Shown: positions 1 through 64,000 of the stretch, in pieces | Position numbering within the stretch: the first letter of the stretch is position 1 | Layout: each line of letters begins with the position of its first letter | DNA from: Escherichia phage vB_EcoM_WL-3 | DNA length: 64,000 nt | Strand: one strand, 5' to 3' | Sequence record: MT968995.1 | The notes under the pieces: generated by a model | What the model was told of the DNA's origin: nothing | The model's input: the letters and a program-made list of their open reading frames with translations, nothing else | The model's database searches: none | Made by a program: the position numbers and the translations under genes

Positions 1-564
1 ATCGGCAGAGGTAGTTTCAACCCCAGAAATATTACCGTTAAAGGTTTCAACTCGAGCAAGGGTATCTTCAATATCAACCTTAGTCAGTGCTGCAATTTCA
101 ACTACATCATCAGCAGTACTAATTCCAAGGGCATTTGCTGCACGAGTTTCACGGATATATTCCAATTTAACCGCAAGTTCTTGACGAGCATCATCTAACT
201 CAACTACTTTCTTGGCGATTTCAATTCGCATTTCAGCATAACCGTCAGCCTTAGTAGTCAACTGCTCAGCTGTTCGACGATATAGTAAACCGAGTTTAGC
301 ATGCATTGTTACATCTTGGCCTTCGAAAAGAAGTTTACGAATTTCACGCTCTTTTGATTCGGCCTGTCGATTCTTTTCGATAACAAGTTCACGAATACGT
401 TTTTCTTCGTTAATAGATTTAACAGAAGCAGTTTTTAGATCTTTAATTTTATCAAGTAGTTTTGCTGCTGCAGCAGTATACTGTTCTTCGACAGATAGAT
501 TTTTAGCCATAGCAGAACCAAGTTTAGTGCGAATAAACTCAACAATTTTCTTCAGTGTGTTCAT
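1..564 (-). CDS. coiled-coil protein, C-terminus cut by window edge; possible PspA/IM30-like
   Basis: ATG at 564 (rc of cat 562-564) preceded by AAGGAAA; open to position 1; translation [28 protein letters not shown]... is heptad-rich and charged. Confidence 0.4.
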
Positions 565-665
565 AGTATTTCCTTAGGTTAATTGAGATTTAAAATCCGT
601 AGGAGTATAATACTCTATCGTCAAATTATAGGCTCATAATATCTCAATCATGAGCCTGCGTAAAC

Positions 666-929
666 TTATTTCATATTATTGAAATATTCTTCTGCGATTT
701 CGTCGTTATCATGGTAAACTTTAGAAGACAGTTTAACATAACCTTCTGCTGTGAACATATTAATCACAACTTTTACAGTATACCACTGACCGTCTTCATT
801 ACCCATTACTGCGTAAGTTTCAAACATCGGATGATCAGGACCGATAACTTTAATATCATTCACTGTATGACCGAAATCTTCTGAAACGCATTTCATAAAG
901 AAGTTGAACAGTTCGCCGTAATTATCCAT
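666..929 (-). CDS. hypothetical protein (track ORF 666..1049 trimmed to first ATG)
   Basis: Track start at 1049 is TTG; first ATG at 929 (MDNYGELF...) has GGAGAA 6 nt upstream. Confidence 0.4.
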   Translation of the reverse strand: MDNYGELFNFFMKCVSEDFGHTVNDIKVIGPDHPMFETYAVMGNEDGQWYTVKVVINMFTAEGYVKLSSKVYHDNDEIAEEYFNNMK

Positions 930-1124
930 TTCATTCTCCAAGTTGTTTTCTGTATCAGTAGTTGATAGTTGTATAGTACCATGGAAGAACAGAGATGTAA
1001 ACAGTTTTGTGAAAAAATTTTTAGGGAATTCTAGGGCAGGGATGGGCAATTAAAGGATAGGATAATATATTATAAAGGGTATAAACTAAATGATGCCTAG
1101 AGAGGTCCAGAAAGGCCTAGATAC

Positions 1125-1150
1125 CAAAAAGCCCTATCATTTAGATAGGG
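1125..1150 (-). terminator. rho-independent terminator after IPIII-like gene
   Basis: 7-bp stem ccctatc/gataggg with 5-nt loop, followed on minus strand by CUUUUU. Confidence 0.5.
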
Positions 1151-1158
1151 ATTTAAAA

Positions 1159-1722
1159 TTATTTACCTAGTTTAGTTATTATAGCTTCGGCAGCAGCTTT
1201 TAGCTTAGATGCGGTGTTAATACGATTTTTAATTTCAGTATACGCATCGCCAAGAACGTCGAGGCTATCAGAATAAACACTTACACTATTGCGTTCGCTA
1301 TTTGAAATAGAACCTTTAGTTTTGCGGTCAAAATCGGTGTACACGTCTTGAAGATCGCGGGCTGCCTTCTTTGCATCATCCAATGCATCAAGAGCTTTAT
1401 TCAAAGCATTAACGTATTTTTTAGTGTCGAACATATTCTTAGAAATTTTAACAGGTGCGCGTTCAGGAGTAGCTAACACAGATTTAGGAACCTGAGCGCC
1501 AGATGCCAATTTCTTAGAAATTTTGAAAAATGCTTTATTGAATTTATTTTCTTGACTCATTGTAAAAGAACTATTATCGATGTTGTACATTTCAATAGCT
1601 TTAGCTTTCCACTTAAGAAAATCGCCGCGGTCTTTTGGATCCAATTGGAAGAATACTTTAGTAAGTTCTGCTTCAGATGGTAATTTTGCTGCTTCGGTTA
1701 AAAATTCGGCATAGGTTTTCAT
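1159..1722 (-). CDS. internal head protein with capsid targeting signal (IPIII-like)
   Basis: N-terminus MKTYAEFLTE matches the T4 internal-protein targeting signal MKTY.EF..E cleaved by gp21 protease; 187 aa. Confidence 0.55.
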   Translation of the reverse strand: MKTYAEFLTEAAKLPSEAELTKVFFQLDPKDRGDFLKWKAKAIEMYNIDNSSFTMSQENKFNKAFFKISKKLASGAQVPKSVLATPERAPVKISKNMFDTKKYVNALNKALDALDDAKKAARDLQDVYTDFDRKTKGSISNSERNSVSVYSDSLDVLGDAYTEIKNRINTASKLKAAAEAIITKLGK

Positions 1723-1812
1723 TTAAAATCCTTGAAATAATTTATCGGTCGGTTATTAATTATTTATTACTTTGTTATTATCCGTAACAGCATTCTCTAT
1801 GTGATTCAAACT

Positions 1813-1840
1813 AAAAAGCCCCAACCTTTCGGTCGGGGCT
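1813..1840 (-). terminator. rho-independent terminator ending the tRNA/stable-RNA transcript
   Basis: Minus-strand AGCCCCGACC-GAAA-GGTTGGGGCT followed by UUUUU. Confidence 0.7.
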
Positions 1841-2150
1841 AAGCCTTGCGGCAACCTTGTCGGGGTTCCACCTGCTAAGGCAAGTGTTTGTACGAAACGC
1901 CGGGATTCGAACCCGGTTATTAAGTAGTTGACGCTACTCAATATTTTTAAAAGGCCATATCTCGACCATATCCGAACGTTCCGTCAAAAACGCTACTCGG
2001 CTTACGGCAAAGATATTTCCTCGAATCGATAATTCGGTGCGCCGTTTCTGCTGTGATGTAAGAGGGCATCAACAAATCATAAAGATTTATTAACACAATT
2101 CCTTACCCAGGGAACATCAGTCCGACGACTTACCGGTAGCGACCCGGTTT
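1841..2150 (-). ncRNA. putative stable structured RNA(s), comparable to T4 species 1/2 RNAs (rnaC/rnaD)
   Basis: No credible ORF; GC-rich with nested helices; tRNA-like T-arm CCGGGTTCGAATCCCGG on minus strand; motif GAGTAGCGT occurs twice; ends at terminator 1813-1840. Confidence 0.4.
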
Positions 2151-2151
2151 C

Positions 2152-2502
2152 TTAATATTCTTTTAAAGCATCAACCTGTTCACGACGTTTACGCCATAAA
2201 TCAATTGCTTCATACGCAGATTCAGCATTTCGAATTGGACGACATTTATATAAAGACTTGTGATTTTGATATTGTGTAGATAACGGAATTTTATCTAAAA
2301 GGTCTTTACGTTCAAAATATTCGTAACCATCTAAACCAAATGAACGATTTTTGAGAAATTGCCAATGACCATATTCGTTTTCGACATAAACATAATCTGC
2401 ATGCTGATAAAGCAAATTAATTACACGTTCAGAAATAACAGTGTCATTGTGATTAAAATAGAATGTTAAATCATGAACTACTAAATAAACATTACCTTTC
2501 AT
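2152..2502 (-). CDS. hypothetical protein
   Basis: 116-aa ORF with ATG start, between stable-RNA region and tRNA-Arg. Confidence 0.45.
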   Translation of the reverse strand: MKGNVYLVVHDLTFYFNHNDTVISERVINLLYQHADYVYVENEYGHWQFLKNRSFGLDGYEYFERKDLLDKIPLSTQYQNHKSLYKCRPIRNAESAYEAIDLWRKRREQVDALKEY

Positions 2503-2520
2503 ATTTTCCTCACTTATAAT

Positions 2521-2596
2521 TGGTCGAGGCAGTAGGGATCGAACCTACGACCTAGGACTTAGAAGGTCCTTGCTCTTCCTTCTGAGCTATGCCTCG
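2521..2596 (-). tRNA. tRNA-Arg (anticodon UCU)
   Basis: Hand-folded cloverleaf: acceptor CGAGGCA/TGCCTCG, anticodon loop CTTCTAA, T-loop TTCGATC, encoded CCA. Confidence 0.8.
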
Positions 2597-2600
2597 GATT

Positions 2601-2675
2601 TGGCGGACATGATAGGATTCGAACCTATAACCAATCGCTTAACAGGCGATCGCTCTGCCATTGAGCTACACATCC
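2601..2675 (-). tRNA. tRNA-Asn (anticodon GUU)
   Basis: Acceptor GGATGTG/CATGTCC, anticodon stem ATCGC/GCGAT, loop CTGTTAA, T-loop TTCGAAT, CCA. Confidence 0.75.
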
Positions 2676-2679
2676 AAAT

Positions 2680-2766
2680 TGGTGGGGAGTGATGGAGTCG
2701 AACCACCCGAGTCGCAATGACAATGGATTTACAGTCCACACCGCTACCTCTACGGGATAACTCCCC
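2680..2766 (-). tRNA. tRNA-Tyr (anticodon GUA), type II with long variable arm
   Basis: Acceptor GGGGAGT/ACTCCCC, anticodon loop CTGTAAA, 15-nt variable arm, T-loop TTCGACT, CCA; D-arm irregular. Confidence 0.7.
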
Positions 2767-2778
2767 TAATTCTTAATT

Positions 2779-2853
2779 TGGTGGCCCTGGGTGGAATTGA
2801 ACCACCATCTGGCGATTATGAGTCGCTTGCTTGAACCTTCCAGCTACAGGGCC
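2779..2853 (-). tRNA. tRNA with CAU anticodon (Met, or Ile if C34 is modified)
   Basis: Acceptor GGCCCTG/CAGGGCC, anticodon loop CTCATAA, T-loop TTCAATT, CCA. Confidence 0.7.
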
Positions 2854-2861
2854 AAATTTTC

Positions 2862-3347
2862 TTATTTTATGTAATATTTATTTAAAAACTTTCTAGCTTG
2901 AGTATGGCTAACATTTATAGCATTTGCATAATTTTTAATAAAACCTCGTTCATCCATATTAAAACTTTCTAATATTTTTAATCGTCTAGCTATCTCATCT
3001 TGACTTAAAGTACTTGCATTATTTTTAGAAATTTTTTCTAAGGACTGTACTGAGTGTTTTCGACCATTAAAATTAAAATTTTTAGATTTTGGAGGAAATC
3101 TATCATTTAGTCTCGCATCTTTTGTATTTTGATTATTAGTTGCGCAATATATGTTATTTAATGAGTATGGTCCTTTATCACCAAAACGGCACATACAGTA
3201 TTCATGACCCTTTCTTCCACGCTTATCATAATTTCCCGTTGATTTCCACCAATGCAACCACTCATCAAAAGTTAAATTCCATTCAATGTTTCTACGTATA
3301 GCAGAATTCCGCTGAGAAATATATTTTGCATAATCTTCTTTCATCAC
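2862..3347 (-). CDS. free-standing HNH-like endonuclease candidate inside the tRNA cluster (position of T4 segB)
   Basis: 161-aa ORF; block GHEYCMCRFGDKGPYSLNNIYCATNNQN resembles phage His-Me-finger/HNH motifs; no GIY-YIG motif. Confidence 0.45.
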   Translation of the reverse strand: MMKEDYAKYISQRNSAIRRNIEWNLTFDEWLHWWKSTGNYDKRGRKGHEYCMCRFGDKGPYSLNNIYCATNNQNTKDARLNDRFPPKSKNFNFNGRKHSVQSLEKISKNNASTLSQDEIARRLKILESFNMDERGFIKNYANAINVSHTQARKFLNKYYIK

Positions 3348-3391
3348 AAATTTCTCTACTTATTACATACACTAAGCTAAATCAGCAAAAC

Positions 3392-3481
3392 TGGCGGAGG
3401 CGATAGGATTTGAACCTATGAGTCGCCGGAGCGACTGCCGGTTTTCAAGACCGGTGCATTAAACCACTCTGCCACGCCTCC
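3392..3481 (-). tRNA. tRNA-Ser (anticodon UGA), type II
   Basis: Acceptor GGAGGCG/CGCCTCC, anticodon stem CCGGT/ACCGG, loop CTTGAAA, long variable arm, T-loop TTCAAAT, CCA. Confidence 0.8.
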
Positions 3482-3483
3482 AG

Positions 3484-3557
3484 TCTCCATACAAGGATTT
3501 GAACCTTGGACCTCCTGATCCCAAATCAGGCGCTCTACCAAACTGAGCTACACGGAG
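3484..3557 (-). tRNA. tRNA-Pro (anticodon UGG), CCA not encoded
   Basis: Acceptor CTCCGTG/TATGGAG (with GU pairs), anticodon loop TTTGGGA, T-loop TTCAAAT; 2 nt from tRNA-Ser. Confidence 0.75.
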
Positions 3558-3567
3558 TAAATTAAAT

Positions 3568-3641
<74 letters not shown>

Positions 3642-3646
3642 AAATT

Positions 3647-3733
3647 TGGTGCGAGAAGTGGGACTCGAACCCACAAGGAAATCATTCCGCAGCATTTTAA
3701 GTGCTGTGCCTTTACCAATTTGGCCATTCTCGC
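3647..3733 (-). tRNA. tRNA-Leu (anticodon UAA), type II
   Basis: Acceptor GCGAGAA/TTCTCGC, anticodon stem CAGCA/TGCTG, loop CTTAAAA, long variable arm, T-loop TTCGAGT, CCA. Confidence 0.8.
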
Positions 3734-3734
3734 G

Positions 3735-3807
3735 CTGGGAATAAAGGACTCGAACCTTTGCATCCTGGAATCAAAATCCAGTGCCTTACCAACTTGGCTA
3801 ATTCCCA
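3735..3807 (-). tRNA. tRNA-Gln (anticodon UUG), CCA not encoded
   Basis: Acceptor TGGGAAT/ATTCCCA, anticodon stem CTGGA/TCCAG, loop TTTTGAT, T-loop TTCGAGT. Confidence 0.75.
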
Positions 3808-3876
3808 ATTATTAACAAAGGCTCTTAAGCAAGAACCCTTGATGATAGAGGGTATTAATCAGTGCGATATGAGTTA

Positions 3877-3901
3877 ATAATAACAAATAATTCTTAAAGC
3901 A
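3877..3901 (-). promoter_or_regulatory. T4-type middle promoter (MotA box) upstream of tRNA cluster
   Basis: Minus strand aTGCTTTAag, 12 nt, TATTAT; near-identical to element at 63484-63508. Confidence 0.5.
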
Positions 3902-3904
3902 TAT

Positions 3905-4192
3905 TTACCATTTATAATAATACATATTTACGATGCATTCAAGACCCAAAGGATTCTTGAAAATATCATATTCAAGAGGACCTTTTTCTGTTTCAATAAA
4001 GAAATCAAAATTTACTGTATTAAATTTACGTTCTTCCTTCACTAATTTAACTTGAGAAGATGAACGGTCAATGTAAACCTTTTCAACTTCAAAACATGTT
4101 AAAATGCCATAATCATCAATCAAAGCTTTAGCCGCGTCTTGATCATATTTATATCCATTTTCAATGGATGATACTTTCGCATAAAGAATCAT
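3905..4192 (-). CDS. hypothetical protein
   Basis: 95-aa ORF, ATG start, 2 nt from upstream ORF stop. Confidence 0.45.
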   Translation of the reverse strand: MILYAKVSSIENGYKYDQDAAKALIDDYGILTCFEVEKVYIDRSSSQVKLVKEERKFNTVNFDFFIETEKGPLEYDIFKNPLGLECIVNMYYYKW

Positions 4193-4194
4193 TA

Positions 4195-4593
4195 TCAGCC
4201 TTCATCAACAATAGTGTGAGTATTAGCATTTACGATTTGCCACCAATCAAAGCGATTAGAATCCATCGGTTTGTTTTCATTTTCTTTGATAATGTCACGG
4301 AGTTCATCTTCAGAGAATGCTTTAGCGATTAAATCGGTATACCCACCACGTGGATAATAATTATCACCTGCAAACAAAAGGAAATTTACCTTCCCGGAAG
4401 GAACATACGCTTCCTTAGGATACTTGTTTCCTGCGTGGTCAACCACTTCAATATAACGGTAAGGAATATCGGTTCTTTCAACCCATTGCCATGCCGCCGC
4501 AGGGGAATCGAAAGCATCTACACCTAAACGATTATCTTCATCTTTAGACGGATTATTTTCGTAATCCGCATATACATAATATTCAACGTTCAT
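4195..4593 (-). CDS. hypothetical protein
   Basis: 132-aa ORF, ATG start overlapping upstream ORF stop. Confidence 0.5.
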   Translation of the reverse strand: MNVEYYVYADYENNPSKDEDNRLGVDAFDSPAAAWQWVERTDIPYRYIEVVDHAGNKYPKEAYVPSGKVNFLLFAGDNYYPRGGYTDLIAKAFSEDELRDIIKENENKPMDSNRFDWWQIVNANTHTIVDEG

Positions 4594-4778
4594 TATTCAC
4601 CTTTAGAAATTTTATCCATAACAATAGCAATTAAACCAATTAAAAATGCTACTACAAGTGAAAAAACATTTTCTGCCGTAGTCAATAATCCGCATATAAA
4701 TCCAACAAACATTGAAAAACTGAAAGCGGAAGCAGAAATTGCAATAGCAACATTTCGAATTAATTCACAACGTTTCAT
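4593..4778 (-). CDS. small predicted membrane protein
   Basis: 61 aa with two hydrophobic stretches (AIAISASAFSFSMFVGFICGLL, VFSLVVAFLIGLIAIV). Confidence 0.45.
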   Translation of the reverse strand: MKRCELIRNVAIAISASAFSFSMFVGFICGLLTTAENVFSLVVAFLIGLIAIVMDKISKGE

Positions 4779-4806
4779 TTTATTCTCCTCAGTAGTAGAT
4801 AGGGTA

Positions 4807-4836
4807 ATAGTATCACTACCCTATCTAAAAGTAAAC
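4807..4836 (-). promoter_or_regulatory. T4 early-type sigma70 promoter
   Basis: Minus strand GTTTAC, ~17-18 nt, TGaTACTAT; -10 sits in loop of 9-bp inverted repeat gatagggta/taccctatc (4798-4825). Confidence 0.5.
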
Positions 4837-5070
4837 TTATTTTTTACGAAAAATTGATTTATTTTCTGCTGCCCATTTTTCAATAACTGCAGCAGGACCA
4901 GTAACAACAATTTTATCACCGTAATCTTCTGCGGCGAGTTGACCGAAATTATCTAATGCATCACGAAGAACTCCATGAGGCATTTCACCCATTTTATCTT
5001 TCTTGCCAGTGTAAATAAACTCAACTTTTACATCAGCAGTTTCAGCAATAAATTCTTGGTAAGTTTTCAT
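4837..5070 (-). CDS. ipI: internal protein I-like capsid cargo protein with targeting signal
   Basis: Track ORF starts MEIKM; second ATG gives MKTYQEFIAE, the T4 IPI targeting signal as recalled; GGAAA 7 nt upstream. Confidence 0.5.
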   Translation of the reverse strand: MKTYQEFIAETADVKVEFIYTGKKDKMGEMPHGVLRDALDNFGQLAAEDYGDKIVVTGPAAVIEKWAAENKSIFRKK

Positions 5071-5104
5071 TTTGATTTCCATTTGGTTTTGTTTTGATAG
5101 GGTA

Positions 5105-5134
5105 ATAGTATCACAACTAAAACCCTATGTAAAC
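5105..5134 (-). promoter_or_regulatory. T4 early-type sigma70 promoter
   Basis: Minus strand cacaaagttGTTTACA, 17 nt, TGaTACTAT; AT-rich upstream; 7-bp inverted repeat atagggt/accctat spans the -10. Confidence 0.5.
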
Positions 5135-5146
5135 AACTTTGTGAAA

Positions 5147-5404
5147 TTATTTTAAATCTTCTAATCGTTTCTTCATCTTAGAACCATTTTTAGCAATTTC
5201 TCCTGCATCGGAGCATAATGCTAAAAGTGCTTTAACTTTAGTTTGGTCTCCTTTAAAAGATGAAGGATCGACCGCAGCAGCAAGTTCTTTAATACGAGAG
5301 AAAAGACGCTCAGCTTCAGCTAAAGCCATTCCAAGCTTTACTTCCATACCGTGGGAAGATTCAGTGATAGTAGTTTTTGTAGCAAACTCTTTGAAAGTTT
5401 TCAT
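5147..5404 (-). CDS. small protein with internal-protein-like targeting signal
   Basis: N-terminus MKTFKEFATK resembles the MKTY.EF motif; 85 aa. Confidence 0.45.
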   Translation of the reverse strand: MKTFKEFATKTTITESSHGMEVKLGMALAEAERLFSRIKELAAAVDPSSFKGDQTKVKALLALCSDAGEIAKNGSKMKKRLEDLK

Positions 5405-5435
5405 TTTTATTTTCCTAATTAATTTTGATGAGGTA

Positions 5436-5465
5436 ATAGTATCACTACCTCATCAGTATGTAAAC
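5436..5465 (-). promoter_or_regulatory. T4 early-type sigma70 promoter
   Basis: Minus strand cacaaagttGTTTACA, 17 nt, TGaTACTAT; 10-bp inverted repeat tgatgaggta/tacctcatca (5426-5455) brackets the -10. Confidence 0.5.
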
Positions 5466-5477
5466 AACTTTGTGAAA

Positions 5478-6162
<685 letters not shown>

Positions 6163-6163
<1 letters not shown>

Positions 6164-6888
6164 TATAGTACCTTTAGTGTATTTTTAATTTTAGAAAAAA
6201 GTTCTTCAAGAGAACCATCGTTTGTAATTACTAAATCGCCATCACGAATTGGCAATCCAGCTTCTGTAATATGTGTATCATTGGATTTTTGACCAGGACG
6301 AACTACATGAATTACTGTAGCACCCATCGCCCTAGCCGCATCCATTTCATGATCTTGACGGGTATCAGGAACGATATAATAATCATAACCTGAGTTAAAT
6401 TTATCAAGATAATCTAAAGCAAATAATTTTACCCAGTACATGCGGTCGAAGTTATTAACAATCAAATCCGTACCTAGGGCTTGCATCAGACGACGGACTG
6501 ACCATTGATCTTCAATATTATTTATAACGTCAATAATCTTGTTAAATGCTACGGAATTAACTGATTCTTGTCCTTCGTCATCAAAAACAAACACACCTTT
6601 AATTGGGCTTTTACCATTAAGATAGCAAAATGCTTGTTCCATAATCGTGATTACTTCTAATTTAGTTAGATTTAAATTAGTCTCACGATCATAGTCAATT
6701 CCTTCAAACTCTTTACGAGTTAAGCAAGGATAGTCGGTATTTGCTGCAAATACTCCCCATGCATAAGCCAATGCATCCTTAATAGGACCAGCAAGTTGGT
6801 ATTTAACTGCAGAATAATTGCTCATGATAAAATCAGCAGTAGTATCTTTTCCACTACGCTTTACACCGCTTAAAAAGATTAGTTTCAT
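6163..6888 (-). CDS. 1: gp1 deoxynucleoside monophosphate kinase
   Basis: 241 aa; P-loop GVKRSGKDT near N-terminus; synteny 57A-1-3-2-4. Confidence 0.8.
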
Positions 6889-6937
6889 ATGTTTCTCCTC
6901 AAATTTAGTTAAGATTATAACACATGAAACTGAAGCA

Positions 6938-7468
6938 TTAAACTTCCGCTATAATTTTTCCATCTTTTTCTACTTGAAAATACGTATAAGGAATCGTTGC
7001 TGTACATACTAAAGCCGGGTCTGAATCTTCTGTGTAGCTAAATTCTACTTCAGACAGGTCAGAAACCCAAGGCTTATAAAAATTTATTGACATCACGATT
7101 TCAGTTTTGCTATTATCTAAAATGTAAAGCGTAATGTATTCAGGACCTGTTTTTTGGGCAGTATTTTCACCTGTAAGATAGTTGCTAGTTCCTAGCATCC
7201 ATTCATACATTCCTATCCATGACTTAAGTTCTTCATCAACTATAAATCTCACGATGAGTGGATCGTACTCAAATGTAGCACCTGGACGTTGTGCTCGGCC
7301 CAGTCCAAACGGCCCAGTCACGGTATCAGTAACAGGTATTCTAATTCCTGGAATAGGAACTGACTGAGCATTTAAAGTAAAAGCAGATGTAGTATTACTA
7401 TGTGGTATTGATACTACAAAGTTAGTTGTATTTGCTTGGTTAAAAATTTGTTGCAGTGCTTGCGACAT
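6938..7468 (-). CDS. 3: gp3 tail completion / sheath stabiliser
   Basis: Track ORF begins at TTG; in-frame ATG (MSQALQQ) with GAGGAA upstream gives 176 aa, the T4 gp3 length. Confidence 0.75.
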   Translation of the reverse strand: MSQALQQIFNQANTTNFVVSIPHSNTTSAFTLNAQSVPIPGIRIPVTDTVTGPFGLGRAQRPGATFEYDPLIVRFIVDEELKSWIGMYEWMLGTSNYLTGENTAQKTGPEYITLYILDNSKTEIVMSINFYKPWVSDLSEVEFSYTEDSDPALVCTATIPYTYFQVEKDGKIIAEV

Positions 7469-7574
7469 ATATTCCTCATAATGCTTTATAACTGTTGGTG
7501 GTATAATGGGTCTAAGTCCCTTCCATTCAATTCCATTTAGAACAAACAACAGAAAAGAATGGAAGATAATAGAA

Positions 7575-8399
7575 TTAGATATTTGACCAGACTTTGTTTG
7601 CAGAGAAACGTTTTCCTTTTGAAACGAACTGCTGAAGTGGCATTAACACAACGTTCGCCCAGTCTTTCGGGGCGATTTCAACAAGGCTACCCATAATATT
7701 ACCAGGTATATATGCCTTAATCATTTGGTCTGCACCCCTAAATCCTTTCACTTGACTCCAATCAATTTTTAATTTCGTTTTATTAGTAATAGTAGGTGTA
7801 TTTGAATATTGCTTTAAAAGCTCTTCTAGGAATTGCTGGCGAGCTTTAGGTGGAATATAGTGCAAGTTCAATCCGTACATTAAATTATGCTTACCTAAAC
7901 CAAGGTAAATTATCAAAGGAAATTTATCCCAGTAAGGAAGAGTTTCCTTGTGTTTAGCATCATAAGCAAAAGCATATATTCGTCCCGGCTGCGGGCGAAC
8001 AACTTTATGTCCTTTTACTTGCTTAATAGTTTCAGCAAACCACTTTCTGGTTTTATTATTAATTGCTGCGCCTTCATTACGAATTTTATCGCGCAATGTT
8101 TGTCTGAATGAATTTATCATAAGCAGTTGTCTTTCTTGCTTATTGAGTTTATTCATTGGTTTTGATTCAAGCTTTTGAATCTTTTCAGCCGTTTTAATTC
8201 CTGAAGCATATTTTGACATTGCTGAAGTAAACGTAGAGTATTTGATTCCTCTTTCTTCAGCAAATTGCTTTCCGGTCATTCCTTTTGCTTTGGCCTTTTT
8301 ATATTCAAGACCTATCTGAATCCATTTCTTTTCGTTTAATGATTGCTTAACCTTTGGAACTTGGGGAGTGCTTTCATTAATTATTTGAAAAATAGCCAT
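7575..8399 (-). CDS. 2: gp2 DNA end-protector protein
   Basis: 274 aa, synteny between genes 3 and 4. Confidence 0.8.
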
Positions 8400-8851
8400 T
8401 ATGCCCCCTTAAAGCCAAGAGCTCGTAATCCATCTTCTGTTAAAATTCTAAATTTTATTCCACGCTTTTCAGCTAAAGCTTGAGCTGCTTTCCATTTGTC
8501 AGTATTAACGGAATATGTATAAATTTCATTCATAAATCTTTTCTTCGCTGCAGTTGTTAGATGTGCTGGTTTAACTGGTGGTTGTGTTTCTTTTTTAGGT
8601 TTTATTTCAATAAAAAATTCTTGTCCAGAAGAATCTTTCATCCAAATATCCATGAAGTATCTACGTTTTTTCCCTTCTGCATTACAAAAATAAGGAATTA
8701 CTGCTGTTTCACTACCCCATGCAATAATTTCTGGATTTTTATCTAACCATTCAAAAAAGAATTTTTCCCAATTTGATCTATACGTAATTTTTTTAGGGTC
8801 ACCTCTATACTTTGATATATTTTTAGGAACCCATTTTCCAGAATATGCCAT
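8399..8851 (-). CDS. 4: gp4 head completion protein
   Basis: 150 aa; start overlaps gp2 stop; divergent from gene 53. Confidence 0.8.
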
Positions 8852-8862
8852 TGGATTCTCCT

Positions 8863-8870
8863 TATAAATA
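8863..8870 (+). promoter_or_regulatory. T4 late promoter TATAAATA for gene 53
   Basis: Exact TATAAATA about 29 nt upstream of gp53 ATG. Confidence 0.6.
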
Positions 8871-8877
8871 GATAATA

Positions 8878-8885
8878 TATTTATA
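8878..8885 (-). promoter_or_regulatory. T4 late promoter TATAAATA for gene 4
   Basis: Exact TATAAATA on minus strand 27 nt upstream of gp4 ATG. Confidence 0.6.
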
Positions 8886-8898
8886 AACAGGAGGGCCC

Positions 8899-9489
8899 AT
8901 GCTCTTTACATTTTTTGATCCGATTGAATATGCGGCCAAAACGGTGAATAAAAACGCGCCGACTATTCCTATGACAGATATTTTTAGAAACTATAAAGAC
9001 TATTTTAAACGCGCTCTTGCGGGATACCGCTTACGTACTTATTATATCAAAGGTTCACCACGCCCGGAAGAATTAGCAAATACTATATATGGAAATCCAC
9101 AGTTGTATTGGGTTTTATTGATGTGTAATGATAATTATGACCCGTATTATGGATGGATTACTTCACAAGAAGCAGCTTATCAAGCATCTATACAAAAATA
9201 CAAAAATGTAGGTGGAGACCAAATAGTATATCATGTGAATGAGAACGGTGAAAAATTTTATAATTTAATATCATACGATGATAATCCATATGTTTGGTAT
9301 GATAAAGGTGATAAAGCTAGAAAATATCCTCAATATGAAGGAGCACTTGCTGCTGTTAATACGTATGAAGATGCTGTTCTTGAAAATGAAAAACTTCGTC
9401 AAATAAAAATAATAGCAAAATCAGACATTAATTCATTTATGAACGACCTTATACGTATAATGGAGAAATCTTATGGAAATGATAAGTAA
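8899..9489 (+). CDS. 53: gp53 baseplate wedge protein
   Basis: 196 aa as in T4; directly upstream of and overlapping gene 5. Confidence 0.85.
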   Translation: MLFTFFDPIEYAAKTVNKNAPTIPMTDIFRNYKDYFKRALAGYRLRTYYIKGSPRPEELANTIYGNPQLYWVLLMCNDNYDPYYGWITSQEAAYQASIQKYKNVGGDQIVYHVNENGEKFYNLISYDDNPYVWYDKGDKARKYPQYEGALAAVNTYEDAVLENEKLRQIKIIAKSDINSFMNDLIRIMEKSYGNDK

Positions 9490-11200
9490 TAACCTTAATT
9501 GGTTTGTTGGTGTTGTTGAAGATAGAATGGACCCATTAAAATTAGGTCGTGTTCGTGTTCGTGTGGTTGGTCTGCATCCACCTCAAAGAGCACAAGGCGA
9601 TGTAATGGGTATTCCAACTGAAAAATTACCATGGATGTCAGTTATTCAACCTATAACTTCTGCAGCAATGTCTGGAATTGGAGGTTCTGTTACTGGACCG
9701 GTAGAAGGAACTAGAGTTTATGGTCATTTTTTAGACAAATGGAAAACTAACGGAATTGTCCTTGGCACGTATGGTGGAATAGTTCGCGAAAAACCGAATA
9801 GACTTGAAGGATTTTCTGACCCAACTGGGCAATATCCTAGACGTTTAGGAAATGATACTAATGTATTAAACCAAGGCGGAGAAGTAGGATATGATTCGTC
9901 TTCTAACATTATCCAAGATAGTAACTTAGACACTGCAATAAATCCCGATGATAGACCACTATCAGAGATTCCAACCGATGATAATCCAAATATGTCAATG
10001 GCTGACATGCTTCGCCGTGATGAAGGATTAAGACTAAAAGTTTATTGGGATACTGAAGGATATCCGACAATTGGTATTGGTCATCTTATCATGAAGCAGC
10101 CAGTTCGTGATATGGCTCAAATTAATAAAGTTTTATCAAAACAAGTTGGTCGTGAAATTACTGGAAACCCAGGTTCTATTACGATGGAAGAGGCGACGAC
10201 TTTATTTGAACGTGATTTGGCTGATATGCAACGGGACATTAAATCACATTCTAAAGTAGGACCAGTCTGGCAAGCTGTCAACCGTTCTCGTCAAATGGCG
10301 TTAGAAAATATGGCATTTCAAATGGGTGTTGGCGGTGTAGCTAAATTTAACACAATGTTAACTGCTATGTTAGCCGGAGATTGGGAAAAAGCATATAAAG
10401 CCGGTCGTGATTCATTGTGGTATCAACAAACAAAAGGCCGTGCATCCCGTGTTACCATGATTATTCTTACGGGGAATTTGGAATCATATGGTGTTGAAGT
10501 GAAAACCCCAGCTAGGTCTCTATCAGCAATGGCTGCTACTGTAGCTAAATCTTCTGACCCGGCTGACCCTCCTATTCCAAATGACTCGAGAATTTTATTC
10601 AAAGAACCAGTTTCTTCATATAAAGGTGAATATCCTTATGTGCATACAATGGAAACTGAAAGCGGACATATTCAGGAATTTGATGATACTCCTGGGCAAG
10701 AACGATACAGATTAGTTCATCCGACTGGAACTTATGAAGAAGTATCACCGTCAGGAAGAAGAACAAGAAAAACTGTCGATAATTTGTATGATATAACCAA
10801 CGCTGATGGTAATTTTTTGGTAGCCGGTGATAAAAAGACTAACGTCGGTGGATCAGAAATTTATTACAACATGGATAATCGTCTTCACCAAATAGATGGA
10901 AGCAATACAATATTTGTACGTGGCGATGAAACTAAGACAGTTGAAGGCAATGGAACTATCCTAGTTAAAGGTAATGTTACTATTGTAGTTGAAGGTAATG
11001 CTGACATTACAGTTAAAGGAGATGCTACCACTTTAGTTGAAGGAAATCAAACTAACACAGTAAATGGAAATCTTTCTTGGAAAGTTGCTGGGACAGTTGA
11101 TTGGGACGTTGGTGGTGATTGGACAGAAAAAATGGCATCTATGAGTTCTATTTCATCTGGTCAATACACAATTGATGGATCGAGGATTGACATTGGCTAA
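9473..11200 (+). CDS. 5: gp5 baseplate hub spike with tail lysozyme domain
   Basis: 575 aa; lysozyme motif DTEGYPTIGIGHL; C-terminal VxGxxxxx beta-helix repeats. Confidence 0.95.
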   Translation: MEMISNNLNWFVGVVEDRMDPLKLGRVRVRVVGLHPPQRAQGDVMGIPTEKLPWMSVIQPITSAAMSGIGGSVTGPVEGTRVYGHFLDKWKTNGIVLGTYGGIVREKPNRLEGFSDPTGQYPRRLGNDTNVLNQGGEVGYDSSSNIIQDSNLDTAINPDDRPLSEIPTDDNPNMSMADMLRRDEGLRLKVYWDTEGYPTIGIGHLIMKQPVRDMAQINKVLSKQVGREITGNPGSITMEEATTLFERDLADMQRDIKSHSKVGPVWQAVNRSRQMALENMAFQMGVGGVAKFNTMLTAMLAGDWEKAYKAGRDSLWYQQTKGRASRVTMIILTGNLESYGVEVKTPARSLSAMAATVAKSSDPADPPIPNDSRILFKEPVSSYKGEYPYVHTMETESGHIQEFDDTPGQERYRLVHPTGTYEEVSPSGRRTRKTVDNLYDITNADGNFLVAGDKKTNVGGSEIYYNMDNRLHQIDGSNTIFVRGDETKTVEGNGTILVKGNVTIVVEGNADITVKGDATTLVEGNQTNTVNGNLSWKVAGTVDWDVGGDWTEKMASMSSISSGQYTIDGSRIDIG

Positions 11201-11729
11201 TATACTTCCAATGAGCGCTGATTTAGGAGAATCCATGGAAGGTTCTTCTATTGACGTCACCTTTACCGCTCAATTAGAAACAGGTGAAACGTTAGTATCT
11301 ATAAATATAACTAGTTACGAAGAAACTCCTGGGGTTTTAGTAGAAGAAAATCGCTTATACGGAACATATGAATCTGTGTTTGGATTTGGAAATGACGCGT
11401 TGAAATATCGTTTAGGCGATGAATTTAAAACTGCTGCTTCATGGGAAGAACTTCCTACTGATTCTGATACTCAGTTGTATTTATGGAAAGCTCCTCAAAA
11501 CCTCCAGAAGACATTCACTTACGAAGTAACATTAATATATGACTATCAAGAACAAAGTGAATCTGGAGGTTCTGGTAGTAATTCTAGGTCATCTTCTGAT
11601 ACTACTGAACCAACGGATCCTCCTGCTCCAATAAGAAAAACTCTTGTTAAAAATTACACAAAAACTATAGTTGGAAATTGGAGTCGTTGGGCTAATAAAT
11701 TAAGAAGCTATGTGTATGAGAGGTCATAG
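11175..11729 (+). CDS. gp5.1-like protein
   Basis: ORF between genes 5 and 5.4; track start is TTG so first ATG used; start uncertain. Confidence 0.55.
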
Positions 11730-12023
11730 ATGTCAGGATTAAGTTATGATAAGTGTGTTACTGCTGGCCATGAAGCATGGCCTCCAACAGTTGTGAATGC
11801 TACGCAAAGTAAAGTATTCACTGGAGGAATTGCTGTTCTCGTAGCAGGTGATCCAATTACAGAACATACAGAAATTAAAAAGCCATATGAAACACATGGC
11901 GGAGTGACACAACCTAGAACTTCTAAGGTATATGTCACTGGAAAGAAAGCTGTTCAAATGGCTGATCCAATATCATGCGGTGATACTGTGGCTCAGGCAT
12001 CATCTAAAGTATTCATTAAATAG
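11730..12023 (+). CDS. 5.4: gp5.4 PAAR-repeat spike tip protein
   Basis: 97 aa, Gly/Val-rich PAAR-like sequence, immediately after gene 5 region. Confidence 0.8.
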
Positions 12024-12031
12024 GATTTAAA

Positions 12032-14014
12032 ATGGCAAATACCCCTGTAAATTATCAATTAACAAGAACAGCAAATGCTATTCCCGAGATATTCGTCGGG
12101 GGTACGTTTGCTGAAATAAAACAAAACCTCATTGAATGGCTTAATGGCCAAAATGAATTTTTGGATTATGATTTTGAAGGCTCAAGATTAAACGTTCTGT
12201 GTGACCTTTTAGCTTATAATACATTGTACATTCAACAGTTTGGTAATGCTGCTGTGTATGAAAGCTTTATGCGTACTGCTAACTTACGAAGTTCAGTTGT
12301 TCAAGCTGCACAAGATAACGGATATTTACCTACTTCAAAATCCGCTGCGCAGACCGAAATTATGTTAACATGCACCGACGCATTGAATAGGAATTACATT
12401 ACTATTCCTCGCGGAACTCGCTTTTTAGCATATGCAAAAGATACTTCTGTTAATCCATATAACTTCGTTTCTACCGAAGACGTTATTGCTATTCGTGATA
12501 AAAATAACCAATATTTTCCGCGTTTAAAATTGGCCCAGGGACGTATAGTAAGAACTGAAATCATTTATGATAAATTAACACCTATTATCATTTATGATAA
12601 AAATATTGATAGAAACCAGGTTAAATTATATGTTGATGGAGCGGAATGGATTAACTGGACGAGAAAGTCAATGGTTCATGCTGGTTCAACATCAACGATT
12701 TACTATATGCGTGAAACTATTGATGGAAACACTGAATTCTATTTTGGTGAAGGTGAAATTTCTGTTAATGCTTCTGAAGGAGCTTTGACCGCTAATTATA
12801 TCGGAGGTCTCAAACCTACTCAGAACTCTACGATTGTTATTGAGTACATTAGTACTAATGGTGCTGACGCGAACGGAGCAGTCGGATTTTCATACGCAGA
12901 TACATTAACAAATATAACTATCATCAATATTAATGAAAATCCAAACGGTGACCCAGATTTTGTTGGGGCAGATGGAGGCGGTGATCCAGAAGATATTGAG
13001 CGTATTCGCGAATTGGGTACTATTAAACGCGAAACCCAGCAACGATGCGTAACTGCGACTGACTACGATACATTCGTTTCAGAGAGATTTGGTTCTATTA
13101 TTCAGGCAGTTCAGACTTTCACTGATTCTACTAAACCTGGGTATGCATTTATTGCTGCTAAACCTAAATCAGGTTTGTATTTAACTACCGTACAGCGTGA
13201 AGATATTAAAAATTATCTCAAAGACTATAATTTAGCTCCTATTACGCCATCAATTATTTCTCCTAATTATCTTTTTATTAAGACTAATTTAAAAGTCACG
13301 TATGCTTTAAATAAACTGCAAGAATCCGAGCAGTGGCTTGAAGGTCAAATAATTGATAAAATTGATCGCTATTATACCGAAGATGTAGAAATTTTTAACT
13401 CATCTTTCGCTAAATCTAAGATGTTAACTTATGTAGATGATGCAGATCATTCTGTCATCGGTTCATCGGCGACTATTCAAATGGTTCGTGAAGTACAAAA
13501 CTTCTATAAAACACCTGAAGCAGGTATTAAATACAATAATCAAATAAAAGATCGTTCTATGGAATCTAATACGTTTTCATTTAATTCTGGACGAAAGGTT
13601 GTAAATCCTGATACTGGTTTAGAAGAAGATGTATTATATGATGTTCGTATAGTATCAACAGACCGAGATTCTAAAGGAATTGGTAAAGTTATTATTGGTC
13701 CATTTGCTTCTGGCGATGTTACTGAAAATGAAAACATTCAGCCATATACAGGCAATGATTTTAATAAATTAGCAAATTCTGATGGACGCGACAAATACTA
13801 TGTTATCGGTGAAATAAATTATCCGGCTGACATGATTTATTGGAATATCGCTAAAATTAATTTAACATCTGAAAAATTTGAGGTTCAGACTATTGAATTA
13901 TATTCTGACCCAACCGATGATGTTATCTTTACCCGTGATGGTTCACTGATTGTATTTGAAAATGATTTACGTCCGCAATACTTAACTATCGATTTGGAGC
14001 CTATATCACAATGA
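12032..14014 (+). CDS. 6: gp6 baseplate wedge protein
   Basis: 660 aa as in T4; synteny. Confidence 0.9.
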   Translation: MANTPVNYQLTRTANAIPEIFVGGTFAEIKQNLIEWLNGQNEFLDYDFEGSRLNVLCDLLAYNTLYIQQFGNAAVYESFMRTANLRSSVVQAAQDNGYLPTSKSAAQTEIMLTCTDALNRNYITIPRGTRFLAYAKDTSVNPYNFVSTEDVIAIRDKNNQYFPRLKLAQGRIVRTEIIYDKLTPIIIYDKNIDRNQVKLYVDGAEWINWTRKSMVHAGSTSTIYYMRETIDGNTEFYFGEGEISVNASEGALTANYIGGLKPTQNSTIVIEYISTNGADANGAVGFSYADTLTNITIININENPNGDPDFVGADGGGDPEDIERIRELGTIKRETQQRCVTATDYDTFVSERFGSIIQAVQTFTDSTKPGYAFIAAKPKSGLYLTTVQREDIKNYLKDYNLAPITPSIISPNYLFIKTNLKVTYALNKLQESEQWLEGQIIDKIDRYYTEDVEIFNSSFAKSKMLTYVDDADHSVIGSSATIQMVREVQNFYKTPEAGIKYNNQIKDRSMESNTFSFNSGRKVVNPDTGLEEDVLYDVRIVSTDRDSKGIGKVIIGPFASGDVTENENIQPYTGNDFNKLANSDGRDKYYVIGEINYPADMIYWNIAKINLTSEKFEVQTIELYSDPTDDVIFTRDGSLIVFENDLRPQYLTIDLEPISQ

Positions 14015-17000
14015 CAGTAAAAGCACCTTCAGTCACTAGTCTCAGAATTTCCAAGTTATCCGCAAATCAGGTGCAAGTACGCTGGGATGACGTTGGTGCT
14101 AATTTCTACTATTTTGTAGAAATCGCTGAGACAAAAACAGACTCGGGGGAAAATCTCCCGAGTGATCAATATCGTTGGATTAATTTAGGATATACAGCAA
14201 ACAATAGTTTCTTTTTTGATGATGCTGATCCACTAACATCATACATCATTAGAGTAGCTACAGCTGCACAAGATTTTGAGCAATCTGATTGGGTTTATAC
14301 GGAAGAGTTTGAAACTTTTGCTACGAATGCTTACACATTTCAAAACATGATTGAAATGCAATTAGCCAATAAATTCATTCAGGAAAAATTTACTCTTAAC
14401 AATTCTAATTATGTCAATTTTAATAATGACACTATAATGGCTGCATTGATGAATGAATCGTTCCAATTCAGCCCATCATATGTTGATGTTTCATCAATCA
14501 GTAATTTTATTATTGGTGAAAATGAGTATCATGAAATACAAGGTTCCATTCAGCAAGTATGTAAGGATATTAACCGAGTTTATTTGATGGAATCAGAAGG
14601 GATTCTATATCTTTTTGAGCGTTATCAACCCGTGGTTAAAGTATCTAATGATAAAGGACAAACCTGGAAAGCTGTAAAACTCTTCAATGACCGCGTAGGA
14701 TATCCTTTATCTAAGACAGTATATTACCAATCTGCAAACACAACATACGTTCTAGGATACGACAAGATTTTCTATGGCCGCAAATCTACTGATGTTAGAT
14801 GGTCAGCTGATGATGTCAGATTTAGTTCGCAGGATATAACATTTGCTAAACTTGGCGACCAATTACATCTAGGATTTGATGTAGAAATTTTTGCCACTTA
14901 CGCGACTTTGCCAGCTAATGTATACCGCATTGCAGAAGCTATTACTTGCACCGATGATTACATTTACGTTGTCGCCAGAGACAAAGTTAGATACATAAAA
15001 ACGAGTAATGCACCTATAGATTCTGACCCATTATCTCCAACATATTCGGAAAGGCTATTTGAACCTGATACGATGACTATAACTGGAAATCCTAAAGCAG
15101 TATGTTATAAAATGGATTCTATTGGTGATAAAGTTTTCGCTCTTATTGTTGGAGAAGTTGAAACATTAAATGCTAATCCTAGAACATCAAAAATAATTGA
15201 TTCTGCCGATAAAGGAATATATGTTTTAAATCATGCCACGAAAACATGGAAAAGAGTTTTTGGCAACACTGAAGAAGAAAGAAGACGTATTCAACCTGGA
15301 TATGCGAATATGTCAACTGATGGTAAATTAGTTTCTCTGTCTTCGAGTAATTTTAAATTTTTAAGTGATAACATTGTTAATGACCCTGAAACTGCAGCGA
15401 AATATCAGTTAATCGGTGCTGTTAAATATGAATTTCCTCGTGAATGGCTAGCTGATAAGCATTATCATATGATGGCATTTATAGCAGATGAAAAATCTGA
15501 TTGGGAAACTTTTACGCCTCAACCGATGAAATATTATGCAGAACCATTCTTTAACTGGTCTAAAAAATCTAACACACGTTGTTGGATAAACAACTCTGAC
15601 AGAGCTGTAGTAGTTTATGCTGATTTAAAATACACTAAAGTTATAGAAAATATTCCGGAAACATCGCCAGATAGATTAGTTCATGAATACTGGGATGATG
15701 GTGATTGCACGATAGTAATGCCAAATGTTAAATTCACGGGATTTAAAAAATACGCATCTGGGATGCTTTTTTATAAGTCTTCTGGTGAAATAATTTCTTA
15801 CTATGATTTTAACTATCGAGTGAGAGACACGGTTGAAATAATTTGGAAGCCAACTGGAATATTTTTAAAAGCATTTTTACAAAACCAAGAGCGTGAAACT
15901 CCTTGGTCACCAGAAGAAGAGCATGGATTAGCTGACCCTGATTTAAGACCATTGATTGGCACAATGATGCCTGATTCTTATTTACTACAAGATTCGAATT
16001 TTGAGGCATTTTGCGAAGCATATATTCAATATCTTTCTGATGGATATGGAACTCAGTATAACAATTTACGAAATTTAATTCGTAACAAATATCCACGAGA
16101 AGAGCATGCATGGGAATATTTGTGGTCAGAGATATATAAAAGAAACATTTATTTAAATGCTGACAAACGTGATGCTGTTGCAAGATTTTTTGAATCACGT
16201 AGCTATGATTTTTATTCTACTAAAGGAATTGAAGCATCATACAAATTTCTTTTTAAAGTTCTTTATAATGAAGAAGTTGAAATTGAAATTGAATCTGGGG
16301 CTGGTACTGAATATGATATAATCATTCAATCTGATTCTTTGACTGAAGACTTAGTAGGACAAACGATTTATACAGCTACAGGAAGATGTAATGTTACTTA
16401 TATAGAAAGAAGCTATTCTAATGGTAAATTGCAATGGACTGTAACTATTCATAATCTTTTGGGAAGATTAATTGCCGGTCAAGAAGTTAAAGCAGAAAGA
16501 CTCCCTAGTTTCGAAGGCGAAATTATTCGCGGGGTTAAAGGAAAGGATTTGCTTCAAAATAATATAGACTATATTAATAGAAGTCGATCATATTATGTAA
16601 TGAAAATTAAATCCAATTTACCTTCTTCCCGCTGGAAATCTGACGTTATTCGTTTTGTTCATCCAGTAGGATTTGGATTTATAGCAATTACCCTTTTAAC
16701 AATGTTTATTAATGTTGGTTTAACTCTTAAACATACGGAGACTATAATTAATAAATACAAAAACTACAAGTGGGATTCTGGATTGCCTACTGAATATGCT
16801 GATAGAGTAGCTAAATTAACTCCAACTGGTGAAATTGAACATGATTCAGTAACAGGAGAAGCAATTTATGAACCTGGCCCAATGGCTGGTGTAAAATATC
16901 CTCTTCCTAATGACTATAATGCTGAAAATAATAATTCAATATTTCAAGGTCAATTGCCTTCTGAACGACGCAAGTTAATGAGTCCTCTATTTGACGCATC

Positions 17001-17109
17001 TGGAACAACATTTGCACAGTTTAGGGATTTAGTTAATAAACGTCTAAAAGATAATATAGGAAATCCAAGAGACCCTGAAAATCCAACACAGGTTAAAATA
17101 GATGAATGA
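14011..17109 (+). CDS. 7: gp7 baseplate wedge initiator
   Basis: 1032 aa as in T4; start overlaps gp6 stop. Confidence 0.9.
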   Translation: MTVKAPSVTSLRISKLSANQVQVRWDDVGANFYYFVEIAETKTDSGENLPSDQYRWINLGYTANNSFFFDDADPLTSYIIRVATAAQDFEQSDWVYTEEFETFATNAYTFQNMIEMQLANKFIQEKFTLNNSNYVNFNNDTIMAALMNESFQFSPSYVDVSSISNFIIGENEYHEIQGSIQQVCKDINRVYLMESEGILYLFERYQPVVKVSNDKGQTWKAVKLFNDRVGYPLSKTVYYQSANTTYVLGYDKIFYGRKSTDVRWSADDVRFSSQDITFAKLGDQLHLGFDVEIFATYATLPANVYRIAEAITCTDDYIYVVARDKVRYIKTSNAPIDSDPLSPTYSERLFEPDTMTITGNPKAVCYKMDSIGDKVFALIVGEVETLNANPRTSKIIDSADKGIYVLNHATKTWKRVFGNTEEERRRIQPGYANMSTDGKLVSLSSSNFKFLSDNIVNDPETAAKYQLIGAVKYEFPREWLADKHYHMMAFIADEKSDWETFTPQPMKYYAEPFFNWSKKSNTRCWINNSDRAVVVYADLKYTKVIENIPETSPDRLVHEYWDDGDCTIVMPNVKFTGFKKYASGMLFYKSSGEIISYYDFNYRVRDTVEIIWKPTGIFLKAFLQNQERETPWSPEEEHGLADPDLRPLIGTMMPDSYLLQDSNFEAFCEAYIQYLSDGYGTQYNNLRNLIRNKYPREEHAWEYLWSEIYKRNIYLNADKRDAVARFFESRSYDFYSTKGIEASYKFLFKVLYNEEVEIEIESGAGTEYDIIIQSDSLTEDLVGQTIYTATGRCNVTYIERSYSNGKLQWTVTIHNLLGRLIAGQEVKAERLPSFEGEIIRGVKGKDLLQNNIDYINRSRSYYVMKIKSNLPSSRWKSDVIRFVHPVGFGFIAITLLTMFINVGLTLKHTETIINKYKNYKWDSGLPTEYADRVAKLTPTGEIEHDSVTGEAIYEPGPMAGVKYPLPNDYNAENNNSIFQGQLPSERRKLMSPLFDASGTTFAQFRDLVNKRLKDNIGNPRDPENPTQVKIDE

Positions 17110-18106
17110 TTCAAGTGTTATCTATCGTGCGATAGTTACTTCAAAATTTAGAACAGAAAAAATGTTGAATTTTTATAATTCAATTGGAAGTGGTCCGGAT
17201 AAAAACACTATCTTTATTACATTTGGAAGATCAGAACCGTGGTCATCAAACGAAAATGAGGTGGGATTTGCCCCACCTTATCCCACCGATTCTGTATTAG
17301 GTGTAACTGACATGTGGACTCATATGATGGGAACCGTGAAGGTTCTTCCATCTATGCTTGATGCAGTTATTCCTCGTCGAGATTGGGGAGATACTAGATA
17401 TCCGGATCCATACACATTTAGAATTAACGATATTGTAGTGTGTAACTCAGCTCCTTACAACGCTACCGAATCAGGCGCAGGCTGGTTAGTATATCGTTGT
17501 TTAGATGTTCCTGATACCGGAATGTGCTCAATTGAGTCTTTAACTAATAAGGATGAATGCCTTAAGCTAGGTGGAAAATGGACTCCTTCTGTTAGGTCAA
17601 TGACTCCTCCTGAAGGTCGAGGAGACGCGGAAGGAACAATCGAACCTGGAGACGGGTATGTATGGGAATATCTTTTTGAGATTCCGCCTGATGTATCTAT
17701 AAACAGATGCACGAATGAATATATCGTGGTTCCTTGGCCTGAGGAATTAAAAGAAGATCCGACTAGATGGGGGTATGAAGATAACCTCACCTGGCAGCAA
17801 GATGATTTTGGATTAATTTACCGAGTTAAGGCAAATACTATTCGTTTTAAAGCATACTTAGATTCAGTTTATTTTCCTGAAGCTGCATTGCCAGGAAATA
17901 AAGGATTTAGACAAATATCGATAATCACGAATCCTCTTGAAGCTAAAGCTCATCCAAATGACCCAAACGTTAAAGCTGAAAAGGATTACTATGATCCGGA
18001 AGATTTAATGAGGCATTCGGGCGAAATGATTTATATGGAAAATAGGCCACCTATTATTATGGCAATGGATCAAACAGAAGAAATCAATATTCTGTTTACA
18101 TTTTAA
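17102..18106 (+). CDS. 8: gp8 baseplate wedge protein
   Basis: 334 aa as in T4; overlapping start. Confidence 0.9.
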   Translation: MNDSSVIYRAIVTSKFRTEKMLNFYNSIGSGPDKNTIFITFGRSEPWSSNENEVGFAPPYPTDSVLGVTDMWTHMMGTVKVLPSMLDAVIPRRDWGDTRYPDPYTFRINDIVVCNSAPYNATESGAGWLVYRCLDVPDTGMCSIESLTNKDECLKLGGKWTPSVRSMTPPEGRGDAEGTIEPGDGYVWEYLFEIPPDVSINRCTNEYIVVPWPEELKEDPTRWGYEDNLTWQQDDFGLIYRVKANTIRFKAYLDSVYFPEAALPGNKGFRQISIITNPLEAKAHPNDPNVKAEKDYYDPEDLMRHSGEMIYMENRPPIIMAMDQTEEINILFTF

Positions 18107-18110
18107 ATTA

Positions 18111-18135
18111 AGGGAGCCCATGGGCTCCCTTTTTC
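18111..18135 (+). terminator. rho-independent terminator after gene 8
   Basis: Perfect palindrome gggagcccatgggctccc followed by TTTTT. Confidence 0.7.
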
Positions 18136-18137
18136 TT

Positions 18138-18145
18138 TATAAATA
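18138..18145 (+). promoter_or_regulatory. T4 late promoter TATAAATA for gene 9
   Basis: Exact TATAAATA 25 nt upstream of gp9 ATG. Confidence 0.6.
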
Positions 18146-18169
18146 CTATAAACTCATAAGGAAACCGCT

Positions 18170-19036
18170 ATGTTCATTCAAGAACCAAAGAAATTGATTG
18201 ATACCGGCGAAATTGGTAACGCTTCTACTGGTGATATCTTATTCGACGGTGGTAATAAAATTAATAGTGATTTTAACGCAATTTATAACGCGTTTGGCGA
18301 TCAGCGTAAAATGGCAGTAGCAAATGGCACTGGTGCTAACGGCCAAATTATCCATGCTACTGGATATTATCAAAAACACTCTATTGCAGAGTACGCAACT
18401 CCAGTAAAAGTTGGTACTAGACATGATATTGATACCTCTACTGTTGGTGTTAAAGTTATCATTGAAAGAGGCGAACTTGGCGACTGCGTTGAATTTATTA
18501 ACTCAAATGGATCAATATCAGTTACTAATCCTTTAACGATTCAAGCTATTGATTCAATTAAAGGCGTTTCAGGTAATTTGGTAGTAACTAGCCCATATAG
18601 TAAAGTAACTTTGCGCTGTATTTCATCTGATAATTCTACGTCAGTTTGGAATTATTCTATTGAAAGTATGTTTGGCCAAAAGGAATCACCGGCCGAAGGT
18701 ACATGGAATATTTCTACGTCTGGATCAGTTGACATTCCGCTATTTCATCGTACTGAATATAACATGGCTAAATTGTTAGTTACATGCCAATCAGTAGATG
18801 GAAGAAAAATTAAAACAGCAGAAATAAATATTCTTGTAGATACTGTTAATTCAGAGGTCATTTCTTCTGAATATGCTGTCATGCGAGTTGGGAATGAAAC
18901 CGAAGAAGACGAAATCGCTAATATTGCATTTAGTATTAAAACAAATTATGTAACAGCGACTATAAGTTCTTCAACTGTCGGTATGAGAGCAGCAGTTAAA
19001 GTTATCGCTACGCAGAAAATCGGGGTGGCTCAATAA
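18170..19036 (+). CDS. 9: gp9 baseplate wedge / long tail fibre socket
   Basis: 288 aa as in T4. Confidence 0.9.
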   Translation: MFIQEPKKLIDTGEIGNASTGDILFDGGNKINSDFNAIYNAFGDQRKMAVANGTGANGQIIHATGYYQKHSIAEYATPVKVGTRHDIDTSTVGVKVIIERGELGDCVEFINSNGSISVTNPLTIQAIDSIKGVSGNLVVTSPYSKVTLRCISSDNSTSVWNYSIESMFGQKESPAEGTWNISTSGSVDIPLFHRTEYNMAKLLVTCQSVDGRKIKTAEINILVDTVNSEVISSEYAVMRVGNETEEDEIANIAFSIKTNYVTATISSSTVGMRAAVKVIATQKIGVAQ

Positions 19037-20841
19037 TGAAACAAAATATTAATATCGGTAATGTTGTTGATGATGGTACCGGTGACTACCTGCGTAAAGG
19101 TGGTATAAAAATAAATGAAAACTTTGATGAACTTTATTATGAACTTGGTGATGGAGATGTTCCATATTCAGCCGGTGCCTGGAAAACTTATAATGCTTCA
19201 TCTGGACAAACACTAACGGCAGAATGGGGAAAATCATATGCCATTAATACTTCGTCTGGAAGAGTAACTCTACAACTTCCTAAAGGAACTGTTAATGATT
19301 ACAACAAGGTAATTAGAGCTAGAGACGTATTCGCTACATGGAACATCAATCCAGTTACTTTAGTAGCTGCTTCCGGAGATACAATTAAAGGGTCGTCATC
19401 GTCAGTTGAAATTAATATTCAATTTAGTGATTTAGAGCTCGTTTATTGCGCTCCAGGACGTTGGGAGTATGTCAAAAACAAACAAATTGATAAAATTGTT
19501 AGTTCAGATATTAGTAATGTAGCTCGCAAAGAATTTTTAGTTGAAGTTCAAGGACAAACTGACTTTTTAGATATTTTCCGTGGAACTAGTTATAACGTTA
19601 ATAACATAAGAGTAAAACACCGTGGTAACGAATTATATTACGGCGATGTATTTAGCGAAAACAGTGACTTTGGCTCTCCAGGGGAAAATGAAGGCGAATT
19701 AGTTCCTCTTGATGGATTTAATATTCGATTAAGACAGCCTTGTAATATTGGTGATACTGTTCAAATTGAAACATTTATGGATGGTGTATCACAATGGAGA
19801 AGTTCATATACAAGACGCCAAATAAAAGTACTAGATTCAAAACTAACATCAAAGACTTCTTTAGAAGGAAGCATTTATGTTACTGATTTATCGGCGATGA
19901 AATCAATTCCATTTTCTGCATTTGGATTAATTCCTGGTGAACCCATTAATCCTAACTCTCTTGAGGTTCGTTTTAATGGAATTTTACAGCAGCAGGCTGG
20001 AACAGCTGGATATCCTCTGTTTTTGTGTGAAGGCGCTAGTTCAGATACACAAGAAGGATGTATATCTCTTGGTGGCGAATGGAAAGAATCAAACACAGAT
20101 TATTCTATAGAATATGAAGATGGAAAACCTACCAGTCTTTTATTTGATAGAAAATTTGAATCCGGTGACATTATCGTTATAACATGGTTCAATAACGATT
20201 TAGGAACTCTTTTAGAAAAAGATGACATTATTGAATTGACTGATGACCGCTATGTTAGCAAAGGATCATCTACTGAAGTTACTGGTGATGTGGCCTTAAC
20301 AGATTTTGATAAAATCGGTTGGCCAAATGTTGAAAAAGTTGATTCTTATACTAGAACGTATAATTCAATATCATCTATTTTCGATAGCATTTATCCTGTA
20401 GGTTCAATTTATGAAAATGCTATAAATCCAAATAATCCGGTGACTTATATGGGATTTGGTTCATGGAAATTATTTGGTAAAGGACAAGTTTTAGTAGGAT
20501 GGAATGATGATGTTACGGATCCAAACTTTGCTTTAAACAATAATGATTTAGATTCTAGCGGAAATCCTTCACATACTGCCGGTGGAACAGTTGGTACAAC
20601 ATCAGTAACGCTTGAAAACGCAAATCTTCCTGCGACTAAAACTGATGAAAGAGTTTTAATTGAAGACGAAAATGGATCGGTTATTATTGGGGGTTGCCAA
20701 TATGACCCAGATGAAACTGGTCCTATATATACAAAATACCGTGAAGATTACGCAACAACAAACTCTTCACATACTCCTCCTGCTAATATTAGTAATATTC
20801 AACCGTCTATTACTGTATACCGTTGGATAAGGATTGCATAA
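19036..20841 (+). CDS. 10: gp10 baseplate wedge / short tail fibre attachment
   Basis: 601 aa (T4 about 602). Confidence 0.9.
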
Positions 20842-21500
20842 TGAGTTTACTTAATAATAAAGCGGGAGTTATTTCCCGCTTAGCAGATTTTCTTGGTTTT
20901 AGAACTAAGAAAAATGATATTTCGGTTATGAATAATCAGCCAGTAGGCGCTGTAACAATTTCACAAATAGCAAAAGGTTTTTATGACCCAAATGTAGAAT
21001 CTGCTATCAATGATGTTAGAAATATGGCAGAGCAACAGGTTGGAGCTGTATTAGTTAATATAAGCGGAGTATCTCCTACTGGCGTGCAACAAACAGACTA
21101 TTGGTCATTTGAAGGAACCGTTACTGATACTTCAGCCAAACCAGGTGATCCAGTTATTGTTAACATGTTTGGTATTCCAGTTAAAGCTACTAATGGAATG
21201 ACTTCAATCGAATTTACTAGTGCCGTTAGAGTAGCTCTACAGGAAATGGTTGTAAAATTTATTGCAATTGATTCATTTGAAGACCATCCTACCATAGGAA
21301 ATAAAATACAAGTTAAGTATTTAGATAACCAAGAACATATCTTAGAACAATACTCTGATAAAGGAATTACTTTCAAACAGGAAATAATTTCTCCTTCTAA
21401 ACCTGGGTACGGAACTTGGCAATTATTAGGTGCGCAAACTGTTACGCTAGATAGTCACACACAACCTACAGTATTTTATTATTTTGAGAGAGTAGCATGA
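20841..21500 (+). CDS. 11: gp11 baseplate wedge / short tail fibre connector
   Basis: Track start 20823 is TTG; ATG at 20841 overlaps gp10 stop (TAATG) and gives 219 aa as in T4. Confidence 0.85.
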
Positions 21501-23047
21501 GTAACAATACATATCAGCACGTATCAAATGAATCAAAATATGTTAAATTCGATCCTACTGGATCGAATTTTCCTAACACTGTTACGACAGTGCAGTCTGC
21601 ATTATCAAAAATAAGTAATATCGGCGTAAATGGTATTCCTGATGCAACTATGGAAGTTAAAGGAATAGCAATGATTGCGTCAGAACAAGAGGTTTTAGAT
21701 GGAACTAATAATTCTAAAATCGTTACGCCAGCTACATTAGCAACAAGGTTATTATACCCAAATGCTACTGAAACTAAATATGGTTTAACGCGTTATTCAA
21801 CAAATGAAGAAACGTTAGAAGGCTCAGATAATAATTCATCAATAACGCCGCAAAAACTGAAATACCATACTGACGATGTGTTCCAAAATAGATATTCATC
21901 TGAGTCATCAAACGGGGTTATTAAAATATCATCTACGCCTGCGGCTTTGGCTGGTGTTGATGATACTACGGCGATGACTCCGCTAAAAACCCAAAAACTC
22001 GCAATAAAATTAATTTCACAAATAGCTCCTTCCGAAGATACTGCATCAGAATCTGTGAGAGGTGTGGTTCAATTATCAACTGTTGCGCAAACTCGTCAAG
22101 GAACTCTCCGCGAAGGATATGCAATTTCTCCGTATACCTTTATGAATTCTGTTGCAACACAAGAATATAAGGGTGTTATACGTTTAGGAACACAATCGGA
22201 AATTAACAGTAATTTAGGAGATGTTGCAGTAACAGGTGAAACACTAAATGGTCGAGGAGCTACTGGTTCTATGCGTGGAGTAGTTAAATTAACGACGCAA
22301 GCCGGTATTGCCCCTGAAGGTGATAGTTCTGGAGCATTAGCGTGGAACGCAGATGTAATTAATACGCGTGGTGGACAAACTATTAATGGTTCTTTAAATT
22401 TAGACCATCTTACAGCAAATGGAATTTGGTCACGCGGTGGAATGTGGAAAAATGGCGATCAACCTGTTGCCACTGAAAGATATGCGTCCGAACGAGTTCC
22501 GGTTGGAACTATTATGATGTTTGCGGGTGATTCAGCACCTCCAGGTTGGATTATGTGTCATGGTGGAACCGTGTCAGGTGACCAATTTCCTGATTATAGA
22601 AACGTAGTTGGAACAAGATTTGGTGGCGATTGGAATAATCCTGGCGTTCCTGATATGCGGGGTCTTTTCGTCAGAGGAGCTGGCACAGGCGGTCATATTT
22701 TAAATCAACGAGGACAAGATGGTTATGGAAAGGATAGACTTGGCGTAGGATGTGACGGAATGCATGTTGGTGGTGTTCAAGCACAACAAATGTCATACCA
22801 TAAACACGCCGGTGGTTGGGGGGAATATAACAGAAGTGAAGGCCCATTTGGCGCGTCAGTTTATCAAGGATATCTTGGAACTAGAAAATATTCCGACTGG
22901 GATAATGCTTCATACTTCACTAATGATGGATTTGAATTAGGTGGACCGAGAGATGCTCATGGTACACTTAATCGTGAAGGATTAATTGGTTATGAAACTA
23001 GACCATGGAATATATCATTAAACTATATTATTAAAGTTCATTACTAA
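21497..23047 (+). CDS. 12: gp12 short tail fibre
   Basis: 516 aa (T4 about 527); Gly-rich C-terminal region with His cluster. Confidence 0.85.
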
Positions 23048-23056
23048 GGATTACAA

Positions 23057-24514
23057 ATGATTGAATTAAAAGAGTTACCTTTTGTTGATAGCGTTCCTGA
23101 CGAAGGTCAGGAACGTATTTCATGGATTAAAAATGGTGAAGAAATATTAGGAGCTAGTACTAAGTATGGAAATGATGGATCAATGAATAGACCAATTGTT
23201 TCCGTGTTTAAAAACGTCGAAGTTCTTGATGAAAATGTGGGAATTCTTAAAACTGCCATTGAAACATCGCAGAAAGATATTAAAACAATTCAAGGAGTTT
23301 TAGACGTATCAGGAGATATAGAAGCGCTATCGCAGATCAGTGTTAATAAAAATGACATATCAAATTTAAAGACACTTACTAATGAACACACTGATATATT
23401 AACTGGAACTAATAATACAGTTGACAAAATTATTGCTGATATAGGTCCATTTAATGATGAAGAAAACTCTGTTTATAGAACAATTAGAAATGATTTATTG
23501 TGGATTAAACAGGAATTAGGACAATATTCTGGTCAAGACATTAACGGTCTTCCTGTTGTTGGTAATGCTAGCACAGGAATGAAACACAGAATAATAACAA
23601 ATAGTACATTATTATCTTCACAAGGCATTCGTTTAAGCGAATTAGAAAATAAATTTACTGAATCTGACGTAGGATCATTGACTGTTGAAGTTGGTAAATT
23701 ACGTGATGAACTTGGTAATAAACCGGTAGATTTTGGACCAAATATTTATAATAGATTAAACACTATAGATGATAAACAAACTTTAATAAATTCTGATATA
23801 GCAGAAATTAAATCTTCTATTGGATACCCAGAAAATGTTTCTATAATAACAGAAATTAATAATAACAAAAGTAGCATTGAAGCTATTAATAATGAATTAA
23901 ATCAGAGCGAAGGTGTTAAACAACGCTTAACGGCTATTGAAACTTCTATCGGTTCAGATGATATTCCTTCTAGTATTAAAGGAAAAATTAAAAATCACAC
24001 AACTTCTATTGAGTCTTTAAACGGAATTGTTGGTGAAAACACTTCGTCTGGTTTAAGAGCGAATGTTTCGTGGTTAAATCAAATTGTTGGAACTGACTCC
24101 AGCGGAGGACAACCGTCTCCTTCTGGATCTCTATTAAATAAAGTTTCAGTGCTTGAAGGAGAAGTTTCAGTTTTAAACAATAATGTTCAAAATATACAAG
24201 TTGAAATAGGAAATAATAGAACAGGAATTAAAGGTCAAGTTATTGAACTTACTTCACTTATAAATGGAAATAATCCTGACGGATCAACTGTTGAAGAACG
24301 AGGATTAACTAATTCTGTAAAAACGAATGAAACCAACATTGCGGCAGTTACACATGAAGTAAATACAGCTAAAGACAATATATCCTCTTTACAGAGCAGC
24401 GTTCAAGCTCTACAAGAAGCAGGTTATATTCCTGAAGCTCCAAAAGATGGCCAAGCTTACGTTCGTAAAGACGGCGAATGGGTACTACTTTCTACCTTTT
24501 TATCACCAGCATAA
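23057..24514 (+). CDS. wac: fibritin (whisker) neck protein
   Basis: 485 aa coiled-coil with C-terminal [27 protein letters not shown] foldon. Confidence 0.9.
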
Positions 24515-24545
24515 CATGGGGCCGCAAGGCCCCAAAGGATTTTAA

Positions 24546-26247
<1,702 letters not shown>

Positions 26248-26288
26248 TAAATATTATAAACTAATTAAAGCCCAGATTAGGAGAAATC

Positions 26289-29429
<3,141 letters not shown>

Positions 29430-29457
29430 TATTAAAGCATATTAAAGAGGATTAAAA

Positions 29458-31437
29458 ATGACTTTATTATCTCCGGGCATTGAGCTCAAAGAAACTACGG
29501 TTCAAAGCACCGTGGTTAATAACTCTACTGGTACAGCAGCTTTGGCCGGTAAATTCCAGTGGGGTCCTGCTTTTCAGATTAAACAGGTTACAAACGAAGT
29601 AGATTTAGTTAATACTTTTGGTCAACCTACAGCTGAAACTGCTGACTATTTTATGTCTGCAATGAATTTCTTACAATATGGAAATGATTTGCGAGTTGTG
29701 CGCGCTGTCGATAGAGATACCGCTAAAAACTCATCTCCGATTGCTGGTAATATTGAATACACAATTTCTACCCCAGGTAGTAACTACGCGGTTGGAGATA
29801 AAATCACGGTCAAATATGTTTCAGAAGATGTTGAAACAGAAGGTAAAATTACCGAAGTAGATGCTGATGGAAAAATTAAGAAAATTAATATTCCTACTGC
29901 AAAAATTATTGCTAAAGCTAAAGAAGTTGGCGAATACCCAACATTAGGTTCTAACTGGACTGCAGAAATTTCTTCATCTTCTTCCGGTTTAGCTGCAGTA
30001 ATAACTCTTGGAAAAATTATTACTGATTCCGGTATTTTATTAGCTGAAATCGAGAGCGCTGAAACTGCTATGACAGCAGTTGATTTTCAGGCAAATCTTG
30101 AAAAATATGGAATTCCAGGAGTAGTAGCTCTCTATCCAGGCGAATTAGGCGATAAAATTGAAATTGAAATCGTATCTAAAGCTGACTATGCGAAAGGCGC
30201 TTCTGCATTACTGCCAATTTATCCAGGTGGTGGTACTCGTGCATCTACTGCCAAGGCAGTATTTGGATATGGGCCGCAGACTGACTCACAGTACGCTATT
30301 ATAGTTCGTCGTAATGATGCTATTGTTCAAAGTATTGTTCTTTCAACTAAGCGTGGTGAAAAAGATATTTACGATAGTAACATCTATATTGATGACTTTT
30401 TCGCAAAAGGTGGTTCAGAATATATTTTCGCAACTGCGCAAAACTGGCCAGAAGGCTTCTCTGGAATTTTAACTCTGTCTGGTGGATTATCATCAAATGC
30501 TGAAGTAACAGCAGGAGATTTGATGGAAGCTTGGGACTTCTTTGCTGACCGCGAATCTGTTGACGTTCAGTTGTTTATTGCGGGTTCTTGTGCCGGTGAA
30601 TCTCTTGAAACAGCATCTACTGTCCAAAAACATGTTGTTTCAATTGGTGATGCTCGTCAAGATTGCTTAGTATTGTGCTCACCTCCGCGTGAAACTGTAG
30701 TTGGAATTCCTGTAACTCGTGCAGTAGATAATTTAGTTAACTGGAGAACTGCAGCAGGTTCATACACTGATAATAACTTTAATATCAGTTCAACCTACGC
30801 AGCAATTGATGGTAACTACAAATATCAGTATGACAAATATAATGATGTGAATCGTTGGGTTCCATTAGCAGCTGATATTGCTGGTTTATGCGCAAGAACT
30901 GATAACGTATCTCAGACTTGGATGTCTCCAGCTGGTTATAATCGTGGCCAGATTCTTAACGTTATTAAACTTGCTATTGAAACTCGCCAAGCTCAGCGCG
31001 ACCGTTTATACCAAGAAGCTATTAATCCAGTAACTGGTACAGGTGGCGATGGTTACGTATTGTATGGTGATAAAACAGCTACTTCTGTTCCTTCTCCATT
31101 TGATCGTATTAACGTTCGTCGTCTGTTTAATATGTTGAAAACGAATATCGGACGTAGTTCAAAATATCGTTTGTTCGAATTAAACAACGCGTTTACTCGT
31201 TCATCATTCCGCACAGAAACTGCCCAATACTTACAGGGAATTAAAGCTCTCGGTGGAATTTATGAATATCGTGTAGTTTGCGATACAACAAATAACACTC
31301 CGTCAGTAATTGATAGAAATGAGTTTGTTGCAACATTCTACATTCAACCGGCTCGTAGTATAAATTATATCCAACTTAATTTCGTCGCAACTGCTACTGG
31401 TGCAGATTTCGATGAGTTAACTGGTCTTGCAGGTTAA
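29458..31437 (+). CDS. 18: gp18 contractile tail sheath
   Basis: 659 aa as in T4. Confidence 0.95.
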   Translation: MTLLSPGIELKETTVQSTVVNNSTGTAALAGKFQWGPAFQIKQVTNEVDLVNTFGQPTAETADYFMSAMNFLQYGNDLRVVRAVDRDTAKNSSPIAGNIEYTISTPGSNYAVGDKITVKYVSEDVETEGKITEVDADGKIKKINIPTAKIIAKAKEVGEYPTLGSNWTAEISSSSSGLAAVITLGKIITDSGILLAEIESAETAMTAVDFQANLEKYGIPGVVALYPGELGDKIEIEIVSKADYAKGASALLPIYPGGGTRASTAKAVFGYGPQTDSQYAIIVRRNDAIVQSIVLSTKRGEKDIYDSNIYIDDFFAKGGSEYIFATAQNWPEGFSGILTLSGGLSSNAEVTAGDLMEAWDFFADRESVDVQLFIAGSCAGESLETASTVQKHVVSIGDARQDCLVLCSPPRETVVGIPVTRAVDNLVNWRTAAGSYTDNNFNISSTYAAIDGNYKYQYDKYNDVNRWVPLAADIAGLCARTDNVSQTWMSPAGYNRGQILNVIKLAIETRQAQRDRLYQEAINPVTGTGGDGYVLYGDKTATSVPSPFDRINVRRLFNMLKTNIGRSSKYRLFELNNAFTRSSFRTETAQYLQGIKALGGIYEYRVVCDTTNNTPSVIDRNEFVATFYIQPARSINYIQLNFVATATGADFDELTGLAG

Positions 31438-31443
31438 TTGATT

Positions 31444-31459
31444 GTGGGGCTTCGGCCCC
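31444..31459 (+). terminator. UUCG-tetraloop hairpin after gene 18 (attenuator/stability element)
   Basis: ggggc-ttcg-gcccc directly after gp18 stop; no strong U tract. Confidence 0.4.
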
Positions 31460-31476
31460 TATTCTCGAGGAAACAA

Positions 31477-32082
31477 GTGATTATTTCTAAGTTTGTTACA
31501 ATAAAACCAAGAAATCATTCAAAAATGTGGTCGACAATTCTGGGATATAAAGTATCATATCATGATACAATATCTGTTCCAATAGAATTAATGCCAAAGA
31601 ATAGTAATAAAATAGTTGACGCTAAATGTGATTTGTGTGGTATTAAATTTAGTAGAAGCATTCAGCTTTTAAATAGAACACCCACACATGCATGTAGAAA
31701 ATGTAGCATTAAACAAGTTGCTATTAAAAATTCGGAAGTTCAATCTGGAATAAGCAGACCATGGCAAAGAGGCGATAAACATCCTCGATGGACTGGTAAA
31801 AGAAAAGAGTTTGCATTATATGCTAGTAGAGTTCATTCTATAACTAAGTCAGCTAAAATAAGAAAAATTTGGTCAAAATGGCCGAATGCTGATAAAATAG
31901 GAGTGTGCGGCGTAGAAGGTGCTTACCAACTTGATCACAAGGTATCTATCAAATATGGATTTGATAATTTAATTCCGCCGGAAATTATAGCAAGCGTAAA
32001 AAATTTAGAAATAATCACTTGGGAATCTAACCGAGAAAAGTCAAAAAGAAATAGCGTAGATCTTTGGGATTTACTAGAATGA
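31477..32082 (+). CDS. free-standing HNH endonuclease between genes 18 and 19
   Basis: C-terminal block QLDHKVSIKYGFDNLIPPEIIASVKNLEIITWESNREKSKRN (D-H...N...N); track start is TTG inside the hairpin; GTG at 31477 has GAGG 6 nt upstream. Confidence 0.65.
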   Translation: MIISKFVTIKPRNHSKMWSTILGYKVSYHDTISVPIELMPKNSNKIVDAKCDLCGIKFSRSIQLLNRTPTHACRKCSIKQVAIKNSEVQSGISRPWQRGDKHPRWTGKRKEFALYASRVHSITKSAKIRKIWSKWPNADKIGVCGVEGAYQLDHKVSIKYGFDNLIPPEIIASVKNLEIITWESNREKSKRNSVDLWDLLE

Positions 32083-32107
32083 TTCTAAAGGCCTGTTTCG
32101 GCAGGCC

Positions 32108-32115
32108 ATATAAAT
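32108..32115 (+). promoter_or_regulatory. T4 late promoter TATAAATA (distal, gene 19)
   Basis: Exact TATAAATA following hairpin ggcctg-n6-caggcc. Confidence 0.45.
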
Positions 32116-32166
32116 ACACTATATCCTTAATTCTTTAATTCTATATGCCCTAGGTTAAACATAGGG

Positions 32167-32174
32167 ATATAAAT
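32167..32174 (+). promoter_or_regulatory. T4 late promoter TATAAATA (proximal, gene 19)
   Basis: Exact TATAAATA 16 nt upstream of gp19 ATG. Confidence 0.6.
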
Positions 32175-32189
32175 ACTACAGAGGCTAAT

Positions 32190-32681
32190 ATGTTTGTAGA
32201 TGATGTAACACGAGCGTTTGAATCTGGTGATTTTGCTCGACCTAACTTATTCCAAGTAGAAATTTCTTATCTTGGACAAAATTTTACGTTTCAATGTAAA
32301 GCCACTGCTTTACCAGCTGGTATTGTAGAAAAAATTCCAGTCGGATTTATGAACCGTAAAATTAACGTAGCAGGCGATCGTACATTCGATGACTGGACTA
32401 TTACAGTAATGAATGATGAGGCGCATGATGCACGCCAGAAGTTTGTTGACTGGCAAAGCATTGCTGCTGGGCAAGGAAACGAAATTACTGGTGGAAAACC
32501 AGCAGAGTATAAAAAGAGTGCTATTGTACGCCAATATGCTCGTGACGCTAAAACTGTAACAAAAGAAGTCGAAATTAAAGGCCTGTGGCCTACTAACGTG
32601 GGTGAACTTCAGTTAGATTGGGATTCAAACAATGAAATCCAAACCTTTGAAGTAACTCTCGCTCTCGATTATTGGGAATAA
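32190..32681 (+). CDS. 19: gp19 tail tube protein
   Basis: 163 aa as in T4. Confidence 0.95.
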   Translation: MFVDDVTRAFESGDFARPNLFQVEISYLGQNFTFQCKATALPAGIVEKIPVGFMNRKINVAGDRTFDDWTITVMNDEAHDARQKFVDWQSIAAGQGNEITGGKPAEYKKSAIVRQYARDAKTVTKEVEIKGLWPTNVGELQLDWDSNNEIQTFEVTLALDYWE

Positions 32682-32713
32682 AATGAATGGGGAGAAATCC
32701 CCATCCTGCTTAA

Positions 32714-34338
<1,625 letters not shown>

Positions 34339-34339
<1 letters not shown>

Positions 34340-34581
34340 TGGAAGGTTTAATTGAAGCTATTAAATCAAACGACCTCGTAGCCGCTCGTAAATTATTTGC
34401 TGAAGCCATGGCTGCAAGAACGATTGATTTAATTAAAGAAGAAAAAATCGCTATCGCTCGTAATTTCTTAATCGAAGGTGAAGAACCTGAAGACGAGGAT
34501 GATGACGAAGATGGTGATGATAAAGACGACAAAAAAGACAAAGACTCTGACGAAGATGACGAAGACGAGGATGATGAATAA
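34339..34581 (+). CDS. 67: gp67 prohead core protein
   Basis: 80 aa with highly acidic C-terminal tail. Confidence 0.85.
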
Positions 34582-35006
34582 TGCTTCTGATCCCTGAAAC
34601 TCATGAATTAGTTCTCGAGAATGTCGAAGCACTTATTCCTGAAGCACAGGGTCGCTTTGACGAATTGTCTTCTGCTTTAAATAAAGACGATATAAATACA
34701 ATTGTCGAGAATATGCTTGATGATGAAACTGATTTAGCAGTTGCATTAGCTTCTATTAATGAAAACATGCCGTTAAATGAATTCATTGTTAAGCACGTTT
34801 CAGCTCGTGGTGAAATTACACGTACTAAAGATCGCAAAACACGCGAACGTAATGCATTTCAAACCACTGGGCTGTCTAAAGCAAAACGTAGACAAATTGC
34901 TCGCAAAGCTACCAAAACGAAGATTGCCAATCCAGCAGGTCAATCTCGTGCTCAGCGTAAGCGTAAAAAAGCTCTTAAACGCCGTAAAGCATTAGGATTA
35001 AGCTAA
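34581..35006 (+). CDS. 68: gp68 prohead core protein
   Basis: 141 aa as in T4; basic C-terminus. Confidence 0.85.
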
Positions 35007-35644
35007 TGAATGAACCCCAATTACTAATTGAAACTTGGGGTCAACCTGGCGAAATTATTGATGGTGTGCCAATGCTCGAATCCCACGATGGAAAAGACTT
35101 AGGTTTAAAACCGGGTTTATACATCGAAGGAATATTCATGCAAGCAGAAGTCGTCAATAGAAATAAACGTCTTTATCCAAAACGCATATTAGAAAAAGCG
35201 GTAAAAGACTATATTAATGAGCAAGTTTTAACTAAACAAGCTCTCGGAGAATTAAATCATCCTCCACGCGCTAATGTTGACCCGATGCAAGCCGCTATCA
35301 TTATAGAAGATATGTGGTGGAAAGGAAATGACGTATACGGACGAGCTCGTGTTATTGAAGGTGACCATGGTCCTGGAGATAAATTAGCAGCTAATATTCG
35401 TGCCGGATGGATTCCAGGAGTTTCTTCTCGTGGATTAGGTTCATTGACTGACACAAATAAAGGTTATCGTATCGTAAACGAAGGATTCAAATTAACTGTA
35501 GGTGTTGATGCAGTATGGGGTCCAAGTGCTCCAGATGCATGGGTAACTCCTAAGGAAATTACCGAATCACAGACGGCGGAAGCCGATACAAGTGCCGATG
35601 ACGCCTATATGGCTCTCGCAGAGGCCATGAAAAAAGCGTTATAA
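35006..35644 (+). CDS. 21: gp21 prohead core protease
   Basis: 212 aa as in T4. Confidence 0.9.
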   Translation: MNEPQLLIETWGQPGEIIDGVPMLESHDGKDLGLKPGLYIEGIFMQAEVVNRNKRLYPKRILEKAVKDYINEQVLTKQALGELNHPPRANVDPMQAAIIIEDMWWKGNDVYGRARVIEGDHGPGDKLAANIRAGWIPGVSSRGLGSLTDTNKGYRIVNEGFKLTVGVDAVWGPSAPDAWVTPKEITESQTAEADTSADDAYMALAEAMKKAL

Positions 35645-35647
35645 ATA
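35640..35647 (+). promoter_or_regulatory. T4 late promoter TATAAATA for gene 22
   Basis: Exact TATAAATA overlapping gp21 stop, 27 nt upstream of gp22 ATG. Confidence 0.55.
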
Positions 35648-35674
35648 TTATTATCTAAACAACAGGACTACAAA

Positions 35675-36484
35675 ATGCTTAAAGAACAACTGATTGCTGA
35701 AGCGCAAAAAATTGATGCTTCCGTTGCTCTTGATAGTATTTTCGAATCAGTTAATATTTCTCCGGAAGCAAAAGAAACTTTCGGCACTGTATTCGAAGCT
35801 ACCGTCAAGCAGCACGCCGTTAAATTAGCTGAATCTCATATCGCTAAAATTGCTGAAAAAGCAGAAGAAGAAGTAGAAAAAAATAAAGAAGAAGCCGAAG
35901 AAAAAGCTGAGAAGAAAATCGCTGAGCAAGCTTCTAAATTCATCGACCATCTTGCGAAAGAATGGCTCGCTGAAAATAAATTAGCAGTTGATAAAGGCAT
36001 CAAAGCCGAACTGTTTGAATCCATGCTTGGTGGATTAAAAGAGCTCTTTGTTGAACACAACGTTGTTGTTCCAGAAGAATCAGTTGATGTTGTGGCTGAA
36101 ATGGAAGAAGAGCTGCAAGAACATAAAGAAGAATCAGCTCGTCTGTTCGAAGAACTCAATAAGCGTGACGCATATATCAATTATGTGCAGCGTGAAGTGG
36201 CATTGAGCGAAAGTACTAAAGATCTGACTGAGTCTCAAAAAGAAAAAGTCTCTGCTCTGGTCGAAGGTATGGATTATTCAGATGAATTCTCAAATAAATT
36301 GAGTGCCATCGTAGAAATGGTGAAGAAGTCTAATAAAGATGAAAGCACTATTACTGAGGGTATAAATACTCCTGATACTGAAGCAGCCGGACTAAATTTC
36401 GTCACTGAAGCTGTAGAAGATAAAGCTGCACCTGGTGCAGAAGATATTGTAAGTGTATATGCGAAAGTCGCATCTCGTTTCTAA
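35675..36484 (+). CDS. 22: gp22 prohead core scaffold protein
   Basis: 269 aa, Glu/Lys-rich helical. Confidence 0.9.
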   Translation: MLKEQLIAEAQKIDASVALDSIFESVNISPEAKETFGTVFEATVKQHAVKLAESHIAKIAEKAEEEVEKNKEEAEEKAEKKIAEQASKFIDHLAKEWLAENKLAVDKGIKAELFESMLGGLKELFVEHNVVVPEESVDVVAEMEEELQEHKEESARLFEELNKRDAYINYVQREVALSESTKDLTESQKEKVSALVEGMDYSDEFSNKLSAIVEMVKKSNKDESTITEGINTPDTEAAGLNFVTEAVEDKAAPGAEDIVSVYAKVASRF

Positions 36485-36502
36485 TTTTAAAGGTTAACAC
36501 AA

Positions 36503-38068
36503 ATGACTATCAAAACTAAAGCTGAACTTTTGAACAAATGGAAGCCATTACTGGAAGGTGAAGGTTTACCGGAAATTGCTAATAGCAAACAAGCGATTAT
36601 CGCTAAAATCTTTGAAAACCAGGAAAAAGATTTCCAGACAGCTCCAGAGTACAAAGACGAAAAAATCGCCCAGGCGTTCGGTTCTTTCTTAACAGAAGCT
36701 GAAATCGGTGGTGACCACGGTTACAATGCTACTAACATCGCTGCTGGTCAGACTTCTGGCGCAGTAACTCAGATTGGCCCAGCTGTTATGGGTATGGTAC
36801 GTCGTGCTATTCCTAACCTGATTGCTTTCGATATTTGCGGTGTTCAGCCGATGAACAGCCCGACCGGTCAGGTATTCGCACTGCGCGCAGTATATGGTAA
36901 AGACCCAATCGCTGCCGGTGCTAAAGAAGCATTCCACCCAATGTATGGTCCAGATGCAATGTTCTCTGGTCAGGGTGCTGCTAAGAAATTCGCTGCTTTG
37001 AAAGCAAGTGATACTCTTGAAGTTGGAACTATTTACACCCACTTCTTCCAGGACACTGGTACTGTGTATCTGCAAGCTACAGAAGTTAAGCAAATTGACA
37101 CTAGTGCAACTGACGCAGCTAAATTAGATGCTGAAATTAAGAAACAAATGGAAGCTGGCGTACTGGTAGAAATCGCCGAAGGTATGGCTACTTCTATCGC
37201 TGAACTTCAGGAAGGTTTCAACGGTTCTACCGATAACCCATGGAATGAAATGGGCTTCCGTATCGATAAACAAGTTATCGAAGCTAAATCTCGTCAGCTG
37301 AAAGCTGCTTACTCTATCGAATTAGCACAAGACCTCCGCGCTGTTCACGGTATGGATGCTGATGCTGAACTGTCTGGTATTCTGGCTACCGAAATCATGC
37401 TGGAAATCAACCGTGAAGTTGTTGATTGGATTAACTACTCAGCTCAGGTTGGTAAATCTGGTATGACCCTGACTCCAGGTTCTAAAGCTGGTGTATTTGA
37501 CTTCCAGGATCCGATTGATATTCGTGGTGCTCGCTGGGCGGGTGAATCCTTTAAAGCTCTGTTGTTCCAGATTGACAAAGAAGCAGTTGAAATTGCTCGT
37601 CAGACCGGTCGTGGTGAAGGTAACTTCATTATCGCTTCCCGTAACGTAGTTAACGTTCTGGCTTCAGTTGATACTGGCATTTCTTATGCTGCACAGGGTC
37701 TGGCTACCGGCTTTAACACTGATACTACCAAGTCAGTATTTGCTGGTGTTCTGGGTGGTAAATACCGTGTATATATCGACCAGTATGCTAAACAGGATTA
37801 TTTCACTGTAGGTTATAAAGGTCCGAACGAAATGGATGCTGGTATTTACTATGCTCCATATGTAGCTCTGACTCCGCTGCGTGGTTCCGATCCGAAGAAC
37901 TTCCAACCAGTAATGGGATTCAAAACTCGTTACGGTATCGGTATCAACCCATTTGCAGAATCCGCTGCTCAGGCTCCGGCTTCTCGCATCCAGAGCGGTA
38001 TGCCTTCTATTCTGAATAGCCTTGGTAAAAACGCTTACTTCCGCCGTGTATATGTTAAAGGTATCTAA
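36503..38068 (+). CDS. 23: gp23 major capsid protein
   Basis: 521 aa as in T4; protease-type cleavage context near N-terminus. Confidence 0.95.
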   Translation: MTIKTKAELLNKWKPLLEGEGLPEIANSKQAIIAKIFENQEKDFQTAPEYKDEKIAQAFGSFLTEAEIGGDHGYNATNIAAGQTSGAVTQIGPAVMGMVRRAIPNLIAFDICGVQPMNSPTGQVFALRAVYGKDPIAAGAKEAFHPMYGPDAMFSGQGAAKKFAALKASDTLEVGTIYTHFFQDTGTVYLQATEVKQIDTSATDAAKLDAEIKKQMEAGVLVEIAEGMATSIAELQEGFNGSTDNPWNEMGFRIDKQVIEAKSRQLKAAYSIELAQDLRAVHGMDADAELSGILATEIMLEINREVVDWINYSAQVGKSGMTLTPGSKAGVFDFQDPIDIRGARWAGESFKALLFQIDKEAVEIARQTGRGEGNFIIASRNVVNVLASVDTGISYAAQGLATGFNTDTTKSVFAGVLGGKYRVYIDQYAKQDYFTVGYKGPNEMDAGIYYAPYVALTPLRGSDPKNFQPVMGFKTRYGIGINPFAESAAQAPASRIQSGMPSILNSLGKNAYFRRVYVKGI

Positions 38069-38083
38069 TCTTTGACGATTTAA

Positions 38084-38102
38084 GGGACCTTCGGGTCCCT
38101 TT
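38084..38102 (+). terminator. rho-independent terminator after gene 23
   Basis: gggacc-ttcg-ggtccc followed by TTT. Confidence 0.6.
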
Positions 38103-38116
38103 AGTTGTTTTTATGG

Positions 38117-38124
38117 TATAAATA
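38117..38124 (+). promoter_or_regulatory. T4 late promoter TATAAATA for gene 24
   Basis: Exact TATAAATA 27 nt upstream of gp24 ATG. Confidence 0.6.
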
Positions 38125-38151
38125 AATCATATAAACCAAAAGGAAAGCGCA

Positions 38152-39435
38152 ATGGCTAAAATCAACGAACTTCTGCGCGAATCAACCACAACGAATAGCA
38201 ACTCAATCGGTCGCCCAAATCTCGTTGCTTTGACTCGCGCTACCACTAAATTAATATATTCTGACATTGTAGCAACGCAAAGAACTAATCAACCTGTTGC
38301 TGCTTTTTATGGTATCAAATACCTTAATCCAGATAACGAATTTACTTTTAAAACTGGTGCTACTTACGCTGGCGAAGCTGGATATGTAGACCGAGAACAA
38401 ATCACAGAATTAACAGAAGAGTCTAAATTAACTCTCAATAAAGGCGATTTATTCAAATATAATAATATCGTTTATAAAGTATTAGAAGATACACCATTTG
38501 CTACCATTGAAGAAAGCGATTTAGAATTAGCTCTTCAGATTGCAATTGTTCTTTTAAAGGTTCGTCTATTTTCTGATGCAGCATCAACAAGCAAATTTGA
38601 AAGTTCTGATAGCGAAATTGCGGATGCTAGATTCCAGATTAATAAATGGCAAACCGCAGTTAAATCTCGTAAACTTAAAACTGGCATCACAGTTGAATTA
38701 GCACAAGATTTAGAAGCAAATGGATTCGATGCTCCTAATTTCTTGGAAGATTTGCTTGCAACTGAAATGGCGGATGAAATCAATAAAGATATTCTACAGT
38801 CTTTGATTACAGTATCAAAACGCTATAAAGTTACAGGAATTACTGATACCGGATTCATTGATTTGAGTTATGCATCTGCACCTGAAGCTGGTCGTTCATT
38901 ATACCGAATGGTATGTGAAATGGTTTCGCATATCCAAAAAGAATCAACTTATACTGCAACGTTCTGTGTTGCTTCAGCTCGTGCCGCTGCGATTCTTGCT
39001 GCATCAGGTTGGTTAAAACATAAACCAGAAGATGACAAATATCTTTCACAAAATGCCTACGGGTTCTTAGCTAATGGTTTACCGCTTTATTGCGATACTA
39101 ACAGCCCATTAGATTATGTAATCGTTGGTGTAGTAGAAAATATCGGTGAAAAAGAAATTGTCGGATCAATTTTCTATGCTCCGTATACAGAAGGTCTTGA
39201 CTTAGATGACCCTGAACATGTAGGTGCATTTAAAGTTGTAGTTGATCCAGAAAGTTTGCAGCCATCTATCGGTTTATTGGTTAGATATGCTTTATCTGCA
39301 AATCCTTACACTGTAGCAAAAGATGAAAAAGAAGCAAGAATAATTGATGGTGGAGACATGGATAAAATGGCGGGTCGTTCAGATTTGTCTGTTTTATTAG
39401 GTGTTAAGCTACCAAAAATTATCGTTGATGAATAA
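38152..39435 (+). CDS. 24: gp24 capsid vertex protein
   Basis: 427 aa as in T4. Confidence 0.9.
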   Translation: MAKINELLRESTTTNSNSIGRPNLVALTRATTKLIYSDIVATQRTNQPVAAFYGIKYLNPDNEFTFKTGATYAGEAGYVDREQITELTEESKLTLNKGDLFKYNNIVYKVLEDTPFATIEESDLELALQIAIVLLKVRLFSDAASTSKFESSDSEIADARFQINKWQTAVKSRKLKTGITVELAQDLEANGFDAPNFLEDLLATEMADEINKDILQSLITVSKRYKVTGITDTGFIDLSYASAPEAGRSLYRMVCEMVSHIQKESTYTATFCVASARAAAILAASGWLKHKPEDDKYLSQNAYGFLANGLPLYCDTNSPLDYVIVGVVENIGEKEIVGSIFYAPYTEGLDLDDPEHVGAFKVVVDPESLQPSIGLLVRYALSANPYTVAKDEKEARIIDGGDMDKMAGRSDLSVLLGVKLPKIIVDE

Positions 39436-39439
39436 AAAC

Positions 39440-39465
39440 AAAGGGACCGAAAGGTCCCTTTTTAT
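39440..39465. terminator. bidirectional terminator between convergent gene 24 and rnlB
   Basis: gggacc-gaaa-ggtccc flanked by A run upstream and T run downstream. Confidence 0.7.
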
Positions 39466-40470
39466 TTAACTTACCAATTCAATCCAAGCCGGACGAAGTA
39501 CATCTTGTACCATTTTAACTAATTCCTTTTTAACCAAAGAAGGATTATCTGCTTGAGTTAGAGTAATACCTTCACGAGAAGTTTCTTCCAAAATATCTTG
39601 AACAGTTAGTCCCATCACCTTTCCAAAATCCTTCGGACCAATTTCACCAATTTTAGAAATAACGTTATTTACTCGGTTCAGTGTAACGTAGCAAGCTAAA
39701 ATTCCCACCAATTTGTTATCAGCTTCTGATAGTTCAACTTTAGCTTTAATAGGCTTATCAGACTTTTTCTTTTCACTAAATTTGGAATTCTTGCATTTGA
39801 TGGCTACACGATTTCCATTATGAAGCCAAGAAGGATAACAAGGTTTCAATACATATCCTTCAGCGGTAAATACTTCGCCTTTGGCTTCAGCTTTCCAAAC
39901 ACATTTGTTAGCGTCAACTAATCCAGCATGGTCTACTGTAAAATTATAATCTTGGACGACAGAATCTAAATCATTTGGCAATTTAATAAGTTCTTCAAAT
40001 TTACCACGACCTAAAAGTGGAGCCATTTTAAATTTAAATGTATTACAAAATGATTCCATCATATAATCATCGACATAAGTCACATCACCACTTTCTGTAG
40101 TGACAATAATGTCAAATACATAAAAATCTTTATCGCCATAATCGACATTCTTCTGAATGCCAGGTCCAGCGAATTCGCCAAAGACTTGATAAGATACAAC
40201 CGCCGAAGTTTCCATAATATCTTGTACTGCTTTAATAGAATCTTCGTAATTCTTTAGAATAATTTCATGCCCAAAGAAATCTTCAGCAGGAAGAATCGGT
40301 CCAGTACGTTTAGCGCAAGTTACTTTATCACGCTCAATAATCAATGAGAAATTTGTGCCGTGAATCTTTTCACGAGCTACCCACTCCCCACCAGTCAATC
40401 CCAAGCTATAAAGTTTTTCAATGAATTTAGAATTGTAATGATTTTCAAGACTGCTATACTTTTTAAACAT
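39466..40470 (-). CDS. rnlB: RNA ligase 2
   Basis: 334 aa; nucleotidyltransferase motif I KIHGTN; position after gene 24 as in T4. Confidence 0.85.
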
Positions 40471-40479
40471 AATTAATCC

Positions 40480-40758
40480 TCAAAATGTAATTTCTAACCA
40501 ATCACCATCACGCTGATCACTATTGACTTTAAAGCTAAATCCTTCTTTTCTCAGCCAATCACCAATTTCTTCAGTAATCAATTTATCGCGAGCAGTGCAA
40601 TAATAACTAAAATATGTTTTACCTTGTTCAGCTGCTTTATTAGCAAGTTCCGAAAAATCTTTAATAAAACACTCTAGTTTAAACTGTTTACTTTTAAGTG
40701 CTTTTTCACGTAATTGATTAGCAAAAGATTCATTTTCATAAAGATCATACTGTTCCAT
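40480..40758 (-). CDS. hypothetical protein (position of T4 24.2)
   Basis: 92-aa ORF with ATG start. Confidence 0.5.
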   Translation of the reverse strand: MEQYDLYENESFANQLREKALKSKQFKLECFIKDFSELANKAAEQGKTYFSYYCTARDKLITEEIGDWLRKEGFSFKVNSDQRDGDWLEITF

Positions 40759-40960
40759 TTTTCACCTTTTTATTAATATGTCTTTTTCTATAGACAACTT
40801 TTTCTCGAGTCTCAAATTTATTTTTAGCAGTCATAGCTCGAGCCCATAATACAGCCACTTCTTTCGCCTGTAAGTTCAATTCACGAGCAATTTCAATGAA
40901 TGACTTTCCAGACTCATGGAGTGTAAACACCACAACCTCAGTTCTCATAATCAATCTCAT
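40745..40960 (-). CDS. small putative helix-turn-helix protein (position of T4 24.3)
   Basis: 71 aa; segment SFIEIARELNLQAKEVAVLWARA is HTH-like; basic C-terminus. Confidence 0.45.
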   Translation of the reverse strand: MRLIMRTEVVVFTLHESGKSFIEIARELNLQAKEVAVLWARAMTAKNKFETREKVVYRKRHINKKVKNGTV

Positions 40961-41024
40961 GTTATCGAGTTGGTGCCATTATATACATCGTTTTCTGATT
41001 GTGTTTTATTTGCTTTCAAAATGA

Positions 41025-41048
41025 AGAAAGGGGCCGAAGCCCCTTATG
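41025..41048 (-). terminator. UUCG-tetraloop hairpin after hoc
   Basis: Minus strand ggggc-uucg-gcccc followed by T-rich tract. Confidence 0.5.
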
Positions 41049-41049
41049 A

Positions 41050-42180
41050 TTATGGATAGGTATAGATGATACCAGTTTCTAAAGCAGTTTTATGAATGAT
41101 GTATCCATTGCGCGATTCTTGAACATCAACTTCTGGATAGTCTTTCATCATCTTCTGAAGAGTGTAACGATGCAAGTAGTACTTACTATCTGGGTCGTCA
41201 GTTTTCCAATCTTTACCTTCTTCAGTCATTTTTTGGATTTCATCCATAACCCACCAACCGCACCAGATGTAAGCTGAAGTACGATGTGGAAGAGGATGAA
41301 CATAAGGCAATTCACCTTCTGGTTCCGGAGCAACTTTATCAGTCACTTGAACTTGACCTGTTGTTTTAACTGTTTTGCTATCATAGTCAGTTGCTGTAAC
41401 GACAGCAGTAACTTCAATAGTTTGACTTCCAACAGATGAGGTATCGACAGTATATACGTTAGTTGACCCTTCTACAGGAGAAGAATCTTTCTTCCACGAG
41501 TAAGTAATTTGTGCTGCGTCAGGTGCGCCAGTAACATTAGCAGTAAATGTAGCCGAAGCATCTTGCTGAACGTTAATAGAAGGAGGAGTCAATGCAATCT
41601 GTGGATTCATTGTCTTCTTATTAACCGTCAATGATACTTCATTAGAAGTAACTTCCTTTGCATCATAATCTGTCGCTGTTACTTGGGCTACGCATTTAAT
41701 TCCTTTTACTCCACTTGTAGTTGGAGTATAGCTAAATGTAGCGGAAGTTGCTTCACTAACAGGAGAATCATCTACATGCCACTGATACGTAGCAGATGCG
41801 CCTGATGGTTGAGAAGCTAAAGCAGCAGTAAATTCAACAGGAGTTCCAATCACTCCAGCAGCAGGACTATCAGGAGTTACAGCTAAGGTAGTTGTCTGTG
41901 TCTTATTTTGAACTGTGATAGTTGTAGAAGCTTCTGCTGTTTCAGCCTCAGCTTCTGGAACTGTGTTTGTTGCAACTACTTTAATAGTCTTTTGACCGGC
42001 AGGTCCTTTTAGTACATAACTAAAAGTTGCTTCAGTTCCATCTTGTGGAACATCGTCTACAGTCCAAGCATAGGTAATAGTTCCACCTCCAGTTTGACCA
42101 CTGGGTGTAGCAGTAAACTGCTGAGTCTGATCGATAACTCCAGTAGGTGTTTTAGGAGTTATATCAACTGTAAAAGCCAT
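41050..42180 (-). CDS. hoc: highly immunogenic outer capsid protein
   Basis: 376 aa as in T4; repeated Ig-like segments. Confidence 0.85.
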   Translation of the reverse strand: MAFTVDITPKTPTGVIDQTQQFTATPSGQTGGGTITYAWTVDDVPQDGTEATFSYVLKGPAGQKTIKVVATNTVPEAEAETAEASTTITVQNKTQTTTLAVTPDSPAAGVIGTPVEFTAALASQPSGASATYQWHVDDSPVSEATSATFSYTPTTSGVKGIKCVAQVTATDYDAKEVTSNEVSLTVNKKTMNPQIALTPPSINVQQDASATFTANVTGAPDAAQITYSWKKDSSPVEGSTNVYTVDTSSVGSQTIEVTAVVTATDYDSKTVKTTGQVQVTDKVAPEPEGELPYVHPLPHRTSAYIWCGWWVMDEIQKMTEEGKDWKTDDPDSKYYLHRYTLQKMMKDYPEVDVQESRNGYIIHKTALETGIIYTYP

Positions 42181-42189
42181 AAGTTATCC

Positions 42190-42870
42190 TTATTTTAATG
42201 TTACGAAAGAAGAATTACGTGTTTCACGAATTAGAACTGATCCGTCACGGTTAATGTAGTAAATTAAGCTAAATAAAGTTTGGTGTGCCGACGCGTGTTC
42301 AAAACTAGTTGGGTGAGATTTCCAATCCGGAGTTTCAGCAATCCATTGATAAATCCACCAAGGAACAGTACAGAATCCTGGATTTTTTCCAATCAACTGA
42401 AGATTCGGGCTAAAGTTTTCCGGAAGAGTAAATACAGACGGCTTTTCAGATTCAATAATCTCAGCTACAGCCTGCTCAAATTTTTCTTCAACAAAAGGAG
42501 TATCTTCAATCAAAACATCGATATTTTCAGGAATTTTATCCGTTTCTACCACTTCAATTTTAATGTCAGATTTAACCGGAGAATCAATCAGAAGTGCTGC
42601 TTCTGGATTGACCTCTTCATCGTCATATTTTAATCCCTCTGCAGCATCAGCAGCATTGATTAAGTCCTTAATAGATAACCCATCAGTCTCTGGCATAGGT
42701 TCACTAGCGAGCTTCTGGAGGGCTTCTTCAATATCAATAACGATATTATCAAAAGATTTATTCTTTTTGACCTTTATACCAAACTGTTCAGCATATTCAG
42801 CTAATTTAGCCTTAGCTTCTTTATTATCATCAAGAGCCTTCAGCTCTGCAATATAATCTTTATCTATCAT
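42190..42870 (-). CDS. inh: inhibitor of prohead protease
   Basis: 226 aa as in T4; directly upstream of hoc. Confidence 0.75.
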   Translation of the reverse strand: MIDKDYIAELKALDDNKEAKAKLAEYAEQFGIKVKKNKSFDNIVIDIEEALQKLASEPMPETDGLSIKDLINAADAAEGLKYDDEEVNPEAALLIDSPVKSDIKIEVVETDKIPENIDVLIEDTPFVEEKFEQAVAEIIESEKPSVFTLPENFSPNLQLIGKNPGFCTVPWWIYQWIAETPDWKSHPTSFEHASAHQTLFSLIYYINRDGSVLIRETRNSSFVTLK

Positions 42871-42883
42871 AATATTTCCTCAG

Positions 42884-42891
42884 TATAAATA
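42884..42891 (+). promoter_or_regulatory. T4 late promoter TATAAATA for uvsW
   Basis: Exact TATAAATA 29 nt upstream of uvsW ATG. Confidence 0.55.
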
Positions 42892-42920
42892 TAGATATAT
42901 TTATTACATGGTATTTAGAC

Positions 42921-44432
42921 ATGACTGACATTAAAGTACATTTTTATGATTTTAGTCACGTGAGAATTGATTGTGAAGAAAGTACATTTCATGAACTCCG
43001 TGATTTCTTTAGCTTTGAAGCTGATGGGTATCGTTTTAATCCGAAATACAAATATGGTCACTGGGATGGACGAATCCGTCTTTTAGATTATAATCGCCTT
43101 CTTCCGTTCGGCTTAGTCGGGCAAATTAAAAAGTTCTGTGATAACTTTGGCTATAAAGCCTGGATTGACCCACAAATTAACGAAAAAGAAGAATTATCAA
43201 GAAAAGATTTTGATGAATGGCTTTCTAAATTAGAAATCTATTCAGGAAATAAAAGAATTGAACCGCACTGGTATCAAAAAGATGCAGTGTTCGAAGGATT
43301 AGTTAATCGTCGTAGAATTCTTAATCTTCCAACATCCGCAGGTAAATCTTTAATTCAAGCTTTGCTTGCACGTTATTATTTGGAAAATTATGAAGGTAAA
43401 ATTCTTATCATTGTTCCAACAACTGCTCTGACAACTCAGATGGCTGATGACTTTGTTGACTATCGTTTATTCAGTCATGCAATGATAAAGAAAATTGGTG
43501 GTGGAGCATCAAAAGATGATAAATATAAAAATGATGCACCAGTCGTTGTTGGTACATGGCAAACTGTAGTAAAACAACCAAAAGAATGGTTCTCACAGTT
43601 TGGAATGATGATGAATGATGAATGCCATCTTGCCACAGGAAAAAGTATTTCATCTATCATATCAGGTTTAAATAACTGCATGTTCAAATTTGGTCTATCA
43701 GGTTCATTACGTGATGGCAAAGCTAATATCATGCAGTATGTTGGAATGTTTGGTGAAATATTTAAGCCAGTAACGACTTCTAAATTAATGGAAGATGGAC
43801 AAGTAACTGAGTTAAAAATTAATAGTATTTTTCTTCGCTATCCTGATGAGTTCACTACTAAATTAAAGGGAAAAACTTACCAAGAAGAAATAAAAATTAT
43901 TACTGGGCTCAGTAAAAGAAATAAATGGATCGCTAAATTAGCTATTAAGCTTGCGCAAAAAGATGAAAACGCTTTTGTCATGTTTAAGCATGTATCACAT
44001 GGTAAAGCTATTTTCGATTTAATTAAAAATGAATACGATAAAGTTTATTACGTATCAGGAGAAGTTGATACTGAAACGCGCAATGTAATGAAAACCTTAG
44101 CTGAAAACGGTAAAGGAATAATTATAGTAGCTAGTTATGGTGTATTTTCTACTGGTATTTCAGTTAAAAATCTGCATCACGTTGTTTTAGCGCACGGCGT
44201 TAAATCTAAAATTATTGTATTGCAAACAATAGGTCGTGTATTACGTAAGCATGGTTCTAAAACAATCGCAACGGTCTGGGACCTCATTGATGATTGCGGT
44301 GTTAAGCCAAAATCTGCTAATACGAAAAAGAAATACGTTCATTTGAACTATCTTTTAAAACACGGCATTGATCGTATTCAGCGCTACGCAGATGAAAAAT
44401 TTAATTACGTAATGAAAACAGTTAATTTATAA
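42921..44432 (+). CDS. uvsW: UvsW recombination/repair helicase
   Basis: 503 aa; Walker A PTSAGKS, DECH box. Confidence 0.9.
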   Translation: MTDIKVHFYDFSHVRIDCEESTFHELRDFFSFEADGYRFNPKYKYGHWDGRIRLLDYNRLLPFGLVGQIKKFCDNFGYKAWIDPQINEKEELSRKDFDEWLSKLEIYSGNKRIEPHWYQKDAVFEGLVNRRRILNLPTSAGKSLIQALLARYYLENYEGKILIIVPTTALTTQMADDFVDYRLFSHAMIKKIGGGASKDDKYKNDAPVVVGTWQTVVKQPKEWFSQFGMMMNDECHLATGKSISSIISGLNNCMFKFGLSGSLRDGKANIMQYVGMFGEIFKPVTTSKLMEDGQVTELKINSIFLRYPDEFTTKLKGKTYQEEIKIITGLSKRNKWIAKLAIKLAQKDENAFVMFKHVSHGKAIFDLIKNEYDKVYYVSGEVDTETRNVMKTLAENGKGIIIVASYGVFSTGISVKNLHHVVLAHGVKSKIIVLQTIGRVLRKHGSKTIATVWDLIDDCGVKPKSANTKKKYVHLNYLLKHGIDRIQRYADEKFNYVMKTVNL

Positions 44433-44457
44433 GGGCTTCGGCCCTTTGGAGAAAAAG

Positions 44458-44688
44458 ATGTTACTAGAATTTAAACAATTTCTTTATGAAGCTTCTATTG
44501 ATGAATTCATGGGTAAAATTGCCTCTTGCCAAACATTAGAAGGTCTAGAAGAACTTGAAGCTTATTATAAGAAAAGAGTTAAAGAAACTGAATTAAAAGA
44601 TACTGATGACATCTCAGTTAGAGATGCTTTGGCAGGAAAAAGAGCTGAATTAGAAGATTCAGACGATGAAGTAGAAGAAAGCTTTTAA
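44458..44688 (+). CDS. uvsW.1: UvsW.1 helicase accessory protein
   Basis: Track start is TTG; ATG at 44458 with GGAG upstream gives 76 aa; separated from uvsW by stop and gggcttcggccc hairpin. Confidence 0.7.
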   Translation: MLLEFKQFLYEASIDEFMGKIASCQTLEGLEELEAYYKKRVKETELKDTDDISVRDALAGKRAELEDSDDEVEESF

Positions 44689-44743
44689 ATTAAAAAAGGC
44701 CCAACCAAAAAGGAAGGGCCAAAACTATAGACTAAAGGTCACA

Positions 44744-44911
44744 CTATAGCAAAAGTTGTGTTTCATTTAATTGTTCTTCCGAACTTTCTGAAACTGGTAG
44801 TTCTTTAATGTAATTATAGCAAGGCCCAGGATGTACAGGACCTTTGTCTGTTTCAACAACCAATGCAGAATCGATTGGAGTTTTACAGACAACACAAATC
44901 TTATCTGACAT
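44744..44911 (-). CDS. small Cys-containing protein, possible zinc ribbon (not in supplied ORF track)
   Basis: 55-aa ORF MSDKICVVCKTPIDSALVVETDKGPVHPGPCYNYIKEL... translated by hand; CxxC plus downstream H/C. Confidence 0.45.
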   Translation of the reverse strand: MSDKICVVCKTPIDSALVVETDKGPVHPGPCYNYIKELPVSESSEEQLNETQLLL

Positions 44912-44939
44912 GATTGTCTCCTCTAAATTATATATCTAT

Positions 44940-45164
44940 TTATATAACTCTCATATGCATATCAATGCCCATATCTTTAGAATAAAAATATTCATCAAGA
45001 TATCCGGCAAATTTTCCTTTAATGTAAAGTACATCTTCACCGCATGGGTGGTCAGCCAGGATACGAATATCCTGACGCTTGAGATTATACTTTTTCATTA
45101 AGAATTGAATTTCCGTTTCGAATTCTTCTTCATAATTAAAAGCATCATCAATGCTATATTTCAT
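44940..45164 (-). CDS. hypothetical protein adjacent to uvsY
   Basis: 74-aa ORF; stop overlaps uvsY start. Confidence 0.55.
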   Translation of the reverse strand: MKYSIDDAFNYEEEFETEIQFLMKKYNLKRQDIRILADHPCGEDVLYIKGKFAGYLDEYFYSKDMGIDMHMRVI

Positions 45165-45577
45165 TATTTTCCAGCCTCAAATGCTCGCATGTCTTGAATA
45201 TGCTTAATAGCAAATCCACGTGATTTAATAGCATCAAGAGCTCCGCTACAGAAATCTAATAAAATTCCCCAATATTGCAATGAAGTATCAACTTTTAAAA
45301 CGTCCTTATCAGCTGATAGAACTGTCTTCATTTCTGATTTTTCATAACGATCCATACTAAATTCATCACCATCTCCTCGTCCCGAGTAGTAGTCTAATTT
45401 AGCTTTAAGAGCAACTTTTTTCTGTGCTTCAATTCTAAGCATTTCCTTTTTAATACTTGAATGCTTATTAAGCCATTTACTATATAACATCACATTATTA
45501 GCTGCTTCATACTGTAATTTAGTCGAATCTATAAACACATCTTTCTTCAATTCTTCTTGAAGATCTTCTAATTTCAT
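45164..45577 (-). CDS. uvsY: UvsY recombination mediator
   Basis: 137 aa as in T4; position upstream of gene 25. Confidence 0.9.
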   Translation of the reverse strand: MKLEDLQEELKKDVFIDSTKLQYEAANNVMLYSKWLNKHSSIKKEMLRIEAQKKVALKAKLDYYSGRGDGDEFSMDRYEKSEMKTVLSADKDVLKVDTSLQYWGILLDFCSGALDAIKSRGFAIKHIQDMRAFEAGK

Positions 45578-45617
45578 ATTGTTCTCTATTCAATTGTTAT
45601 TGGATGGACTTAGATTC

Positions 45618-45645
45618 ATTATACCACGTTTACACGTGAAGCATT
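45618..45645 (-). promoter_or_regulatory. MotA-dependent middle promoter for uvsY
   Basis: Minus strand aaTGCTTCA, 13 nt, TATAAT, about 40 nt upstream of uvsY ATG. Confidence 0.65.
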
Positions 45646-46042
45646 ATACTCTATTACTAGAAGCCAGTTGCAGTTTTATCTGCTCAATATCATCAGGGTT
45701 ATCGATGACCGAAAAGCGTATTTCTACTATAAGAGTATAATCATCATAAACTGGTATTACATTAACTGCTAATTTATCAATACGTGGCTCGTAGTTTCTT
45801 ACTGCGCTTTCAATGTTACGCTCAACGGTATCAGCAGTAAGAGGAGTCATATTCTCAAAAAGTTGATCAGATAAATCGCATCCAAATTCTGGGTCAAATG
45901 GTCTTGACCCTTTTCTGGTTGTAATAATTCCCAAAAGGCTATTTTTAATTGACCTTAATCCAAGAGATCTAGAAACATCTTTGTCCCAATCCATTTTCAT
46001 TTCTGGGTCAATGTCAGAATAAAGCTTATTAATATTTGCCAT
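45644..46042 (-). CDS. 25: gp25 baseplate wedge protein
   Basis: 132 aa as in T4. Confidence 0.9.
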   Translation of the reverse strand: MANINKLYSDIDPEMKMDWDKDVSRSLGLRSIKNSLLGIITTRKGSRPFDPEFGCDLSDQLFENMTPLTADTVERNIESAVRNYEPRIDKLAVNVIPVYDDYTLIVEIRFSVIDNPDDIEQIKLQLASSNRV

Positions 46043-46668
46043 TACAATAGCTCAAAGAATTCTTTGAGTCCTCTTATTACATGAGCGTGAGATTTTCCAC
46101 ACTCTGGACATTTAATTGGAACAGCCAAATAAACAGTAGGCTTTAAAAGCATATCTTTTATAGCTACAATATCTGACTCTGTGATGATAGAATATAAATC
46201 TTCCAACTCTTTTTCATTTAAGTCTTCAATTGGAATGCTTTCACCGTTAGCATGAATCGTTTCTATACATGATACTATCATGTGGGCTATATTTTTATCA
46301 TCAAAAATTTTAGGGTAATGGAACTTAATTTTAATGTCACCCAGTGTATACCAGAGGTCTTCTGGTGCATCTATTTGTGTATGTAATAGATTTATATGGG
46401 TTGGTATTTCAGTTCCACAGGTGCACTTCCAGGAGTTTTCGTGATTAACTTCTCCAAGAGAATGTGCCCATAAATGAATCAGCAGTAGTTCTGATTCTTG
46501 GCGGTTTAAATCTTTTGCATTTGTACAGTCTTTAATTAGCTTTTTAACGATCTCTTCTACTGAACCGTTCTTTTTAGCAGTAATAAGTTCTAGATATTCT
46601 TTAAGAGTAAATGCACGACAGTTGATTATTTTAGAACCAACTCTCACATCAAATTTGTATTCATACAT
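46042..46668 (-). CDS. 26: gp26 baseplate hub protein
   Basis: 208 aa as in T4. Confidence 0.85.
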
Positions 46669-46689
46669 ATTTAGCTCCTTTATTTATCA

Positions 46690-46697
46690 TATTTATA
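46690..46697 (-). promoter_or_regulatory. T4 late promoter TATAAATA for gene 26
   Basis: Minus-strand TATAAATA 22 nt upstream of gp26 ATG; overlaps plus-strand copy. Confidence 0.55.
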
Positions 46698-46701
46698 AAT
46701 A
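46694..46701 (+). promoter_or_regulatory. T4 late promoter TATAAATA for gene 51
   Basis: Exact TATAAATA 18 nt upstream of gp51 ATG. Confidence 0.55.
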
Positions 46702-46718
46702 GAATAAAAGGAGCATCT

Positions 46719-47468
46719 ATGGCAAACATTATTCGTTGTAAATTACCAGATGGTGTTCATCGTTTTAAACCATTTACGGTAGAAGATTATCGAGATTTTT
46801 TGTTAGTTCGAAACGATATAGAACATCGGTCACCACAAGAACAAAAAGAAATAATTGCTGATTTAATTGCCGATTATTTTGGAGACTATCCGAAGACTTG
46901 GCAGCCATTTATATTTTTGCAGGTATTTGTAGGGTCAATAGGTAAAACTAAAGTACCGGTCACATTTGTATGTCCAAAATGTAAAAAAGAAAAGACAGTT
47001 CCATTTGAAATATATCAAAAAGAATTAAAGGAACCTGTTTTTGATGTAGCTAATGTTAAAATTAAATTAAAGTTTCCTTCTGAGTTTTATGAAAATAAAG
47101 CAAAGATGATTACTGAAAATATTCATTCTGTTCAAGTAGATGAAACATGGTATGATTGGAAGGAAATTAGTGAATCAAGTCAAATAGAACTTGTTGACGC
47201 CATCGAGATAGAAACATTAGAAAAAATTCTCGATGCAATGAATCCTATTAATTTAACGCTACACATGTCATGCTGTGATAAGTATGTAAAAAAATACACT
47301 GATATAGTAGATGTGTTTAAGCTATTAGTTAACCCAGATGAGATATTTACTTTTTATCAAATTAATCACACACTCGTAAAAAGTAATTATAGTTTAAATT
47401 CAATAATGAAAATGATTCCTGCCGAGCGCGGATTCGTATTAAAACTGATTGAGAAGGATAAACAATAA
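46719..47468 (+). CDS. 51: gp51 baseplate hub assembly catalyst
   Basis: 249 aa as in T4. Confidence 0.85.
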
Positions 47469-48643
47469 TGAGTATGTTGCAACGCCCAGGATATCCAAAT
47501 CTCAGCGTTAAATTGTTTGATAGCTACGACGCTTGGAGAAATAATAGATTTGTTGAATTAGCTGCTACTATTACCACATTAACTATGCGGGATTCTCTTT
47601 ATGGCCGAAATGAAGGAATGCTGCAGTTTTATGATTCTAAAAATATCCATACAAAAATGGATGGAAATGAAATAATTCAGATTTCTGTAGCTAATGCAAA
47701 CGATATTAATAATGTTAAAACAAGAATTTATGGATGTAAGCATTTTTCAGTGTCAGTAGATTCAAAAGGTGATAACATCATTGCTATTGAATTGGGAACT
47801 ATTCATTCTATAGAAAATCTTAAATTTGGCAGACCGTTTTTCCCTGATGCAGGTGAATCTATAAAAGAAATGCTTGGTGTCATTTATCAAGATCGCACAC
47901 TATTAACTCCAGCGATAAATGCTATAAATGCTTATGTTCCTGATATTCCATGGACTAGTACATTTGAAAACTATTTGTCATATGTCAGAGAAGTTGCTCT
48001 AGCTGTAGGAAGTGACAAATTTGTGTTTGTGTGGCAAGACATCATGGGAGTTAACATGATGGACTATGATATGATGATAAATCAAGAACCGTATCCAATG
48101 ATTGTCGGTGAGCCATCTTTAATAGGTCAATTCATCCAAGAATTAAAATATCCATTAGCATATGATTTCGTTTGGTTGACTAAATCGAATCCTCACAAAC
48201 GTGACCCAATGAAAAACGCTACTATCTATGCTCATTCATTTTTGGATTCTTCATTGCCAATGATTACTACAGGAAAAGGAGAAAACTCTATTGTAGTGTC
48301 AAGGTCAGGTGCTTATTCTGAAATGACTTATAGGAATGGATATGAAGAAGCTATTCGTCTTCAAACTATGGCGCAATACGATGGCTATGCTAAATGTTCT
48401 ACTGTCGGTAATTTTAACTTGACACCTGGCGTTAAAATTATTTTTAATGATAGTAAAAACCAATTTAAAACAGAATTTTACGTTGATGAAGTTATCCACG
48501 AATTATCCAATAATAATTCAGTAACTCATCTATATATGTTCACTAATGCAACGAAACTGGAAACAATAGACCCAGTTAAGGTTAAAAATGAATTTAAATC
48601 TGATACTACCACTGAAGAAAGTAGTTCTTCCAATAAGCAATAA
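47468..48643 (+). CDS. 27: gp27 baseplate hub protein
   Basis: 391 aa as in T4. Confidence 0.9.
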
Positions 48644-49121
48644 AGAAGTTTCTATTCCTAAAATGGGTCTTAAACATTATAACATTTTAAAAGATGTTAA
48701 AGGTCCTGATGAAAATTTAAAACTTCTTATTGATTCTATTTGTCCAAATTTATCACCGGCAGAAGTTGATTTCGTTTCTATTCATTTATTGGAATTTAAT
48801 GGAAAGATTAAATCTCGTAAAGAAATAGATGGTTATACTTATGACATTAATGATGTTTATGTATGCCAAAGATTAGAATTTCAATACCAAGGAAATACAT
48901 TTTATTTTAGACCGCCTGGAAAATTTGAACAATTTTTAACTGTGAGCGATATGTTATCCAAATGCTTGCTTAAGGTCAATGATGAAGTTAAAGAAATTAA
49001 TTTTCTTGAGATGCCAGCATTCGTTTTAAAATGGGCAAATGATATTTTTACAACTTTAGCAATTCCTGGCCCTAATGGTCCAATAACCGGAATTGGCAAT
49101 ATTATTGGATTATTTGAATGA
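48588..49121 (+). CDS. 28: gp28 baseplate hub distal subunit
   Basis: 177 aa as in T4; ATG start overlapping 3' end of gene 27. Confidence 0.8.
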
Positions 49122-50890
49122 AAAAGCCACAAGAAATGCAAACGATGCGTAGAAAAGTTATTTCAGATAATAAACCAACACAGGAAGCGGCTAAATCCGC
49201 TTCTAACACTTTATCTGGACTTAACGATATATCTACGAAATTGGATGATGCTCAAGCTGCTTCTGAATTAATTGCTCAAACTGTCGAAGAAAAATCGAAT
49301 GAAATAATTGGAGCAATTGACAGTGTAGAAAGCGCAGTGAGTGATACTACTGCTGGTTCTGAGTTAATTGCTGAAACTGTCGAAATTGGCAATAATATTA
49401 ATAAAGAAATCGGTGAATCACTCGGGAGCAAATTAGATAAATTAACAAGTTTACTAGAGCAAAAAATTCAGACAGCTGGAATTCAACAGACTGGAACTAG
49501 TTTAGCCACAGTTGAAAGCGCTATTCCTGTTAAAGTTGTTGAGGACGATACAGCTGAATCTGTGGGTCCTTTATTACCAGCTCCTGAAGCAGTTAATAAT
49601 GATCCTGATGCTGATTTTTTCCCTACCCCTCAGCCAGTTGAGCCCAAACAAGAATCGCCAGAAGAAAAACAGAAAAAAGACGCATTTAACTTAAAATTAT
49701 CTCAAGCTTTAGATAAATTAACAAAGACTGTTGATTTTGGATTTAAGAAATCCATTTCAATTACTGATAAAATATCAAGCATGTTATTTAAGTATACCGT
49801 CAGTGCTGCTATTGAAGCTGCTAAAATGACTGCAATGATATTGGCTGTTGTTGTTGGAATAGATCTGCTGATGGTTCACTTTAAATATTGGTCAGATAAA
49901 TTTTCGCAGGCTTGGGATTTGTTTAGTTCAAACTTTACTAAATTCTCTAGCGAAACCGGAACATGGGGTCCTTTATTACAGAGCATCTTTAGTTCTATTG
50001 ATGAAATTAAAAAATTCTGGGAAGAGGGAGATTGGGGCGGTTTGACGGTAGCTATTGTAGAAGGGCTTGGAAAGGTTCTTTATAATTTAGGAGAACTTAT
50101 TCAGCTTGGAATGGCTAAATTATCTGCTGCAATTCTTCGAGTCATTCCTGGCATGAAGGATACCGCTGATGAAGTAGAAGGAAGAGCGCTAGAAAATTTC
50201 CAAAATTCTACTGGAGCATCTCTCAATAAAGAAGACCAGGAAAAAGTTGCAAATTATCAAGATAAACGAATGAATGGAGACCTTGGTCCAATAGCAGAAG
50301 GACTAGACAAAATTGCGAACTGGAAAACTCGTGCATCTAACTGGATTCGTGGCGTTGATAATAAAGAAGCACTAACTACCGACGAAGAACGTGCAGCAGA
50401 AGAAGAAAAATTAAAGCAACTTTCACCTGAAGAAAGAAAAAATGCTTTAATGAAGGCTAATGAAGCGCGCGCGGCGATGATTCGCTTTGAAAAATATGCT
50501 GATTCGGCTGATATGAGTAAAGACTCAACAGTTAAATCAGTTGAAGCTGCCTATGAAGACCTTAAAAAACGGATGGATGACCCAGATTTAAATAATTCAC
50601 CGGCAGTTAAAAAAGAACTTGCTGCTAGATTTTCTAAAATTGATGCTACTTATCAAGAGCTTAAGAAAAATCAGCCTAACGCCAAGCCTGAAACTTCTGC
50701 TAAATCGCCAGAAGCAAAACAAGTCCAGGTTATTGAAAAGAACAAAGCACAGCAAGCTCCTGTTCAACAAGTATCTCCTTCGATCAATAATACTAATAAT
50801 GTTATTAAGAAAAATACTGTCGTTCATAATATGACACCTGTTACGAGCACGACTGCTCCTGGTGTATTTGATGCGACTGGAGTTAATTAA
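49118..50890 (+). CDS. 29: gp29 tail tape-measure / baseplate hub protein
   Basis: 590 aa as in T4; long helical Ala/Glu/Lys-rich. Confidence 0.9.
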   Translation: MKKPQEMQTMRRKVISDNKPTQEAAKSASNTLSGLNDISTKLDDAQAASELIAQTVEEKSNEIIGAIDSVESAVSDTTAGSELIAETVEIGNNINKEIGESLGSKLDKLTSLLEQKIQTAGIQQTGTSLATVESAIPVKVVEDDTAESVGPLLPAPEAVNNDPDADFFPTPQPVEPKQESPEEKQKKDAFNLKLSQALDKLTKTVDFGFKKSISITDKISSMLFKYTVSAAIEAAKMTAMILAVVVGIDLLMVHFKYWSDKFSQAWDLFSSNFTKFSSETGTWGPLLQSIFSSIDEIKKFWEEGDWGGLTVAIVEGLGKVLYNLGELIQLGMAKLSAAILRVIPGMKDTADEVEGRALENFQNSTGASLNKEDQEKVANYQDKRMNGDLGPIAEGLDKIANWKTRASNWIRGVDNKEALTTDEERAAEEEKLKQLSPEERKNALMKANEARAAMIRFEKYADSADMSKDSTVKSVEAAYEDLKKRMDDPDLNNSPAVKKELAARFSKIDATYQELKKNQPNAKPETSAKSPEAKQVQVIEKNKAQQAPVQQVSPSINNTNNVIKKNTVVHNMTPVTSTTAPGVFDATGVN

Positions 50891-50898
50891 GGAATAAT

Positions 50899-51993
50899 AT
50901 GGCAATTGTTAAAGAAATAACTGCTGATTTAATTAAAAAGTCCGGTGAGAAAATTTCAGCCGGACAGAGTACTAAATCAGAAGTAGCAACTAAAACATAC
51001 ACTGCCCAGTTTCCAACTGGGCGTGCTAGTGGTAATGACACTACAGGGGACTTCCAGGTAACAGATCTATATAAGAATGGATTATTATTTACTGCATACA
51101 ATATGTCATCTAGGGATTCTGGAAGTCTTAGATCGATGAGATCTAACTACTCTTCTTCATCTTCGAGTATTTTACGTACAGCCAGAAACACTATCAGTAA
51201 TACAGTATCAAAACTATCAAATGGATTAATATCAGATAATAATTCAGGAACAATAAGTAAAGCACCTGTTGCAAATATTCTTTTACCAAGATCTAAATCC
51301 GATGTTGATACATCATCACATAGATTTAATGATGTTCAAGAAAGTCTTATCAGCAGAGGTGGAGGTACTGCCACTGGTGTGCTAAGTAATATTGCTTCAA
51401 CTGCAGTATTTGGTGCGCTAGAAAGTATAACGCAAGGTATAATGGCTGATAATAATGAACAGATTTATACGACAGCCAGAAGTATGTATGGTGGTGCTGA
51501 AAATAGAACTAAAGTGTTTACATGGGATTTGACTCCACGTTCAACAGAAGATTTGATGGCTATTATTAATATCTATCAATATTTTAACTATTTTTCTTAT
51601 GGTGAAACGGGCAAATCTCAATATGCTGCTGAAATAAAGGGGTATTTAGATGATTGGTATCGTTCTACGTTAATTGAACCTTTATCTCCGGAAGACGCAG
51701 CTAAAAATAAAACACTATTTGAGAAAATGACATCGAGTTTAACTAACGTTCTAGTAGTTTCAAACCCGACAATTTGGATGGTGAAAAACTTTGGTGCAAC
51801 ATCTAAGTTTGATGGAAAAACGGAAATATTTGGCCCATGCCAAATACAAAGCATCAGATTTGATAAAACACCTAATGGTAACTTTAACGGATTAGCTATT
51901 GCTCCAAACCTCCCTAGTACATTTACTCTTGAGATTACTATGAGAGAAATTATCACGTTAAACCGTGCTTCTTTATATGCGGGGACTTTTTAA
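50899..51993 (+). CDS. 48: gp48 baseplate tail-tube junction protein
   Basis: 364 aa as in T4. Confidence 0.9.
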   Translation: MAIVKEITADLIKKSGEKISAGQSTKSEVATKTYTAQFPTGRASGNDTTGDFQVTDLYKNGLLFTAYNMSSRDSGSLRSMRSNYSSSSSSILRTARNTISNTVSKLSNGLISDNNSGTISKAPVANILLPRSKSDVDTSSHRFNDVQESLISRGGGTATGVLSNIASTAVFGALESITQGIMADNNEQIYTTARSMYGGAENRTKVFTWDLTPRSTEDLMAIINIYQYFNYFSYGETGKSQYAAEIKGYLDDWYRSTLIEPLSPEDAAKNKTLFEKMTSSLTNVLVVSNPTIWMVKNFGATSKFDGKTEIFGPCQIQSIRFDKTPNGNFNGLAIAPNLPSTFTLEITMREIITLNRASLYAGTF

Positions 51994-52958
51994 TGTATTC
52001 TTTAGAGGAATTTAATAATCAAGCAATAAACGCAGATTTCCAACGTAATAATATGTTTAGCTGCGTTTTTGCGACAACTCCATCAACTAAAAGCTCTTCG
52101 TTGATAAGTTCAATTAGCAACTTTTCTTATAATAACTTGGGCCTAAATTCAGATTGGTTAGGATTAACTCAAGGCGATATTAATCAGGGAATTACTACGC
52201 TAATTACTGCTGGCACACAAAAACTGATAAGAAAATCAGGGGTTAGTAAATATCTTATTGGTGCCATGAGTCAACGTACAGTTCAAAGTTTATTGGGCTC
52301 ATTTACAGTTGGTACATATTTAATTGACTTCTTTAACATGGCATATAACTCATCTGGATTGATGATATATTCTGTAAAAATGCCAGAGAATAGATTATCC
52401 TATGAAACTGACTGGAACTATAATTCTCCTAATATTCGTATAACTGGGAGAGAATTAGACCCTTTGGTTATTTCATTTAGAATGGATTCAGAAGCATGTA
52501 ATTATCGTGCAATGCAAGACTGGGTTAACGCTGTTCAAGACCCAGTAACTGGACTGCGCGCTTTGCCACAAGATGTCGAGGCAGATATTCAGGTTAATCT
52601 TCATGCTCGTAATGGATTACCTCATACTGCTGTGATGTTCACCGGATGCATTCCAGTGTCAGTGAGCGCTCCTGAGTTATCATATGATGGAGATAACCAA
52701 ATAACTACATTTGATGTTACTTTTGCGTATAGAGTTATGCAGGCTGGAGCAGTTGATAGACAAGCTGCGCTTGAGTGGCTTGAATCTGCTGCTATAAATG
52801 GCATTCAAAGCGTTCTCGGAAATAGTGGAGGTGTTACTGGACTATCTAATTCGCTTTCACGACTTAGTAGATTAGGAGGAACTGCAGGAAGCATTTCAAA
52901 CATTAATACTATGACGGGAATTGTCAACTCGCAAAGTAAAATATTAGGAGCAATATAA
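51993..52958 (+). CDS. 54: gp54 baseplate tail-tube initiator
   Basis: 321 aa (T4 about 320). Confidence 0.9.
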   Translation: MYSLEEFNNQAINADFQRNNMFSCVFATTPSTKSSSLISSISNFSYNNLGLNSDWLGLTQGDINQGITTLITAGTQKLIRKSGVSKYLIGAMSQRTVQSLLGSFTVGTYLIDFFNMAYNSSGLMIYSVKMPENRLSYETDWNYNSPNIRITGRELDPLVISFRMDSEACNYRAMQDWVNAVQDPVTGLRALPQDVEADIQVNLHARNGLPHTAVMFTGCIPVSVSAPELSYDGDNQITTFDVTFAYRVMQAGAVDRQAALEWLESAAINGIQSVLGNSGGVTGLSNSLSRLSRLGGTAGSISNINTMTGIVNSQSKILGAI

Positions 52959-52959
52959 C

Positions 52960-52990
52960 AATGGGGACCGAAAGGTCCCCATGTTTTTAT
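52960..52990 (+). terminator. rho-independent terminator after gene 54
   Basis: ggggacc-gaaa-ggtcccc followed by aTGTTTTTaTTT. Confidence 0.7.
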
Positions 52991-53277
52991 TTACGGAATG
53001 AAATAAAAGCAGCAACTGAAGCAACTAAACTGTCTTCAATATAAACTTCAATTTTTACCGGAGCTTCTGATTCAAATTTACCTGTTACTACACCCTGGAA
53101 AATGCTTTCAGTCTGTTCTGGCTTTGAAAAATTTTCAGAAGGAAAAATTCCGAACTTTTTATTTGTTCCAAAAATTTTGATAAATTCATCATAAACTGCT
53201 TCATTAAAAGCGTTATCAACAGGAATAACGCCTTCAACTACAAGTTCTTGACCTAAAAAGCGTAAAGAAGATTTCAT
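52987..53277 (-). CDS. hypothetical protein downstream of alt genes
   Basis: 96-aa ORF with ATG start. Confidence 0.5.
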   Translation of the reverse strand: MKSSLRFLGQELVVEGVIPVDNAFNEAVYDEFIKIFGTNKKFGIFPSENFSKPEQTESIFQGVVTGKFESEAPVKIEVYIEDSLVASVAAFISFRK

Positions 53278-53307
53278 TTTGTGTTCCTCATGTTATGTCA
53301 GTAAGAT

Positions 53308-53338
53308 TATTATAACACAATACGAGGGACTTGTAAAC
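53308..53338 (-). promoter_or_regulatory. sigma70-like (early-type) promoter for the 96-aa ORF
   Basis: Minus strand TTTACA, about 17-18 nt, TATAAT, about 30 nt upstream of ATG at 53277. Confidence 0.4.
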
Positions 53339-55395
53339 TACATCTTGAACTTTTTAGACATTCCGTTGATGTTAACCAAAGAAGCTAAGATTTGAGAAAC
53401 TTCGTTTTCCTCTTCTTTTGATTCTTCTACAAGGAATTGATTAAACCCAGCCATTGGACGAACTTCACCAGTTTCCATCAGATGATCGCCATCATATACC
53501 GATTCTTCTAATTGTTCAGAAGGAGGAACGATTGTACCTTCGATTAAATACTTGTTATAAGCAGTTTCTTTCATCATGTACGTGCTCACTTTATTAATCT
53601 TCAGCAAAATTCCACGTGGTAAAATAACTTCAGCTTCTGACGTAAATCCTGATAAATGACCCGGAACGATAACTTTGATTCGCTCAGCTCCTTTAATTAC
53701 CATACCCACGCTAGTTTCAGCATCTTCATTCGCATAAGCAGAATGACTGCCCATATGCATCAAATCTTCTGCGTCAATTGAACCTTCTCCTTCACCAGAA
53801 AATACTGCACTGGAATCATCTAGAGCCATATAGTTTTTACCATACTCACCGAAGATATTTGGTTTAAGCGATGTGGATACGAAGTTCTTAAAATAGAACA
53901 TTTTATTTTCAATATTATGACGTAAAGTTTTAAAGGTAACTTCTTGGCCACGGTAAAGCGTAGTTCCTGGAGGAAGAACTGATCCTTTGGCAAAAGCAGA
54001 ATCCATCGTCTCGATGTGTTTAATAGCTCGTTCCATATATTCTTCACGAGTAGAATCCGGTTTACCTAAAAGGAACGAGTTCATTTCAACATATGAATCT
54101 GCGCAATAATCTTCAATTACATCAGACTCAGCCCGAGTTAATCCTTTTGGGGGTACTTCAGTACTTGCATATTCATACGCTTGAGAAGCAGACTCATTAA
54201 TCAATTTATAAATGCCATTCATGACAAATTGAATAATAGCTACCTTTTCATCTGGCGTGGCTTTAGAACCTTTAACTAAATCATTGACAATTTTCTTAAT
54301 AACATCAAAGCTATTAGAAATATTAATGTCAGCAAGATCGCTTAAAATTTTATCAGTTTTATAATCAAAAAATTCTTTATTCTTTAAATATTCTTGAGAA
54401 CCTTGATGTGTTATATCGCTCTGCAGTCTGATAGACGGATCACGTAAACGTGCATGGGCCAATGCAATATGATTTCGGAAGCTTTTTAGTTCATAATCAC
54501 TAGATTTAAAACGAGAAGCACTCCTCATACCACCGATAGCTCCTTTGCCGAAGTTTGAACCAATCTGAATAACGCCAGAGTTCATTGGTCCTTCTGCTTT
54601 ATATACCGGAACTTTAGATTCAAACTCTTGATATTTCTTAGCAGCGAAACTATCGCCCTGAAGTGAAGCATCGACAGTAGAGTATTGAGCTTGTGCTGCT
54701 AATCGACGACTAATTTTAGTTTTCTGAATAACAGCTTGATCCGTGCGCTTATCATTTTCTAAAGCAATAGAAGCGGCAACAGCAACAGCTTTAGGAACAG
54801 CATTACCTGTTTTAACGTCTACATAAACATCACCAACCTTTGATTCAACTTTTGTGAATAACTCAGTTGAAATAGGAGGTACACCTGGAATGTCTTCTAA
54901 ATTGGCATTTTTACGGTAAACCATAATATATGCATACTTTTTATCGTAATCCCAGATTTCCTTTAAAAGAACATATCGACCTGCTCCTTTAGTACGTACT
55001 AAACGGTCAGCAATAACTTGAATTTGTCGAGCTGCGCCATTTGTTTTACTCTTTAGTACGCGGAACAGGCATGCGTCAATTTTATACTGTTTCATTGTTT
55101 GAAGAGCAGTATCAAAAACCGCATTAATAACACCAATTGGATTTCCACCCAAGTTTTTAAGTTTAACTAATGATAGTTTCTCATTGACACCTATCATTAC
55201 GATATGCATCATTTTATCGCCTGGCTTAACGTTTTTATTTGTATCACCGCCAGAGGTGTATGTGCAAAATCTAAATCCAGGAAGCACGCTTTCTTCACCG
55301 GCTTGAATAGCAAAAATTTGAGGTATTTTATGCTTAGGATTTAAGTTAACAACCGGCGCCGAAGCGCCGTCAAATAATTCTGTAATAAGTTCCAT
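53338..55395 (-). CDS. Alt-family mono-ADP-ribosyltransferase, paralog A
   Basis: 685 aa; C-terminal ART triad YRG / FVSTSL / SEAEVILPRG; N-terminus MELITELFD shared with adjacent paralog. Confidence 0.8.
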   Translation of the reverse strand: MELITELFDGASAPVVNLNPKHKIPQIFAIQAGEESVLPGFRFCTYTSGGDTNKNVKPGDKMMHIVMIGVNEKLSLVKLKNLGGNPIGVINAVFDTALQTMKQYKIDACLFRVLKSKTNGAARQIQVIADRLVRTKGAGRYVLLKEIWDYDKKYAYIMVYRKNANLEDIPGVPPISTELFTKVESKVGDVYVDVKTGNAVPKAVAVAASIALENDKRTDQAVIQKTKISRRLAAQAQYSTVDASLQGDSFAAKKYQEFESKVPVYKAEGPMNSGVIQIGSNFGKGAIGGMRSASRFKSSDYELKSFRNHIALAHARLRDPSIRLQSDITHQGSQEYLKNKEFFDYKTDKILSDLADINISNSFDVIKKIVNDLVKGSKATPDEKVAIIQFVMNGIYKLINESASQAYEYASTEVPPKGLTRAESDVIEDYCADSYVEMNSFLLGKPDSTREEYMERAIKHIETMDSAFAKGSVLPPGTTLYRGQEVTFKTLRHNIENKMFYFKNFVSTSLKPNIFGEYGKNYMALDDSSAVFSGEGEGSIDAEDLMHMGSHSAYANEDAETSVGMVIKGAERIKVIVPGHLSGFTSEAEVILPRGILLKINKVSTYMMKETAYNKYLIEGTIVPPSEQLEESVYDGDHLMETGEVRPMAGFNQFLVEESKEEENEVSQILASLVNINGMSKKFKM

Positions 55396-55398
55396 GAT

Positions 55399-57495
55399 TT
55401 ATCCTTGAACGAACTTGTAAGGCATGTTTGTAATATCTATGCAAGACGCAATAATTCCGAGAGATGATTCTGCTTTCTGTTTAACATTTGATGAAACAAA
55501 TGATGCAAAGTCAACTCTGTCTTCTATTTCAATATCACCTGTCATTGCAACTACTTCACCAGTTTCCATTAAATGGTCTCCATCATAAATTACTGATTCG
55601 GTGAGTTCTTCTGTAGTCATAACTTCAGATTGAATGAGTTTTGTATTATTAGATGTTGTTCCGTCATTATTAGAAGCATCAGTTATTTTATTAACTTTGA
55701 CCATCAATCCGCGCGGTAGAATAACTTCAGCTTCTGTTGCTATTCCGAGACTTCCTGGATATACAACATTAACTTTATGAGCTCCATCAATTGCCCATCC
55801 TATTTGAACTTTAACGTATTCAGGATTTTCTTTATACGCTCTTATTTCGTTTGGATTAATAGTTATTCCTTCTTCATTTTTATCAACTGTCAATTCATTA
55901 CGAGCTTCTGGTTCTAAAAGACCAATACCAGCATGTGTAATTCCAAAACGTCCAAAAATGATAGGAGTTAAAGAAGTAGATACAAAATTTCTGAAATAGA
56001 ACACTTTATTTTTAACTAGTGCTTCGTATATAGGAGCAGTCATACTTTGAGCACGATAAACTGTAATGCCTTCTGGTATACGGTCACCATTTTCAAAAGC
56101 TGAATCTAAGTTATTTATAGCAGATTCAATTTCTTTTTCACTCATTACATCATATCGTTCTGGATTGTAACGACCCAAAAGAAGATTATTGATGTCAGTA
56201 TATCCTGAACCACAATACTCTCTAATGCCGCGCTTTTGTGATGGAGTATATTTAGAACCATCACGGGCAATAGTAATATCAATCATTGGACCTGCACCAA
56301 TTCCAGAAAAACTATAAATCATTCGTTTGAGGAATTTAGTTTTTGCTGCGTTCCAGGAATTTTTAGTTATTTCTTCCCAGACTTCATCTGGCTGTCCTTT
56401 ACGGGTTTTATTATGTTTATCAAGCCAAGTATCTTTATATTCTTCAAAGAATTTATTAACAGCTGCTGCGTATTTCTCTAAACATTTTATTGAAGTAGTT
56501 GGTTCATTTTTAATCGCATTAAGAATTACATCTTTAATTTTTTCAGAAACTTCATTAACCTCACTTTTTGAAAAGAATTTATAGTCATAGTGAAGTTCAT
56601 CTGCGGTTCCTTCGGCAATGATTTTTGCTGCCTTAGTTTTAGAAGCTAATGAATTAATTCCAAGCTTCATTTCTTCTGCTTCGGGAATTAAAGGAGCTGT
56701 AGCAGGTTTATTGAAATTAGCTGCAGTAGATTCATACTTCTGGAATAATTCGCTTTCAAATCTAGAAGATTCTAATGATTGACTTTGCGCAATTGCTCTA
56801 CGGGAAATTTTAACTTTAACAATAACAGCTTGGTCAGAACGTTTATCATTTTCTTGTGCAATAGATGCTGCAATTGCCTCATTTTTAGTTACTTGAGCTC
56901 CAGTATCTTTATTGATATAAACATCGCCGACTTTCGATTCAACTTTAGTAAAGAGCTCGGTACTAATTTCCGGAACTCCTGGAATGTCTTCTAGTGATAC
57001 ATTTTTGCGATGTATAAGAATATATGCATACTTTTTATCGTAATCCCAGAGTTCCTTAAGAAGGACGTATCTGCCACCTGAACGACTACGAATAAGTCTA
57101 TCAGCAATAACTTGAATTTGTCGAGCTTGACCAGCAGTTTTAGACTTAAGAATACGGAGCATACAGGCATCAATTTTATACTGACGCATCGTCTGCATTG
57201 CAACAGTAAAAACTGAATTGATATAATTAATTGGGCTTGGACCGAGACCTTTTAATTTAGCAATTGAACCTTTAGCAGTTAATGTAAAAGGAACAATATG
57301 CATCATTTTATCGCCCATTTTTAAATCGCGATTAGTATCACCTCCAGATGTATAGGTACATAAACGAAAGCCTGGTTGTTCAATTGCGTCATCGACATGA
57401 ACTGAAAAAATTTGTGGTATTTTCTTCTTTGGATTTAAGTTTGTAATCGGAAGAGTAGTATCTTCGTCAAATAATTCTGTAATGAGTTCCATCAT
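55399..57495 (-). CDS. Alt-family mono-ADP-ribosyltransferase, paralog B
   Basis: 698 aa; C-terminal YRAQ / FVSTSLTP / TEAEVILPRG; N-terminal ~230 aa closely parallel paralog A. Confidence 0.8.
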   Translation of the reverse strand: MMELITELFDEDTTLPITNLNPKKKIPQIFSVHVDDAIEQPGFRLCTYTSGGDTNRDLKMGDKMMHIVPFTLTAKGSIAKLKGLGPSPINYINSVFTVAMQTMRQYKIDACMLRILKSKTAGQARQIQVIADRLIRSRSGGRYVLLKELWDYDKKYAYILIHRKNVSLEDIPGVPEISTELFTKVESKVGDVYINKDTGAQVTKNEAIAASIAQENDKRSDQAVIVKVKISRRAIAQSQSLESSRFESELFQKYESTAANFNKPATAPLIPEAEEMKLGINSLASKTKAAKIIAEGTADELHYDYKFFSKSEVNEVSEKIKDVILNAIKNEPTTSIKCLEKYAAAVNKFFEEYKDTWLDKHNKTRKGQPDEVWEEITKNSWNAAKTKFLKRMIYSFSGIGAGPMIDITIARDGSKYTPSQKRGIREYCGSGYTDINNLLLGRYNPERYDVMSEKEIESAINNLDSAFENGDRIPEGITVYRAQSMTAPIYEALVKNKVFYFRNFVSTSLTPIIFGRFGITHAGIGLLEPEARNELTVDKNEEGITINPNEIRAYKENPEYVKVQIGWAIDGAHKVNVVYPGSLGIATEAEVILPRGLMVKVNKITDASNNDGTTSNNTKLIQSEVMTTEELTESVIYDGDHLMETGEVVAMTGDIEIEDRVDFASFVSSNVKQKAESSLGIIASCIDITNMPYKFVQG

Positions 57496-57515
57496 ATCCT
57501 CTCTAGTGTTTATTC

Positions 57516-57523
57516 TATTTATA
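57516..57523 (-). promoter_or_regulatory. T4 late promoter TATAAATA for the alt tandem
   Basis: Minus-strand TATAAATA 20 nt upstream of paralog B ATG, followed by GAGAGG. Confidence 0.6.
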
Positions 57524-57530
57524 AAATTAA

Positions 57531-57544
57531 AGGCCCGAAGGCCT
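57531..57544 (-). terminator. UUCG-tetraloop hairpin between small ORF and alt promoter
   Basis: Minus strand aggcc-uucg-ggccu followed by UUUAAUUUU. Confidence 0.45.
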
Positions 57545-57733
57545 TTAATAATCTAATGGTAAGAGAGTACGGTATATTTCAAACTTTGGCCCTTTTTCAT
57601 AGGCATCAAATGTTTCTGTAAATTTATTATAAGCATATGCATCTACAAATTCGAGAACGATTTGTGATACAGAAGTAGAAACATCTCCACCTTCTTTTTG
57701 AGCCACGACAATTGTTTCTAAGTAAGCTTTCAT
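57545..57733 (-). CDS. hypothetical protein between gene 30 and alt
   Basis: 62-aa ORF; start overlaps gene 30 stop (ATGA). Confidence 0.5.
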   Translation of the reverse strand: MKAYLETIVVAQKEGGDVSTSVSQIVLEFVDAYAYNKFTETFDAYEKGPKFEIYRTLLPLDY

Positions 57734-59193
57734 AGACCAGTTACCTCATGAAAATCACCAAATACATCCTCGAATGTATTAGCTTTTGTTTTATCTTCAC
57801 GCAAACGAATCGCAATTGGAAGAAATAATTTAACGTAATCAGTGCGACCATCAGATTTTAACCAACCGTTGCATTCGCACTCTAGAATTTTTCCAATATA
57901 ATAATTTTGGTTTTCCATAATGCGAGTACGGTCAAGTTCATGTGATTTTACACCGGCTTTATCTTTTAAGCCTGAACCTGCATTTACTTTAATTTTTCCA
58001 CACTCTGATTCAAGAATAAATCCACCCGCTTTAGTAGGGTCTTTACGGTGAGGATAAATTCCTACAATTTTTAAATCAACATCAATTACTTCTTTAAATT
58101 TATAGAGATTTTTTGAACGAGCATTTTCCCACAATCCATCGGTATTTTTGAGAATAATACCTTCAAGACCCTGGTCAATATACTTTTTATAAATTACCTT
58201 AGCTTCATCTAGGTTATTTACTACCTGGTTTTCAATTAAAATTACTTTATCATATCCTGATGTCATTTGTTCTAGTTTAGAAAAACGTACATCATATTTT
58301 AAACGAAACGCCGGAAGACCGTATATTTCTACCAACGGGACATAATCCCAGACCTGAAACTTCATGCATTTGGCTTCTTTTTCGGAAATGGTTCCTTTTA
58401 AGGATTTATTGGCGATTCCATTAGAAGCAGTACGAGATTCCGCTACTTCGGCGAATTCTTTAGCTTTACTAATTTCAGGATAAGCATCAAAAAGAAAATC
58501 TAGGCCTTCTGGTTCCTTTTTAACTTGCTCATGGTATACCAATTCACCATCAATTAACACACCTTCTGGATGAATCTGGCGGGCTTCAGCAGTCATTTTG
58601 ATTAACTCTTCCTTAAGAAGATCTAATCCTAGATATTCATTACCAGCTCGTGATAAAAGACGAACATCATCTAATTCATCACCTCGGACTTCAGCAAAAC
58701 ACCGAGCTCCATCTGCTTTTAACTGCGCAAAAGCTGGAAACTTGATATTCTTACTAATGCCTTTTTCATCATAAGAACTTGCTAGCATTTGAGGTTGTTC
58801 AGGAATTAAACCTGGCCAAACTTTGTTTGCAATAGATACTGAAGCACCGCATTCAAGGTCTCGCATCATAACTCGACGCAAAACTTCAACATCATCCTTT
58901 TTACCATCAGTGATATATCCAGTTAATTCCTCAATTGCAGCATTTCCAGTCAATTTCCGAGTAGCTAACGTGAATTCAATGAAGTCAAGCATATCGGTAA
59001 TAGTCAGCATTCCAAAACTCTGGGTAGCAATACCAGGTTTAGGCCATTTCTTGATATAATACTGTAACCCACGAGAATAAGTCAGACGATATACTCGTTT
59101 AAGCAATTCATTATTTTTATTCTTTTCAAGAATTGCTTGCTTCTGTTTAGTTGATCCAATAGATGCTATTTCATTCAGAATTTTAAGAATCAT
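57730..59193 (-). CDS. 30: ATP-dependent DNA ligase
   Basis: 487 aa as in T4; adenylation motif KADGAR. Confidence 0.95.
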   Translation of the reverse strand: MILKILNEIASIGSTKQKQAILEKNKNNELLKRVYRLTYSRGLQYYIKKWPKPGIATQSFGMLTITDMLDFIEFTLATRKLTGNAAIEELTGYITDGKKDDVEVLRRVMMRDLECGASVSIANKVWPGLIPEQPQMLASSYDEKGISKNIKFPAFAQLKADGARCFAEVRGDELDDVRLLSRAGNEYLGLDLLKEELIKMTAEARQIHPEGVLIDGELVYHEQVKKEPEGLDFLFDAYPEISKAKEFAEVAESRTASNGIANKSLKGTISEKEAKCMKFQVWDYVPLVEIYGLPAFRLKYDVRFSKLEQMTSGYDKVILIENQVVNNLDEAKVIYKKYIDQGLEGIILKNTDGLWENARSKNLYKFKEVIDVDLKIVGIYPHRKDPTKAGGFILESECGKIKVNAGSGLKDKAGVKSHELDRTRIMENQNYYIGKILECECNGWLKSDGRTDYVKLFLPIAIRLREDKTKANTFEDVFGDFHEVTGL

Positions 59194-59459
59194 TGTTCAT
59201 CCTTCAGAGTTTGATTTACATCTCTATTATAAATCAATTCATCATTAAGCTCAGGCAAAGACTTATGATATGTCGTTCTAACTTTATTTCCTTGCATCCA
59301 GTGCTTGACGTAAATGAAACCTTGCTCTACACATTTTTTAAAAATTCGTTCATCCTTTTGAGCACGGAACTCTGGATTGCATCTAAAAAATTGATTTACG
59401 TGACCATAATCACGTGTAGTATTACCTTCATTTTCATAAATAGTATGAACAACAAACAT
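59190..59459 (-). CDS. hypothetical protein (position of T4 30.1)
   Basis: 89-aa ORF with overlapping stop/start. Confidence 0.5.
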   Translation of the reverse strand: MFVVHTIYENEGNTTRDYGHVNQFFRCNPEFRAQKDERIFKKCVEQGFIYVKHWMQGNKVRTTYHKSLPELNDELIYNRDVNQTLKDEQ

Positions 59460-60298
59460 TAGAATGCTCCTTGAAAAATATTATCACCACTAGTAGGTCT
59501 ATTATACAAATACTCTATGCCACCAGGTTTAATATAGTTCCATGTCTGAAACGGATGTGTCTGATATGGATGATATGGATGATTATAAGGATTTAATCCA
59601 GGCGTTCTCCAGGTAGTGTTCCAAGGAAAAGAATCGTTTTTAACCATCTTCTCAATTAAATCTTTTATAGCTTTTTCACTATCAAAACTTTCTTTATTTT
59701 CCTTCGGCGAAAAAAGCTTATTTTCTACATCATTCCATGTATAAACTCGCTGCGCAGTTTTTGGAATATTGTCACGCTCTCCTCGAGCCATCCAATAAAC
59801 TGGAACATTTAATATTTCACTCGCATGATCGCAGTGATGAGCGAGATCGTCAATATAACAAATTACGTTATATTTCTCTTTTGCCTTTTTGAACAGCTCT
59901 TCTTTTGAAGAATCATGACCACACATCATTACTTCTGAGAAGGCACCAGGAAAAAGAGCGTTCAAATTAAATTGACGATTCAACAGAGCGTCAATAGAAT
60001 CACCCAATGCTGTAACAGCTACAAAATTATAATCTTCTTTTAATTTGTTAATTACACACAGGGCATCTTTATACGGAGACAAGTAACGAATAAAATCTGA
60101 ACGATTGTATTTTTCAATTAACTTGACGCCAAGTTCTTCGTCACAATTAAAGAGTTTACCTGGAGAAATAAATTTCTCATCTTGGATCATTTTTAAAATA
60201 TGTTCTAATGGAAGATTATATTTCTGAGCAAAATAAGGAAGGCCTGATTGCCAGCTTAAACATACTCCATCAATATCAGTCAAAATAGTTGGCTTCAT
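59459..60298 (-). CDS. HAD-superfamily phosphatase-like protein (position of T4 30.2)
   Basis: 279 aa; N-terminal TDIDGV matches HAD motif I DxDG(T/V). Confidence 0.6.
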   Translation of the reverse strand: MKPTILTDIDGVCLSWQSGLPYFAQKYNLPLEHILKMIQDEKFISPGKLFNCDEELGVKLIEKYNRSDFIRYLSPYKDALCVINKLKEDYNFVAVTALGDSIDALLNRQFNLNALFPGAFSEVMMCGHDSSKEELFKKAKEKYNVICYIDDLAHHCDHASEILNVPVYWMARGERDNIPKTAQRVYTWNDVENKLFSPKENKESFDSEKAIKDLIEKMVKNDSFPWNTTWRTPGLNPYNHPYHPYQTHPFQTWNYIKPGGIEYLYNRPTSGDNIFQGAF

Positions 60299-60759
60299 AG
60301 AGAGTCTCTTAATAGGTTTAACACATCAATAAATTCAGCTTCGGTTAGTATTGTATCATCTTTTGTTAGACCACTAGCCATGCTGTGCTTCAAAACTTTT
60401 CCTTTCGAGGCTTGTAATGCATTGCGAAATCCCTTGTTTTGGATCGCTGCTTCAAAATATGCATTTGTGTATAATTCTTTCCATGCTTCGGAATATCTTG
60501 AAAACGGAGTTCCAAGCCAGAACAACGTGCCACGGTCCTGAGCTCTTGCATAAGACCTTCCAGCTTGTTGGGCGGCAAGCCCGGATAACCCAAATATACG
60601 ACGTTGGTGTTCAACATTTTTCACCTTACACCCTTGGAGGAATCCTTCGAGACCTCCAAATTGAATACCATCCATAACGAAAGGCCATTGGGCGAAATTA
60701 CTTAATGCACATGATGGCCATTTAAAATTGCTTCTTATCTCTAGCTCAGACATTTTCAA
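60295..60759 (-). CDS. NADAR/YbiA-like domain protein (position of T4 30.3)
   Basis: 154 aa; LSNFAQWPFVMDGIQFGGLEGFLQGCK resembles NADAR family signature. Confidence 0.5.
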   Translation of the reverse strand: MKMSELEIRSNFKWPSCALSNFAQWPFVMDGIQFGGLEGFLQGCKVKNVEHQRRIFGLSGLAAQQAGRSYARAQDRGTLFWLGTPFSRYSEAWKELYTNAYFEAAIQNKGFRNALQASKGKVLKHSMASGLTKDDTILTEAEFIDVLNLLRDSL

Positions 60760-60952
60760 TACTTATAATTTCAACATCAGCCCAATGACCATAGCAAGGA
60801 AGACGAAATTCAACTGGCCAGTTAGGGTCCTTTTCTAATATAATAGACTGAACTTGTGGCTCTTCATATTCATCGGTATACGGACCTTTATACGTTACTT
60901 TATATGTGACCTTAATGTACTGAATTCCAAAAATCTTATTAATTATATTCAT
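60746..60952 (-). CDS. hypothetical protein (position of T4 30.4)
   Basis: 68-aa ORF. Confidence 0.45.
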   Translation of the reverse strand: MNIINKIFGIQYIKVTYKVTYKGPYTDEYEEPQVQSIILEKDPNWPVEFRLPCYGHWADVEIISIENV

Positions 60953-61146
60953 ACTAATTCCTTTAATCCGTAAATAGGAGATAATTCATCGCCCATACGA
61001 AGGTCTTCATTTCCATCTACCCAGGAAACAATATAAGCCTCTTTTATTTGAATACCACTCCATTTAAATGGAGGTAGAACCTTAGAAATTAATCCAGGTA
61101 TACCAACTCCCTTTAATTCAACAGTTTGACCCAAAAAGAATTTCAT
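60949..61146 (-). CDS. hypothetical protein (position of T4 30.5)
   Basis: 65-aa ORF. Confidence 0.45.
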   Translation of the reverse strand: MKFFLGQTVELKGVGIPGLISKVLPPFKWSGIQIKEAYIVSWVDGNEDLRMGDELSPIYGLKELV

Positions 61147-61433
61147 TAGAACCTCATCTGAAAACCATGCGATTTAACATTACCACCACCAATGTCAGAA
61201 ATATTAATTTCACGCGCAATTGAAGGGTCAATGTCAATTTCACGATTGAGTTTAATGATTGCTAGAGTATCACGTCCATTTACAGTACGGAACTCTAAAG
61301 GACATACTACATTAACGTAGTTTTTAATCGATTCACTGGTAGGCTGCAAATGAGCAGGAATGTCTTTAGGCGCCTTAGAGAAAACCACTTCACAGAAATT
61401 TTTACGGGTATCAAAATAAGTAGTCATAAACAT
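61146..61433 (-). CDS. hypothetical protein (position of T4 30.6)
   Basis: 95-aa ORF. Confidence 0.5.
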   Translation of the reverse strand: MFMTTYFDTRKNFCEVVFSKAPKDIPAHLQPTSESIKNYVNVVCPLEFRTVNGRDTLAIIKLNREIDIDPSIAREINISDIGGGNVKSHGFQMRF

Positions 61434-61474
61434 AGTATTTTCCTCAGTAAGGGGCCGAAGCCCCTCATTTTATT

Positions 61475-61852
61475 TTAAATATCAAATTCGTTAAGAACTA
61501 CATCAAAGATCGCTTCAAGATGCTCAGGTTTAGCTCTGTTACTCAGAATATGACGAATCCAAGTTTTAACCAGAAGCTTACGATTGACGCCATTCCAGCA
61601 AGGATGAGTCCCTAAATCACGTTGACGGAAATCATCATCTAATGCGATTTTAAAAGAAGAACCTTCTTTCGTGATTGAAACCGTGATGCCATTTTCAAAT
61701 CGCATATAAACGTAGTTAGGAGTCATATACTGTTCAATTTCGCATACTGATCCATTTTGATGTTTCCAAAGACAGATAGTATCAATAGAACCTGCAATAC
61801 CGTTAGAAACATATTTACGTTCAAAGTTGATGTAGTTCATTTTATTCTCCAA
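61475..61852 (-). CDS. hypothetical protein (position of T4 30.7)
   Basis: 125-aa ORF; preceded by ggggc-uucg-gcccc hairpin at 61443-61458. Confidence 0.5.
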   Translation of the reverse strand: MENKMNYINFERKYVSNGIAGSIDTICLWKHQNGSVCEIEQYMTPNYVYMRFENGITVSITKEGSSFKIALDDDFRQRDLGTHPCWNGVNRKLLVKTWIRHILSNRAKPEHLEAIFDVVLNEFDI

Positions 61853-61907
61853 GATGTTTAATTGCGGTACAGGTATATAATATCATATCCTGTACCAAAG
61901 TAAACAA

Positions 61908-62240
61908 TTATTTTACTACTTTCCAGTGCTGCATGTCAAGTTTACCAACTTTTTTCATCTTCTCAATTAAGCGTTCTGCACGTTGGCGAGCTGTAACATA
62001 ATACCATTCACCTAATTCATTTTGTTCAATTTTTCCAACGATTACTGTATTCAATTCATAAATCCAACCAGTAAAGAAATTATGAACTTGAATTGTAAAG
62101 GTGAAATCTGTTCCCATACCTTCTGTTGTTTCTACTTCAATAATATCACCTTCAACTGCCATTAAGAACCACATAGTTTCGTTATATTCACCATTGAAAC
62201 ATTTAGCTTTAACCGCAGCGTTCAGATTAATCGTTTTCAT
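61908..62240 (-). CDS. hypothetical protein (position of T4 30.8)
   Basis: 110-aa ORF downstream of early promoter. Confidence 0.5.
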   Translation of the reverse strand: MKTINLNAAVKAKCFNGEYNETMWFLMAVEGDIIEVETTEGMGTDFTFTIQVHNFFTGWIYELNTVIVGKIEQNELGEWYYVTARQRAERLIEKMKKVGKLDMQHWKVVK

Positions 62241-62270
62241 TTTATTCTCCTTTGTTTGTGTAAGATAATA

Positions 62271-62300
62271 CTATCACAAAGGAACCATACTGTAAACAAC
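62271..62300 (-). promoter_or_regulatory. T4 early-type sigma70 promoter
   Basis: Minus strand cacaaagttGTTTACA, 17 nt, TGaTAGTAT; same cassette as at 5105-5134 and 5436-5465. Confidence 0.5.
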
Positions 62301-62317
62301 TTTGTGCAATCTTTGGA

Positions 62318-62347
62318 AAATAAAAAAGGACTCCCGAAGGAGTCCTC
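62318..62347 (-). terminator. rho-independent terminator after 30.9-like ORF
   Basis: Minus strand aggactcc-uucg-ggagucc followed by UUUUUAUUUU. Confidence 0.7.
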
Positions 62348-62350
62348 AAC

Positions 62351-62569
62351 TTATGCTTTCTGCTTACCAAAACGAGAAGCATCATCTCGAAGAACCGCAC
62401 GTGCTCGGCGCATGATCTTCTCAACAGTTTGATTGATACGAGAGTTCGACCCACGCTTGTAACCAGCGCGTTTAGAATCACCAACTTTCTTTTCAACTGC
62501 TTTCTTTGCTTTAGCTTGTTTTGCCATTATAAATTCTCTTTTAAATGAAAATGCAGGACTTATTGGCAT
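62351..62569 (-). CDS. small highly basic protein (position of T4 30.9)
   Basis: 72 aa Lys/Arg-rich; alternative start at internal MAKQ (62527) possible. Confidence 0.45.
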   Translation of the reverse strand: MPISPAFSFKREFIMAKQAKAKKAVEKKVGDSKRAGYKRGSNSRINQTVEKIMRRARAVLRDDASRFGKQKA

Positions 62570-62721
62570 TGCCTGCGAAAGCCCTCAAGGGGTACTTAGG
62601 TTTTGAATATTTACCGGCAGGATAACCATAAACCTCGTCAACATTCAAGAGGTACACCGTAAAACAAAGTTCGACGGCTCCTCGATTTTAGCTCACACTA
62701 AGGCAGTGAATCTCCAATAAA

Positions 62722-62970
62722 TTACTTCAGTGTTACCACAAAGTGACGAACTGCTTTTCGTGCAGCAGAAGCCAGAGGCTTAGCATATTTAAGTTCATCT
62801 TTTTCCTGGAGCTCAGCAGCTAATGCAGTTTGAGCAGGATTCAGATGTTTGAAATAACGCAGGATTTCAAGGGCTTCGGCTTCAACATCAATAGATGCGC
62901 CATAGTTTTCGTGACCATTATTCCATGCGTTTCGTTGCAGTTCAAGAGCGTGTTGTAATTGTTTAATCAT
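62722..62970 (-). CDS. rIII: rIII lysis-inhibition accessory protein
   Basis: 82 aa as in T4; position between gene 31 and 30.x cluster. Confidence 0.8.
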   Translation of the reverse strand: MIKQLQHALELQRNAWNNGHENYGASIDVEAEALEILRYFKHLNPAQTALAAELQEKDELKYAKPLASAARKAVRHFVVTLK

Positions 62971-63117
62971 TTAAAAATTCTCGTTAGAGATTAAAACTCG
63001 GTAGTCACGTTCTTCTGAATTTCATCTTCTTTCGACAGATCTCTCAGTTGTAGACTACCACATAGAATTGTTCGGTTAACTTATTATTCCGACACCCAAT
63101 TCATATTATTATTTATA

Positions 63118-63453
63118 TCACTTATAAAGACACGGAATAGCTTTATAGTGACAAGTAACGAATTTTTGTTTAATTTCTTTTGGCTGCTTAAGACCCAGAG
63201 CTACAAAAGGATGCGGAACGTTTCGAATTTGACCAACTGGAAGAGAAGTCAAATCACCAACTTCGCAGAAACCTTCAGGAACATCAGGACCAACAGAGTG
63301 AACTACGCACAGTTCAGGAACTTCGCCTTGAACACGTTTACCGATAATAAGTCCTGATTCTGTAACTTCTTCATCACCGGCTTGTGCAGGTTCAGAAACT
63401 AAAATAACGTATTCACCGACAGCACGAATTGGTAGCTGTTGTACTTCAGACAT
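63118..63453 (-). CDS. 31: gp31 GroES-like co-chaperonin
   Basis: 111 aa as in T4. Confidence 0.85.
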
Positions 63454-63483
63454 CGTTTTTCCTTTTTGTTAACAGATGAATTA

Positions 63484-63508
63484 ATAATAACAAATAATTC
63501 TTAAAGCA
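63484..63508 (-). promoter_or_regulatory. MotA-dependent middle promoter for gene 31
   Basis: Minus strand aaTGCTTTAag, 12 nt, TATTAT, about 30 nt upstream of gp31 ATG. Confidence 0.55.
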
Positions 63509-63509
63509 T

Positions 63510-63818
63510 TTATTTACCAATAAATTGAAGTAAATGCTCAACTTTCATGCCATTAACGGAAATCAATTTGTCAATAGAAAAACCTCGCCATGCACCAAGC
63601 TCAACATCAAATACTGGAATCATATCAGTAGATTCTTTCCGAGTAGATTCAGTCAATTTACCGGTTTGCATGGTTGGCATAAAGTCTGCATCACGAGTAC
63701 CTTTCATAGTACGAATAGTACCATCAGACTTTTCAAAAACCACGTTTGAAATACCCATGGACAATTTAGTTTTCAAAATTTCACGAATTGCTACTTTTTG
63801 CTCAGTCGTCAGTTTCAT
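63510..63818 (-). CDS. hypothetical protein (position of T4 31.1)
   Basis: 102-aa ORF with ATG start. Confidence 0.5.
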   Translation of the reverse strand: MKLTTEQKVAIREILKTKLSMGISNVVFEKSDGTIRTMKGTRDADFMPTMQTGKLTESTRKESTDMIPVFDVELGAWRGFSIDKLISVNGMKVEHLLQFIGK

Positions 63819-64000
63819 TTATTTACCTATCACAGTTTTAATATGGGTTGTTCCACGTTCTTTAAGAGTGGAAAGCAATTTTTGGCATTTTTCTAAATCA
63901 GATTTCCAACTATACGGTCTATCAATACAAACCCATTCTGACTTATAATACTGCTTCCATTTAGAGAAAAAATATTTCTTATACTCTACAGCAAATGAAA

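Follow-up and report, generated by a model that had tools for sequence, protein, structure and literature searches.

The window analysed here was a stretch of 64,000 nucleotides from Escherichia phage vB_EcoM_WL-3 (MT968995.1). Where its tail sheath gene is followed by the tail tube gene, these features were located:

29458-31437, plus strand: gene 18 (tail sheath), the upstream flank, whose own late promoter TATAAATA lies at 29422-29429
31438-32081, plus strand: heterologous segment of 644 bp, delimited by alignment with T4 and by the junction sequences of 16 loci
31438-31465, plus strand: weak sigma70-like element TTGATT-N16-TATTCT (8/12 match), with the following hairpin inside its spacer
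31446-31459, plus strand: C(UUCG)G tetraloop hairpin GGGGC-UUCG-GCCCC, belonging to the insert itself (-11.3 kcal/mol, z -2.35)
31467-31471, plus strand: Shine-Dalgarno sequence GAGGA, 5 nt upstream of the GTG start
31477-32082, plus strand: HNH-like endonuclease ORF of 201 aa (GTG start at 31477, TGA stop at 32080-32082)
32090-32107, plus strand: hairpin U(UUCG)G of the native 18-19 spacer, identical in T4
32109-32175, plus strand: both late promoters of the native spacer, with TATAAATA at 32109-32116 and at 32168-32175, unchanged from T4
32190-32681, plus strand: gene 19 (tail tube), the downstream flank

An earlier, sequence-only reading of this DNA had placed an ORF of about 200 aa between genes 18 and 19, and this was confirmed: an ORF of 201 aa lies between the end of gp18 at 31437 and the start of gp19 at 32190. 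The adjacency of these genes in T4, as given in that reading, was also correct, with a spacer of just 116 bp and no ORF; the spacer of T2 is the same. Alignment of the insert-free junction with that of the window gave exact boundaries, the 644-bp segment taking the place of 8 bp, TACGGTGC, of the T4/T2 spacer. The TGA stop codon of the ORF falls on the right edge of the insert. The N-terminus MIISK was found to be common to the whole ORF family in the homologue alignment, and the ORF matched phrog_5104 (E 7e-83). A search of the window for paralogues of the ORF found none. The sites at which T4 harbors segD and segE are empty in the window, as had been stated, with spacers of 83 bp between genes 23 and 24 and of 50 bp between inh and uvsW. 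Most annotation pipelines label the gene "hypothetical"; "holin", "head morphogenesis protein" and "type II restriction endonuclease" are names given by some of them.

The translation of the ORF includes QLDHKVSIKYGF...NLEIITWESNREKSKRN. The residues D153-H154...N176...N185 showed no variation among 31 full-length homologues or among 36 diverse C-terminal domains. They correspond to the conserved general-base His that ends strand 1, the structural Asn and the helix metal-binding Asn of HNH / His-Me finger nucleases, and the motif was collinear by eye with the PF01844 consensus DH..P...GG....NL.....CN..K. In the AlphaFold model (pLDDT 90.6 for the whole protein and 89.6 for the C-terminal domain), the motif adopted the strand-strand-helix arrangement, or beta-beta-alpha core, of the HNH / His-Me finger fold, in which the strands are antiparallel and the helix bears the metal ligand. 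The closest structural matches were GVE2 HNH (5h0o) and Gme HNH (4h9d), at a sequence identity of only 9-16%. No significant match of the window protein to the curated HNH models of Pfam, among them PF01844, PF13392, PF14279 and PF13395, or of NCBIfam was found; among the 31 family members, the best Pfam scores were those of HNH_4 (E 0.078) and HNH_5 (E 0.22), each in single members, and NCBIfam gave none. PDB sequence searches with full-length and C-terminal profiles detected no sequence-level match to solved HNH structures, and the C-terminal profile retrieved only spurious leucine-rich-repeat matches via an NLQ..P motif. Because no curated HNH model was significant, the HNH assignment rests on the motif, the AlphaFold model and the modest structural similarity, and on these grounds the protein is probably an HNH-type nuclease. 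Thus, of the "clear HNH block" announced in the sequence-only reading, the motif and the predicted fold were upheld and the match to a curated model was not; the lack of a significant match to PF01844 or PF13392 counts against that reading.

The protein was divided into two domains, encoded as follows:

31477-31746, plus strand: N-terminal domain (residues 1-90), in which C51, C54, C73 and C76 make up a CxxC...CxxC zinc finger of treble-clef-like type
31858-32079, plus strand: C-terminal HNH (beta-beta-alpha-metal) domain, with D153-H154 at 31933-31938, N176 at 32002-32004 and N185 at 32029-32031

DUF4379 was matched weakly by 12 of the 31 family members, and a match to phrog_12131, labelled "homing endonuclease" (E 4e-4), was tied to the N-terminal domain. 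Judging from its sequence, this zinc-finger domain is presumed to be the DNA-binding and specificity module.

The distribution of the ORF was studied by BLAST searches with synthetic junction queries. Among roughly 500 Tequatrovirus records, about 116 junctions were occupied and about 382 were empty. These counts were drawn from the GenBank phage collection, and they are limited to it because scans of IMG/VR and JGI yielded few close relatives. T6 carries the ORF, T4 and T2 do not, and it is missing in approximately 76% of the Tequatrovirus records. Therefore, the ORF is not common to all T4-like genomes, a finding that would have spoken against the sequence-only reading had it been otherwise. 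Presence and absence, with exact boundaries, alternate among genomes that are otherwise 97-99% identical, as for the optional intergenic ORFs that represent free-standing homing endonuclease genes in T-even phages. Each of the 27 full-length relatives examined was located at the sheath/tube junction. They came from many T4-like genera and extended to Sinorhizobium, Acinetobacter, Aeromonas and Shewanella phages, and occupancy was sporadic inside genera.

The structural matches raised the question of a role in packaging, since an HNH protein of the HK97 gp74 / GVE2 type would aid the large terminase in DNA cutting. GVE2 HNH and Gme HNH belong to exactly this class, and the ORF lies one gene from the terminase gene 17 and one gene from the portal gene 20. 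However, those proteins are single-domain, terminase-associated enzymes of approximately 100 aa that have no zinc finger and are not optional genes, and a packaging HNH gene should be required and conserved group-wide, whereas T4, T2 and the other Tequatrovirus phages lacking the ORF package normally. T4-type gp17 has its own nuclease domain and performs headful packaging. An additional zinc-finger domain and throttled translation, described below, are also ill-suited to a stoichiometric packaging factor. A packaging function was therefore considered extremely unlikely.

The Tequatrovirus site was found to host two lineages, the T6 type and the RB3 type, whose N-terminal domains are 27% identical. 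The RB3-type allele is nearer to the versions of Klebsiella, Serratia and Shewanella phages (60-75%). Two lineages also occupy the sheath/tube site in Dhakavirus, two or three deep lineages being distinguished at one site within Tequatrovirus and Dhakavirus, and KMB20 contains two tandem copies. The T6-type and RB3-type alleles proved to be mosaics, which was evident from the following segment:

31498-31857, plus strand: segment without DNA-level relation to the RB3-type allele, flanked by a leader and a last portion of approximately 225 bp that are 92-98% identical

An unrelated segment between such similar flanks looks like a domain swap. The sporadic spread of the family and the incongruence of its lineages with the host phages indicate horizontal movement, and divergent lineages with mosaic alleles at one site are what a free-standing homing endonuclease gene would be expected to show.

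The values of dN/dS were 0.03-0.07 among T6-type sequences and 0.19-0.31 in comparisons across genera, with the HNH domain being the most constrained. Differences within the T6 type comprised 24 synonymous and 3 non-synonymous changes, and the ORF was intact in all copies examined at the sequence level. These data bear on the suggestion that the ORF is what remains of a former homing endonuclease gene, inactive or in decay, in the manner of T4 I-TevIII or mobA. The lack of a significant HNH model match and the fixation of the site in some clades agree with a relic, but intact reading frames, invariant catalytic residues and the predominance of synonymous change do not, and decay was regarded as scarcely probable.

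Sequences flanking the junction were searched for traces of a target site or of co-conversion. A dense patch of synonymous SNPs was found 48-87 bp upstream of the gp18 stop codon, and two of these, at -57 and -51, separated occupied from empty junctions perfectly in the 16 loci. Synthetic recombinant-junction BLAST queries revealed counter-examples in both directions: TB004 combines the "occupied" haplotype with an empty site, and sb1, sb3 and Ec_YwIITB1 combine the T4 haplotype with an insert. The -57/-51 SNPs were therefore rejected as a determinant of occupancy and were attributed to ordinary linkage. Across the 16 loci and the records retrieved by these queries taken together, no flanking polymorphism was strictly linked to occupancy, so no co-conversion or immunity signature supports a particular target site, and the site proposed below is a candidate. 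Within approximately 100 bp, the junction is the one place where empty and occupied sites differ systematically, and a target that straddles the insertion point would agree with this.

The leader of the insert was also analyzed. The hairpin that the sequence-only reading had noticed by the gp18 stop codon was found as described, beginning 9 nt past that codon, and hairpins of differing sequence occupy the same position in 7 homologous cassettes. Since it has no U-tract, it should act as an attenuator or RNA-stability element rather than as a canonical terminator. No canonical intrinsic terminator and no Rfam family or intron-like RNA were found at the locus. The two late promoters upstream of gene 19 exist as had been reported, but they do not "restore" gp19 expression, since they and the downstream hairpin are the unaltered T4 spacer, base for base. 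For the same reason, the insert was ruled out as the source of the late promoters or of a terminator for gp19.

The weak sigma70-like element at the left end of the insert was not reported by the promoter scan, the threshold of which was 9/12, and its score of 8/12 was reached by 35 of 500 shuffles. In relatives from other genera, TTTAC(T/A)-N17-TA(T/C)AAT occupies this position. The box scored 10/12 in UP19, KMB20 and RZ, 9/12 in a Klebsiella phage and 8/12 in the window, and its spacing was altered in RB3. The element of the window is possibly a degenerate early promoter of the PeSL (promoter-early stem-loop) type, to judge by its sequence. PeSL cassettes of RB49 and phi1 (PMC2839356, PMC4122927) likewise have a promoter-like box and a G/C-rich stem-loop directly before an optional ORF; this likeness is clear in the UP19, KMB20 and RZ versions, whereas the promoter match of the window is weak.

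The cassette might accordingly have been moved by recombination between PeSL-type promoter/stem-loop motifs, including via mini-circles as in RB49 and phi1, with its own nuclease not being the driver. The cassettes of UP19, KMB20, RZ and the Klebsiella phage do open with the box followed by a stem-loop, the architecture of PMC2839356; in the window, a GGGG...CCCC stem-loop stands between weak -35 and -10 boxes, and two UUCG hairpins flank the cassette. However, these two hairpins have only about 6 nt in common, and on its left the cassette starts immediately past the gp18 stop codon, not in a hairpin common to the empty site. The weakness of the window promoter also argues against this explanation. 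PeSL shuffling is known for hyperplastic regions and predicts varied sites, whereas the cassettes studied here keep to one fixed site in a core structural module. Moreover, the ORF of a PeSL cassette is an ORFan, whereas that of the window encodes a predicted nuclease whose conserved motif recombination of this kind would leave unexplained. Transfer by this route was considered quite improbable.

The family was compared with known endonucleases of T-even phages. T4 MobA-MobE are free-standing HNH homing endonucleases, of which MobE has been characterized (PMC2988022). Like the T4 mob genes (PMC2988022), the ORF of the window is a free-standing intergenic ORF between conserved essential T-even genes, has little or no promoter of its own, is sporadically distributed and has HNH-type chemistry, which is predicted in its case; mobA likewise has a GUG start, and translation of Aeh1 mobE is limited by RNA structure, a further likeness. 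On the other hand, no sequence relation to Mob was detectable (hhalign probability <1%). The HNH domain of Mob proteins is N-terminal and their DNA-binding domain C-terminal, an order that is reversed in the window family, where a zinc finger takes the place of NUMOD-type modules. The ORF lies in a late structural operon, whereas mob genes are located among nucleotide-metabolism genes.

I-TevIII of RB3 resembles the family in being a bipartite HNH and zinc-finger protein in Tequatrovirus, and the RB3-type allele of the family is present in RB3 as well. However, I-TevIII is intron-encoded, its HNH domain is N-terminal, and it matches Pfam HNH_3 (PF13392) with E 1.9e-11, whereas the window family had no significant similarity to I-TevIII (hhalign) or to HNH_3. 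The hhalign probabilities against T4 MobE, RB3 MobE and RB3 I-TevIII were 0.1%, 0.7% and 0.4%, none of them significant, and a mob-like or I-TevIII-like identity was thereby ruled out. An identity with Hef-like proteins was not supported either. Phages 133 and Acj9 are given as "hef-like" in PMC2993671 and are missing among the Acinetobacter matches listed for the window family (45 of 237 matching records), while Acj61 and RB3 carry the family but are not counted as hef-like in that census.

A long-range RNA helix was found in the ORF mRNA, with the following arms:

31474-31499, plus strand: 5' arm, covering CAA, the GUG start and the first 7 codons
31996-32021, plus strand: 3' arm, covering the codons V-K-N-L-E-I-I-T-W, which encode the HNH beta2 strand

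The helix comprises approximately 20 bp, and its arms are complementary at 24 of 26 positions, a value matched by none of 300 shuffles. The MFE fold of the complete ORF mRNA included it, with a pairing probability of about 1.0, and the duplex energy was -26 to -33 kcal/mol. All GTG-start members retain the helix, whereas it is absent in ATG-start members with an equal N-terminal peptide (MIISKFV/I), which keep their distal motif unchanged or nearly so (NLEIIPW, NLQIITW, NLQIVSW). Among codons for invariant amino acids, 4 of 7 were frozen to one codon in the helix compared with 4 of 44 elsewhere (Fisher p=0.008). Two-sided changes were observed at 3 helix pairs, and 85% of cells were paired versus 33-47% in slid registers; covariation is thin, most pairs being invariant. 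From this sequence evidence, it seems that the ORF family limits its own translation through the helix. Because the partner of the initiation region lies approximately 520 nt downstream in the coding sequence, the helix can form only once most of the gene has been transcribed.

The structures in the translation initiation regions (TIR) of T4 e, soc, 49, I-TevI and Aeh1 mobE (PMC3014915) likewise bury the start codon or Shine-Dalgarno sequence and restrict a potentially harmful protein. However, they are local hairpins with upstream sequence that are relieved by an internal late promoter, whereas the helix of the window spans about 500 nt, and its 3' arm lies inside the coding sequence of the catalytic strand. 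Control of Mob translation is also by a local hairpin.

A dispensable nuclease of the tail/packaging block that is inherited vertically, often lost and not homing, and that for example degrades competitor or host DNA late in infection, could in principle account for many of these observations. The constant position in such distant phages, the strong purifying selection, the lack of an immunity or co-conversion SNP signature and a between-genus identity that roughly tracks core genes (for the window and UP19, 66% in the HNH protein and 73% in gp19) would all suit it. It does not explain why deep lineages coexist within one genus and even in tandem in one genome, why the T6 and RB3 alleles are mosaic or why an identical swap of 8 bp for 644 bp is seen in hundreds of near-identical genomes. 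A GUG start and a sequestered start codon are typical of toxic selfish endonucleases, and PADLOC gave no match for the ORF. Such an accessory role was judged unlikely.

Taken jointly, the observations are best explained by a 644-bp homing-endonuclease cassette that encodes a bipartite nuclease, homes into empty 18/19 junctions and is expressed at a throttled level, to which a probability of roughly 0.65 may be assigned. The ORF probably encodes a free-standing HNH homing endonuclease that is active and whose family is uncharacterised, activity and homing being deduced from sequence and model. The homing-endonuclease insertion proposed in the sequence-only reading was thus supported in part, through its optional ORF, HNH-type motif and predicted fold, purifying selection and divergent, mosaic alleles, but not in a significant HMM match. 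The zinc finger, the family-wide site fidelity and the start-codon helix had all been overlooked.

The mechanism may be outlined as follows. The cassette would open with the hairpin leader, continue with the GUG-start ORF and end at its right boundary with the stop codon. In the protein, the zinc-finger N-terminus, which presumably recognizes DNA, would be joined by a flexible linker to the C-terminal HNH nuclease with its putative catalytic residues D153-H154, N176 and N185. During mixed infection with a phage of the T4/T2 type, the enzyme would nick or cut the empty allele, most probably at or across TAA-TACGGTGC-ATTCTAAAGG; the cut is placed there because this is the sole systematic difference between empty and occupied sites in the vicinity. 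Recombination-dependent repair of the T4 type would then copy the cassette together with flanking gene 18/19 DNA. Translation would be kept low by the GUG start codon, the upstream hairpin would attenuate read-through of the gene 18 late transcript, and the helix would shut the initiation site after the full mRNA has been made. With the site closed on full mRNA, translation would be possible only co-transcriptionally. Alternatively, the helix duplex may serve as an RNase III target.

A more specific proposal is advanced tentatively, at somewhat short of even odds. The family may be a previously unrecognised, site-faithful homing lineage at the sheath/tube junction across the T4-like superfamily, gated in the clades of enterobacterial phages by the helix as a co-transcriptional "one-shot" timer or RNase III switch, with an exchangeable zinc-finger module within the helix-closed loop.

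An optional nuclease gene is ordinary for T-even phages; the uncharacterised family, its single junction and the apparent control by a helix go beyond this. Free-standing homing endonucleases influence which genes win in co-infection of related phages and mark the boundaries of genetic exchange. With this family, the T-even repertoire would gain a third HNH type distinct in sequence, as well as a drive element inside an essential late structural operon. It is predicted that T6-type phages, when crossed with T2 or T4, favour the transmission of their own gene 18/19 region. The start-codon helix may represent a simple design that confines a toxic protein to a brief co-transcriptional pulse. Because fidelity to one junction in 27 of 27 relatives is combined with a putative recognition domain that diverges and is swapped, the family would offer a natural system in which a homing enzyme tracks a drifting target.

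The window derives from a T6-like Tequatrovirus, and the segment 30900-32700 shares 98-99% identity with Shigella phage SF2-1, T6, Yersinia phage PST and many more. As the sequence-only reading had stated, an ORF is located between genes 18 and 19, and it is the single ORF in this interval. Its start was set at GTG 31477 because the N-terminus MIISK was conserved family-wide. The locus comprises the following features:

gene 18 (tail sheath), ending at 31437
31446-31459, upstream hairpin GGGGC-UUCG-GCCCC
31467-31471, Shine-Dalgarno sequence GAGGA of the HNH-like ORF
31477-32082, + strand, HNH-like ORF, from GTG 31477 to TGA 32080-32082, 201 aa
32090-32107, second hairpin, also with a UUCG loop
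32109 and 32168, two late-promoter boxes, TATAAATA
gene 19 (tail tube), starting at 32190

In T4, which has no such ORF, the 18-19 spacer is only 116 bp long, and the same holds for T2. Alignment with T4 demonstrated that the T4 octamer TACGGTGC was exchanged for window 31438-32081 (644 bp) and that the two sequences matched base for base from ATTCTAAAGG on. The T4-identical stretch covers the hairpin at 32090-32107, the two late promoters and the gene 19 ribosome-binding site. The insert itself contributes only the first hairpin, which had been correctly noted near the gp18 stop, a ribosome-binding site and the ORF, whose stop codon adjoins the right boundary of the insert. Therefore, the two late promoters reported before gene 19 are present, but they belong to the native T4 spacer and do not restore gene 19 expression. 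The right junction (32075-32087) is a near-perfect palindrome, TAGAAT-G-ATTCTA, one half being the ORF end and the other native spacer. The UUCG tetraloop closes both ORF-flanking hairpins, and hairpins of unrelated sequence occupy the equivalent position in homologous cassettes of other genera.

The 23/24 spacer (38069-38151, 83 bp) and the inh/uvsW spacer (42871-42920, 50 bp), occupied in T4 by segD and segE, were found to be empty, as had been claimed; thus, the homing-gene complement of the window is unlike that of T4. The ORF at the uvsW position (42921-44432) encodes 503 aa versus 587 aa in the T4 RefSeq annotation.

Synthetic junction queries detected approximately 382 empty and 116 occupied 18-19 junctions (with the T4/T2-type spacer and the cassette, respectively) in Tequatrovirus records, and a T6-type protein with at least 95% identity was present in 69 of the occupied ones. 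T6 is a carrier, and T4 and T2 are non-carriers; the ORF is therefore not universal at this junction. A second allele occupies this site in RB3 and its relatives. Between the T6-type and RB3-type alleles, identity is ~98% over the leader and the first eight codons and ~92% over the final ~225 bp (HNH domain), whereas the middle ~360 bp (31498-31857) are unrelated at the DNA level and encode protein of 27-39% identity. The RB3-type is nearer to the versions of T4-like contigs and of phages of Klebsiella, Serratia and Shewanella (60-75%); the T6-type clusters with those of Dhakavirus, Karamvirus and Gaprivervirus (60-68%). Two lineages, those of UP19 and Bp7, exist within Dhakavirus. Enterobacter phage KMB20 (Karamvirus; locus L006) harbors two tandem family members between genes 18 and 19 (2501-3100 and 3210-3902), one of the T6-like lineage and the other CHI14/Bp7-like with NLQIIPW. 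Empty-junction genomes occur within genera that also have the cassette.

Three comparisons of T6-type genes gave 24 synonymous versus 3 non-synonymous differences, and dN/dS between genera was 0.19-0.31, with the HNH domain under tighter constraint than the N-terminal domain. These substitution patterns indicate that the ORF is under purifying selection, which makes a dead relic of a homing endonuclease gene very improbable. Taken with the distribution and the alleles, they are consistent with a homing endonuclease gene that is active and exchanged horizontally, with a putative recognition domain evolving faster than the catalytic one.

Several other observations were made in this gene block and in the database records. 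A 193-aa ORF with weak NUMOD3 and SegE-type GIY-YIG matches lies between genes 19 and 20 of KMB20 (L006 4398-4979) and phage Bp7 (locus L011, 3769-4350); the Bp7 portal gene downstream of it is annotated as two pieces (4408-4731; 4737 onward). A metagenomic T4-like contig (L041, 2105-4324) has an intein in the portal gene adjoining the tube gene (Portal_T4 / Intein_splicing / Portal_T4), a further selfish element of the same block. Tequatrovirus 18-19 sequence, 98% identical to that of coliphages, is present in MG010123 (Staphylococcus phage SAJK-IND) and in OR584013 and PV654520 (Pseudomonas phages), which suggests mislabelled hosts or contaminating contigs.

The HNH block described from sequence was not recovered by HMM search: the window protein matched no Pfam HNH model, and the best E values among 31 homologues were 0.078 and 0.22. 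NCBIfam and PADLOC searches gave no match, and PDB-sequence searches with full-length and C-terminal profiles returned only zinc-finger or spurious LRR matches. The protein belongs to phrog_5104, a PHROG without assigned function, and the same ORF is annotated variously as hypothetical protein, putative head morphogenesis protein, holin, type II restriction endonuclease, homing endonuclease and HNH endonuclease. D153-H154, N176 and N185, and also Y150, Q151, L177, W182, R186 and K188, did not vary among 31 full-length homologues and 36 highly diverse C-terminal sequences; judged by eye, they line up with the classical DH...N...N pattern. The AlphaFold models were confident (pLDDT 90.6, whole protein; 89.6, domain) and showed at the motif a strand (150-154), a second strand (177-181) and a helix (182-188). 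Because of these residues and models, an HNH-type fold is considered likely, though unproven.

The N-terminal half contains CxxC...CxxC (C51, C54, C73, C76), weakly matches a treble-clef zinc-finger family (12/31 members) and also matches the N-terminus of a different PHROG that carries a homing endonuclease annotation. The pTM, which is low at 0.52, and the lower confidence of linker residues 90-110 indicate two domains that would be joined by a flexible tether. No relation to T4 MobE, RB3 MobE or RB3 I-TevIII was detectable; their domain order is opposite to that of this family. The family is large (6617 cluster representatives at E<=1e-3 in a profile search), and in some relatives the HNH module is joined to other N-termini, e.g., DUF7487.

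All full-length zinc-finger-plus-HNH members with readable gene context, 27/27, have a sheath gene on one side and a gp19-type tube gene on the other: T6, G2133, RB3, UP19, Bp7, KMB20, RZ, Klebsiella phi1_146043, Acinetobacter Mokit, Sinorhizobium phiM7, Aeromonas AS-zj, Ursula, STP4-a, COW86c, PSTRCR_121, Thanatos-2, CkP1 and ten metagenomic contigs. The two DUF7487-type relatives examined were located elsewhere. The ORF was not counted for RB3 and Acj61, both of which carry it, in a 2010 census of T4-related homing genes (PMC2993671), and it is not mentioned in the reviews consulted (PMC2988022).

A dense, mostly synonymous patch (31351-31390, 48-87 bp before the gp18 stop) contains ~20 variable sites in 40 bp, with one Q/T change, and forms three haplotypes among near-identical phages; it adjoins a 47-bp almost invariant block. 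At two patch sites, the alleles of 16 loci sorted without exception by occupancy, but in the wider database TB004 was empty despite the "occupied" haplotype, and sb1, sb3 and Ec_YwIITB1 were occupied despite the T4 haplotype. The patch is thus linked to occupancy, but not strictly, with exceptions in both directions. The patch may have originated from old co-conversion tracts. Since the association fails both ways, the junction itself is the sole systematic occupied/empty difference within ~100 bp, and the cleavage site would span TAA|TACGGTGC|ATTCTAAAGG, provided that the enzyme spares its own genome. Vertical inheritance of an accessory nuclease with frequent loss would account for the site fidelity and the missing immunity signature; however, it is unlikely, as it explains neither the mosaic alleles nor why several deep lineages, and tandem copies, share a single site.

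No late promoter was located between 29422 (gene 18) and 32109, and no canonical terminator was found; late expression must thus come from gene 18 transcripts that read through the UUCG hairpin. The homologous cassettes of UP19, KMB20, RZ and a Klebsiella phage open with a good sigma70-like promoter, TTTAC(T/A)-N17-TA(T/C)AAT, immediately 3' of the gp18 stop, followed by a hairpin of unrelated sequence, the SD and GTG. These cassettes share the promoter, stem-loop and ORF architecture of the PeSLs of Arbiol et al. (PMC2839356). Shuffling of the cassette by PeSLs matches this leader but is at odds with the cassette boundaries and the single fixed site, and was judged quite unlikely. The window leader has only TTGATT-N16-TATTCT (8/12), with the hairpin within the spacer, and early transcription is therefore uncertain.

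A repeat scan revealed that the start region is complementary at 24/26 positions to a segment 496 nt away:

31474-31499, 5' arm of the helix: CAA, GUG and seven codons
31996-32021, 3' arm of the helix: codons V-K-N-L-E-I-I-T-W of HNH strand 2

Such complementarity was matched in 0/300 gene-body shuffles. When the whole 631-nt ORF mRNA was folded, the helix was present in the minimum-energy structure with a pairing probability of ~1.0, and likewise in the RB3, UP19, RZ, Klebsiella phage and Ursula mRNAs (duplex energies -26 to -33 kcal/mol). All GTG-start members had 16-20 Watson-Crick pairs of the 20-bp core; ATG-start members had 11-13/20 and did not keep the helix. Among the latter, P0007 (MIISKFV, NLEIIPW), P0008 (MIISKFI, NLQIITW) and P0023 (MIISKFV, NLQIVSW) specify identical or nearly identical peptides through different codons, so the helix is not a by-product of protein conservation.

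In the helix register, third codon positions are opposite third codon positions. In the Klebsiella, Ursula and Thanatos group, the codon 3 change ATT->ATC is accompanied by distal Glu GAA->GAG; homologue P0010 has U(-1)/ACA in place of A(-1)/ACT, and RZ has a G.U pair. Across 13 distinct sequences, 85% of cells paired versus 33-47% in slid registers; both-side changes occurred at three pairs, but most pairs never varied, and the evidence from covariation is therefore thin. Among codons with an invariant amino acid in ten divergent genes, 4/7 helix codons were frozen to a single codon versus 4/44 elsewhere (Fisher p=0.008). The swapped T6/RB3 segment lies wholly within the loop closed by the helix.

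The helix likely either shuts the initiation site after transcription has passed the distal arm or serves as an RNase III substrate; combined with the GUG codon, it would confine synthesis of a toxic nuclease to a brief pulse. Hairpins that sequester the TIR locally are known from I-TevI, I-TevII, I-TevIII, Aeh1 mobE and segB (PMC3014915), whereas here the range is ~500 nt and the partner is the catalytic-strand codons, an arrangement that is, as far as we found, apparently undescribed.

Overall, the ORF probably encodes a free-standing HNH homing endonuclease that is active and belongs to a zinc-finger-plus-HNH family not yet characterised. Elements of this kind are ordinary in T-even phages; the new details are the family, its absolute fidelity to the junction and the long-range start-codon helix.

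Follow-up and report, generated by a model that had tools for sequence, protein, structure and literature searches.

The DNA examined here, called the window, is a 64,000-nt stretch of Escherichia phage vB_EcoM_WL-3 (sequence record MT968995.1), a T4-like phage (Tequatrovirus) showing 97-99% identity to AV119, G4507, and T6. An exact 12-mer, GGGCTTCGGCCC, was found four times in the window, at 31447 (+), 41031 (-), 44433 (+), and 61452 (-), each time as the core of a hairpin at a gene junction. The first hairpin is GGGGC-UUCG-GCCCC, with the 14-mer core GGGGCTTCGGCCCC at 31446-31459 (+). It begins 8 nt past the stop codon of gp18, has a predicted dG of -9.6 kcal/mol, and ends in a U-poor tail, UAUUCUCG. 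Downstream of it lie a Shine-Dalgarno sequence (GAGG, 31467-31470) and the GTG start codon of an optional ORF at 31477. This copy is located within a segment of about 645 bp that is absent from T4, and it is identical in G4507 and RB3. The optional ORF has 239 records among GenBank phages; no relatives of it were found in the viral contig scan (IMG/VR). The second hairpin, AAGGGGC-UUCG-GCCCCUU at 41028-41045 (-), lies 4 nt past the hoc stop codon and has a U-rich tail, UUUCUUCAUUUU, resembling an intrinsic terminator. It is identical in T4, and the G4507 record annotates a terminator there. The third, AAGGGC-UUCG-GCCCUU at 44431-44446 (+), is U-poor and holds the UAA stop codon of uvsW inside its 5' arm; a Shine-Dalgarno sequence (GGAG, 44448-44451) and the ATG of uvsW.1 (44458) follow. 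The fourth, UGAGGGGC-UUCG-GCCCCUUA at 61448-61467 (-), is also U-poor and is followed by a Shine-Dalgarno sequence (GAGG, 61445-61442) and the ATG of 30.6 at 61433.

A first-pass annotation of this DNA had placed the same C(UUCG)G hairpin after gp18, after hoc, and at uvsW, and the exact GGGCTTCGGCCC matches, with UUCG in the mRNA sense, confirm this. The uvsW copy had been described as one pair shorter, and it does have one G-C pair fewer. The fourth hairpin exists as claimed, but its position is 61448-61467 and not 61443. It had been said to precede a 30.7-like ORF, which holds only in plus-strand coordinates; in the mRNA sense it comes after 30.7 (61475-61852) and before 30.6 (61146-61433).

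Similar hairpins occur at many other junctions of the window. Between genes 23 and 24, the hairpin AAGGGACC-UUCG-GGUCCCUU (GGGACC-UUCG-GGUCCC; 38082-38101, +) has a U-rich tail and is a predicted intrinsic terminator. Its folding z-score is -3.8, the late promoter of gene 24, TATAAATA, follows it, and G4507 carries a terminator annotation at this site. Between the convergent genes 24 (+) and rnlB (-), AAAGGGACC-GAAA-GGUCCCUUU (GGGACC-GAAA-GGUCCC; 39440-39461) has U tracts on both strands, is annotated in G4507, and is predicted to be a bidirectional terminator. The same prediction is made for AUGGGGACC-GAAA-GGUCCCCAU (GGGGACC-GAAA-GGUCCCC; 52961-52982, z = -4.7), which lies between the convergent genes 54 (+) and alt.-3 (-). 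The gggacc hairpins reported beside genes 23, 24, and 54 are present, but they do not form the separate family as which they had been listed. Gene 18 and gene 19 are separated by a native hairpin, GGCCUGU-UUCG-GCAGGCC (32090-32107, +), with a U.G closing pair; it directly adjoins a late promoter, TATAAATA, at 32109-32116, and a second TATAAATA lies at 32168-32175. After gene 19 comes AUGGGGA-GAAA-UCCCCAU (32687-32704, +), a U-poor hairpin which is annotated as a terminator in G4507 and precedes the gene 20 late promoter. The hairpin AUUAAAGGCC-UUCG-GGCCUUUAAU (57526-57549, -) overlaps the alt.1 stop codon and is identical in T4; it is followed by UUUAUAAAUA, which contains a late-promoter motif, ahead of an alt paralogue. 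After 30.9, GAGGACUCC-UUCG-GGAGUCCUU with the tail UUUUAUUUU (62326-62347, -) is predicted to be a canonical intrinsic terminator and is likewise identical in T4. Beyond it lies a sigma-70-like site (62296-62268, TTTACA-17-TAGTAT), which is a partial match only. The stem of this hairpin recurs after soc in T4.

Some hairpins differ in loop or setting. After wac, UGGGGCC-GCAA-GGCCCCA (24517-24534, +) is U-poor and adjacent to a Shine-Dalgarno sequence, AAGGA, which is followed by the gene 13 ATG. After gene 8, AAGGGAGCC-CAUG-GGCUCCCUU (18110-18131, +) is followed by a U tract and TATAAATA and has a terminator annotation in G4507. The hairpin AGCCCCGACC-GAAA-GGUUGGGGCU (1817-1840, -; dG -19.8 kcal/mol), followed by UUUU, lies about 680 nt downstream of the nearest tRNA gene of the cluster. 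One C(UUCG)G palindrome, CGGCGC-UUCG-GCGCCG (55354-55369, -), lies within coding sequence, at codons 9-14 of the downstream alt paralogue, and is found in T4 alt.-1 too. Except for this one, the listed junction hairpins start between 3 nt before and 13 nt after a stop codon. A search of the entire window for Rfam families, with gathering thresholds, returned nine tRNAs and no family at the hairpins.

Chance does not account for the recurrence of the core. In 100 dinucleotide-preserving shuffles, GGGCTTCGGCCC had no matches, so that the expectation is 0 and the observed number 4. UUCG makes up 8 of the 23 junction tetraloops, against a frequency of 0.003 expected from base composition (P ~7e-15). 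The C-G closing pair is present at 31446, 41028, 44431, 61448, 38082, 57526, 62326, and 55354, and only the 32090 hairpin has U.G. The predicted dG of the C(UUCG)G hairpins ranges from -8.8 to -14.9 kcal/mol (nearest-neighbour), and all the core and GGGACC-type hairpins are present in the minimum free energy fold of the surrounding 64-74 nt. Folding z-scores were weak for 31446 (-0.7) and 44431 (-1.1) in 64-66-nt contexts; short hairpins are poorly judged by this score, and motif statistics and comparative data were relied on instead.

The orientation of the loop is strict. At the junctions of the window, UUCG outnumbers CGAA by 8 to 0 in the mRNA sense (two-sided p = 0.008), the eight being the four core copies and the hairpins at 38082, 57526, 62326, and 32090. 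The orientation flips at every change of gene direction, even within 3.4 kb (41028 on the minus strand versus 44431 on the plus strand). In the 90 kb of T4 examined, all 13 UUCG hairpins are in the mRNA sense, and seven of them lie outside the region of this window. The recurring GGGGC-UUCG-GCCCC hairpins are genuine and act on the RNA level; the junction hairpins work on the transcript and not on the DNA.

The hairpins were compared among relatives. The hoc 3' hairpin was found at all 20 loci, where Hoc identity ranges from 34 to 92%. It has 97% paired cells and changes on both sides in five of seven pairs, and its covariation score was matched by none of 500 shuffles. Since the loop-anchored alignments were built from hairpins detected at each locus, such pairing percentages are partly circular, while covariation and positional constancy are not. 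At the 30.7/30.6 junction, the hairpin is present at 14 of 14 loci and in T4, always without a U tract; its stems (GGGGC, GGAGGC, or GGGAGC) show compensatory G-C to A-U changes, and its loop is UUCG, UUUG, UUCA, or GAAA, including swaps from UUCG to GAAA. The 23/24 hairpin is conserved with covariation, and at the 23/24, 19/20, 18/19, and 54 junctions a hairpin is kept across relatives while its sequence has changed. After gene 54, it lies 0-5 nt past the gp54 stop codon in 23 of 24 relatives and 48 nt past it in L067. Upstream of gene 19, a hairpin adjoining (T/C)ATAAATA is found in relatives down to 56% gp19 identity. At the convergent 39440 site, the loop is inverted or altered among close relatives (TTTC, AAAA). 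The uvsW hairpin is restricted to close T-even relatives; in distant ones, the stop codon and the Shine-Dalgarno sequence abut with no hairpin. Since it is not conserved beyond the close T-evens, the uvsW hairpin may be dispensable.

The hairpins fall into two groups according to their tails, with a cut-off of about five or more U in the 8 nt after the G-C core. Those at 41028, 38082, 39440, 52961, 62326, and 18110 are U-rich, and those at 31446, 44431, 61448, 24517, 32090, and 32687 are U-poor. That several copies have no U tract had been noticed before and is correct: 31446, 44431, and 61448 have 4, 3, and 3 U, respectively, in the 8 nt past the G-C core, short of what is required of an intrinsic terminator. 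A terminator scan in the mRNA sense called 38082, 39440, 41028, 52961, and 62326 and skipped 31446, 44431, and 61448. The authors of the G4507 record placed terminators at the U-rich sites and after gene 19, and none at the identical gp18 hairpin. Among distinct relatives, at least five U were found in 8 of 8 at the 23/24 junction, 10 of 16 at hoc, 1 of 9 upstream of gene 19, and 0 of 9 at 30.7/30.6. In the U-poor hairpins that adjoin a Shine-Dalgarno sequence, 1-7 nt separate the stem from that sequence, and the AUG follows the stem at 11-17 nt.

Are these hairpins copies of one repeat? The flanks of the four core copies share 77 identities out of 276, and random pairs share 74.3 +/- 7.9. Across relatives, the stems GGGGC, GGGACC, GGAGCC, GGGCC, and GGGAC interchange at the hoc junction, and the loops UUCG, GAAA, and GCAA interchange at a single junction. 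Because the flanks have no homology and both stems and loops interchange at one junction, the apparent family is a convergence on a few very stable hairpins, and the earlier division into a sequence family and a sister family does not stand. A descent in two lineages, GGGGC and GGGACC, was rejected, since both occur at one orthologous junction in different relatives. The stem AAGGGACC/GGTCCCTT was found in at least 120 viral contigs, very diverse in length and sample but not checked for relatedness, and 48% of these contigs have a UUCG or CGAA loop. A dispersed repeat or mobile element was rejected on the random level of flank identity and on the occurrence of this stem with varied loops in those contigs.

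It is quite likely that the junction hairpins are independent, extra-stable C(UUCG)G (less often GNRA) tetraloop hairpins that punctuate T4-type mRNAs, the U-rich ones as terminators and the U-poor ones as attenuators or barriers, and that they arose by convergence. The near-identity of the four copies would result from selection for a short and very stable hairpin, which leaves a handful of possible sequences; the selected design would combine a 5' arm rich in G, a 3' arm rich in C, and closure by a C-G pair. The hairpins after genes 23, 24, 54, hoc, 30.9, and 8, with their U-rich tails, most likely terminate transcription as intrinsic (rho-independent) terminators. Two of them, between convergent genes (39440 and 52961), may be read as terminators on either strand, and several have the late promoter TATAAATA, at which transcription would restart, about 5-35 nt further downstream. 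The hairpins after gp18, at the uvsW stop codon, between 30.7 and 30.6, and after wac have 2-4 U, and the next gene in the same orientation has its Shine-Dalgarno sequence 1-7 nt downstream of them. Most RNA polymerases would probably read through them. Judging from their sequence and position, they most likely serve as leaky attenuators that also hold up 3'-to-5' exonucleases and so stabilise the cistron upstream, and might thereby set the relative expression of neighbouring genes. Such roles besides termination are reasonable because the lack of a U tract is conserved at 30.7/30.6. With 2-4 U past a very stable stem, the U-poor hairpins could also be weak terminators. A bolder proposal, which I make tentatively and regard as doubtful, is that the U-poor hairpins adjacent to Shine-Dalgarno sequences are a distinct, non-terminating intercistronic class, kept from acquiring U tracts and tuning cistron ratios by exonuclease block or translation uncoupling, and that loops flip by template switching, which is tolerated only at convergent junctions. 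In the literature searchable here, neither this U-poor class nor the loop flipping appears to have been described systematically for T4-like phages, and no relevant report of loop inversion in phage terminators was found in the literature searched.

Could all the junction hairpins, the U-poor ones included, be intrinsic terminators of graded strength, with no role in stability or processing? This is unlikely on balance but has to be taken seriously. The hairpins all lie 0-13 nt past a stop codon, even the U-poor ones have 2-4 U immediately past a very stable stem, one of them (after gene 19) is annotated as a terminator in G4507, and PeSL stem-loops cut reporter expression like a strong terminator (PMC2839356). 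However, the consensus scan passed over three of the four core copies, and at 30.7/30.6 none of the nine distinct relatives has gained a U tract, while the Shine-Dalgarno sequence is still 1-7 nt away. Since 30.6 and the genes downstream of it need read-through, this pattern suggests selection against efficient termination. The closeness of hairpin and Shine-Dalgarno sequence (1-7 nt at 31446, 44431, 61448, and 24517, and conserved at 30.7/30.6) may instead point to translational elements that insulate or expose the ribosome-binding site or couple termination to reinitiation. The uvsW stop codon lies within the stem, so that a terminating ribosome must melt it, and cis-acting RNA structures of T4 are known to repress (e, soc, 49, I-TevI) or enhance (25, 38) initiation (PMC3014915). 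A translational role is nevertheless rather improbable: distant relatives couple uvsW and uvsW.1 without a hairpin, and the same design is used at sites with no downstream Shine-Dalgarno sequence (hoc, 23). Sequestering and split-site models of the ribosome-binding site were ruled out by geometry, since both the Shine-Dalgarno sequence and the AUG lie 3' of the stem, outside the helix, and the hairpin is not between them.

Two further readings place the function or the origin of the hairpins in the DNA. Common descent as a dispersed repeat, in which PeSL-like mobile cassettes would have been spread by recombination and would bring about gene shuffling at the DNA level, would explain why cores of 12-14 nt are identical at four sites and why the 31446 copy borders, on the 5' side, an optional ORF absent from T4. 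PolyG/polyC PeSLs are known in T4-like phages, among them PST, which is closely related to the window (PMC2839356, PMC4122927), and TTTACA-17-TAGTAT follows the 62326 hairpin. I consider this descent very improbable. The homology is confined to the stem, while in PeSLs it extends over about 100 bp. Late genes (18, hoc, uvsW) surround three of the four copies, and the fourth lies directly beside the Shine-Dalgarno sequence of 30.6. On reading the scan output as a whole rather than site by site, no early promoter was seen downstream of the four copies, and no promoter-like site directly downstream of 31446, 41028, or 44431. A promoter-like site matching at 9 of 12 positions (61494-61467) adjoins 61448 upstream and overlaps the extended stem by one base, the end of its -10 hexamer; promoter-like sites in the window are no commoner than in shuffles. 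The switching of stems at one junction among relatives, the occurrence of the same stem in viral contigs of very different lengths and samples (their relatedness not checked), and the strict mRNA-sense orientation, which favours an RNA function, also speak against descent from a repeat. As perfect inverted repeats, the hairpins might also serve replication, recombination, or packaging as cruciforms or single-strand hairpins, and the loop inversions among close relatives show the palindromes to be active as DNA, in recombination or replication. A DNA-level signal is hardly credible, however: it is in RNA that C(UUCG)G has its special stability, the mRNA-sense loop is UUCG without exception and flips with gene direction, and the positions follow stop codons and Shine-Dalgarno sequences.

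The hairpins are a rediscovery. GGGGC-UUCG-GCCCC belongs to the extra-stable C(UUCG)G hairpins known from T4 gene junctions since 1988. The original description is that of Tuerk et al. (1988, PNAS 85:1364), as cited in PMC8948821 and PMC2811024. According to the quotation of that work in PMC8948821, T4 intergenic regions are especially rich in CUUCGG hairpins, which stop reverse transcriptase and have varied functions, mRNA stabilisation among them. As far as this quotation goes, a role in stability or processing is not a new idea. The UUCG tetraloop is also frequent in T4 intergenic stem-loops and terminators (PMC1702504). Together with the work of Tuerk et al., the published work on PeSLs already accounts for the feature. 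For specialists the present result carries little weight, since the T4 CUUCGG hairpins are a textbook case of extra-stable RNA tetraloops, for which varied roles, above all termination and the stabilisation of mRNA, have been put forward for decades. No usable T4 3'-end maps (Term-seq, transcriptome) were found in the literature searched. There is some practical use for annotation: probable terminators are told from hairpins skipped by standard terminator predictors, the hairpin family is shown to be a convergence and has no status as a repeat element, and the gp18 copy is located at the edge of an optional ORF cassette. In addition, uvsW and uvsW.1 are wrongly joined in the T4 reference record, precisely where a C(UUCG)G hairpin lies, and checking for the hairpin explains why.

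Among known systems, the cis-acting translational structures of T4 are likewise short hairpins beside ribosome-binding sites in mRNA, and optional endonuclease-like ORFs are often under such control (PMC3014915). They differ in that the Shine-Dalgarno sequence and the AUG in the window are neither held in the helix nor split by it. The promoter-early stem-loops (PeSLs; Arbiol et al. 2010, PMC2839356; Comeau et al. 2014, PMC4122927) resemble the present hairpins as polyG/polyC stem-loops at junctions followed by a Shine-Dalgarno sequence and a start codon, in their association with optional ORFs, and in a terminator or attenuator function, which is predicted here and was seen for T4-like PeSLs in reporter assays (PMC2839356). 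In contrast to PeSLs, the window hairpins share homology only in the stem and not over about 100 bp, blocks of late genes rather than hyperplastic regions hold most copies, and no sigma-70-like early promoter was seen beside the four core copies in the scan output read as a whole. PeSL membership of the four core copies was rejected on the absent flank homology; the 62326 hairpin alone looks PeSL-like. Intrinsic terminators with UUCG or GNRA tetraloops share the G-C-rich stem, the stable tetraloop, and the U tract, and comparable features carry terminator annotation in G4507. At the convergent junctions (39440 and 52961), an upstream A tract would make the terminator bidirectional, as in known bidirectional terminators, while 31446, 44431, 61448, 24517, 32090, and 32687 differ from intrinsic terminators in having no U tract. 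The closest likeness is to the C(UUCG)G hairpins of T4, which have the same UUCG loop, C-G closing pair, short G-C stems, intergenic position, and mRNA sense. The hoc, alt.1, and 30.9 copies are the same base for base in T4, and AAGGGGC-UUCG-GCCCCUU also occurs after T4 regA. The T4 RefSeq record lacks or mis-records two of the window copies, the one after gp18 (in the optional ORF cassette) and the one at uvsW, and the 30.7/30.6 loop is UUCG in this phage and UUCA in T4. There is no essential difference between the T4 C(UUCG)G hairpins and those of the window.

In the window, the core hairpin GGGGCTTCGGCCCC was found at 31446-31459 (+), 8 nt past the stop codon of gp18. Its 12-mer GGGCTTCGGCCC occurs exactly four times, at 31447 (+), 41031 (-), 44433 (+), and 61452 (-), and not once in 100 dinucleotide-preserving shuffles, which confirms the claim of the first-pass annotation that a C(UUCG)G hairpin recurs at gene junctions. 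The fourth copy exists as claimed, but it lies at 61448-61467 instead of 61443 and, in mRNA sense, after 30.7 and before 30.6. The GGGACC/GGTCCC hairpins reported beside genes 23, 24, and 54 were located at 38082-38101 (23/24 junction, loop UUCG), 39440-39461 (24/rnlB, loop GAAA), and 52961-52982 (54/alt.-3, loop GAAA). Hairpins of both kinds all form when their contexts of 64-74 nt are folded to minimum free energy, and the predicted dG of the isolated hairpins ranges from -8.8 to -17.2 kcal/mol.

At 30000-33000, the window shares 97-99% identity with Tequatrovirus genomes (for example, AV119, G4507, and T6), and its ORFs are collinear with those of T4 (the tRNA cluster, genes 5-24, rnlB, hoc, inh, uvsW, uvsY, 25-29, 48, 54, alt, 30, and 30.1-30.9). 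Transcription switches direction six times within the window, which makes a strand test of the hairpins possible. All tetraloop hairpins on the mRNA-sense strand whose stems have five or more pairs, three or more of them G-C, were catalogued. Among the 23 junction hairpins in the catalogue, eight have a UUCG loop, three or four have GAAA, and none has CGAA, the complement of UUCG; composition predicts a UUCG frequency of 0.003 (P about 7e-15). The sense-to-antisense ratio of UUCG at the window junctions is 8:0 (two-sided p = 0.008), and its orientation tracks the local gene direction (31446 +, 41028 -, 44431 +, and 61448 -). In the 90 kb of T4 examined, 13/13 UUCG hairpins read in mRNA sense, and seven of these come from a region outside this window. 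Thus, the target of selection is the RNA, not a DNA cruciform, and the proposal that the hairpins serve as RNA-level punctuation at gene junctions stands.

Hairpins were also noticed at other sites. Within the downstream alt paralogue, codons 9-14 contain a perfect C(UUCG)G palindrome, CGGCGCUUCGGCGCCG (55354-55369, -), which T4 alt.-1 has as well; its role may be that of a translational pause site or attenuator, or it may be a relic. At 53338-57495 (-), the window has two full-length alt-like genes in tandem (685 and 698 aa), while T4 has a single alt and the alt.-1/alt.-2 fragments of a duplication. Two long hairpins of 13-14 bp, at 4796-4827 and 5426-5455 (-), make up a second repeated pair in the region that immediately precedes the tRNA cluster in mRNA sense. 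Both have an AUAC loop, their arms are similar (UAGAUAGGGUAGUG... and UGAUGAGGUAGUG...), and a Shine-Dalgarno-like sequence, GAGGAG or AGGAA, comes after each.

At several junctions, the structure is conserved among relatives. In a loop-anchored alignment of the hoc 3′ hairpin, 97% of the cells are paired, a value that is partly circular since the pair-count alignments were anchored on hairpins detected in this analysis; positional constancy and double changes are free of this circularity, and both sides have changed in five of the seven pairs. The covariation score was reached by none of 500 shuffles, and shifting the partners collapses the pairing. The 30.7/30.6 hairpin is kept in 14/14 loci and in T4, with GGGGC, GGAGGC, or GGGAGC stems, compensatory G-C to A-U changes, and UUCG, UUUG, UUCA (T4), or GAAA loops. 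Stems at 23/24 are GGGACC, GGAGCC, GGGAGCC, GGGAGAC, or GGGAACC, with UUCG or GCAA loops. The hairpins on either side of gene 19 and that at the gene 54 3′ end are retained, with turnover of their sequences, in relatives with protein identity as low as 56-60%.

Between some near-identical relatives (loci L047-L049, L052, L062-L069, L080/L081, L100, and L103-L106), the stem is unchanged and the loop exactly inverted (GAAA/TTTC, GCAA/TTGC, ATA/TAT, or ATAC/GTAT), at the convergent terminators 24/rnlB (39440-39461) and 54/alt.-3 (52961-52982) and in the hoc 3′ hairpin. This looks like template-switch or palindrome-mediated flipping. No UUCG loop at a co-directional junction was flipped among the relatives compared.

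Do the copies form a family by descent, as the word used in the first-pass annotation would imply? The four core copies were tried as a repeat family, and their flanks outside the stem are identical at 77/276 positions against 74.3 +/- 7.9 for random pairs. At the hoc junction, a hairpin is present in 20/20 relatives (Hoc identity 34-92%), 2-7 nt past the stop codon or, in two, overlapping it. Its stem is GGGGC, GGGACC, GGAGCC, GGGAGCC, GGGCC, GGGAC, or GGACC, and its loop is UUCG in 14/20 and UUGC, GCAA, or CUAG in the remainder; thus, the GGGGC and GGGACC types substitute for each other at one site. With flanks at the random level and interchangeable stems, common descent is rejected. The copies share a design, in which a run of G forms the 5′ arm, a run of C forms the 3′ arm, and a C-G pair closes the loop, and their likeness within the genome is best read as convergence on very few optimal short hairpins. 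At least 120 viral contigs, differing widely in length and sample and counted regardless of relatedness, contain the stem AAGGGACC/GGTCCCTT; the loop is UUCG/CGAA in 48% of the matches listed (at least 120), stable GNRA-type loops being next commonest. The stem, loop, and U run of the 30.9 terminator recur after soc in T4 (15303-15324 of the locus compared), an unlinked site, so that identical hairpins stand at unrelated junctions.

These very stable, covarying hairpins, in RNA sense and fixed position at cistron boundaries, fall into U-rich and U-poor classes. When U was counted in the first 8 nt beyond the G-C core of distinct orthologues, at least five were found in 8/8 relatives at 23/24, 10/16 at the hoc 3′ end, 3/8 at 19/20, 1/9 upstream of gene 19, and 0/9 at 30.7/30.6. 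A consensus terminator scan called 38082, 39440 and 52961 (both strands each), 41028, and 62326 (after 30.9), and left 31446, 44431, and 61448 uncalled in mRNA sense; the earlier remark that several hairpins lack a U tract therefore holds, which makes a role besides termination plausible for them. The depositors of G4507 annotated terminators at the equivalents of 18110 (after gene 8), 32687 (after gene 19), 38082, 39440, and 41028, and left the identical gp18 hairpin unmarked. The late-promoter motif TATAAATA commonly follows U-rich hairpins (e.g., 38082, 18110, and 57526 at the alt.1 stop), and it directly adjoins the native 18/19 hairpin at 32090, a widely conserved arrangement. After U-poor hairpins, the Shine-Dalgarno sequence of the next gene lies 1-7 nt further on: 31446, GAGG (31467), GTG (31477); 44431, GGAG (44448), ATG (44458); 61448, GAGG (61445), ATG (61433); and 24517 (after wac), AAGGA, ATG. 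At 62268-62347 (-), the 30.9 terminator AGGACUCC-UUCG-GGAGUCCU and its U run precede a TTTACA-17-TAGTAT site, an arrangement resembling the promoter-early stem-loop (PeSL) cassettes.

The U-rich hairpins would be intrinsic terminators, bidirectional at convergent junctions, and the late promoter downstream may restart transcription. The U-poor hairpins may be leaky attenuators and 3′-exonuclease barriers, which would stabilise the upstream cistron and lower downstream expression while retaining read-through. At 30.7/30.6, the lasting lack of a U tract and the fixed Shine-Dalgarno spacing are consistent with selection for read-through. Translational insulation or coupling is also a possible role of the U-poor class.

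The gp18 hairpin at 31446 lies at the 5′ edge of a segment of about 645 bp absent from T4, an optional insertion (31438-32089) between the gp18 stop codon and the native 18/19 hairpin. It encodes a 201-aa ORF at 31477-32082 (+), assigned to phrog_5104 with a weak homing-endonuclease N-terminal match. The T4 gene-18 hairpin, GGCCUGU-UUCG-GCAGGCC followed by TATAAATA, is kept downstream of the ORF (32090-32116). Homologues (31-99% identity) were found in 239 phage records, between gp18 and gp19 in 7/7 inspected from several genera. A stable hairpin precedes the ORF in five of six divergent records inspected; the gp18-ORF spacer of Entb_43 has a hairpin plus TATAAATA arrangement instead. RB3 has an identical gp18 hairpin and leader, while its ORF is only about 50% identical (about 50% over 31494-31880, with flanks about 100% identical). 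In KMB20 (L087), Roth67 (L088), and Melin (L089), which belong to other genera, a promoter-like motif overlaps the hairpin upstream of the ORF (TGATACAAT in the former two, TATAAATA within the 5′ arm in Melin). The 5′ arm of the hairpin would be missing from transcripts initiated there, an arrangement resembling the one known for gene e and I-TevI in T4.

The hairpin at 44431 contains the uvsW stop codon and is confined to close T-evens; in distant relatives, the stop codon and the Shine-Dalgarno sequence abut and the hairpin is absent. In the T4 RefSeq record (NC_000866, about 24185-24200), bases are missing from its 5′ arm (ATAAGCTTCGGCCC versus ATAAGGGCTTCGGCCC at 44425-44460 of the window), so that uvsW and uvsW.1 are joined there into a single CDS of 587 aa. 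In the window and in every close relative, the hairpin is complete and uvsW (503 aa) and uvsW.1 (PF11637) are two genes, and the T4 record itself flags sequence discrepancies at uvsW/uvsW.1. The gap is likely a sequencing compression at the stable hairpin.

In summary, the first reading of the hairpins is partly supported, and they are already known: they match the CUUCGG hairpins of Tuerk et al. 1988. According to PMC8948821, these have the form (X)2-8 CUUCGG (Y)2-8, are mostly intergenic, and are particularly numerous in T4; they cause reverse transcriptase to stop and serve various functions, mRNA stabilisation among them. The UUCG tetraloop is frequent in T4 intergenic stem-loops and terminators (RegB study, PMC1702504). 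The hoc, alt.1, and 30.9 hairpins of T4 are identical to those of the window base for base. PeSLs are recurrent polyG/polyC stem-loops with terminator/attenuator activity, documented at junctions between genes in T4-like phages, among them PST, which is closely related to the window (PMC2839356, PMC4122927); their polyG/polyC design is the same as that of the window hairpins.

Follow-up and report, generated by a model that had tools for sequence, protein, structure and literature searches.

A tandem pair of Alt-type ADP-ribosyltransferase genes in the T2/T6-type phage vB_EcoM_WL-3 and the remnant of its second member in T4

The alt locus of Escherichia phage vB_EcoM_WL-3 was analyzed within a window of 64,000 nucleotides (sequence record MT968995.1), the whole stretch of DNA under study, which is that of a Tequatrovirus of the T2/T6 type. 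The open reading frame listing places two adjoining genes on the minus strand, altA (55399-57492/57495, 697/698 aa) and altB (53338-55395, 685 aa). They lie behind a late promoter in a slot that is bounded by gene 30 and alt.1 on one side and by alt.-3 and gene 54 on the other. The altA stop codon TAA (55399-55401), the triplet ATC (55396-55398), and the altB ATG (55393-55395) follow one another directly, so that the gap is 3 nt. These coordinates agree exactly with the original prediction of two ORFs of 698 and 685 aa, 3 nt apart (55399..57495 and 53338..55395). The features of the locus are as follows.

57545-57733, minus strand: alt.1 (Pfam Phage_blade, 62 aa), which adjoins the alt unit upstream and separates it from the DNA ligase gene (gene 30)
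57529-57546, minus strand: hairpin AAAGGCC-TTCG-GGCCTTT with a T-rich tail, read directly from the sequence and absent from a simple terminator scan
57516-57523, minus strand: T4-type late promoter motif TATAAATA, exact match, ∼20 nt before the altA start codon
55399-57492, minus strand: altA, with 697 aa if translation starts at the second ATG; ORF open from 57495
56112-56119, minus strand: second TATAAATA, exact, inside altA (codons A-I-N-N), 717 nt upstream of altB
55402-55406, minus strand: Shine-Dalgarno-like AAGGA for altB, in the last altA codons, 6 nt before the altB ATG
53338-55395, minus strand: altB, the second Alt paralog, 685 aa, intact
54682-55395, minus strand: altB N-terminal module, aa 1-238, about 68% identical to that of altA; starts with MELITE, then L after the putative cut
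54151-54681, minus strand: altB variable middle, aa 239-415, predicted to be mostly helical, 15-20% identical to altA
53536-54150, minus strand: altB ADP-ribosyltransferase (ART) domain, aa 416-620
53950-53952, minus strand: altB catalytic Arg482
53869-53877, minus strand: altB S507-T-S509
53629-53637, minus strand: altB E587-A-E589
53341-53502, minus strand: altB predicted C-terminal propeptide, aa 632-685, between LEE-631 and the end, starting with S
53309-53337, minus strand: early-type sigma-70 promoter, TTTACA, 17 nt, TATAAT, with an upstream TG (11/12 matches)
52987-53277, minus strand: alt.-3, 96 aa, DUF5498 (Pfam PF17602, E = 4e-63); the downstream neighbor
52961-52982, both strands: bidirectional terminator hairpin that separates alt.-3 from gene 54, with a 9-bp stem and six G-C pairs

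The most likely start of altA is the second ATG (57492), which yields a protein of 697 rather than 698 aa, since the T2 and T6 genes are annotated in this way and the N terminus MELITE of T4 Alt is then matched. The gene is the T2/T6-type allele of T4 alt. In its product, a conserved N-terminal module is followed by a helical middle that varies, by a C3/VIP2-like ART domain, and, at the C terminus, by a propeptide. The protein matches phrog_802 (Alt-like RNA polymerase ADP-ribosyltransferase) over aa 1-697 (E = 2.2e-273). It is 98-99% identical to the Alt proteins of T2 and T6 and 70% identical overall to T4 Alt (NP_049811; BLASTP). The identity to T4 Alt reaches 99.6% in aa 1-240, whereas it is only ∼34% in aa 241-420, and altA therefore represents an allele with an exchanged center. 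Between T4-type and T2/T6-type altA alleles, dS is 1.1-1.5 in the divergent regions versus 0.15 in the flanks, which looks like the mark of long-maintained functional alternatives.

The altB protein matches phrog_802 over its full length (aa 1-685, E = 5.6e-254) and is 42% identical to T4 Alt and 41% identical to the altA protein (E = 8e-165) by BLASTP. When the two proteins of the window are compared in blocks of 40 columns, identity is 52%-78% across the N-terminal ∼238 aa, 15%-20% across aa ∼240-420, and 27%-47% in the catalytic region and the part that follows it. The description of the pair as tandem Alt paralogs with differing middle regions is thus borne out, and each protein also matches the Pfam family PF03496 and carries the catalytic motifs described below.

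Among 19 sequences, the Alt N-terminal module (∼240 aa) has 57 invariant columns, and a precomputed listing assigns Pfam PF26846 to this module in all homologs. An AF2 domain model of the altB module has a pLDDT of 82. Its likely role is incorporation into the prohead core. A GNAT acyl-CoA N-acyltransferase fold was considered for the module and rejected, as neither a clear fold match combined with an acetyl-CoA-binding motif (Q/R-x-x-G-x-G/A) nor a family profile match was found.

Both proteins exceed the gathering cut-off of 23.4 bits for PF03496 (ADPrib_exo_Tox), altB with 69.8 and altA with 128.3 bits. The catalytic motifs are YRGQ (481-484), STS (507-509), and EAE (587-589) in altB, and YRAQ (479-482, with the arginine at R480), STS (505-507), and EAE (587-589) in the 697-aa numbering of altA. 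In an alignment of 20 family sequences, R482, S507, S509, E587, and E589 are invariant. The catalytic residues are also kept in 12 Alt copies from T2, T6, T4, JS98, and fDHCT2, except that two copies have S-A-S. The earlier claim of an intact ART triad in both copies therefore stands: The arginine, S-T-S, and E-x-E are present in order and are invariant in the family.

Both altA and altB have the ART fold and belong among the mono-ADP-ribosyltransferases of the R-S-E clade. When a profile of the Alt family is aligned to PDB entries, the YR motifs of C3 and CPILE-a line up with its own YR, and its E-x-E pairs with Q-x-E in C3 and with E-x-E in CPILE-a. The best of these matches reach 3.4e-8. 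By itself, altA finds only weak PDB matches, to CdtA and Ia, its motifs likewise lining up with those of CdtA, and altB finds no PDB sequence match at E ≤ 0.01. A search of NCBIfam returned no match for either protein. Members of the same clade within PF03496 (C3, VIP2, iota-toxin Ia, CDTa, and Vis) share only 13%-25% identity with Alt in the ART domain. These proteins act as secreted toxins or supply the enzymatic half of a binary toxin, whereas Alt is delivered from the phage head, and unlike the C3/VIP2-type toxins it carries the phage-specific N-terminal module (∼240 aa) and the helical middle. The sequence around the arginine and S-T-S motifs is nearly identical in altA and altB, and E-x-E is of the arginine type in both. 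In contrast, the stretch between S-T-S and E-x-E contains large indels and is ∼17% identical. In related toxins, this stretch forms substrate-recognition loops.

T4 Alt is a head-packaged NAD+-arginine ADP-ribosyltransferase that is injected and modifies host proteins. It is cut by the prohead protease gp21 at ITE-6 and LTE-619 (PMC5694885). At positions aligned with these sites, altB has ITE-6 and LEE-631 and altA has ITE-6 and LTE-632. Cleavage of altB would be expected after LEE-631, which aligns with the T4 site between LTE-619 and S, and E631 is invariant in the 20-sequence family alignment. Removal of both acidic ends would raise the predicted pI of altB from 6.3 to 8.3, giving a basic mature form as with other internal head proteins. 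In the mostly open-access literature, we found no virion proteomics or functional study of the second Alt copy and no Alt paper specific to T2.

The late promoter of altA has an identical sequence and place in T2, T6, and T4, and its motif is enriched in the window (22 observed vs. 9.8 expected). The original prediction gave a late promoter to the upstream copy only. This is true of the canonical position, but not of the motif itself, which recurs as the second exact copy 717 nt before altB. T2 and T6, whose allele is the same, keep the internal copy, and T4 alt lacks it. The copy may act as a late promoter within altA, and could then give rise to a separate altB transcript, or it may be there by chance. 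A terminator scan revealed no convincing terminator at the altA-altB junction; the only terminator-like site on the minus strand between or inside the genes is a weak 5-bp hairpin within altB (54004-54016). As one conserved late-promoter motif precedes altA and the junction lacks a convincing terminator, the simplest reading is that the two are co-transcribed, as had been proposed.

On the upstream side, the alt.1 stop codon (57545-57547) reaches with its final two bases into the hairpin at 57529-57546, at which early transcripts from upstream probably end ahead of the alt unit. On the downstream side, the sigma-70 promoter directly follows the altB stop codon and serves alt.-3, which is outside the ART pair, and the hairpin at 52961-52982 closes the leftward unit.

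The tandem arrangement is the majority state in Tequatrovirus. Full-length, intact altB is found at ≥95% identity in ∼396 GenBank phage records. The T2 (BBC14817) and T6 (YP_010067344) genes are 97% identical to altB of the window, with the same gene order and 3-nt spacing. More distant counterparts occur at the same position in JS98 (altb, ABX11128; Dhakavirus) and as the third copy of fDHCT2. They are 51% identical to altB and share its KFKM ending, which indicates that the altA/altB split is old and that both lineages have been maintained. JS98 is annotated with alta and altb and has no gap between the copies, and fDHCT2 has three copies (alt_1 to alt_3), so that some relatives carry three. 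Duplications of alt were mentioned in genome papers in 2006 and 2014 (PMC1524935, PMC4177764). The novelty implied for the pair was therefore overstated, as annotations of it already exist for T2, T6, JS98, and hundreds of further records. The dN/dS of altB relative to T2 and T6 is 0.046-0.067, in the same range as that of altA, and altB is under strong purifying selection.

The question of whether T4 has the second copy can also be answered. T4 shares the genomic slot (gene 30 - alt.1 - alt - ... - alt.-3 - gene 54) and the late promoter sequence with the window, and T4 Alt has the architecture, the R/S-T-S/E-x-E motifs, and the protease-site motifs of altA and altB. Nevertheless, altB is a lineage separate from T4 Alt, with a C-terminal KFKM instead of KFVQG, and T4 has no intact member of it. 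On alignment, T4 alt.-1 and alt.-2 (NP_049810, NP_049809; PHROGs 23015, 15247) are the frameshifted, deleted remnant of the same gene, the common DNA being 95.9% identical. Here, alt.-1 corresponds to aa 1-56 of altB and alt.-2 to aa 62-117. One lesion is a 1-bp deletion in an A5 run (window position 55236), which shifts the frame. The other is a deletion of 1,699 bp equivalent to window positions 53358-55056, with CTAAA(G/A) at both flanks, past which just the last ∼20 nt of altB are left. The T4 record describes an "old duplication of the first part of gene alt"; the alignment instead reveals what a deletion left of a full-length paralog. Thus, altB is the older paralog that T4 has lost. Only such a remnant is present in T4 and in 91 of the 501 matching records, and since these phages do well without the gene, altB is dispensable, at least on laboratory hosts.

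We consider it probable that the locus encodes two functional Alt members, and that altB is a late-made, head-packaged, and injected arginine-specific ART, probably with another target set. One late message for both genes would start from TATAAATA at 57516-57523, and translation of altB, 3 nt past the altA stop codon, would rely on a ribosome-binding site of its own. The protein would then enter the prohead core, be trimmed to ∼69 kDa (aa 7-631), be retained in the head, and be injected with the DNA, whereupon it would use NAD+ to mono-ADP-ribosylate arginines on host proteins. Packaging, trimming, and injection are most likely because the N-terminal module and both gp21 motifs are common to altA and altB. 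The targets probably differ from those of altA because the helical middle and the stretch that forms loops in related toxins diverge between the two proteins, although a role of the middle region in target choice is a guess. In this light, the original suggestions of co-packaging and of two host targets are plausible. Since T4 Alt alone modifies at least 27 host proteins (PMC8120803), overlapping targets are quite possible. Modification of RNA polymerase alpha at Arg265 and of other host proteins is known only for T4 Alt (PMC8120803).

Alternatively, altB might be a redundant or decaying duplicate without a function of its own, heading toward a pseudogene as in T4. The T4-type remnants and the fact that Alt is non-essential in T4 (PMC9026906) are compatible with this view, which is nonetheless highly improbable: The dN/dS values (0.05-0.07, as low as for altA) and the distribution of the full-length gene in 396 records lead us to reject it, the catalytic residues and both protease-site motifs are all kept, and the counterparts in JS98 and fDHCT2 point to an old split. 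It is also unlikely, if less so, that altB is an active ART that goes unpackaged, either acting late in the producing cell in the manner of Mod or serving in the prohead core and then being degraded completely. Packaging is established for T4 Alt alone, the internal TATAAATA could allow separate expression, and the two N-terminal modules are only ∼68% identical to each other. However, it is in this module that the paralogs resemble each other most, the two processing motifs of T4 Alt occur at aligned positions, the predicted mature form is basic, and the gene shares a late unit with a known packaged protein.

The targets of altB can also be viewed in other ways. Both enzymes might share the main target, RNA polymerase alpha Arg265, with duplication serving dosage or breadth of host range against variant targets. 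The arginine-type E-x-E in both, the near-identical surroundings of the arginine and S-T-S, and the promiscuity already seen with T4 Alt speak for this possibility. It is weakened by the low identity and large indels between S-T-S and E-x-E and by the divergent middle, and the T4-type and T2/T6-type altA alleles differ in these same regions, with elevated dS. We consider a common main target rather unlikely. Slightly more doubtful is the proposal that altB is an injected effector that neutralizes a host factor, such as a component of a defense or toxin-antitoxin system, and does not act mainly on RNA polymerase. T4 Alt inactivates MazF, which offers a model for such an effector. The locus would then be a cassette array of one to three slots, in which a constant head-delivery module (N-terminal domain plus two propeptides) is combined with exchangeable target-recognition/ART centers. 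If this were true, this arm of host takeover by T-even phages would have gone unstudied because T4, the reference phage, lost one slot.

The pair is not a new kind of system, as the genes are publicly annotated as Alt-like and duplications have been in print since 2006. It does offer a tractable gap, with genes, expected mature boundaries, and catalytic residues of altB defined. To our knowledge, nearly all that is known of how phages ADP-ribosylate host proteins stems from T4. At the alt locus, T4 belongs to a degenerate minority, with the remnant in 91 records versus ∼396 with an intact second Alt. Therefore, T2, T6, and most therapeutic and environmental Tequatrovirus phages probably inject one enzyme beyond the textbook model.

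The two Alt genes occupy a minus-strand locus of this T-even phage DNA, with baseplate genes 54, 48 and 29 on the opposite strand. The locus is composed of the following features:

57730-59193, minus strand, DNA ligase (gene 30)
57545-57733, minus strand, alt.1 (Pfam Phage_blade)
55399-57495, minus strand, altA ORF, 698 aa, the upstream Alt gene
53338-55395, minus strand, altB ORF, 685 aa, the downstream paralog
52987-53277, minus strand, alt.-3 (DUF5498)

The coordinates, lengths and 3-nt gap of the tandem ORFs are exactly those of the original prediction, and the gene order is the same at the alt locus of T4. Translation of altA probably begins at the second ATG (57492), yielding a protein of 697 aa, a start that is backed by the T2 and T6 annotations and by the N-terminus of T4 Alt. 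When the region 52900-57800 was compared with phage records by megablast, 538 matches were obtained (356 with at least 80% query coverage, the best with 97.9% identity), almost all of them from Tequatrovirus of Escherichia, Shigella or Yersinia. The 62-aa alt.1 product, encoded between ligase and alt, matches PF24647 ("Phage blade protein", E = 1e-29). The name "siderophore-interacting protein" given to it in some GenBank records is apparently a mistaken annotation passed from record to record.

The altA and altB proteins share 41% identity overall (E = 8e-165), and this similarity is unevenly distributed. Over altB residues 1-238 identity is 52-78% per 40-column block, whereas it falls to 15-20% over residues ~239-420 and is 27-42% in the catalytic domain. 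The block around YDGDHLMETGEV is well conserved. Both proteins exceed the Pfam threshold for PF03496 and match the PHROG family "Alt-like RNA polymerase ADP-ribosyltransferase" end to end. The Arg, S-T-S and E-x-E motifs of each copy lie where they had been predicted and do not vary among the 20 members of the family alignment. Among 12 Alt copies from five phages they are likewise kept, with S-A-S in two copies. The AlphaFold-predicted structure of altB (mean pLDDT 74) matches solved arginine- and asparagine-specific toxins, and in profile-to-PDB alignments the family YR and E-x-E coincide with the YR and the catalytic Q/E-x-E of the toxins. Because the arginine-type signature is E-x-E, not Q-x-E (PMC8120803), we infer that altB would be arginine-specific.

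By every available sequence test altB is a working gene. Every catalytic residue is retained, the gene is intact in hundreds of genomes, and its dN/dS is 0.046-0.067 relative to T2 and T6, the same as for altA. In T4, Alt belongs to the prohead core, at ~40 copies (PMC9958956), and is cut by the prohead protease gp21 at ITE-6 and LTE-619 (PMC5694885). The altB protein begins MELITE|L and carries LEE-631|S at the position aligned with the T4 site; E6 and E631 are invariant across the family. The predicted mature protein (residues 7-631) is 69.1 kDa, and removal of both acidic ends shifts the predicted pI from 6.3 to 8.3, with altA much alike. The protease-site motifs, the pI shift and the conserved N-terminal module make it likely that altB is packaged and injected.

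The altA gene (55399-57492) is the counterpart of T4 alt (L001:5455-7503, in the T4 comparison sequence), yet it is mosaic. Residues 1-240 are 99.6% identical to T4 Alt (dS 0.15) and the C-terminus is 93% identical (dS 0.16), whereas identity is 34% over residues 241-420 (dS 1.5) and 64% over residues 421-620 (dS 1.15). The low-dS flanks and high-dS center indicate that the center is an old alternative allele and that the flanks were recently shared. This pattern points to recombination that swapped a central cassette (residues 241-620). Both alleles are common in Tequatrovirus: the altA-type is found in 292 records at 95% identity or more, and the 60-80% band, which includes T4 Alt, holds 211 records.

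Two regions diverge strongly between altA and altB, namely the helical middle and the stretch from S-T-S to E-x-E, the latter with large indels. The same two regions also differ between the altA alleles. In C3 and iota-type toxins, the S-T-S to E-x-E stretch forms the substrate-recognition loops. Divergence in these two regions fits a difference in substrate preference between altA and altB. However, overlap of their targets is quite possible, since T4 Alt is an already promiscuous enzyme that acts on 27 or more targets, RNA polymerase alpha, EF-Tu and MazF among them (PMC8120803).

The late-promoter motif TATAAATA occurs as an exact match at 57516-57523, ~20 nt ahead of the altA start and directly following the hairpin that closes alt.1. 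The identical late-promoter sequence lies upstream of alt in T2, T6 and T4. The ribosome-binding site of altB (AAGGA) is within the 3' end of altA, and a scan of the coding strand for terminators between and within the two genes found a single weak 5-bp hairpin. On the 3' side of altB, alt.-3 has a strong early-type promoter, and a two-way terminator follows. The simplest reading of this arrangement, with a late promoter before altA, one weak hairpin and a terminator after alt.-3, is that altA and altB are co-transcribed from the late promoter. The claim that only the upstream copy has such a promoter holds for canonically placed promoters but not for the motif as such: a second exact TATAAATA occurs inside altA (56112-56119, minus strand) and is kept in T2 and T6 and absent from the T4 allele. 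This copy could serve altB as an internal promoter, or it could be a by-product of the A-I-N-N codons, since it falls on conserved codons.

The early-type promoter of alt.-3 (53309-53337) directly follows the late alt genes, and in this phage the alt.-3 TAA stop is just ahead of the strong two-way terminator. In T4, mutations that extend the Alt.-3 C-terminus permit escape from CmdTAC defence (PMC11618068).

The tandem pair is a real feature that had been sensibly read, and it is an arrangement already known and widely annotated rather than a discovery. Duplications of alt were noted by Nolan et al. 2006 (PMC1524935) and Jin et al. 2014 (PMC4177764); a search for a paper testing the second Alt copy found none in the literature covered. 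T2 and T6 carry both genes with identical 3-nt spacing, and the deposited genome of Dhakavirus JS98 includes "alta" and "altb". By tblastn, altB is present at 95% identity or more in 396 records, essentially all full length. Escherichia phage fDHCT2 (L002:5001-11261) has three alt genes in tandem, 3 nt between each. The first is a mosaic, judging from its 67% identity to altA of WL-3 and 70% to JS98 alta, and the third falls within the altB lineage. This lineage is recognizable across WL-3, JS98 and fDHCT2 (~51% identity and a common C-terminal KFKM); the duplication is therefore older than the split of these phage lineages.

Whether T4 has a second copy had been left open. It has no intact second gene; alt.-1 and alt.-2, two small T4 ORFs, are what remains of altB. 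The remnant (L001:5066-5451) is 95.9% identical over the DNA it has in common with altB. One A is missing from an A5 run (window position 55236), and 1,699 bp, equivalent to window 53358-55056, are deleted between two CTAAA(G/A) microhomology repeats, with the final ~20 nt of altB still present. The PHROG families of alt.-1 and alt.-2 match altB residues 1-56 and 62-117 far more strongly than altA. In the T4 reference record the two ORFs carry the note "duplication of the first part of gene alt". The comparison instead reveals what a deletion left of a complete gene; the record's note is misleading because the remnant arose by a 1-bp loss and the 1,699-bp deletion. Of 501 records matched by a query across the deletion junction, 91 have the T4-type remnant.

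The useful outcome is that T4 can be stated clearly to carry a degraded altB, a gene that most T-even phages, T2 and T6 included, possess, and that the boundaries and catalytic residues of altB are defined.

What the first reader, a model, noticed from the sequence alone, without database searches (positions are those of the whole stretch)
59459..60759. NADAR-like and HAD-phosphatase-like ORFs next to DNA ligase and the ART genes
The 154-aa ORF carries an LSNF...F..DG..F...E....Q..K pattern reminiscent of the NADAR/YbiA family, and the adjacent 279-aa ORF starts with the HAD motif DIDGV. Together with ligase 30 and the two ARTs this forms a cluster of NAD/ADP-ribose-related functions. A NADAR-type hydrolase beside ARTs could reverse or process ADP-ribosylation; this is hypothesis only.
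Basis: inference. Interest (0 to 1): 0.5.

Follow-up and report, generated by a model that had tools for sequence, protein, structure and literature searches.

The report
T4 AdfN NADAR plus HAD phosphatase
The two genes are the T4-phage genes 30.3 and 30.2: the first is AdfN, an already characterised enzyme that strips a host defence's ADP-ribose marks off phage DNA, and the second is an uncharacterised small-molecule phosphatase most like nucleotide phosphatases.

Summary
The window comes from a T4-like (Tequatrovirus) phage. Both ORFs are real.

**30.3 (NADAR):**
- It is the orthologue of T4 gp30.3, 96% identical.
- Its true start is the ATG at 60753, giving 152 aa, not the TTG at 60759.
- gp30.3 is the published AdfN, a phage-clade NADAR that removes ADP-ribose from guanine in DNA and defeats the host DarTG1 defence.
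- The catalytic E36, K43 and H123 and the C-terminal helix are intact here.

**30.2 (HAD):**
- The 279-aa ORF is T4 gp30.2, 97% identical. I found no published function.
- No Pfam or NCBIfam model hits it.
- All four HAD motifs are conserved: D8xD10, T96, K132, D150-D151.
- A broad family profile best matches 5'(3')-deoxyribonucleotidase-like nucleotidases.
- It is most likely a Mg-dependent nucleotide monophosphatase. The substrate is unknown.

**The "NAD/ADP-ribose cluster" idea is weak:**
- The ligase matches the ATP-dependent type.
- AdfN counters the host enzyme DarT1; nothing links it to the phage's Alt enzymes.
- Across Straboviridae, 30.2 stays beside the ligase, while 30.3 is often elsewhere.

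The parts
60295..60753 (-). Gene 30.3 = adfN. A 152-aa phage-clade NADAR that acts as a DNA guanine ADP-ribosylglycohydrolase. Catalytic E36, K43 and H123 and the C-terminal helix (residues 138-151) are intact.
   Evidence: Pfam PF08010 E=2.7e-68. 96% identical to T4 gp30.3 over 152/152 aa. Invariant E36, K43 and H123 in 63 homologues. AF2 pLDDT 92; Foldseek hits only 2b3w, 8bau and 8bat. Function of the T4 orthologue: PMC11825919, PMC11125620, PMC12945103.
59459..60298 (-). Gene 30.2, 279 aa. Residues 1-~195 form a HAD phosphatase domain with a helical C1 cap (about residues 12-90). A helix at 207-220 is followed by a disordered Pro/Asn/Tyr/His-rich tail (228-279) that contains the short motif GIEYLYNRPT.
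60390..60617 (-). ORF 30.3': a 75-aa out-of-frame ORF inside 30.3, annotated in T4 as an internal translation product. It is conserved as an open frame here.
   Evidence: Listed. T4 annotation of 30.3' at the same relative position. Classed as early RNA in T4 omics; no protein class is given for it. Not examined further.
59190..59459 (-). Gene 30.1 (DUF3045, 89 aa), translationally coupled between 30.2 and the ligase gene.
   Evidence: Pfam PF11243 E=4.7e-62. 95.5% identical to T4 gp30.1. Overlaps TAATG and ATGA.
57730..59193 (-). Gene 30, ATP-dependent DNA ligase (487 aa). It is the conserved downstream neighbour of 30.2.
   Evidence: Pfam PF01068 (ATP-dependent DNA ligase domain) E=2.9e-32. 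98.6% identical to T4 gp30. 30.2-ligase adjacency in 8 of 9 Straboviridae loci.
55399..57495 (-). alt: a 698-aa ADP-ribosyltransferase. By T4's annotation it is carried in the virion and ADP-ribosylates host RNA polymerase. This is context only, not part of a demonstrated module with 30.2/30.3.
   Evidence: Pfam PF03496 E=3e-37. 70% identical to T4 Alt. T4 annotation.
53338..55395 (-). Second full-length alt paralogue (685 aa). Context only.
   Evidence: Pfam PF03496 E=2.5e-19. Its N-terminus is 94-98% identical to the T4 Alt.-1/Alt.-2 fragments.

Best explanation
The region holds two independent early genes of a T4-like phage, inherited in the ancestral gene order upstream of the DNA ligase gene.

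**Gene 30.3 (60295-60753, minus strand)** is AdfN, a minimal phage-clade NADAR.
- When the host DarTG1 toxin-antitoxin system is triggered, DarT1 ADP-ribosylates guanines in phage DNA and blocks replication.
- AdfN binds the ADP-ribose and hydrolyses the N-glycosidic bond to guanine, which restores replicable DNA.
- In a solved eukaryotic NADAR (PnNADAR), the residues equivalent to E36 and K43 contact the ADP-ribose. H123 takes the place of the YbiA-family glutamate in the last strand.
- This is shown experimentally for the T4 protein, which is 96% identical. It is inferred for this phage.

**Gene 30.2 (59459-60298, minus strand)** is a Mg2+-dependent HAD phosphatase.
- By the standard HAD mechanism (established knowledge, not tested here), D8 would be the nucleophile that forms an aspartyl-phosphate intermediate and D10 the general acid/base.
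- T96 and K132 would bind the phosphate. D150/D151 would hold the metal.
- A helical C1 cap closes over the site, which points to a small-molecule substrate.
- From its nearest sequence and structure relatives, the substrate is most probably a (deoxy)nucleoside monophosphate. Its role would then lie in nucleotide-pool management or in removing an unwanted nucleotide during early/middle infection.
- The fold and catalytic motifs are shown here. The substrate and biological role are inferred.
For: **AdfN**
- PF08010 E=2.7e-68.
- 96% identity to T4 gp30.3, with no change at E36, K43 or H123 and no truncation.
- These residues are invariant in 63 homologues.
- A family profile hits YbiA at E=0.0044.
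- The model (pLDDT 92) matches only NADAR structures: 2b3w (E=3.4e-5, TM 0.67), 8bau and 8bat.
- Literature on the T4 protein: in-vitro removal of G-ADPr but not T- or C-ADPr, necessity and sufficiency against DarTG1 in T-even infection, and E36A/K43A and C-terminal truncation defects (PMC11825919; PMC11125620; PMC12945103; histidine in phage NADARs, PMC11543638).

**gp30.2**
- D8, D10, K132 and R108 are invariant in 127 sequences at 20-50% identity. W16, N111 and D151 are >=90% conserved.
- T96 and D150 are >=90% conserved in the closer set.
- AF2 pLDDT is >90 over residues 1-190.
- Foldseek gives 94 PDB hits at E<=1e-3; those listed are HAD-fold proteins. The lowest rmsd and highest target TM are for cdN/mdN and 3bwv.
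- The broad profile against PDB ranks 3bwv (putative 5'(3')-deoxyribonucleotidase) first, full length, at E=1.7e-6. SDT1/SSM1 pyrimidine nucleotidase, mdN, XMP phosphatase and cdN are among the next hits.
- 15 of 64 homologues give sub-threshold NT5C hits, and one distant member passes the NT5C gathering score.
- T4 omics: early RNA, with protein detected in the 'middle' class, the same class as ligase and 30.1.

**Independence of the two genes**
- 30.2 is <=0.5 kb upstream of the ligase in 8 of 9 Straboviridae loci.
- 30.3 is next to or near 30.2 in only 4 of 9.
- A Krischvirus has 30.3 abutting the ligase with no 30.2 in 8.4 kb.
Against: - No enzyme assay exists for gp30.2, and I found no paper on it.
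- This sequence matches no Pfam or NCBIfam HAD/NT5C model.
- In T4-type phages 30.3 and 30.2 overlap by ATGA, and both genes are present in essentially the same phage genera. A functional link is therefore not excluded.
- AdfN(T4) is reported to need an unidentified T-even factor for full activity.
- For this particular phage, AdfN activity is inferred from 96% identity, not measured.
Confidence: 0.72

Rival explanations
1. gp30.2 and AdfN form a two-enzyme anti-DarTG (or broader anti-ADP-ribosylation) module. gp30.2 would be the unidentified T-even factor that AdfN(T4) needs for full activity in cells. It could process the released ADP-ribose or a phosphorylated ADP-ribose or NAD-pathway nucleotide, or recruit AdfN through its C-terminal tail.
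For: - The two genes overlap by ATGA and sit in one run of translationally coupled genes.
- Both are transcribed early in T4.
- The genes occur in nearly the same phage genera: 1452 vs 1510 records.
- AdfN(T4) works in vitro and during RB69 or T4 infection. It fails to neutralise DarT1 in uninfected E. coli and only weakly rescues T5 and Bas25. The authors attribute this to a possible extra T-even protein.
- A Vibrio phage homologue of 30.2 lies between two NAMPT genes.
- The yeast nucleotidase SDT1/SSM1 is among the profile hits.
Against: - The adjacency is not conserved. 30.3 is absent from the +/-5 kb around 30.2 in Winklervirus, Jiaodavirus, Muldoonvirus, Tulanevirus and Biquartavirus loci. 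It lies elsewhere in a Jiaodavirus and a Vibrio phage.
- A Krischvirus has 30.3 abutting the ligase with no 30.2 nearby.
- NADAR hydrolysis needs no phosphatase step, and AdfN alone is active in vitro.
- Any of some 200 other T-even genes fits the 'extra factor' observation equally well.
- In T4 the two proteins fall in different protein-timing classes, middle vs late.
Confidence: 0.1
2. gp30.2 is a polynucleotide 3'-phosphatase (end-healing enzyme). It would prepare 3'-phosphate nicks for the adjacent DNA ligase, as the HAD phosphatase domains of T4 Pnkp and eukaryotic PNKP do.
For: - 30.2 sits immediately upstream of the ligase gene in 8 of 9 Straboviridae loci from different genera.
- It has the same RNA and protein timing class as the ligase in T4.
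- There is a weak PHROG hit to polynucleotide kinase, E=0.002.
- One metagenomic homologue is fused to a 'DNA polymerase' PHROG domain.
Against: - The model has a roughly 75-residue helical C1 cap over the active site. By established HAD structure-function rules, capped members take small substrates. I recall the end-processing phosphatases as lacking such a cap (background knowledge, not checked here).
- The Pnkp match covers only 125-129 core residues and ranks 43rd-45th.
- Sequence profiles prefer mononucleotidases.
- T4-type phages already encode PseT/Pnkp for end healing (seen).
Confidence: 0.1
3. gp30.2 is a counter-defence nucleotidase. It would remove a nucleotide that a host immune system uses as precursor or signal, by analogy with T5 Dmp, whose dNMP phosphatase activity depletes dAMP and blocks the Kongming system.
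For: - Its relatives are nucleotidase-like.
- It is an early gene next to a proven counter-defence gene.
- A precedent exists: a phage dNMP phosphatase acts as an anti-defence factor (bioRxiv 10.1101/2024.12.20.629578).
- The family is found in phage records or matches a phage protein family (PHROG 420) in every member I checked. It has about 1290 cluster representatives.
Against: - gp30.2 is not a close relative of T5 Dmp (hhalign probability 3.8%).
- No phenotype is reported.
- Conserved linkage to ligase and dCMP-deaminase-type neighbourhoods fits ordinary nucleotide or replication metabolism equally well.
- This is a sub-case of the best explanation rather than a true alternative.
Confidence: 0.15

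Closest known systems
T4 gp30.3 = AdfN (anti-DarT factor NADAR), Pfam PF08010 Phage_30_3
   Same: 96% identical over the full 152 aa. It has the same position between 30.4 and 30.2. The catalytic E36, K43 and H123 and the C-terminal helix are the same.
   Different: There are six substitutions (K11R, H49Q, T82V, E89P, N111D, M125I relative to T4), none at a known catalytic position. Activity was not measured for this allele.
DarG1 / BC4488-family NADAR antitoxins and E. coli YbiA (PF08719)
   Same: Same YbiA/NADAR fold and the same LSNF...E....Q..K active-site motif. The same chemistry, hydrolysis of guanine-N2-ADP-ribose, is shown for the T4 protein in the cited papers.
   Different: - It is an orphan, with no cognate toxin.
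- It consists of the core domain only.
- It has histidine where YbiA has glutamate and DarG1 has aspartate in the last strand.
- It does not reach PF08719 at E<=1.
- The T4 protein cannot replace DarG1 in uninfected cells.
5'(3')-deoxyribonucleotidases of the HAD superfamily (NT5C family PF06941: human cdN/mdN; S. epidermidis 3bwv)
   Same: - Capped C1 HAD fold.
- DxDGV motif I followed by an aromatic residue and SGL at the start of the cap (the gp30.2-family consensus WqSgL aligned with cdN FESGL).
- Similar spacing of the T, K and DD motifs.
- Best profile and structural neighbours.
   Different: - Only 15-21% identity.
- This sequence does not reach the Pfam NT5C model.
- It has family-specific invariant R108 and N111.
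- It has an added ~80-residue disordered tail.
- The substrate is unknown.
T5 Dmp (deoxynucleoside-5'-monophosphatase, anti-Kongming factor)
   Same: A phage-encoded early phosphatase. The cited preprint reports that it hydrolyses dNMPs and that this activity counters Kongming immunity. It is a possible functional analogue.
   Different: No significant profile similarity apart from a short match around the K...DD motifs (hhalign probability 3.8%). The genomic context differs.
T4 Pnkp (PseT) 3'-phosphatase domain
   Different: The match covers only 125-129 core residues, whereas gp30.2 adds a helical cap of about 75 residues. I recall Pnkp as capless and acting on polynucleotide ends (background knowledge). 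It is a separate gene in these phages.

Membership tests
NADAR superfamily | YbiA/NADAR alpha+beta fold | tested here: met
   The AF2 model (pLDDT 92.3, pTM 0.88) gives Foldseek PDB matches at probability >=0.97 only to YbiA 2b3w (E=3.4e-5, TMq 0.67), PnNADAR 8bau and G. lovleyi NADAR 8bat. Every other hit has probability <=0.08.
NADAR superfamily | Conserved catalytic glutamate and lysine in the LSNF...E....Q..K motif | tested here: met
   E36 and K43 are present and invariant in 63 homologues. In PnNADAR the equivalent residues contact ADP-ribose, and E36A and K43A impair AdfN(T4).
NADAR superfamily | Match to the Pfam NADAR model PF08719 | tested here: not met
   No PF08719 hit at E<=1; the protein matches the separate phage model PF08010 instead. 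One homologue (P0174) carries both precomputed Pfam hits. A family profile hits YbiA at E=0.0044.
Phage NADAR clade / AdfN (gp30.3) | Histidine in the last beta-strand in place of the YbiA Glu or DarG1 Asp | tested here: met
   H123 lies in strand 120-123 of the model and is invariant in the alignment. This defining feature is stated in PMC11125620 and PMC11543638.
Phage NADAR clade / AdfN (gp30.3) | Orthology to T4 30.3, with the full-length C-terminal helix (not the RB69-type frameshift truncation) | tested here: met
   96% identity over 152/152 aa, ending ...LLRDSL as in T4. Helix 138-151 is present in the model. Same gene order as T4.
Phage NADAR clade / AdfN (gp30.3) | Removes ADP-ribose from guanine in DNA and confers resistance to DarTG1 | not testable with these tools
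   Shown for the T4 protein only.
HAD (haloacid dehalogenase-like) phosphatase superfamily | Rossmannoid HAD core fold | tested here: met
HAD (haloacid dehalogenase-like) phosphatase superfamily | Motif I, DxDx(T/V), at the end of strand 1 | tested here: met
   D8-I-D10-G-V12 follows strand 4-7. D8 and D10 are invariant and V12 is >=90% conserved in 127 sequences.
HAD (haloacid dehalogenase-like) phosphatase superfamily | Motifs II (S/T), III (K/R) and IV (DD or equivalent) | tested here: met
   T96 lies at the end of strand 91-96 and is >=90% conserved in A1. K132 is invariant. D150-D151 lie at the end of strand 145-150, with D151 >=90% conserved in the broad set.
HAD (haloacid dehalogenase-like) phosphatase superfamily | Match to curated HAD profile models (Pfam, NCBIfam) | tested here: not met
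   This sequence gives no Pfam hit at E<=1 and no NCBIfam hit at E<=10. Among 64 homologues, 16 give sub-threshold PF00702 hits, 10 give PF13419 and 15 give PF06941.
NT5C-type 5'(3')-deoxyribonucleotidases (PF06941) | Sequence-profile membership | tested here: inconclusive
NT5C-type 5'(3')-deoxyribonucleotidases (PF06941) | Mg-dependent hydrolysis of 5' or 3' deoxynucleoside monophosphates | not testable with these tools
   No assay is available, and no paper on gp30.2 function was found.

The most novel reading that the evidence does not exclude
gp30.2 is the unidentified T-even-specific helper that AdfN(T4) needs to work inside cells. More broadly, it could be a counter-defence phosphatase acting on an ADP-ribose- or NAD-derived or other immune nucleotide. 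In that case 30.3-30.2 would be a two-enzyme anti-defence cassette rather than two unrelated neighbours.
Probability: 0.1. Interest if true: 0.65.

Novelty: already known. Interest (0 to 1): 0.25.

Why it matters
T-even phages carry an orphan antitoxin-like NADAR (AdfN) that erases DarT1's guanine ADP-ribosylation. This phage has an intact, presumably active allele, so it is predicted to resist DarTG1.

The useful residue is gp30.2. It is expressed in T4 and conserved across Straboviridae: tblastn finds it in 1452 phage records, and the wider family has about 1290 cluster representatives. It has no assigned function and no hit in curated models. This work assigns it a capped HAD phosphatase fold with complete catalytic motifs and nucleotidase-like relatives. 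It also shows that its stable genomic partner is the DNA ligase gene, not adfN. That gives a concrete, cheap set of experiments. It also gives a named candidate, among many, for the open question of why AdfN(T4) works only during T-even infection.

Tried and rejected
- **Curated models on gp30.2.** Single-sequence Pfam (E<=1) and NCBIfam (E<=10) scans gave nothing. Single-sequence phmmer against PDB gave only noise.
- **Literature on gp30.2.** Searches for 'gp30.2', for 30.1/30.2/30.3 with phage T4, and for deoxyribonucleotidase with T4-like terms found no functional study.
- **T5 Dmp as a homologue.** Rejected: hhalign probability 3.8%, and Dmp itself has no Pfam hit.
- **Fusion proteins in the wider family as 'Rosetta stone' evidence.** One HAD domain is fused to a 'DNA polymerase' PHROG domain. 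Its contig context was uninformative, and the other long members had no recognisable extra domain.
- **Promoter/terminator scan.** Counts were no higher than in shuffled sequence: 24 vs 21.8 and 5 vs 3.8. I draw no operon boundaries from it.
- **Ligase as part of an NAD cluster.** Considered and rejected, because it matches the ATP-dependent ligase domain.
- **Kongming preprint.** It contains none of the T4/T-even terms I searched for, so nothing can be said from it about T4 and Kongming.
- **Not done.**
  - Scanning a whole Krischvirus genome to prove that 30.2 is absent. Only the 8.4-kb locus was checked.
Full report
**What the region is**

The window is from a T4-like phage.
- The 2-kb stretch around the finding is 99.3% identical to Escherichia phage EP01 and matches 685 phage records, mostly Tequatrovirus.
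- Aligned with the annotated T4 genome (AF158101), the minus-strand gene order is alt(x2) - alt.1 - 30 (ligase) - 30.1 - 30.2 - 30.3 - 30.4 - 30.5 ... 31 - rIII.
- They are 96% and 97% identical to the T4 proteins.
- Genes 30.4, 30.3, 30.2, 30.1 and 30 overlap stop-to-start: ATGTCTGA, ATGA, TAATG, ATGA.
- A consensus promoter/terminator scan found no more sites than in shuffled sequence, so I define no transcription unit from it.
- In T4, both genes are classed as early RNAs and both proteins are detected. 30.2 falls in the 'middle' protein class together with ligase and 30.1. 30.3 falls in the 'late' protein class (supplements of PMC9697503).

**Checking the observation**

- Coordinates, lengths and the quoted motifs are correct.
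- One correction: 60759 is a TTG picked by the mechanical ORF rule. T4 annotates a 152-aa product from the ATG at the position equivalent to 60753. With that start the published catalytic residues fall at E36 and K43.
- The ORFs are not chance ORFs. PF08010 scores E=2.7e-68 for 30.3, PHROG 420 scores E=2.8e-92 for 30.2, and there are hundreds of homologues.

**Gene 30.3 is AdfN, a known NADAR**

*Sequence and structure*
It aligns with E. coli YbiA at E=0.9 with the single sequence and E=0.0044 with a 63-sequence profile.
- The AlphaFold model (pLDDT 92, pTM 0.88) has meaningful PDB matches to exactly three structures, all NADARs: YbiA 2b3w, Phytophthora NADAR 8bau and Geobacter lovleyi NADAR 8bat.
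- E36, K43 and H123 are invariant across the 63 homologues.
- H123 lies in the last strand. That is the published signature of the phage NADAR clade: histidine where YbiA has Glu and DarG1 has Asp.

*Published function of the T4 protein*
- Johannesman et al. (PMC11825919) renamed T4 30.3 as adfN.
- It is necessary and sufficient for resistance of T-even phages to the DarTG1 defence.
- It does not bind DarT1. The purified protein removes ADP-ribose from DarT1-modified DNA.
- E36A, K43A and a C-terminal truncation (as occurs naturally in RB69) all impair it.
- Cihlova et al. and a 2026 follow-up show that the T4 enzyme removes guanine-ADPr but not thymine- or cytosine-ADPr.
- The allele in this window is full length and carries six substitutions, none at these positions. 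I infer it is active; this is not measured.
- Pfam PF08719 itself is not matched. That is a split between Pfam models, not evidence against NADAR membership.

**Gene 30.2 is a capped HAD phosphatase, most like nucleotidases**

*What failed*
- No curated model hits this protein.
- I found no paper on its function.

*Conserved catalytic motifs*
- An alignment of 64 homologues and a broader one of 127 representatives at 20-50% identity show all four HAD motifs.
- D8 and D10 (motif I, DIDGV) and K132 (motif III) are invariant.
- T96 (motif II) and D150/D151 (motif IV) are >=90% conserved: T96 and D150 in the 64-sequence alignment, D151 in both.
- R108 (invariant), N111 and W16 (both >=90%) are family-specific additions.

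*Predicted structure*
- The AlphaFold model is confident for residues 1-190 (pLDDT >90).
- It is a Rossmannoid HAD core with a helical insertion right after motif I (about residues 12-90), that is, a C1 cap.
- Foldseek gives 94 PDB hits at E<=1e-3; those listed are HAD-fold proteins. The lowest rmsd and highest target TM-scores belong to the cytosolic and mitochondrial 5'(3')-deoxyribonucleotidases and the S. epidermidis deoxyribonucleotidase-like protein 3bwv.

*Sequence profiles*
- The 64-sequence profile's best PDB hit is cdN 2jao at E=0.063. In that alignment the gp30.2-family consensus DvDGvlvkWqSgL pairs with cdN MDGVLADFESGL.
- The 127-sequence profile's best hit is 3bwv over its full length at E=1.7e-6. 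SDT1/SSM1 pyrimidine nucleotidase, mdN, an XMP phosphatase and cdN are among the next hits.
- 15 of 64 homologues give sub-threshold NT5C hits, and one distant member passes the NT5C gathering score.

*The wider family*
- The full-library HMM search finds 1290 cluster representatives at E<=1e-3. Most are 190-220 aa, that is, the HAD domain alone. The members tested all fall in PHROG 420.
- The C-terminal ~80 residues of the T4-type protein are predicted disordered and vary between lineages. Subsets share short motifs, such as GIEYLxxQPT.

*Interpretation*
- By the standard HAD mechanism (established knowledge), D8 forms the aspartyl-phosphate, D10 is the acid/base, T96 and K132 bind phosphate, and D150/D151 bind Mg2+.
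- A C1 cap indicates a small substrate.
- I therefore infer a nucleotide monophosphatase. The substrate and physiological role remain unknown.

**Is this a functional NAD/ADP-ribose cluster?**

I tested the idea in three ways.

1. *The ligase.* It matches the ATP-dependent ligase domain PF01068, so it is not an NAD enzyme.
2. *The two Alt proteins.* They do carry ART domains. However, AdfN's demonstrated substrate is guanine-ADPr made by the host toxin DarT1. Nothing links it to Alt's protein targets.
3. *Gene order in related phages.* I fetched loci from other T4-related phages and mapped the window proteins onto them.
   - 30.2 lies <=0.5 kb upstream of the ligase in T4, Ac42 (Twarogvirinae), Aeromonas phage 31, Kosakonia Kc304, Klebsiella LilPanda, Cronobacter JC03, Serratia Muldoon and Aeromonas AhMtk13a. 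In Aeh1 it lies 1.5 kb upstream.
   - 30.3 is next to or near 30.2 only in T4, Ac42, JC03 and Aeh1.
   - 30.3 is absent from the +/-5 kb around 30.2 in the five other loci.
   - In a Jiaodavirus, 30.3 sits in an unrelated neighbourhood.
   - In a large Vibrio phage, 30.3 sits beside the gp46/47-like nuclease genes.
   - In a Krischvirus, 30.3 abuts the ligase with no 30.2 in the 8.4-kb locus.

Both genes are widespread in the same phage genera, at 1452 and 1510 records, as expected for two near-core genes. The stable partner of 30.2 is therefore the ligase, and the 30.3-30.2 adjacency is separable. This argues for inherited synteny rather than an obligate module. It does not exclude a functional link in T-even phages.

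**Rivals kept open**

- *gp30.2 as the unidentified T-even factor.* AdfN(T4) appears to need such a factor in vivo. The ATGA overlap and co-distribution fit this. The non-conserved adjacency, AdfN's stand-alone in-vitro activity and the large number of equally eligible T-even genes speak against it. I give it about 0.1.
- *gp30.2 as a counter-defence nucleotidase like T5 Dmp.* This is a special case of the best explanation. Dmp is not a close relative.

**Novelty and score**

- The NADAR half is already known and characterised in T4 at 96% identity.
- The HAD half is an uncharacterised orthologue of a T4 gene. Some depositors already label it 'phosphatase', 'HAD-superfamily hydrolase' or '5'(3')-deoxyribonucleotidase'.
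- What this analysis adds:
  - the corrected start codon;
  - an explicit motif and fold demonstration for gp30.2;
  - its nucleotidase-like affinity;
  - the synteny result that ties it to the ligase rather than to adfN.
- Interest is low to moderate.

Noticed in passing
window 53338-55395 (-) and 55399-57495 (-): The phage carries two full-length Alt-type ADP-ribosyltransferase paralogues in tandem. The N-terminus of the 685-aa copy is 94-98% identical to T4's short Alt.-1 and Alt.-2 ORFs. T4 therefore seems to hold the decayed remnant of the second alt gene that is intact here. Ac42 and the two Aeromonas phage loci examined also have duplicated alt genes.
   Followed up: partly
window 60390-60617 (-): T4's annotated out-of-frame internal ORF 30.3' (75 aa, inside adfN) is conserved as an open frame in this phage. 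T4 omics data class it as an early RNA and give no protein class for it.
   Followed up: no
window 59459-59700 (-), residues ~200-279 of gp30.2: The C-terminal tail of gp30.2 is predicted disordered and rich in Pro/Asn/Tyr/His. It contains a short motif, GIEYLxxQPT, shared by a subset of homologues. Other lineages carry different tail motifs (…LRAYY; …YxLLNKVxANDS) or no tail at all. It could be a lineage-specific docking peptide.
   Followed up: partly
protein database hits P0108, P0113-P0117, P0157, P0204: Many gp30.3/AdfN homologues in public data are truncated (83-126 aa) or carry Pfam hits to other phage families as well (PF11097, PF06919, PF06019, PF26911). This suggests recurrent disruption or rearrangement of adfN, as with the known RB69 frameshift.
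   Followed up: no
L004 (Vibrio phage D484) 4950-5576: A distant gp30.2-like gene lies between two genes annotated as nicotinamide phosphoribosyltransferase, on the opposite strand from both. That record has a second 30.2-like match elsewhere.
   Followed up: no
L017 6001-7776 (marine metagenome contig, protein P0252): A 591-aa protein joins an N-terminal domain matching a 'DNA polymerase' PHROG (E=1.7e-34) to a C-terminal gp30.2-like HAD domain. A family-A DNA polymerase gene lies 3.4 kb upstream.
   Followed up: partly
L002 (Acinetobacter phage Ac42) 568-1281: A gene annotated as MutT/NUDIX ADP-ribose pyrophosphatase lies about 3.3 kb upstream of 30.3-30.2-30 in Ac42, with two alt paralogues just downstream on the opposite strand.
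   Followed up: no
window 36001-38000: The G+C content peaks at 0.438 against about 0.35 elsewhere. The peak coincides with a 521-aa ORF (36503-38068, + strand). I did not identify it. Its size and position suggest the major capsid gene 23 (from memory).
   Followed up: no

Follow-up and report, generated by a model that had tools for sequence, protein, structure and literature searches.

Probable sequence exchange between two middle promoters 60 kb apart in Escherichia phage vB_EcoM_WL-3 and other Tequatrovirus genomes

The middle promoters of phage T4 are the closest described system to the sequences discussed here. They have a MotA box, of consensus (a/t)(a/t)(a/t)TGCTTtA, located 12 ± 1 bp from a sigma-70 -10 element. 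About half of them carry a TGn, and the -35 element is absent (PMC2988021). Two of these promoters are of particular relevance. In Table 1 of Hinton 2010 (Virol J 7:289; PMC2988021), the promoter PtRNAE (formerly PtRNAsc1) is listed with a start at 72593, citing Guild et al. 1988, and P31 with a start at 131540, citing Nivinskas et al. 1989. Both tabulated starts were checked on the T4 sequence, and each is an A located 7 nt downstream of TATTAT. Two other coordinates in that table are misprints: PnrdD+ is given as 6440 but should be 46440, and P52 as 65227 but should be 165227. With these corrections, a MotA box and a -10 are found at the expected distance for both. No global data set of T4 transcription starts was found in a literature search.

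A second described system is formed by the PeSL (promoter-early stem-loop) cassettes of T4-type phages (Arbiol et al. 2010, PMC2839356; Comeau et al. 2014, PMC4122927). These consist of an early sigma-70 promoter followed by a terminator stem-loop, are found in hyperplastic regions, in many copies, and mediate gene gain and loss.

Here, a direct repeat in a 64,000-nt stretch of the phage genome (the window) is analysed. Like the PeSLs, its two copies are repeated promoter-containing sequences in T4-type genomes that apparently act as recombination substrates. Unlike the PeSLs, they contain a middle promoter and not an early one, have no stem-loop, are found as two copies (three in T4) rather than many per genome, and occupy conserved loci. 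The outcome also differs, being an apparent homogenisation and not a shuffling of modules.

Two copies of a middle promoter

The sequence TTAATAATAACAAATAATTCTTAAAGCAT is an exact direct repeat of 29 nt, found on the plus strand of the window at 3874-3902 (copy A) and 63481-63509 (copy B), 59,607 bp apart and in direct orientation. There are no further matches in the 64,000-nt window at up to three mismatches, and the two matches were reproduced in none of 100 dinucleotide shuffles. On the minus strand, the copies align as TGGTAAAT(--/AA)ATGCTTTAAGAATTATTTGTTATTATTAA(C/T)TCAT, where the alternatives are given as copy A/copy B. The alignment can be extended to about 42–44 bp (limits in Table 1), with 41 identities, one mismatch (at position -3) and one 2-bp indel. 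On both sides the flanks of the two copies are unrelated, and the identity stops at +2/+3 and at approximately -43. The first-pass annotation had described a 30-bp string, duplicated some 60 kb apart upstream of gene 31 and of the tRNA cluster. The repeat, the spacing, the two locations and the start of the gene 31 copy at 63481 are all confirmed. The exact length is however 29 nt, and the coordinates proposed for the tRNA copy (3876-3904) are off by 2.

Table 1. Features of the two repeat copies and the genes around them. Positions are those of the window.
Feature	Position	Strand	Basis or remark
Gene 31, GroES-like head-assembly co-chaperonin	63118..63453	-	ORF, Pfam Cpn10 match, T4 annotation
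Gene 31.1, WYL_2 / SH3-like fold, ends inside repeat	63510..63818	-	ORF, Pfam, T4 annotation
Repeat copy B, P31 middle promoter, about -43 to +2	63476..63519	-	Between 31.1 stop and gene 31
P31 MotA box, AAATGCTTTA	63502..63511	-	Read from sequence
P31 spacer, AGAATTATTTGT, 12 bp, MotA box to hexamer	63490-63501	-	Read from sequence
P31 extended -10, TGT then TATTAT	63484..63492	-	Read from sequence
P31 predicted start, A	63477	-	Counterpart of T4 start 131540
trna.2, stop codon (3905-3907) inside repeat	3905..4192	-	
Repeat copy A, tRNA-cluster middle promoter	3869..3910	-	Between trna.2 stop codon and tRNA leader
tRNA promoter MotA box, ATATGCTTTA	3895..3904	-	Read from sequence
tRNA promoter extended -10, TGT then TATTAT	3877..3885	-	Read from sequence
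tRNA promoter predicted start, A	3870	-	Counterpart of T4 start 72593
tRNA cluster, nine tRNAs, predicted to be transcribed from copy A	2521..3807	-	

Each copy, read on the minus strand, has the same order of elements: a MotA box of the form (A/T)3TGCTTTA, a 12-bp spacer, the hexamer TATTAT, and an A 7 nt downstream. In both copies the spacer preceding TATTAT is AGAATTATTTGT, whose last three bases are TGT. A MotA box near -30 and a -10 of the form TAnnnT at 12 ± 1 bp are thus found in both, and a scan of the minus strand for the sigma-70 -35/-10 consensus called neither copy, as expected for promoters that have no -35 element. At P31, the upstream A/T triplet of the MotA box overlaps the TAA stop codon of 31.1 (63510-63512). 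The predicted leader of P31 is 24 nt, running from 63477 to the ATG of gene 31 at 63453, while that of the tRNA promoter is 63 nt (3808-3870), up to tRNA-Gln. No terminator was found at either copy. Folding energies for both strands of both copies were no better than those of shuffled sequences, and a search of the window against Rfam returned only the nine tRNAs, with no family at either promoter copy.

The T4 promoters PtRNAE and P31 are found at the same loci and on the same strand as copies A and B, and agree with them in MotA box, spacer length, TGn, TATTAT and start base. Copy A is identical to the T4 tRNA promoter over the whole 29-bp core. The T4 P31 has one spacer substitution (AGAACTATTTGT) with respect to copy B, so that the longest exact run shared by the T4 pair is only 16 bp, in contrast to the identical 29-bp core found here. 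Judged by these features, copies A and B are MotA/AsiA-dependent minus-strand middle promoters, orthologous to T4 PtRNAE and P31. In T4, motA (162967-163602) and asiA (160878-161150) lie outside the stretch that is syntenic with the window, and we infer the MotA dependence of copies A and B in this phage from the comparison with T4. The tabulated T4 starts match the predicted +1 at both loci. The first reading of these sequences as a MotA box plus a -10 was therefore right, and describes promoters that have already been mapped in T4. It was also suggested that a lack of MotA-dependent starts downstream of the copies would count against this reading; in T4, such starts are listed at both loci.

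In the mechanism that we propose, MotA would bind to the perfect MotA box at about -30, and AsiA-remodelled sigma-70 RNA polymerase would bind to the TGn-extended -10 (TGTTATTAT). Transcription would start at the A 7 nt downstream, with copy A driving the tRNA cluster and copy B driving gene 31. None of this would need the additional identity between the copies.

That identity was quantified by extracting the promoters of Table 1 of PMC2988021 from the T4 genome, with the two misprinted coordinates corrected, and comparing all 1596 pairs. Middle promoters of T4 normally share only their consensus elements, with a mean over all pairs of 16.6 identities out of 40 (sd 2.9) between -38 and +2. The PtRNAE/P31 pair has 34/40 (z about 6) and is the most similar of all listed T4 middle promoters, the next-best pair having 26. 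At non-consensus positions the pair matches at 16/18, against a mean of 7.0 for the listed promoters. The identity beyond consensus covers the spacer, the region from -6 to +2 and part of the upstream flank, and copies A and B likewise share spacer and start region. The initial impression that the identity exceeds what a promoter consensus requires is thus well founded.

These figures bear on the simplest alternative, namely that two strong consensus promoters in AT-rich DNA have come to look alike by chance or convergence. About 18 of the 29 bases do lie in consensus elements (MotA box, TGn, -10), and the remainder is AT-rich. Against this stand the shuffles, none of which gave a second match, the outlying position of the pair among the 1596 compared, the 16/18 matches at non-consensus positions where 7 is the mean, and the fact that the identity is kept in hundreds of genomes. 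Chance or convergence is effectively refuted by the shuffles and the promoter-pair statistics, and we regard it as scarcely credible.

The genes surrounding the two copies merit some comment. The Pfam match of 31.1 is to WYL_2, an Sm-like SH3 beta-barrel. In many deposited Tequatrovirus genomes this gene is labelled 'tail fiber protein', a name at odds with the Pfam match. The tRNA cluster has the order Gln, Leu, Gly, Pro, Ser, an intervening ORF, Met, Tyr, Asn, Arg. The set differs from that of T4, with Met, Tyr and Asn here, and Ile and Thr in T4. The ORF that splits the cluster encodes 161 residues (2862-3347, minus strand) and occupies the position of the GIY-YIG endonuclease gene segB of T4. 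Pfam gives no match for it; in the close relative OE5505, this region is listed as containing an 'HNH endonuclease'.

The leader of the tRNA transcript contains a motif, ACCCTCTAT(Y)A(Y)CAA(R)GG, that is kept across genera. It is found at 3836-3853 (minus strand) in the window and at eight other loci, is followed by a short hairpin, AAGGGTTCT...AGAGCCTTT, and corresponds to no Rfam family. In Tequatrovirus and in JS98-type genomes, there are extra bases ending in ATTAAT between +1 and this motif, which could be a remnant of an older -10 region.

Both promoters across the T4-like genera

In order to follow P31 in other phages, 26 gp31 loci were retrieved, with gp31 identities of 63–100%. P31 is found directly after the 31.1 stop codon in all 26, always with a MotA box and a -10. 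The -10 and start region is of the type TGn-TATTAT-TAAT.CAT at most of these loci, with TAATAT or TATAAT in some. The spacer varies from genus to genus, and in Mosigvirus is CGAATAGTATGG. It was also observed that 31.1 differs sharply between Tequatrovirus and the Mosigvirus/Dhakavirus group, both over the whole gene and at its C-terminal end, with the break located at P31.

The tRNA promoter (here PtRNA, for all genera) was followed in a similar way. The Trna.2 protein, taken as an anchor, gave six loci, and the 5' end of tRNA-Gln four. As these were too few, the conserved leader motif was used instead, which also drew in six unrelated contigs that were set aside. PtRNA precedes the tRNA leader in Mosigvirus, in Dhakavirus (JS98, VR5 and a 170,527-bp relative, contig 2974497520), in Winklervirus (CHI14), and in contigs of 158–160 kb that are putatively S16-like. 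Its spacer, AGA(A/G)T(T/A)ATGTG, is more conserved than that of P31, with hardly any difference between Tequatrovirus, Mosigvirus and Dhakavirus.

The two loci are occupied in every T4-like genus sampled, and both promoters are therefore ancient. Their similarity to one another within a genome varies. Over 36 nt, PtRNA and P31 share 32–34 identities in Tequatrovirus, 26 in Mosigvirus, 25–32 in Dhakavirus, 27–29 in the S16-like genomes (a putative genus assignment) and 24 in CHI14. Near-identity of the two promoters is specific to Tequatrovirus among the genera sampled. The 'recent duplication' proposed in the first-pass annotation thus requires modification: the promoters themselves are old, and it is their sequences that have recently been made alike in Tequatrovirus.

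An older duplication can also be envisaged, in which both promoters descend from one ancestral promoter and the Tequatrovirus copies have simply not diverged, with no later exchange. The two promoters do have features in common in most genera sampled, namely the MotA box and an extended -10 of the type TGnTATTATTA, and in the closer genera also AAG(A/G)A. Exceptions to the shared extended -10 are the P31 of VR5 and CHI14, which have TAATAT, and the PtRNA of two genomes, which has no TG. However, the P31 spacer evolves fast elsewhere, making it unlikely that 12 out of 12 bases would have been kept since an ancient duplication. In addition, Tequatrovirus P31 is nearer to PtRNA than to any P31 orthologue outside the genus, shares a derived T at -16 with the PtRNA of its own genus, and is part of a by-genome association (p = 0.003–0.009; described below) that is not expected under independent divergence. 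Slow divergence of an ancient duplicate is consequently, in our judgement, decidedly improbable.

A promoter found in two places might also be a PeSL-like cassette, mobile or recombinogenic, able to enter new sites and to shuffle modules. The search for further copies that had been recommended was made to examine how widely the core occurs. The core occupies exactly two places in nearly every Tequatrovirus record, and its degenerate form matches the complete T4 genome twice. A third site in T4, P32, is seen only at the level of a 20-mer, and is discussed below; in Mosigvirus SHSML-52-1, the 59-32 intergenic region has a different promoter-like sequence. No third context for the core was found in IMG/VR viral sequences (25 loci), metagenomes (14 loci) or GenBank phages. 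One apparent case, the supposedly unrelated 46.9-kb 'phage vB_EcoT_BCU-2', was rejected, as it is a partial Tequatrovirus record and the match is its own tRNA promoter.

The junctions of the promoters are suggestive of a cassette. The structure directly upstream of the tRNA promoter takes two alternative forms in Tequatrovirus genomes (3903-3925, minus strand, in the window). In one, seen in the window and in T4, trna.2 abuts the tRNA promoter (...AAATGGTAAATATGC). In the other, which resembles Mosigvirus, the MotA box contains the end of a different ORF (...AAAATGTTTAATTTGCTTTAA). The two types become homologous exactly at TGCTTTAAG, and break exactly at the MotA box. In addition, the alignment of a group of gene 31 sequences with 86% identity stops at the promoter, and promoter cassettes of the PeSL type are known in T4-type phages (PMC2839356). 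On the other hand, the confinement of the core to two fixed contexts in the viral, metagenome and GenBank phage collections implies that it is neither mobile nor multi-copy. Both loci are occupied in all genera sampled; the copies have no stem-loop or terminator, and are middle rather than early sigma-70 promoters. A mobile cassette is therefore very unlikely.

Probable sequence exchange between the tRNA and gene 31 promoters

Concerted evolution of dispersed repeats by ectopic gene conversion is a general phenomenon. The two promoters resemble such repeats in that paralogues within a genome are closer than orthologues between genera, in having sharp borders, and perhaps in having alleles common to both paralogues. 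They differ in that the tract is very short (about 30–45 bp) and regulatory rather than genic, and the evidence for it is comparative.

On this basis, we hypothesise that copies A and B are MotA/AsiA middle promoters whose excess identity probably results from homogenisation, within Tequatrovirus, of two ancient promoters by ectopic gene conversion. The promoters would have been similar already, and would have been made more so by a non-reciprocal exchange (ectopic gene conversion or a short-patch promoter replacement), for the most part by writing PtRNA-type sequence into P31. The mechanism and the direction of this exchange are inferred from sequence comparisons, as follows.

Of the 20 positions free of constraint, Tequatrovirus P31 agrees with the PtRNA of the same genome at 18, with that of Mosigvirus at 17, and with its own orthologues in other genera at only 8–15. 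The paralogues are thus closer than the orthologues (18/20 against 8–15/20), and beyond +2/+3 and approximately -43 the flanks are unrelated, giving the sharp borders by which gene conversion is also recognised. At -16, T is found in both Tequatrovirus copies and G in the PtRNA of those Mosigvirus, Dhakavirus, S16-like and CHI14 genomes that were examined; on this comparison the shared T is the derived base. A permutation test was made on seven lineages. Pairing by genome gave 89 identities in total; the permutations averaged 76.6 (sd 4.4; p = 0.003), and a value of 89 is attained by none of the derangements. With the least favourable representative of each lineage, p = 0.009. An additive model of rate variation is unable to yield such a by-genome diagonal excess.

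There are signs of the same process outside Tequatrovirus. Two sister genomes, putatively S16-like, differ at four out of five adjacent bases of the P31 spacer, and one of the two versions resembles the PtRNA of its own genome. In IMG/VR genomes 2706795408 and 2706795401, the sequence AACGCGT is common to PtRNA and P31, with an offset of 2 bp, while their sister 2706795394 has an ordinary PtRNA spacer and does not share AACGCGT. The -10 of the tRNA promoter lacks a preceding TG in the first two genomes, whose spacer there is ACAAAAACGCGT or ATAAAAACGCGT; their P31 spacer, containing AACGCGT, is AACAACGCGTGT. In JS98-type genomes, TCTATCA is found in the start region of both promoters.

The single mismatch between copies A and B, at -3, is polymorphic at both loci. 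Among GenBank phages, the base at P31 is T in 415 records and C in 36; at the PtRNA adjacent to trna.2 it is C in 365 and T in eight. Citrobacter phage PhiZZ6 (MT176424.1 / NC_054900.1; 69421-69466 and 129543-129598) has T at the tRNA promoter and C at P31, which is swapped with respect to the majority. Phage G8 has T at -3 in both promoters. The occurrence of both alleles at both loci could reflect a recurrent transition; indeed the T at -16 and the -3 alleles are single sites, and recurrent mutation could therefore account for them.

More generally, the case for conversion is drawn from short sequences: some 20 positions are informative, a single derived base is shared and a single site is polymorphic. 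The whole region upstream of gene 31, comprising the leader and 31.1, has diverged between Mosigvirus and Tequatrovirus, so that the difference between their P31 promoters is not a clean short tract. The direction of exchange appears ambiguous: the core looks as if derived from PtRNA, while the TGGTAAATA flank of the tRNA copy looks as if derived from P31, since GGT AAA TAA (Gly-Lys-stop) is the native end of 31.1. This flank is found only in the Tequatrovirus subtype in which trna.2 abuts the tRNA promoter. As regards the type of exchange, direct repeats 60 kb apart across essential genes would not survive crossing-over, so that only non-crossover exchange should be visible.

An alternative to exchange is a shared functional constraint, by which selection would keep a 20-bp module or the 29-bp core alike at both loci. 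The reader of the sequence would be an extra DNA-binding factor, or there would be a need for a certain strength or timing, for example a MotA-independent activity of the extended -10. The module comprises the spacer and -10, AGAATTATTTGTTATTATTA, with the general form AGAATTAT(T/G)TGTTATTATTA. A search of T4 for the 20-mer, allowing up to three mismatches, gives exactly three sites, all on the minus strand; about 0 are expected by chance. All three are listed middle promoters: PtRNAE, P31 and P32. The third site, at 148062-148081 (minus strand), is AGAATTATGTGTTATTATTA, which matches at 19/20 bases and belongs to P32 (start 148057), whose MotA box is shifted by 1 bp. This recurrence of the module, together with the near-invariance of the PtRNA spacer in Tequatrovirus, Mosigvirus and Dhakavirus, would also fit functional constraint.

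Several observations argue against it. P31 stays in place while its spacer changes in nearly every genus, and even from one sister genome to the next. In Mosigvirus, VR5 and CHI14, the spacers of PtRNA and P31 are clearly unlike each other. Base-specific contacts of MotA have been described only within the MotA box (PMC2988021). No structure is predicted in the element, and the P32 module is found within a mobile homing-endonuclease gene, segG, and in only 142 phage records. We therefore consider shared constraint to be unlikely. A shared additional binding site had been suggested in the first-pass annotation. The freedom of the P31 spacer to vary between genera means that there is no positive support for such a site, while the fairly conserved PtRNA spacer and the module at T4 P32 leave it some room.

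A more specific form of this idea is that PtRNA, P31 and the segG-borne P32 of T4 are a distinct sub-class of middle promoter, and that the 20-bp module is functional and has spread between loci as a unit. The module would then be read by an unrecognised factor or would give special kinetics, with a mobile homing-endonuclease gene as one of its carriers. If this were true, the co-variation of the promoters by genome would reflect selection for matched promoters, and not neutral gene conversion. We find such a sub-class distinctly doubtful, and ectopic conversion between PtRNA and P31 remains our preferred explanation.

Implications for T4-like phages

Both promoters are already known. Sigma appropriation is a well-understood process and the T4 counterparts were mapped decades ago, so that nothing is added here to the biology of T4. 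What seems to be modestly new is that, in this phage lineage, one copy has apparently been overwritten with the sequence of the other. For annotation, the promoter pair can serve as a dependable marker of middle promoters in the hundreds of deposited Tequatrovirus genomes.

The wider interest is that a pair of regulatory elements separated by 60 kb in the genome of a lytic phage appear to exchange sequence, and to do so repeatedly and in more than one genus. If confirmed, this would mean that the promoter spacers of T4-like phages are not independent neutral markers, and that ectopic conversion tracts as short as 30–45 bp operate in these highly recombinogenic genomes. The promoter pair would also offer a natural experiment, to ask whether the sequences of the spacer and the start region matter for MotA-dependent promoters.
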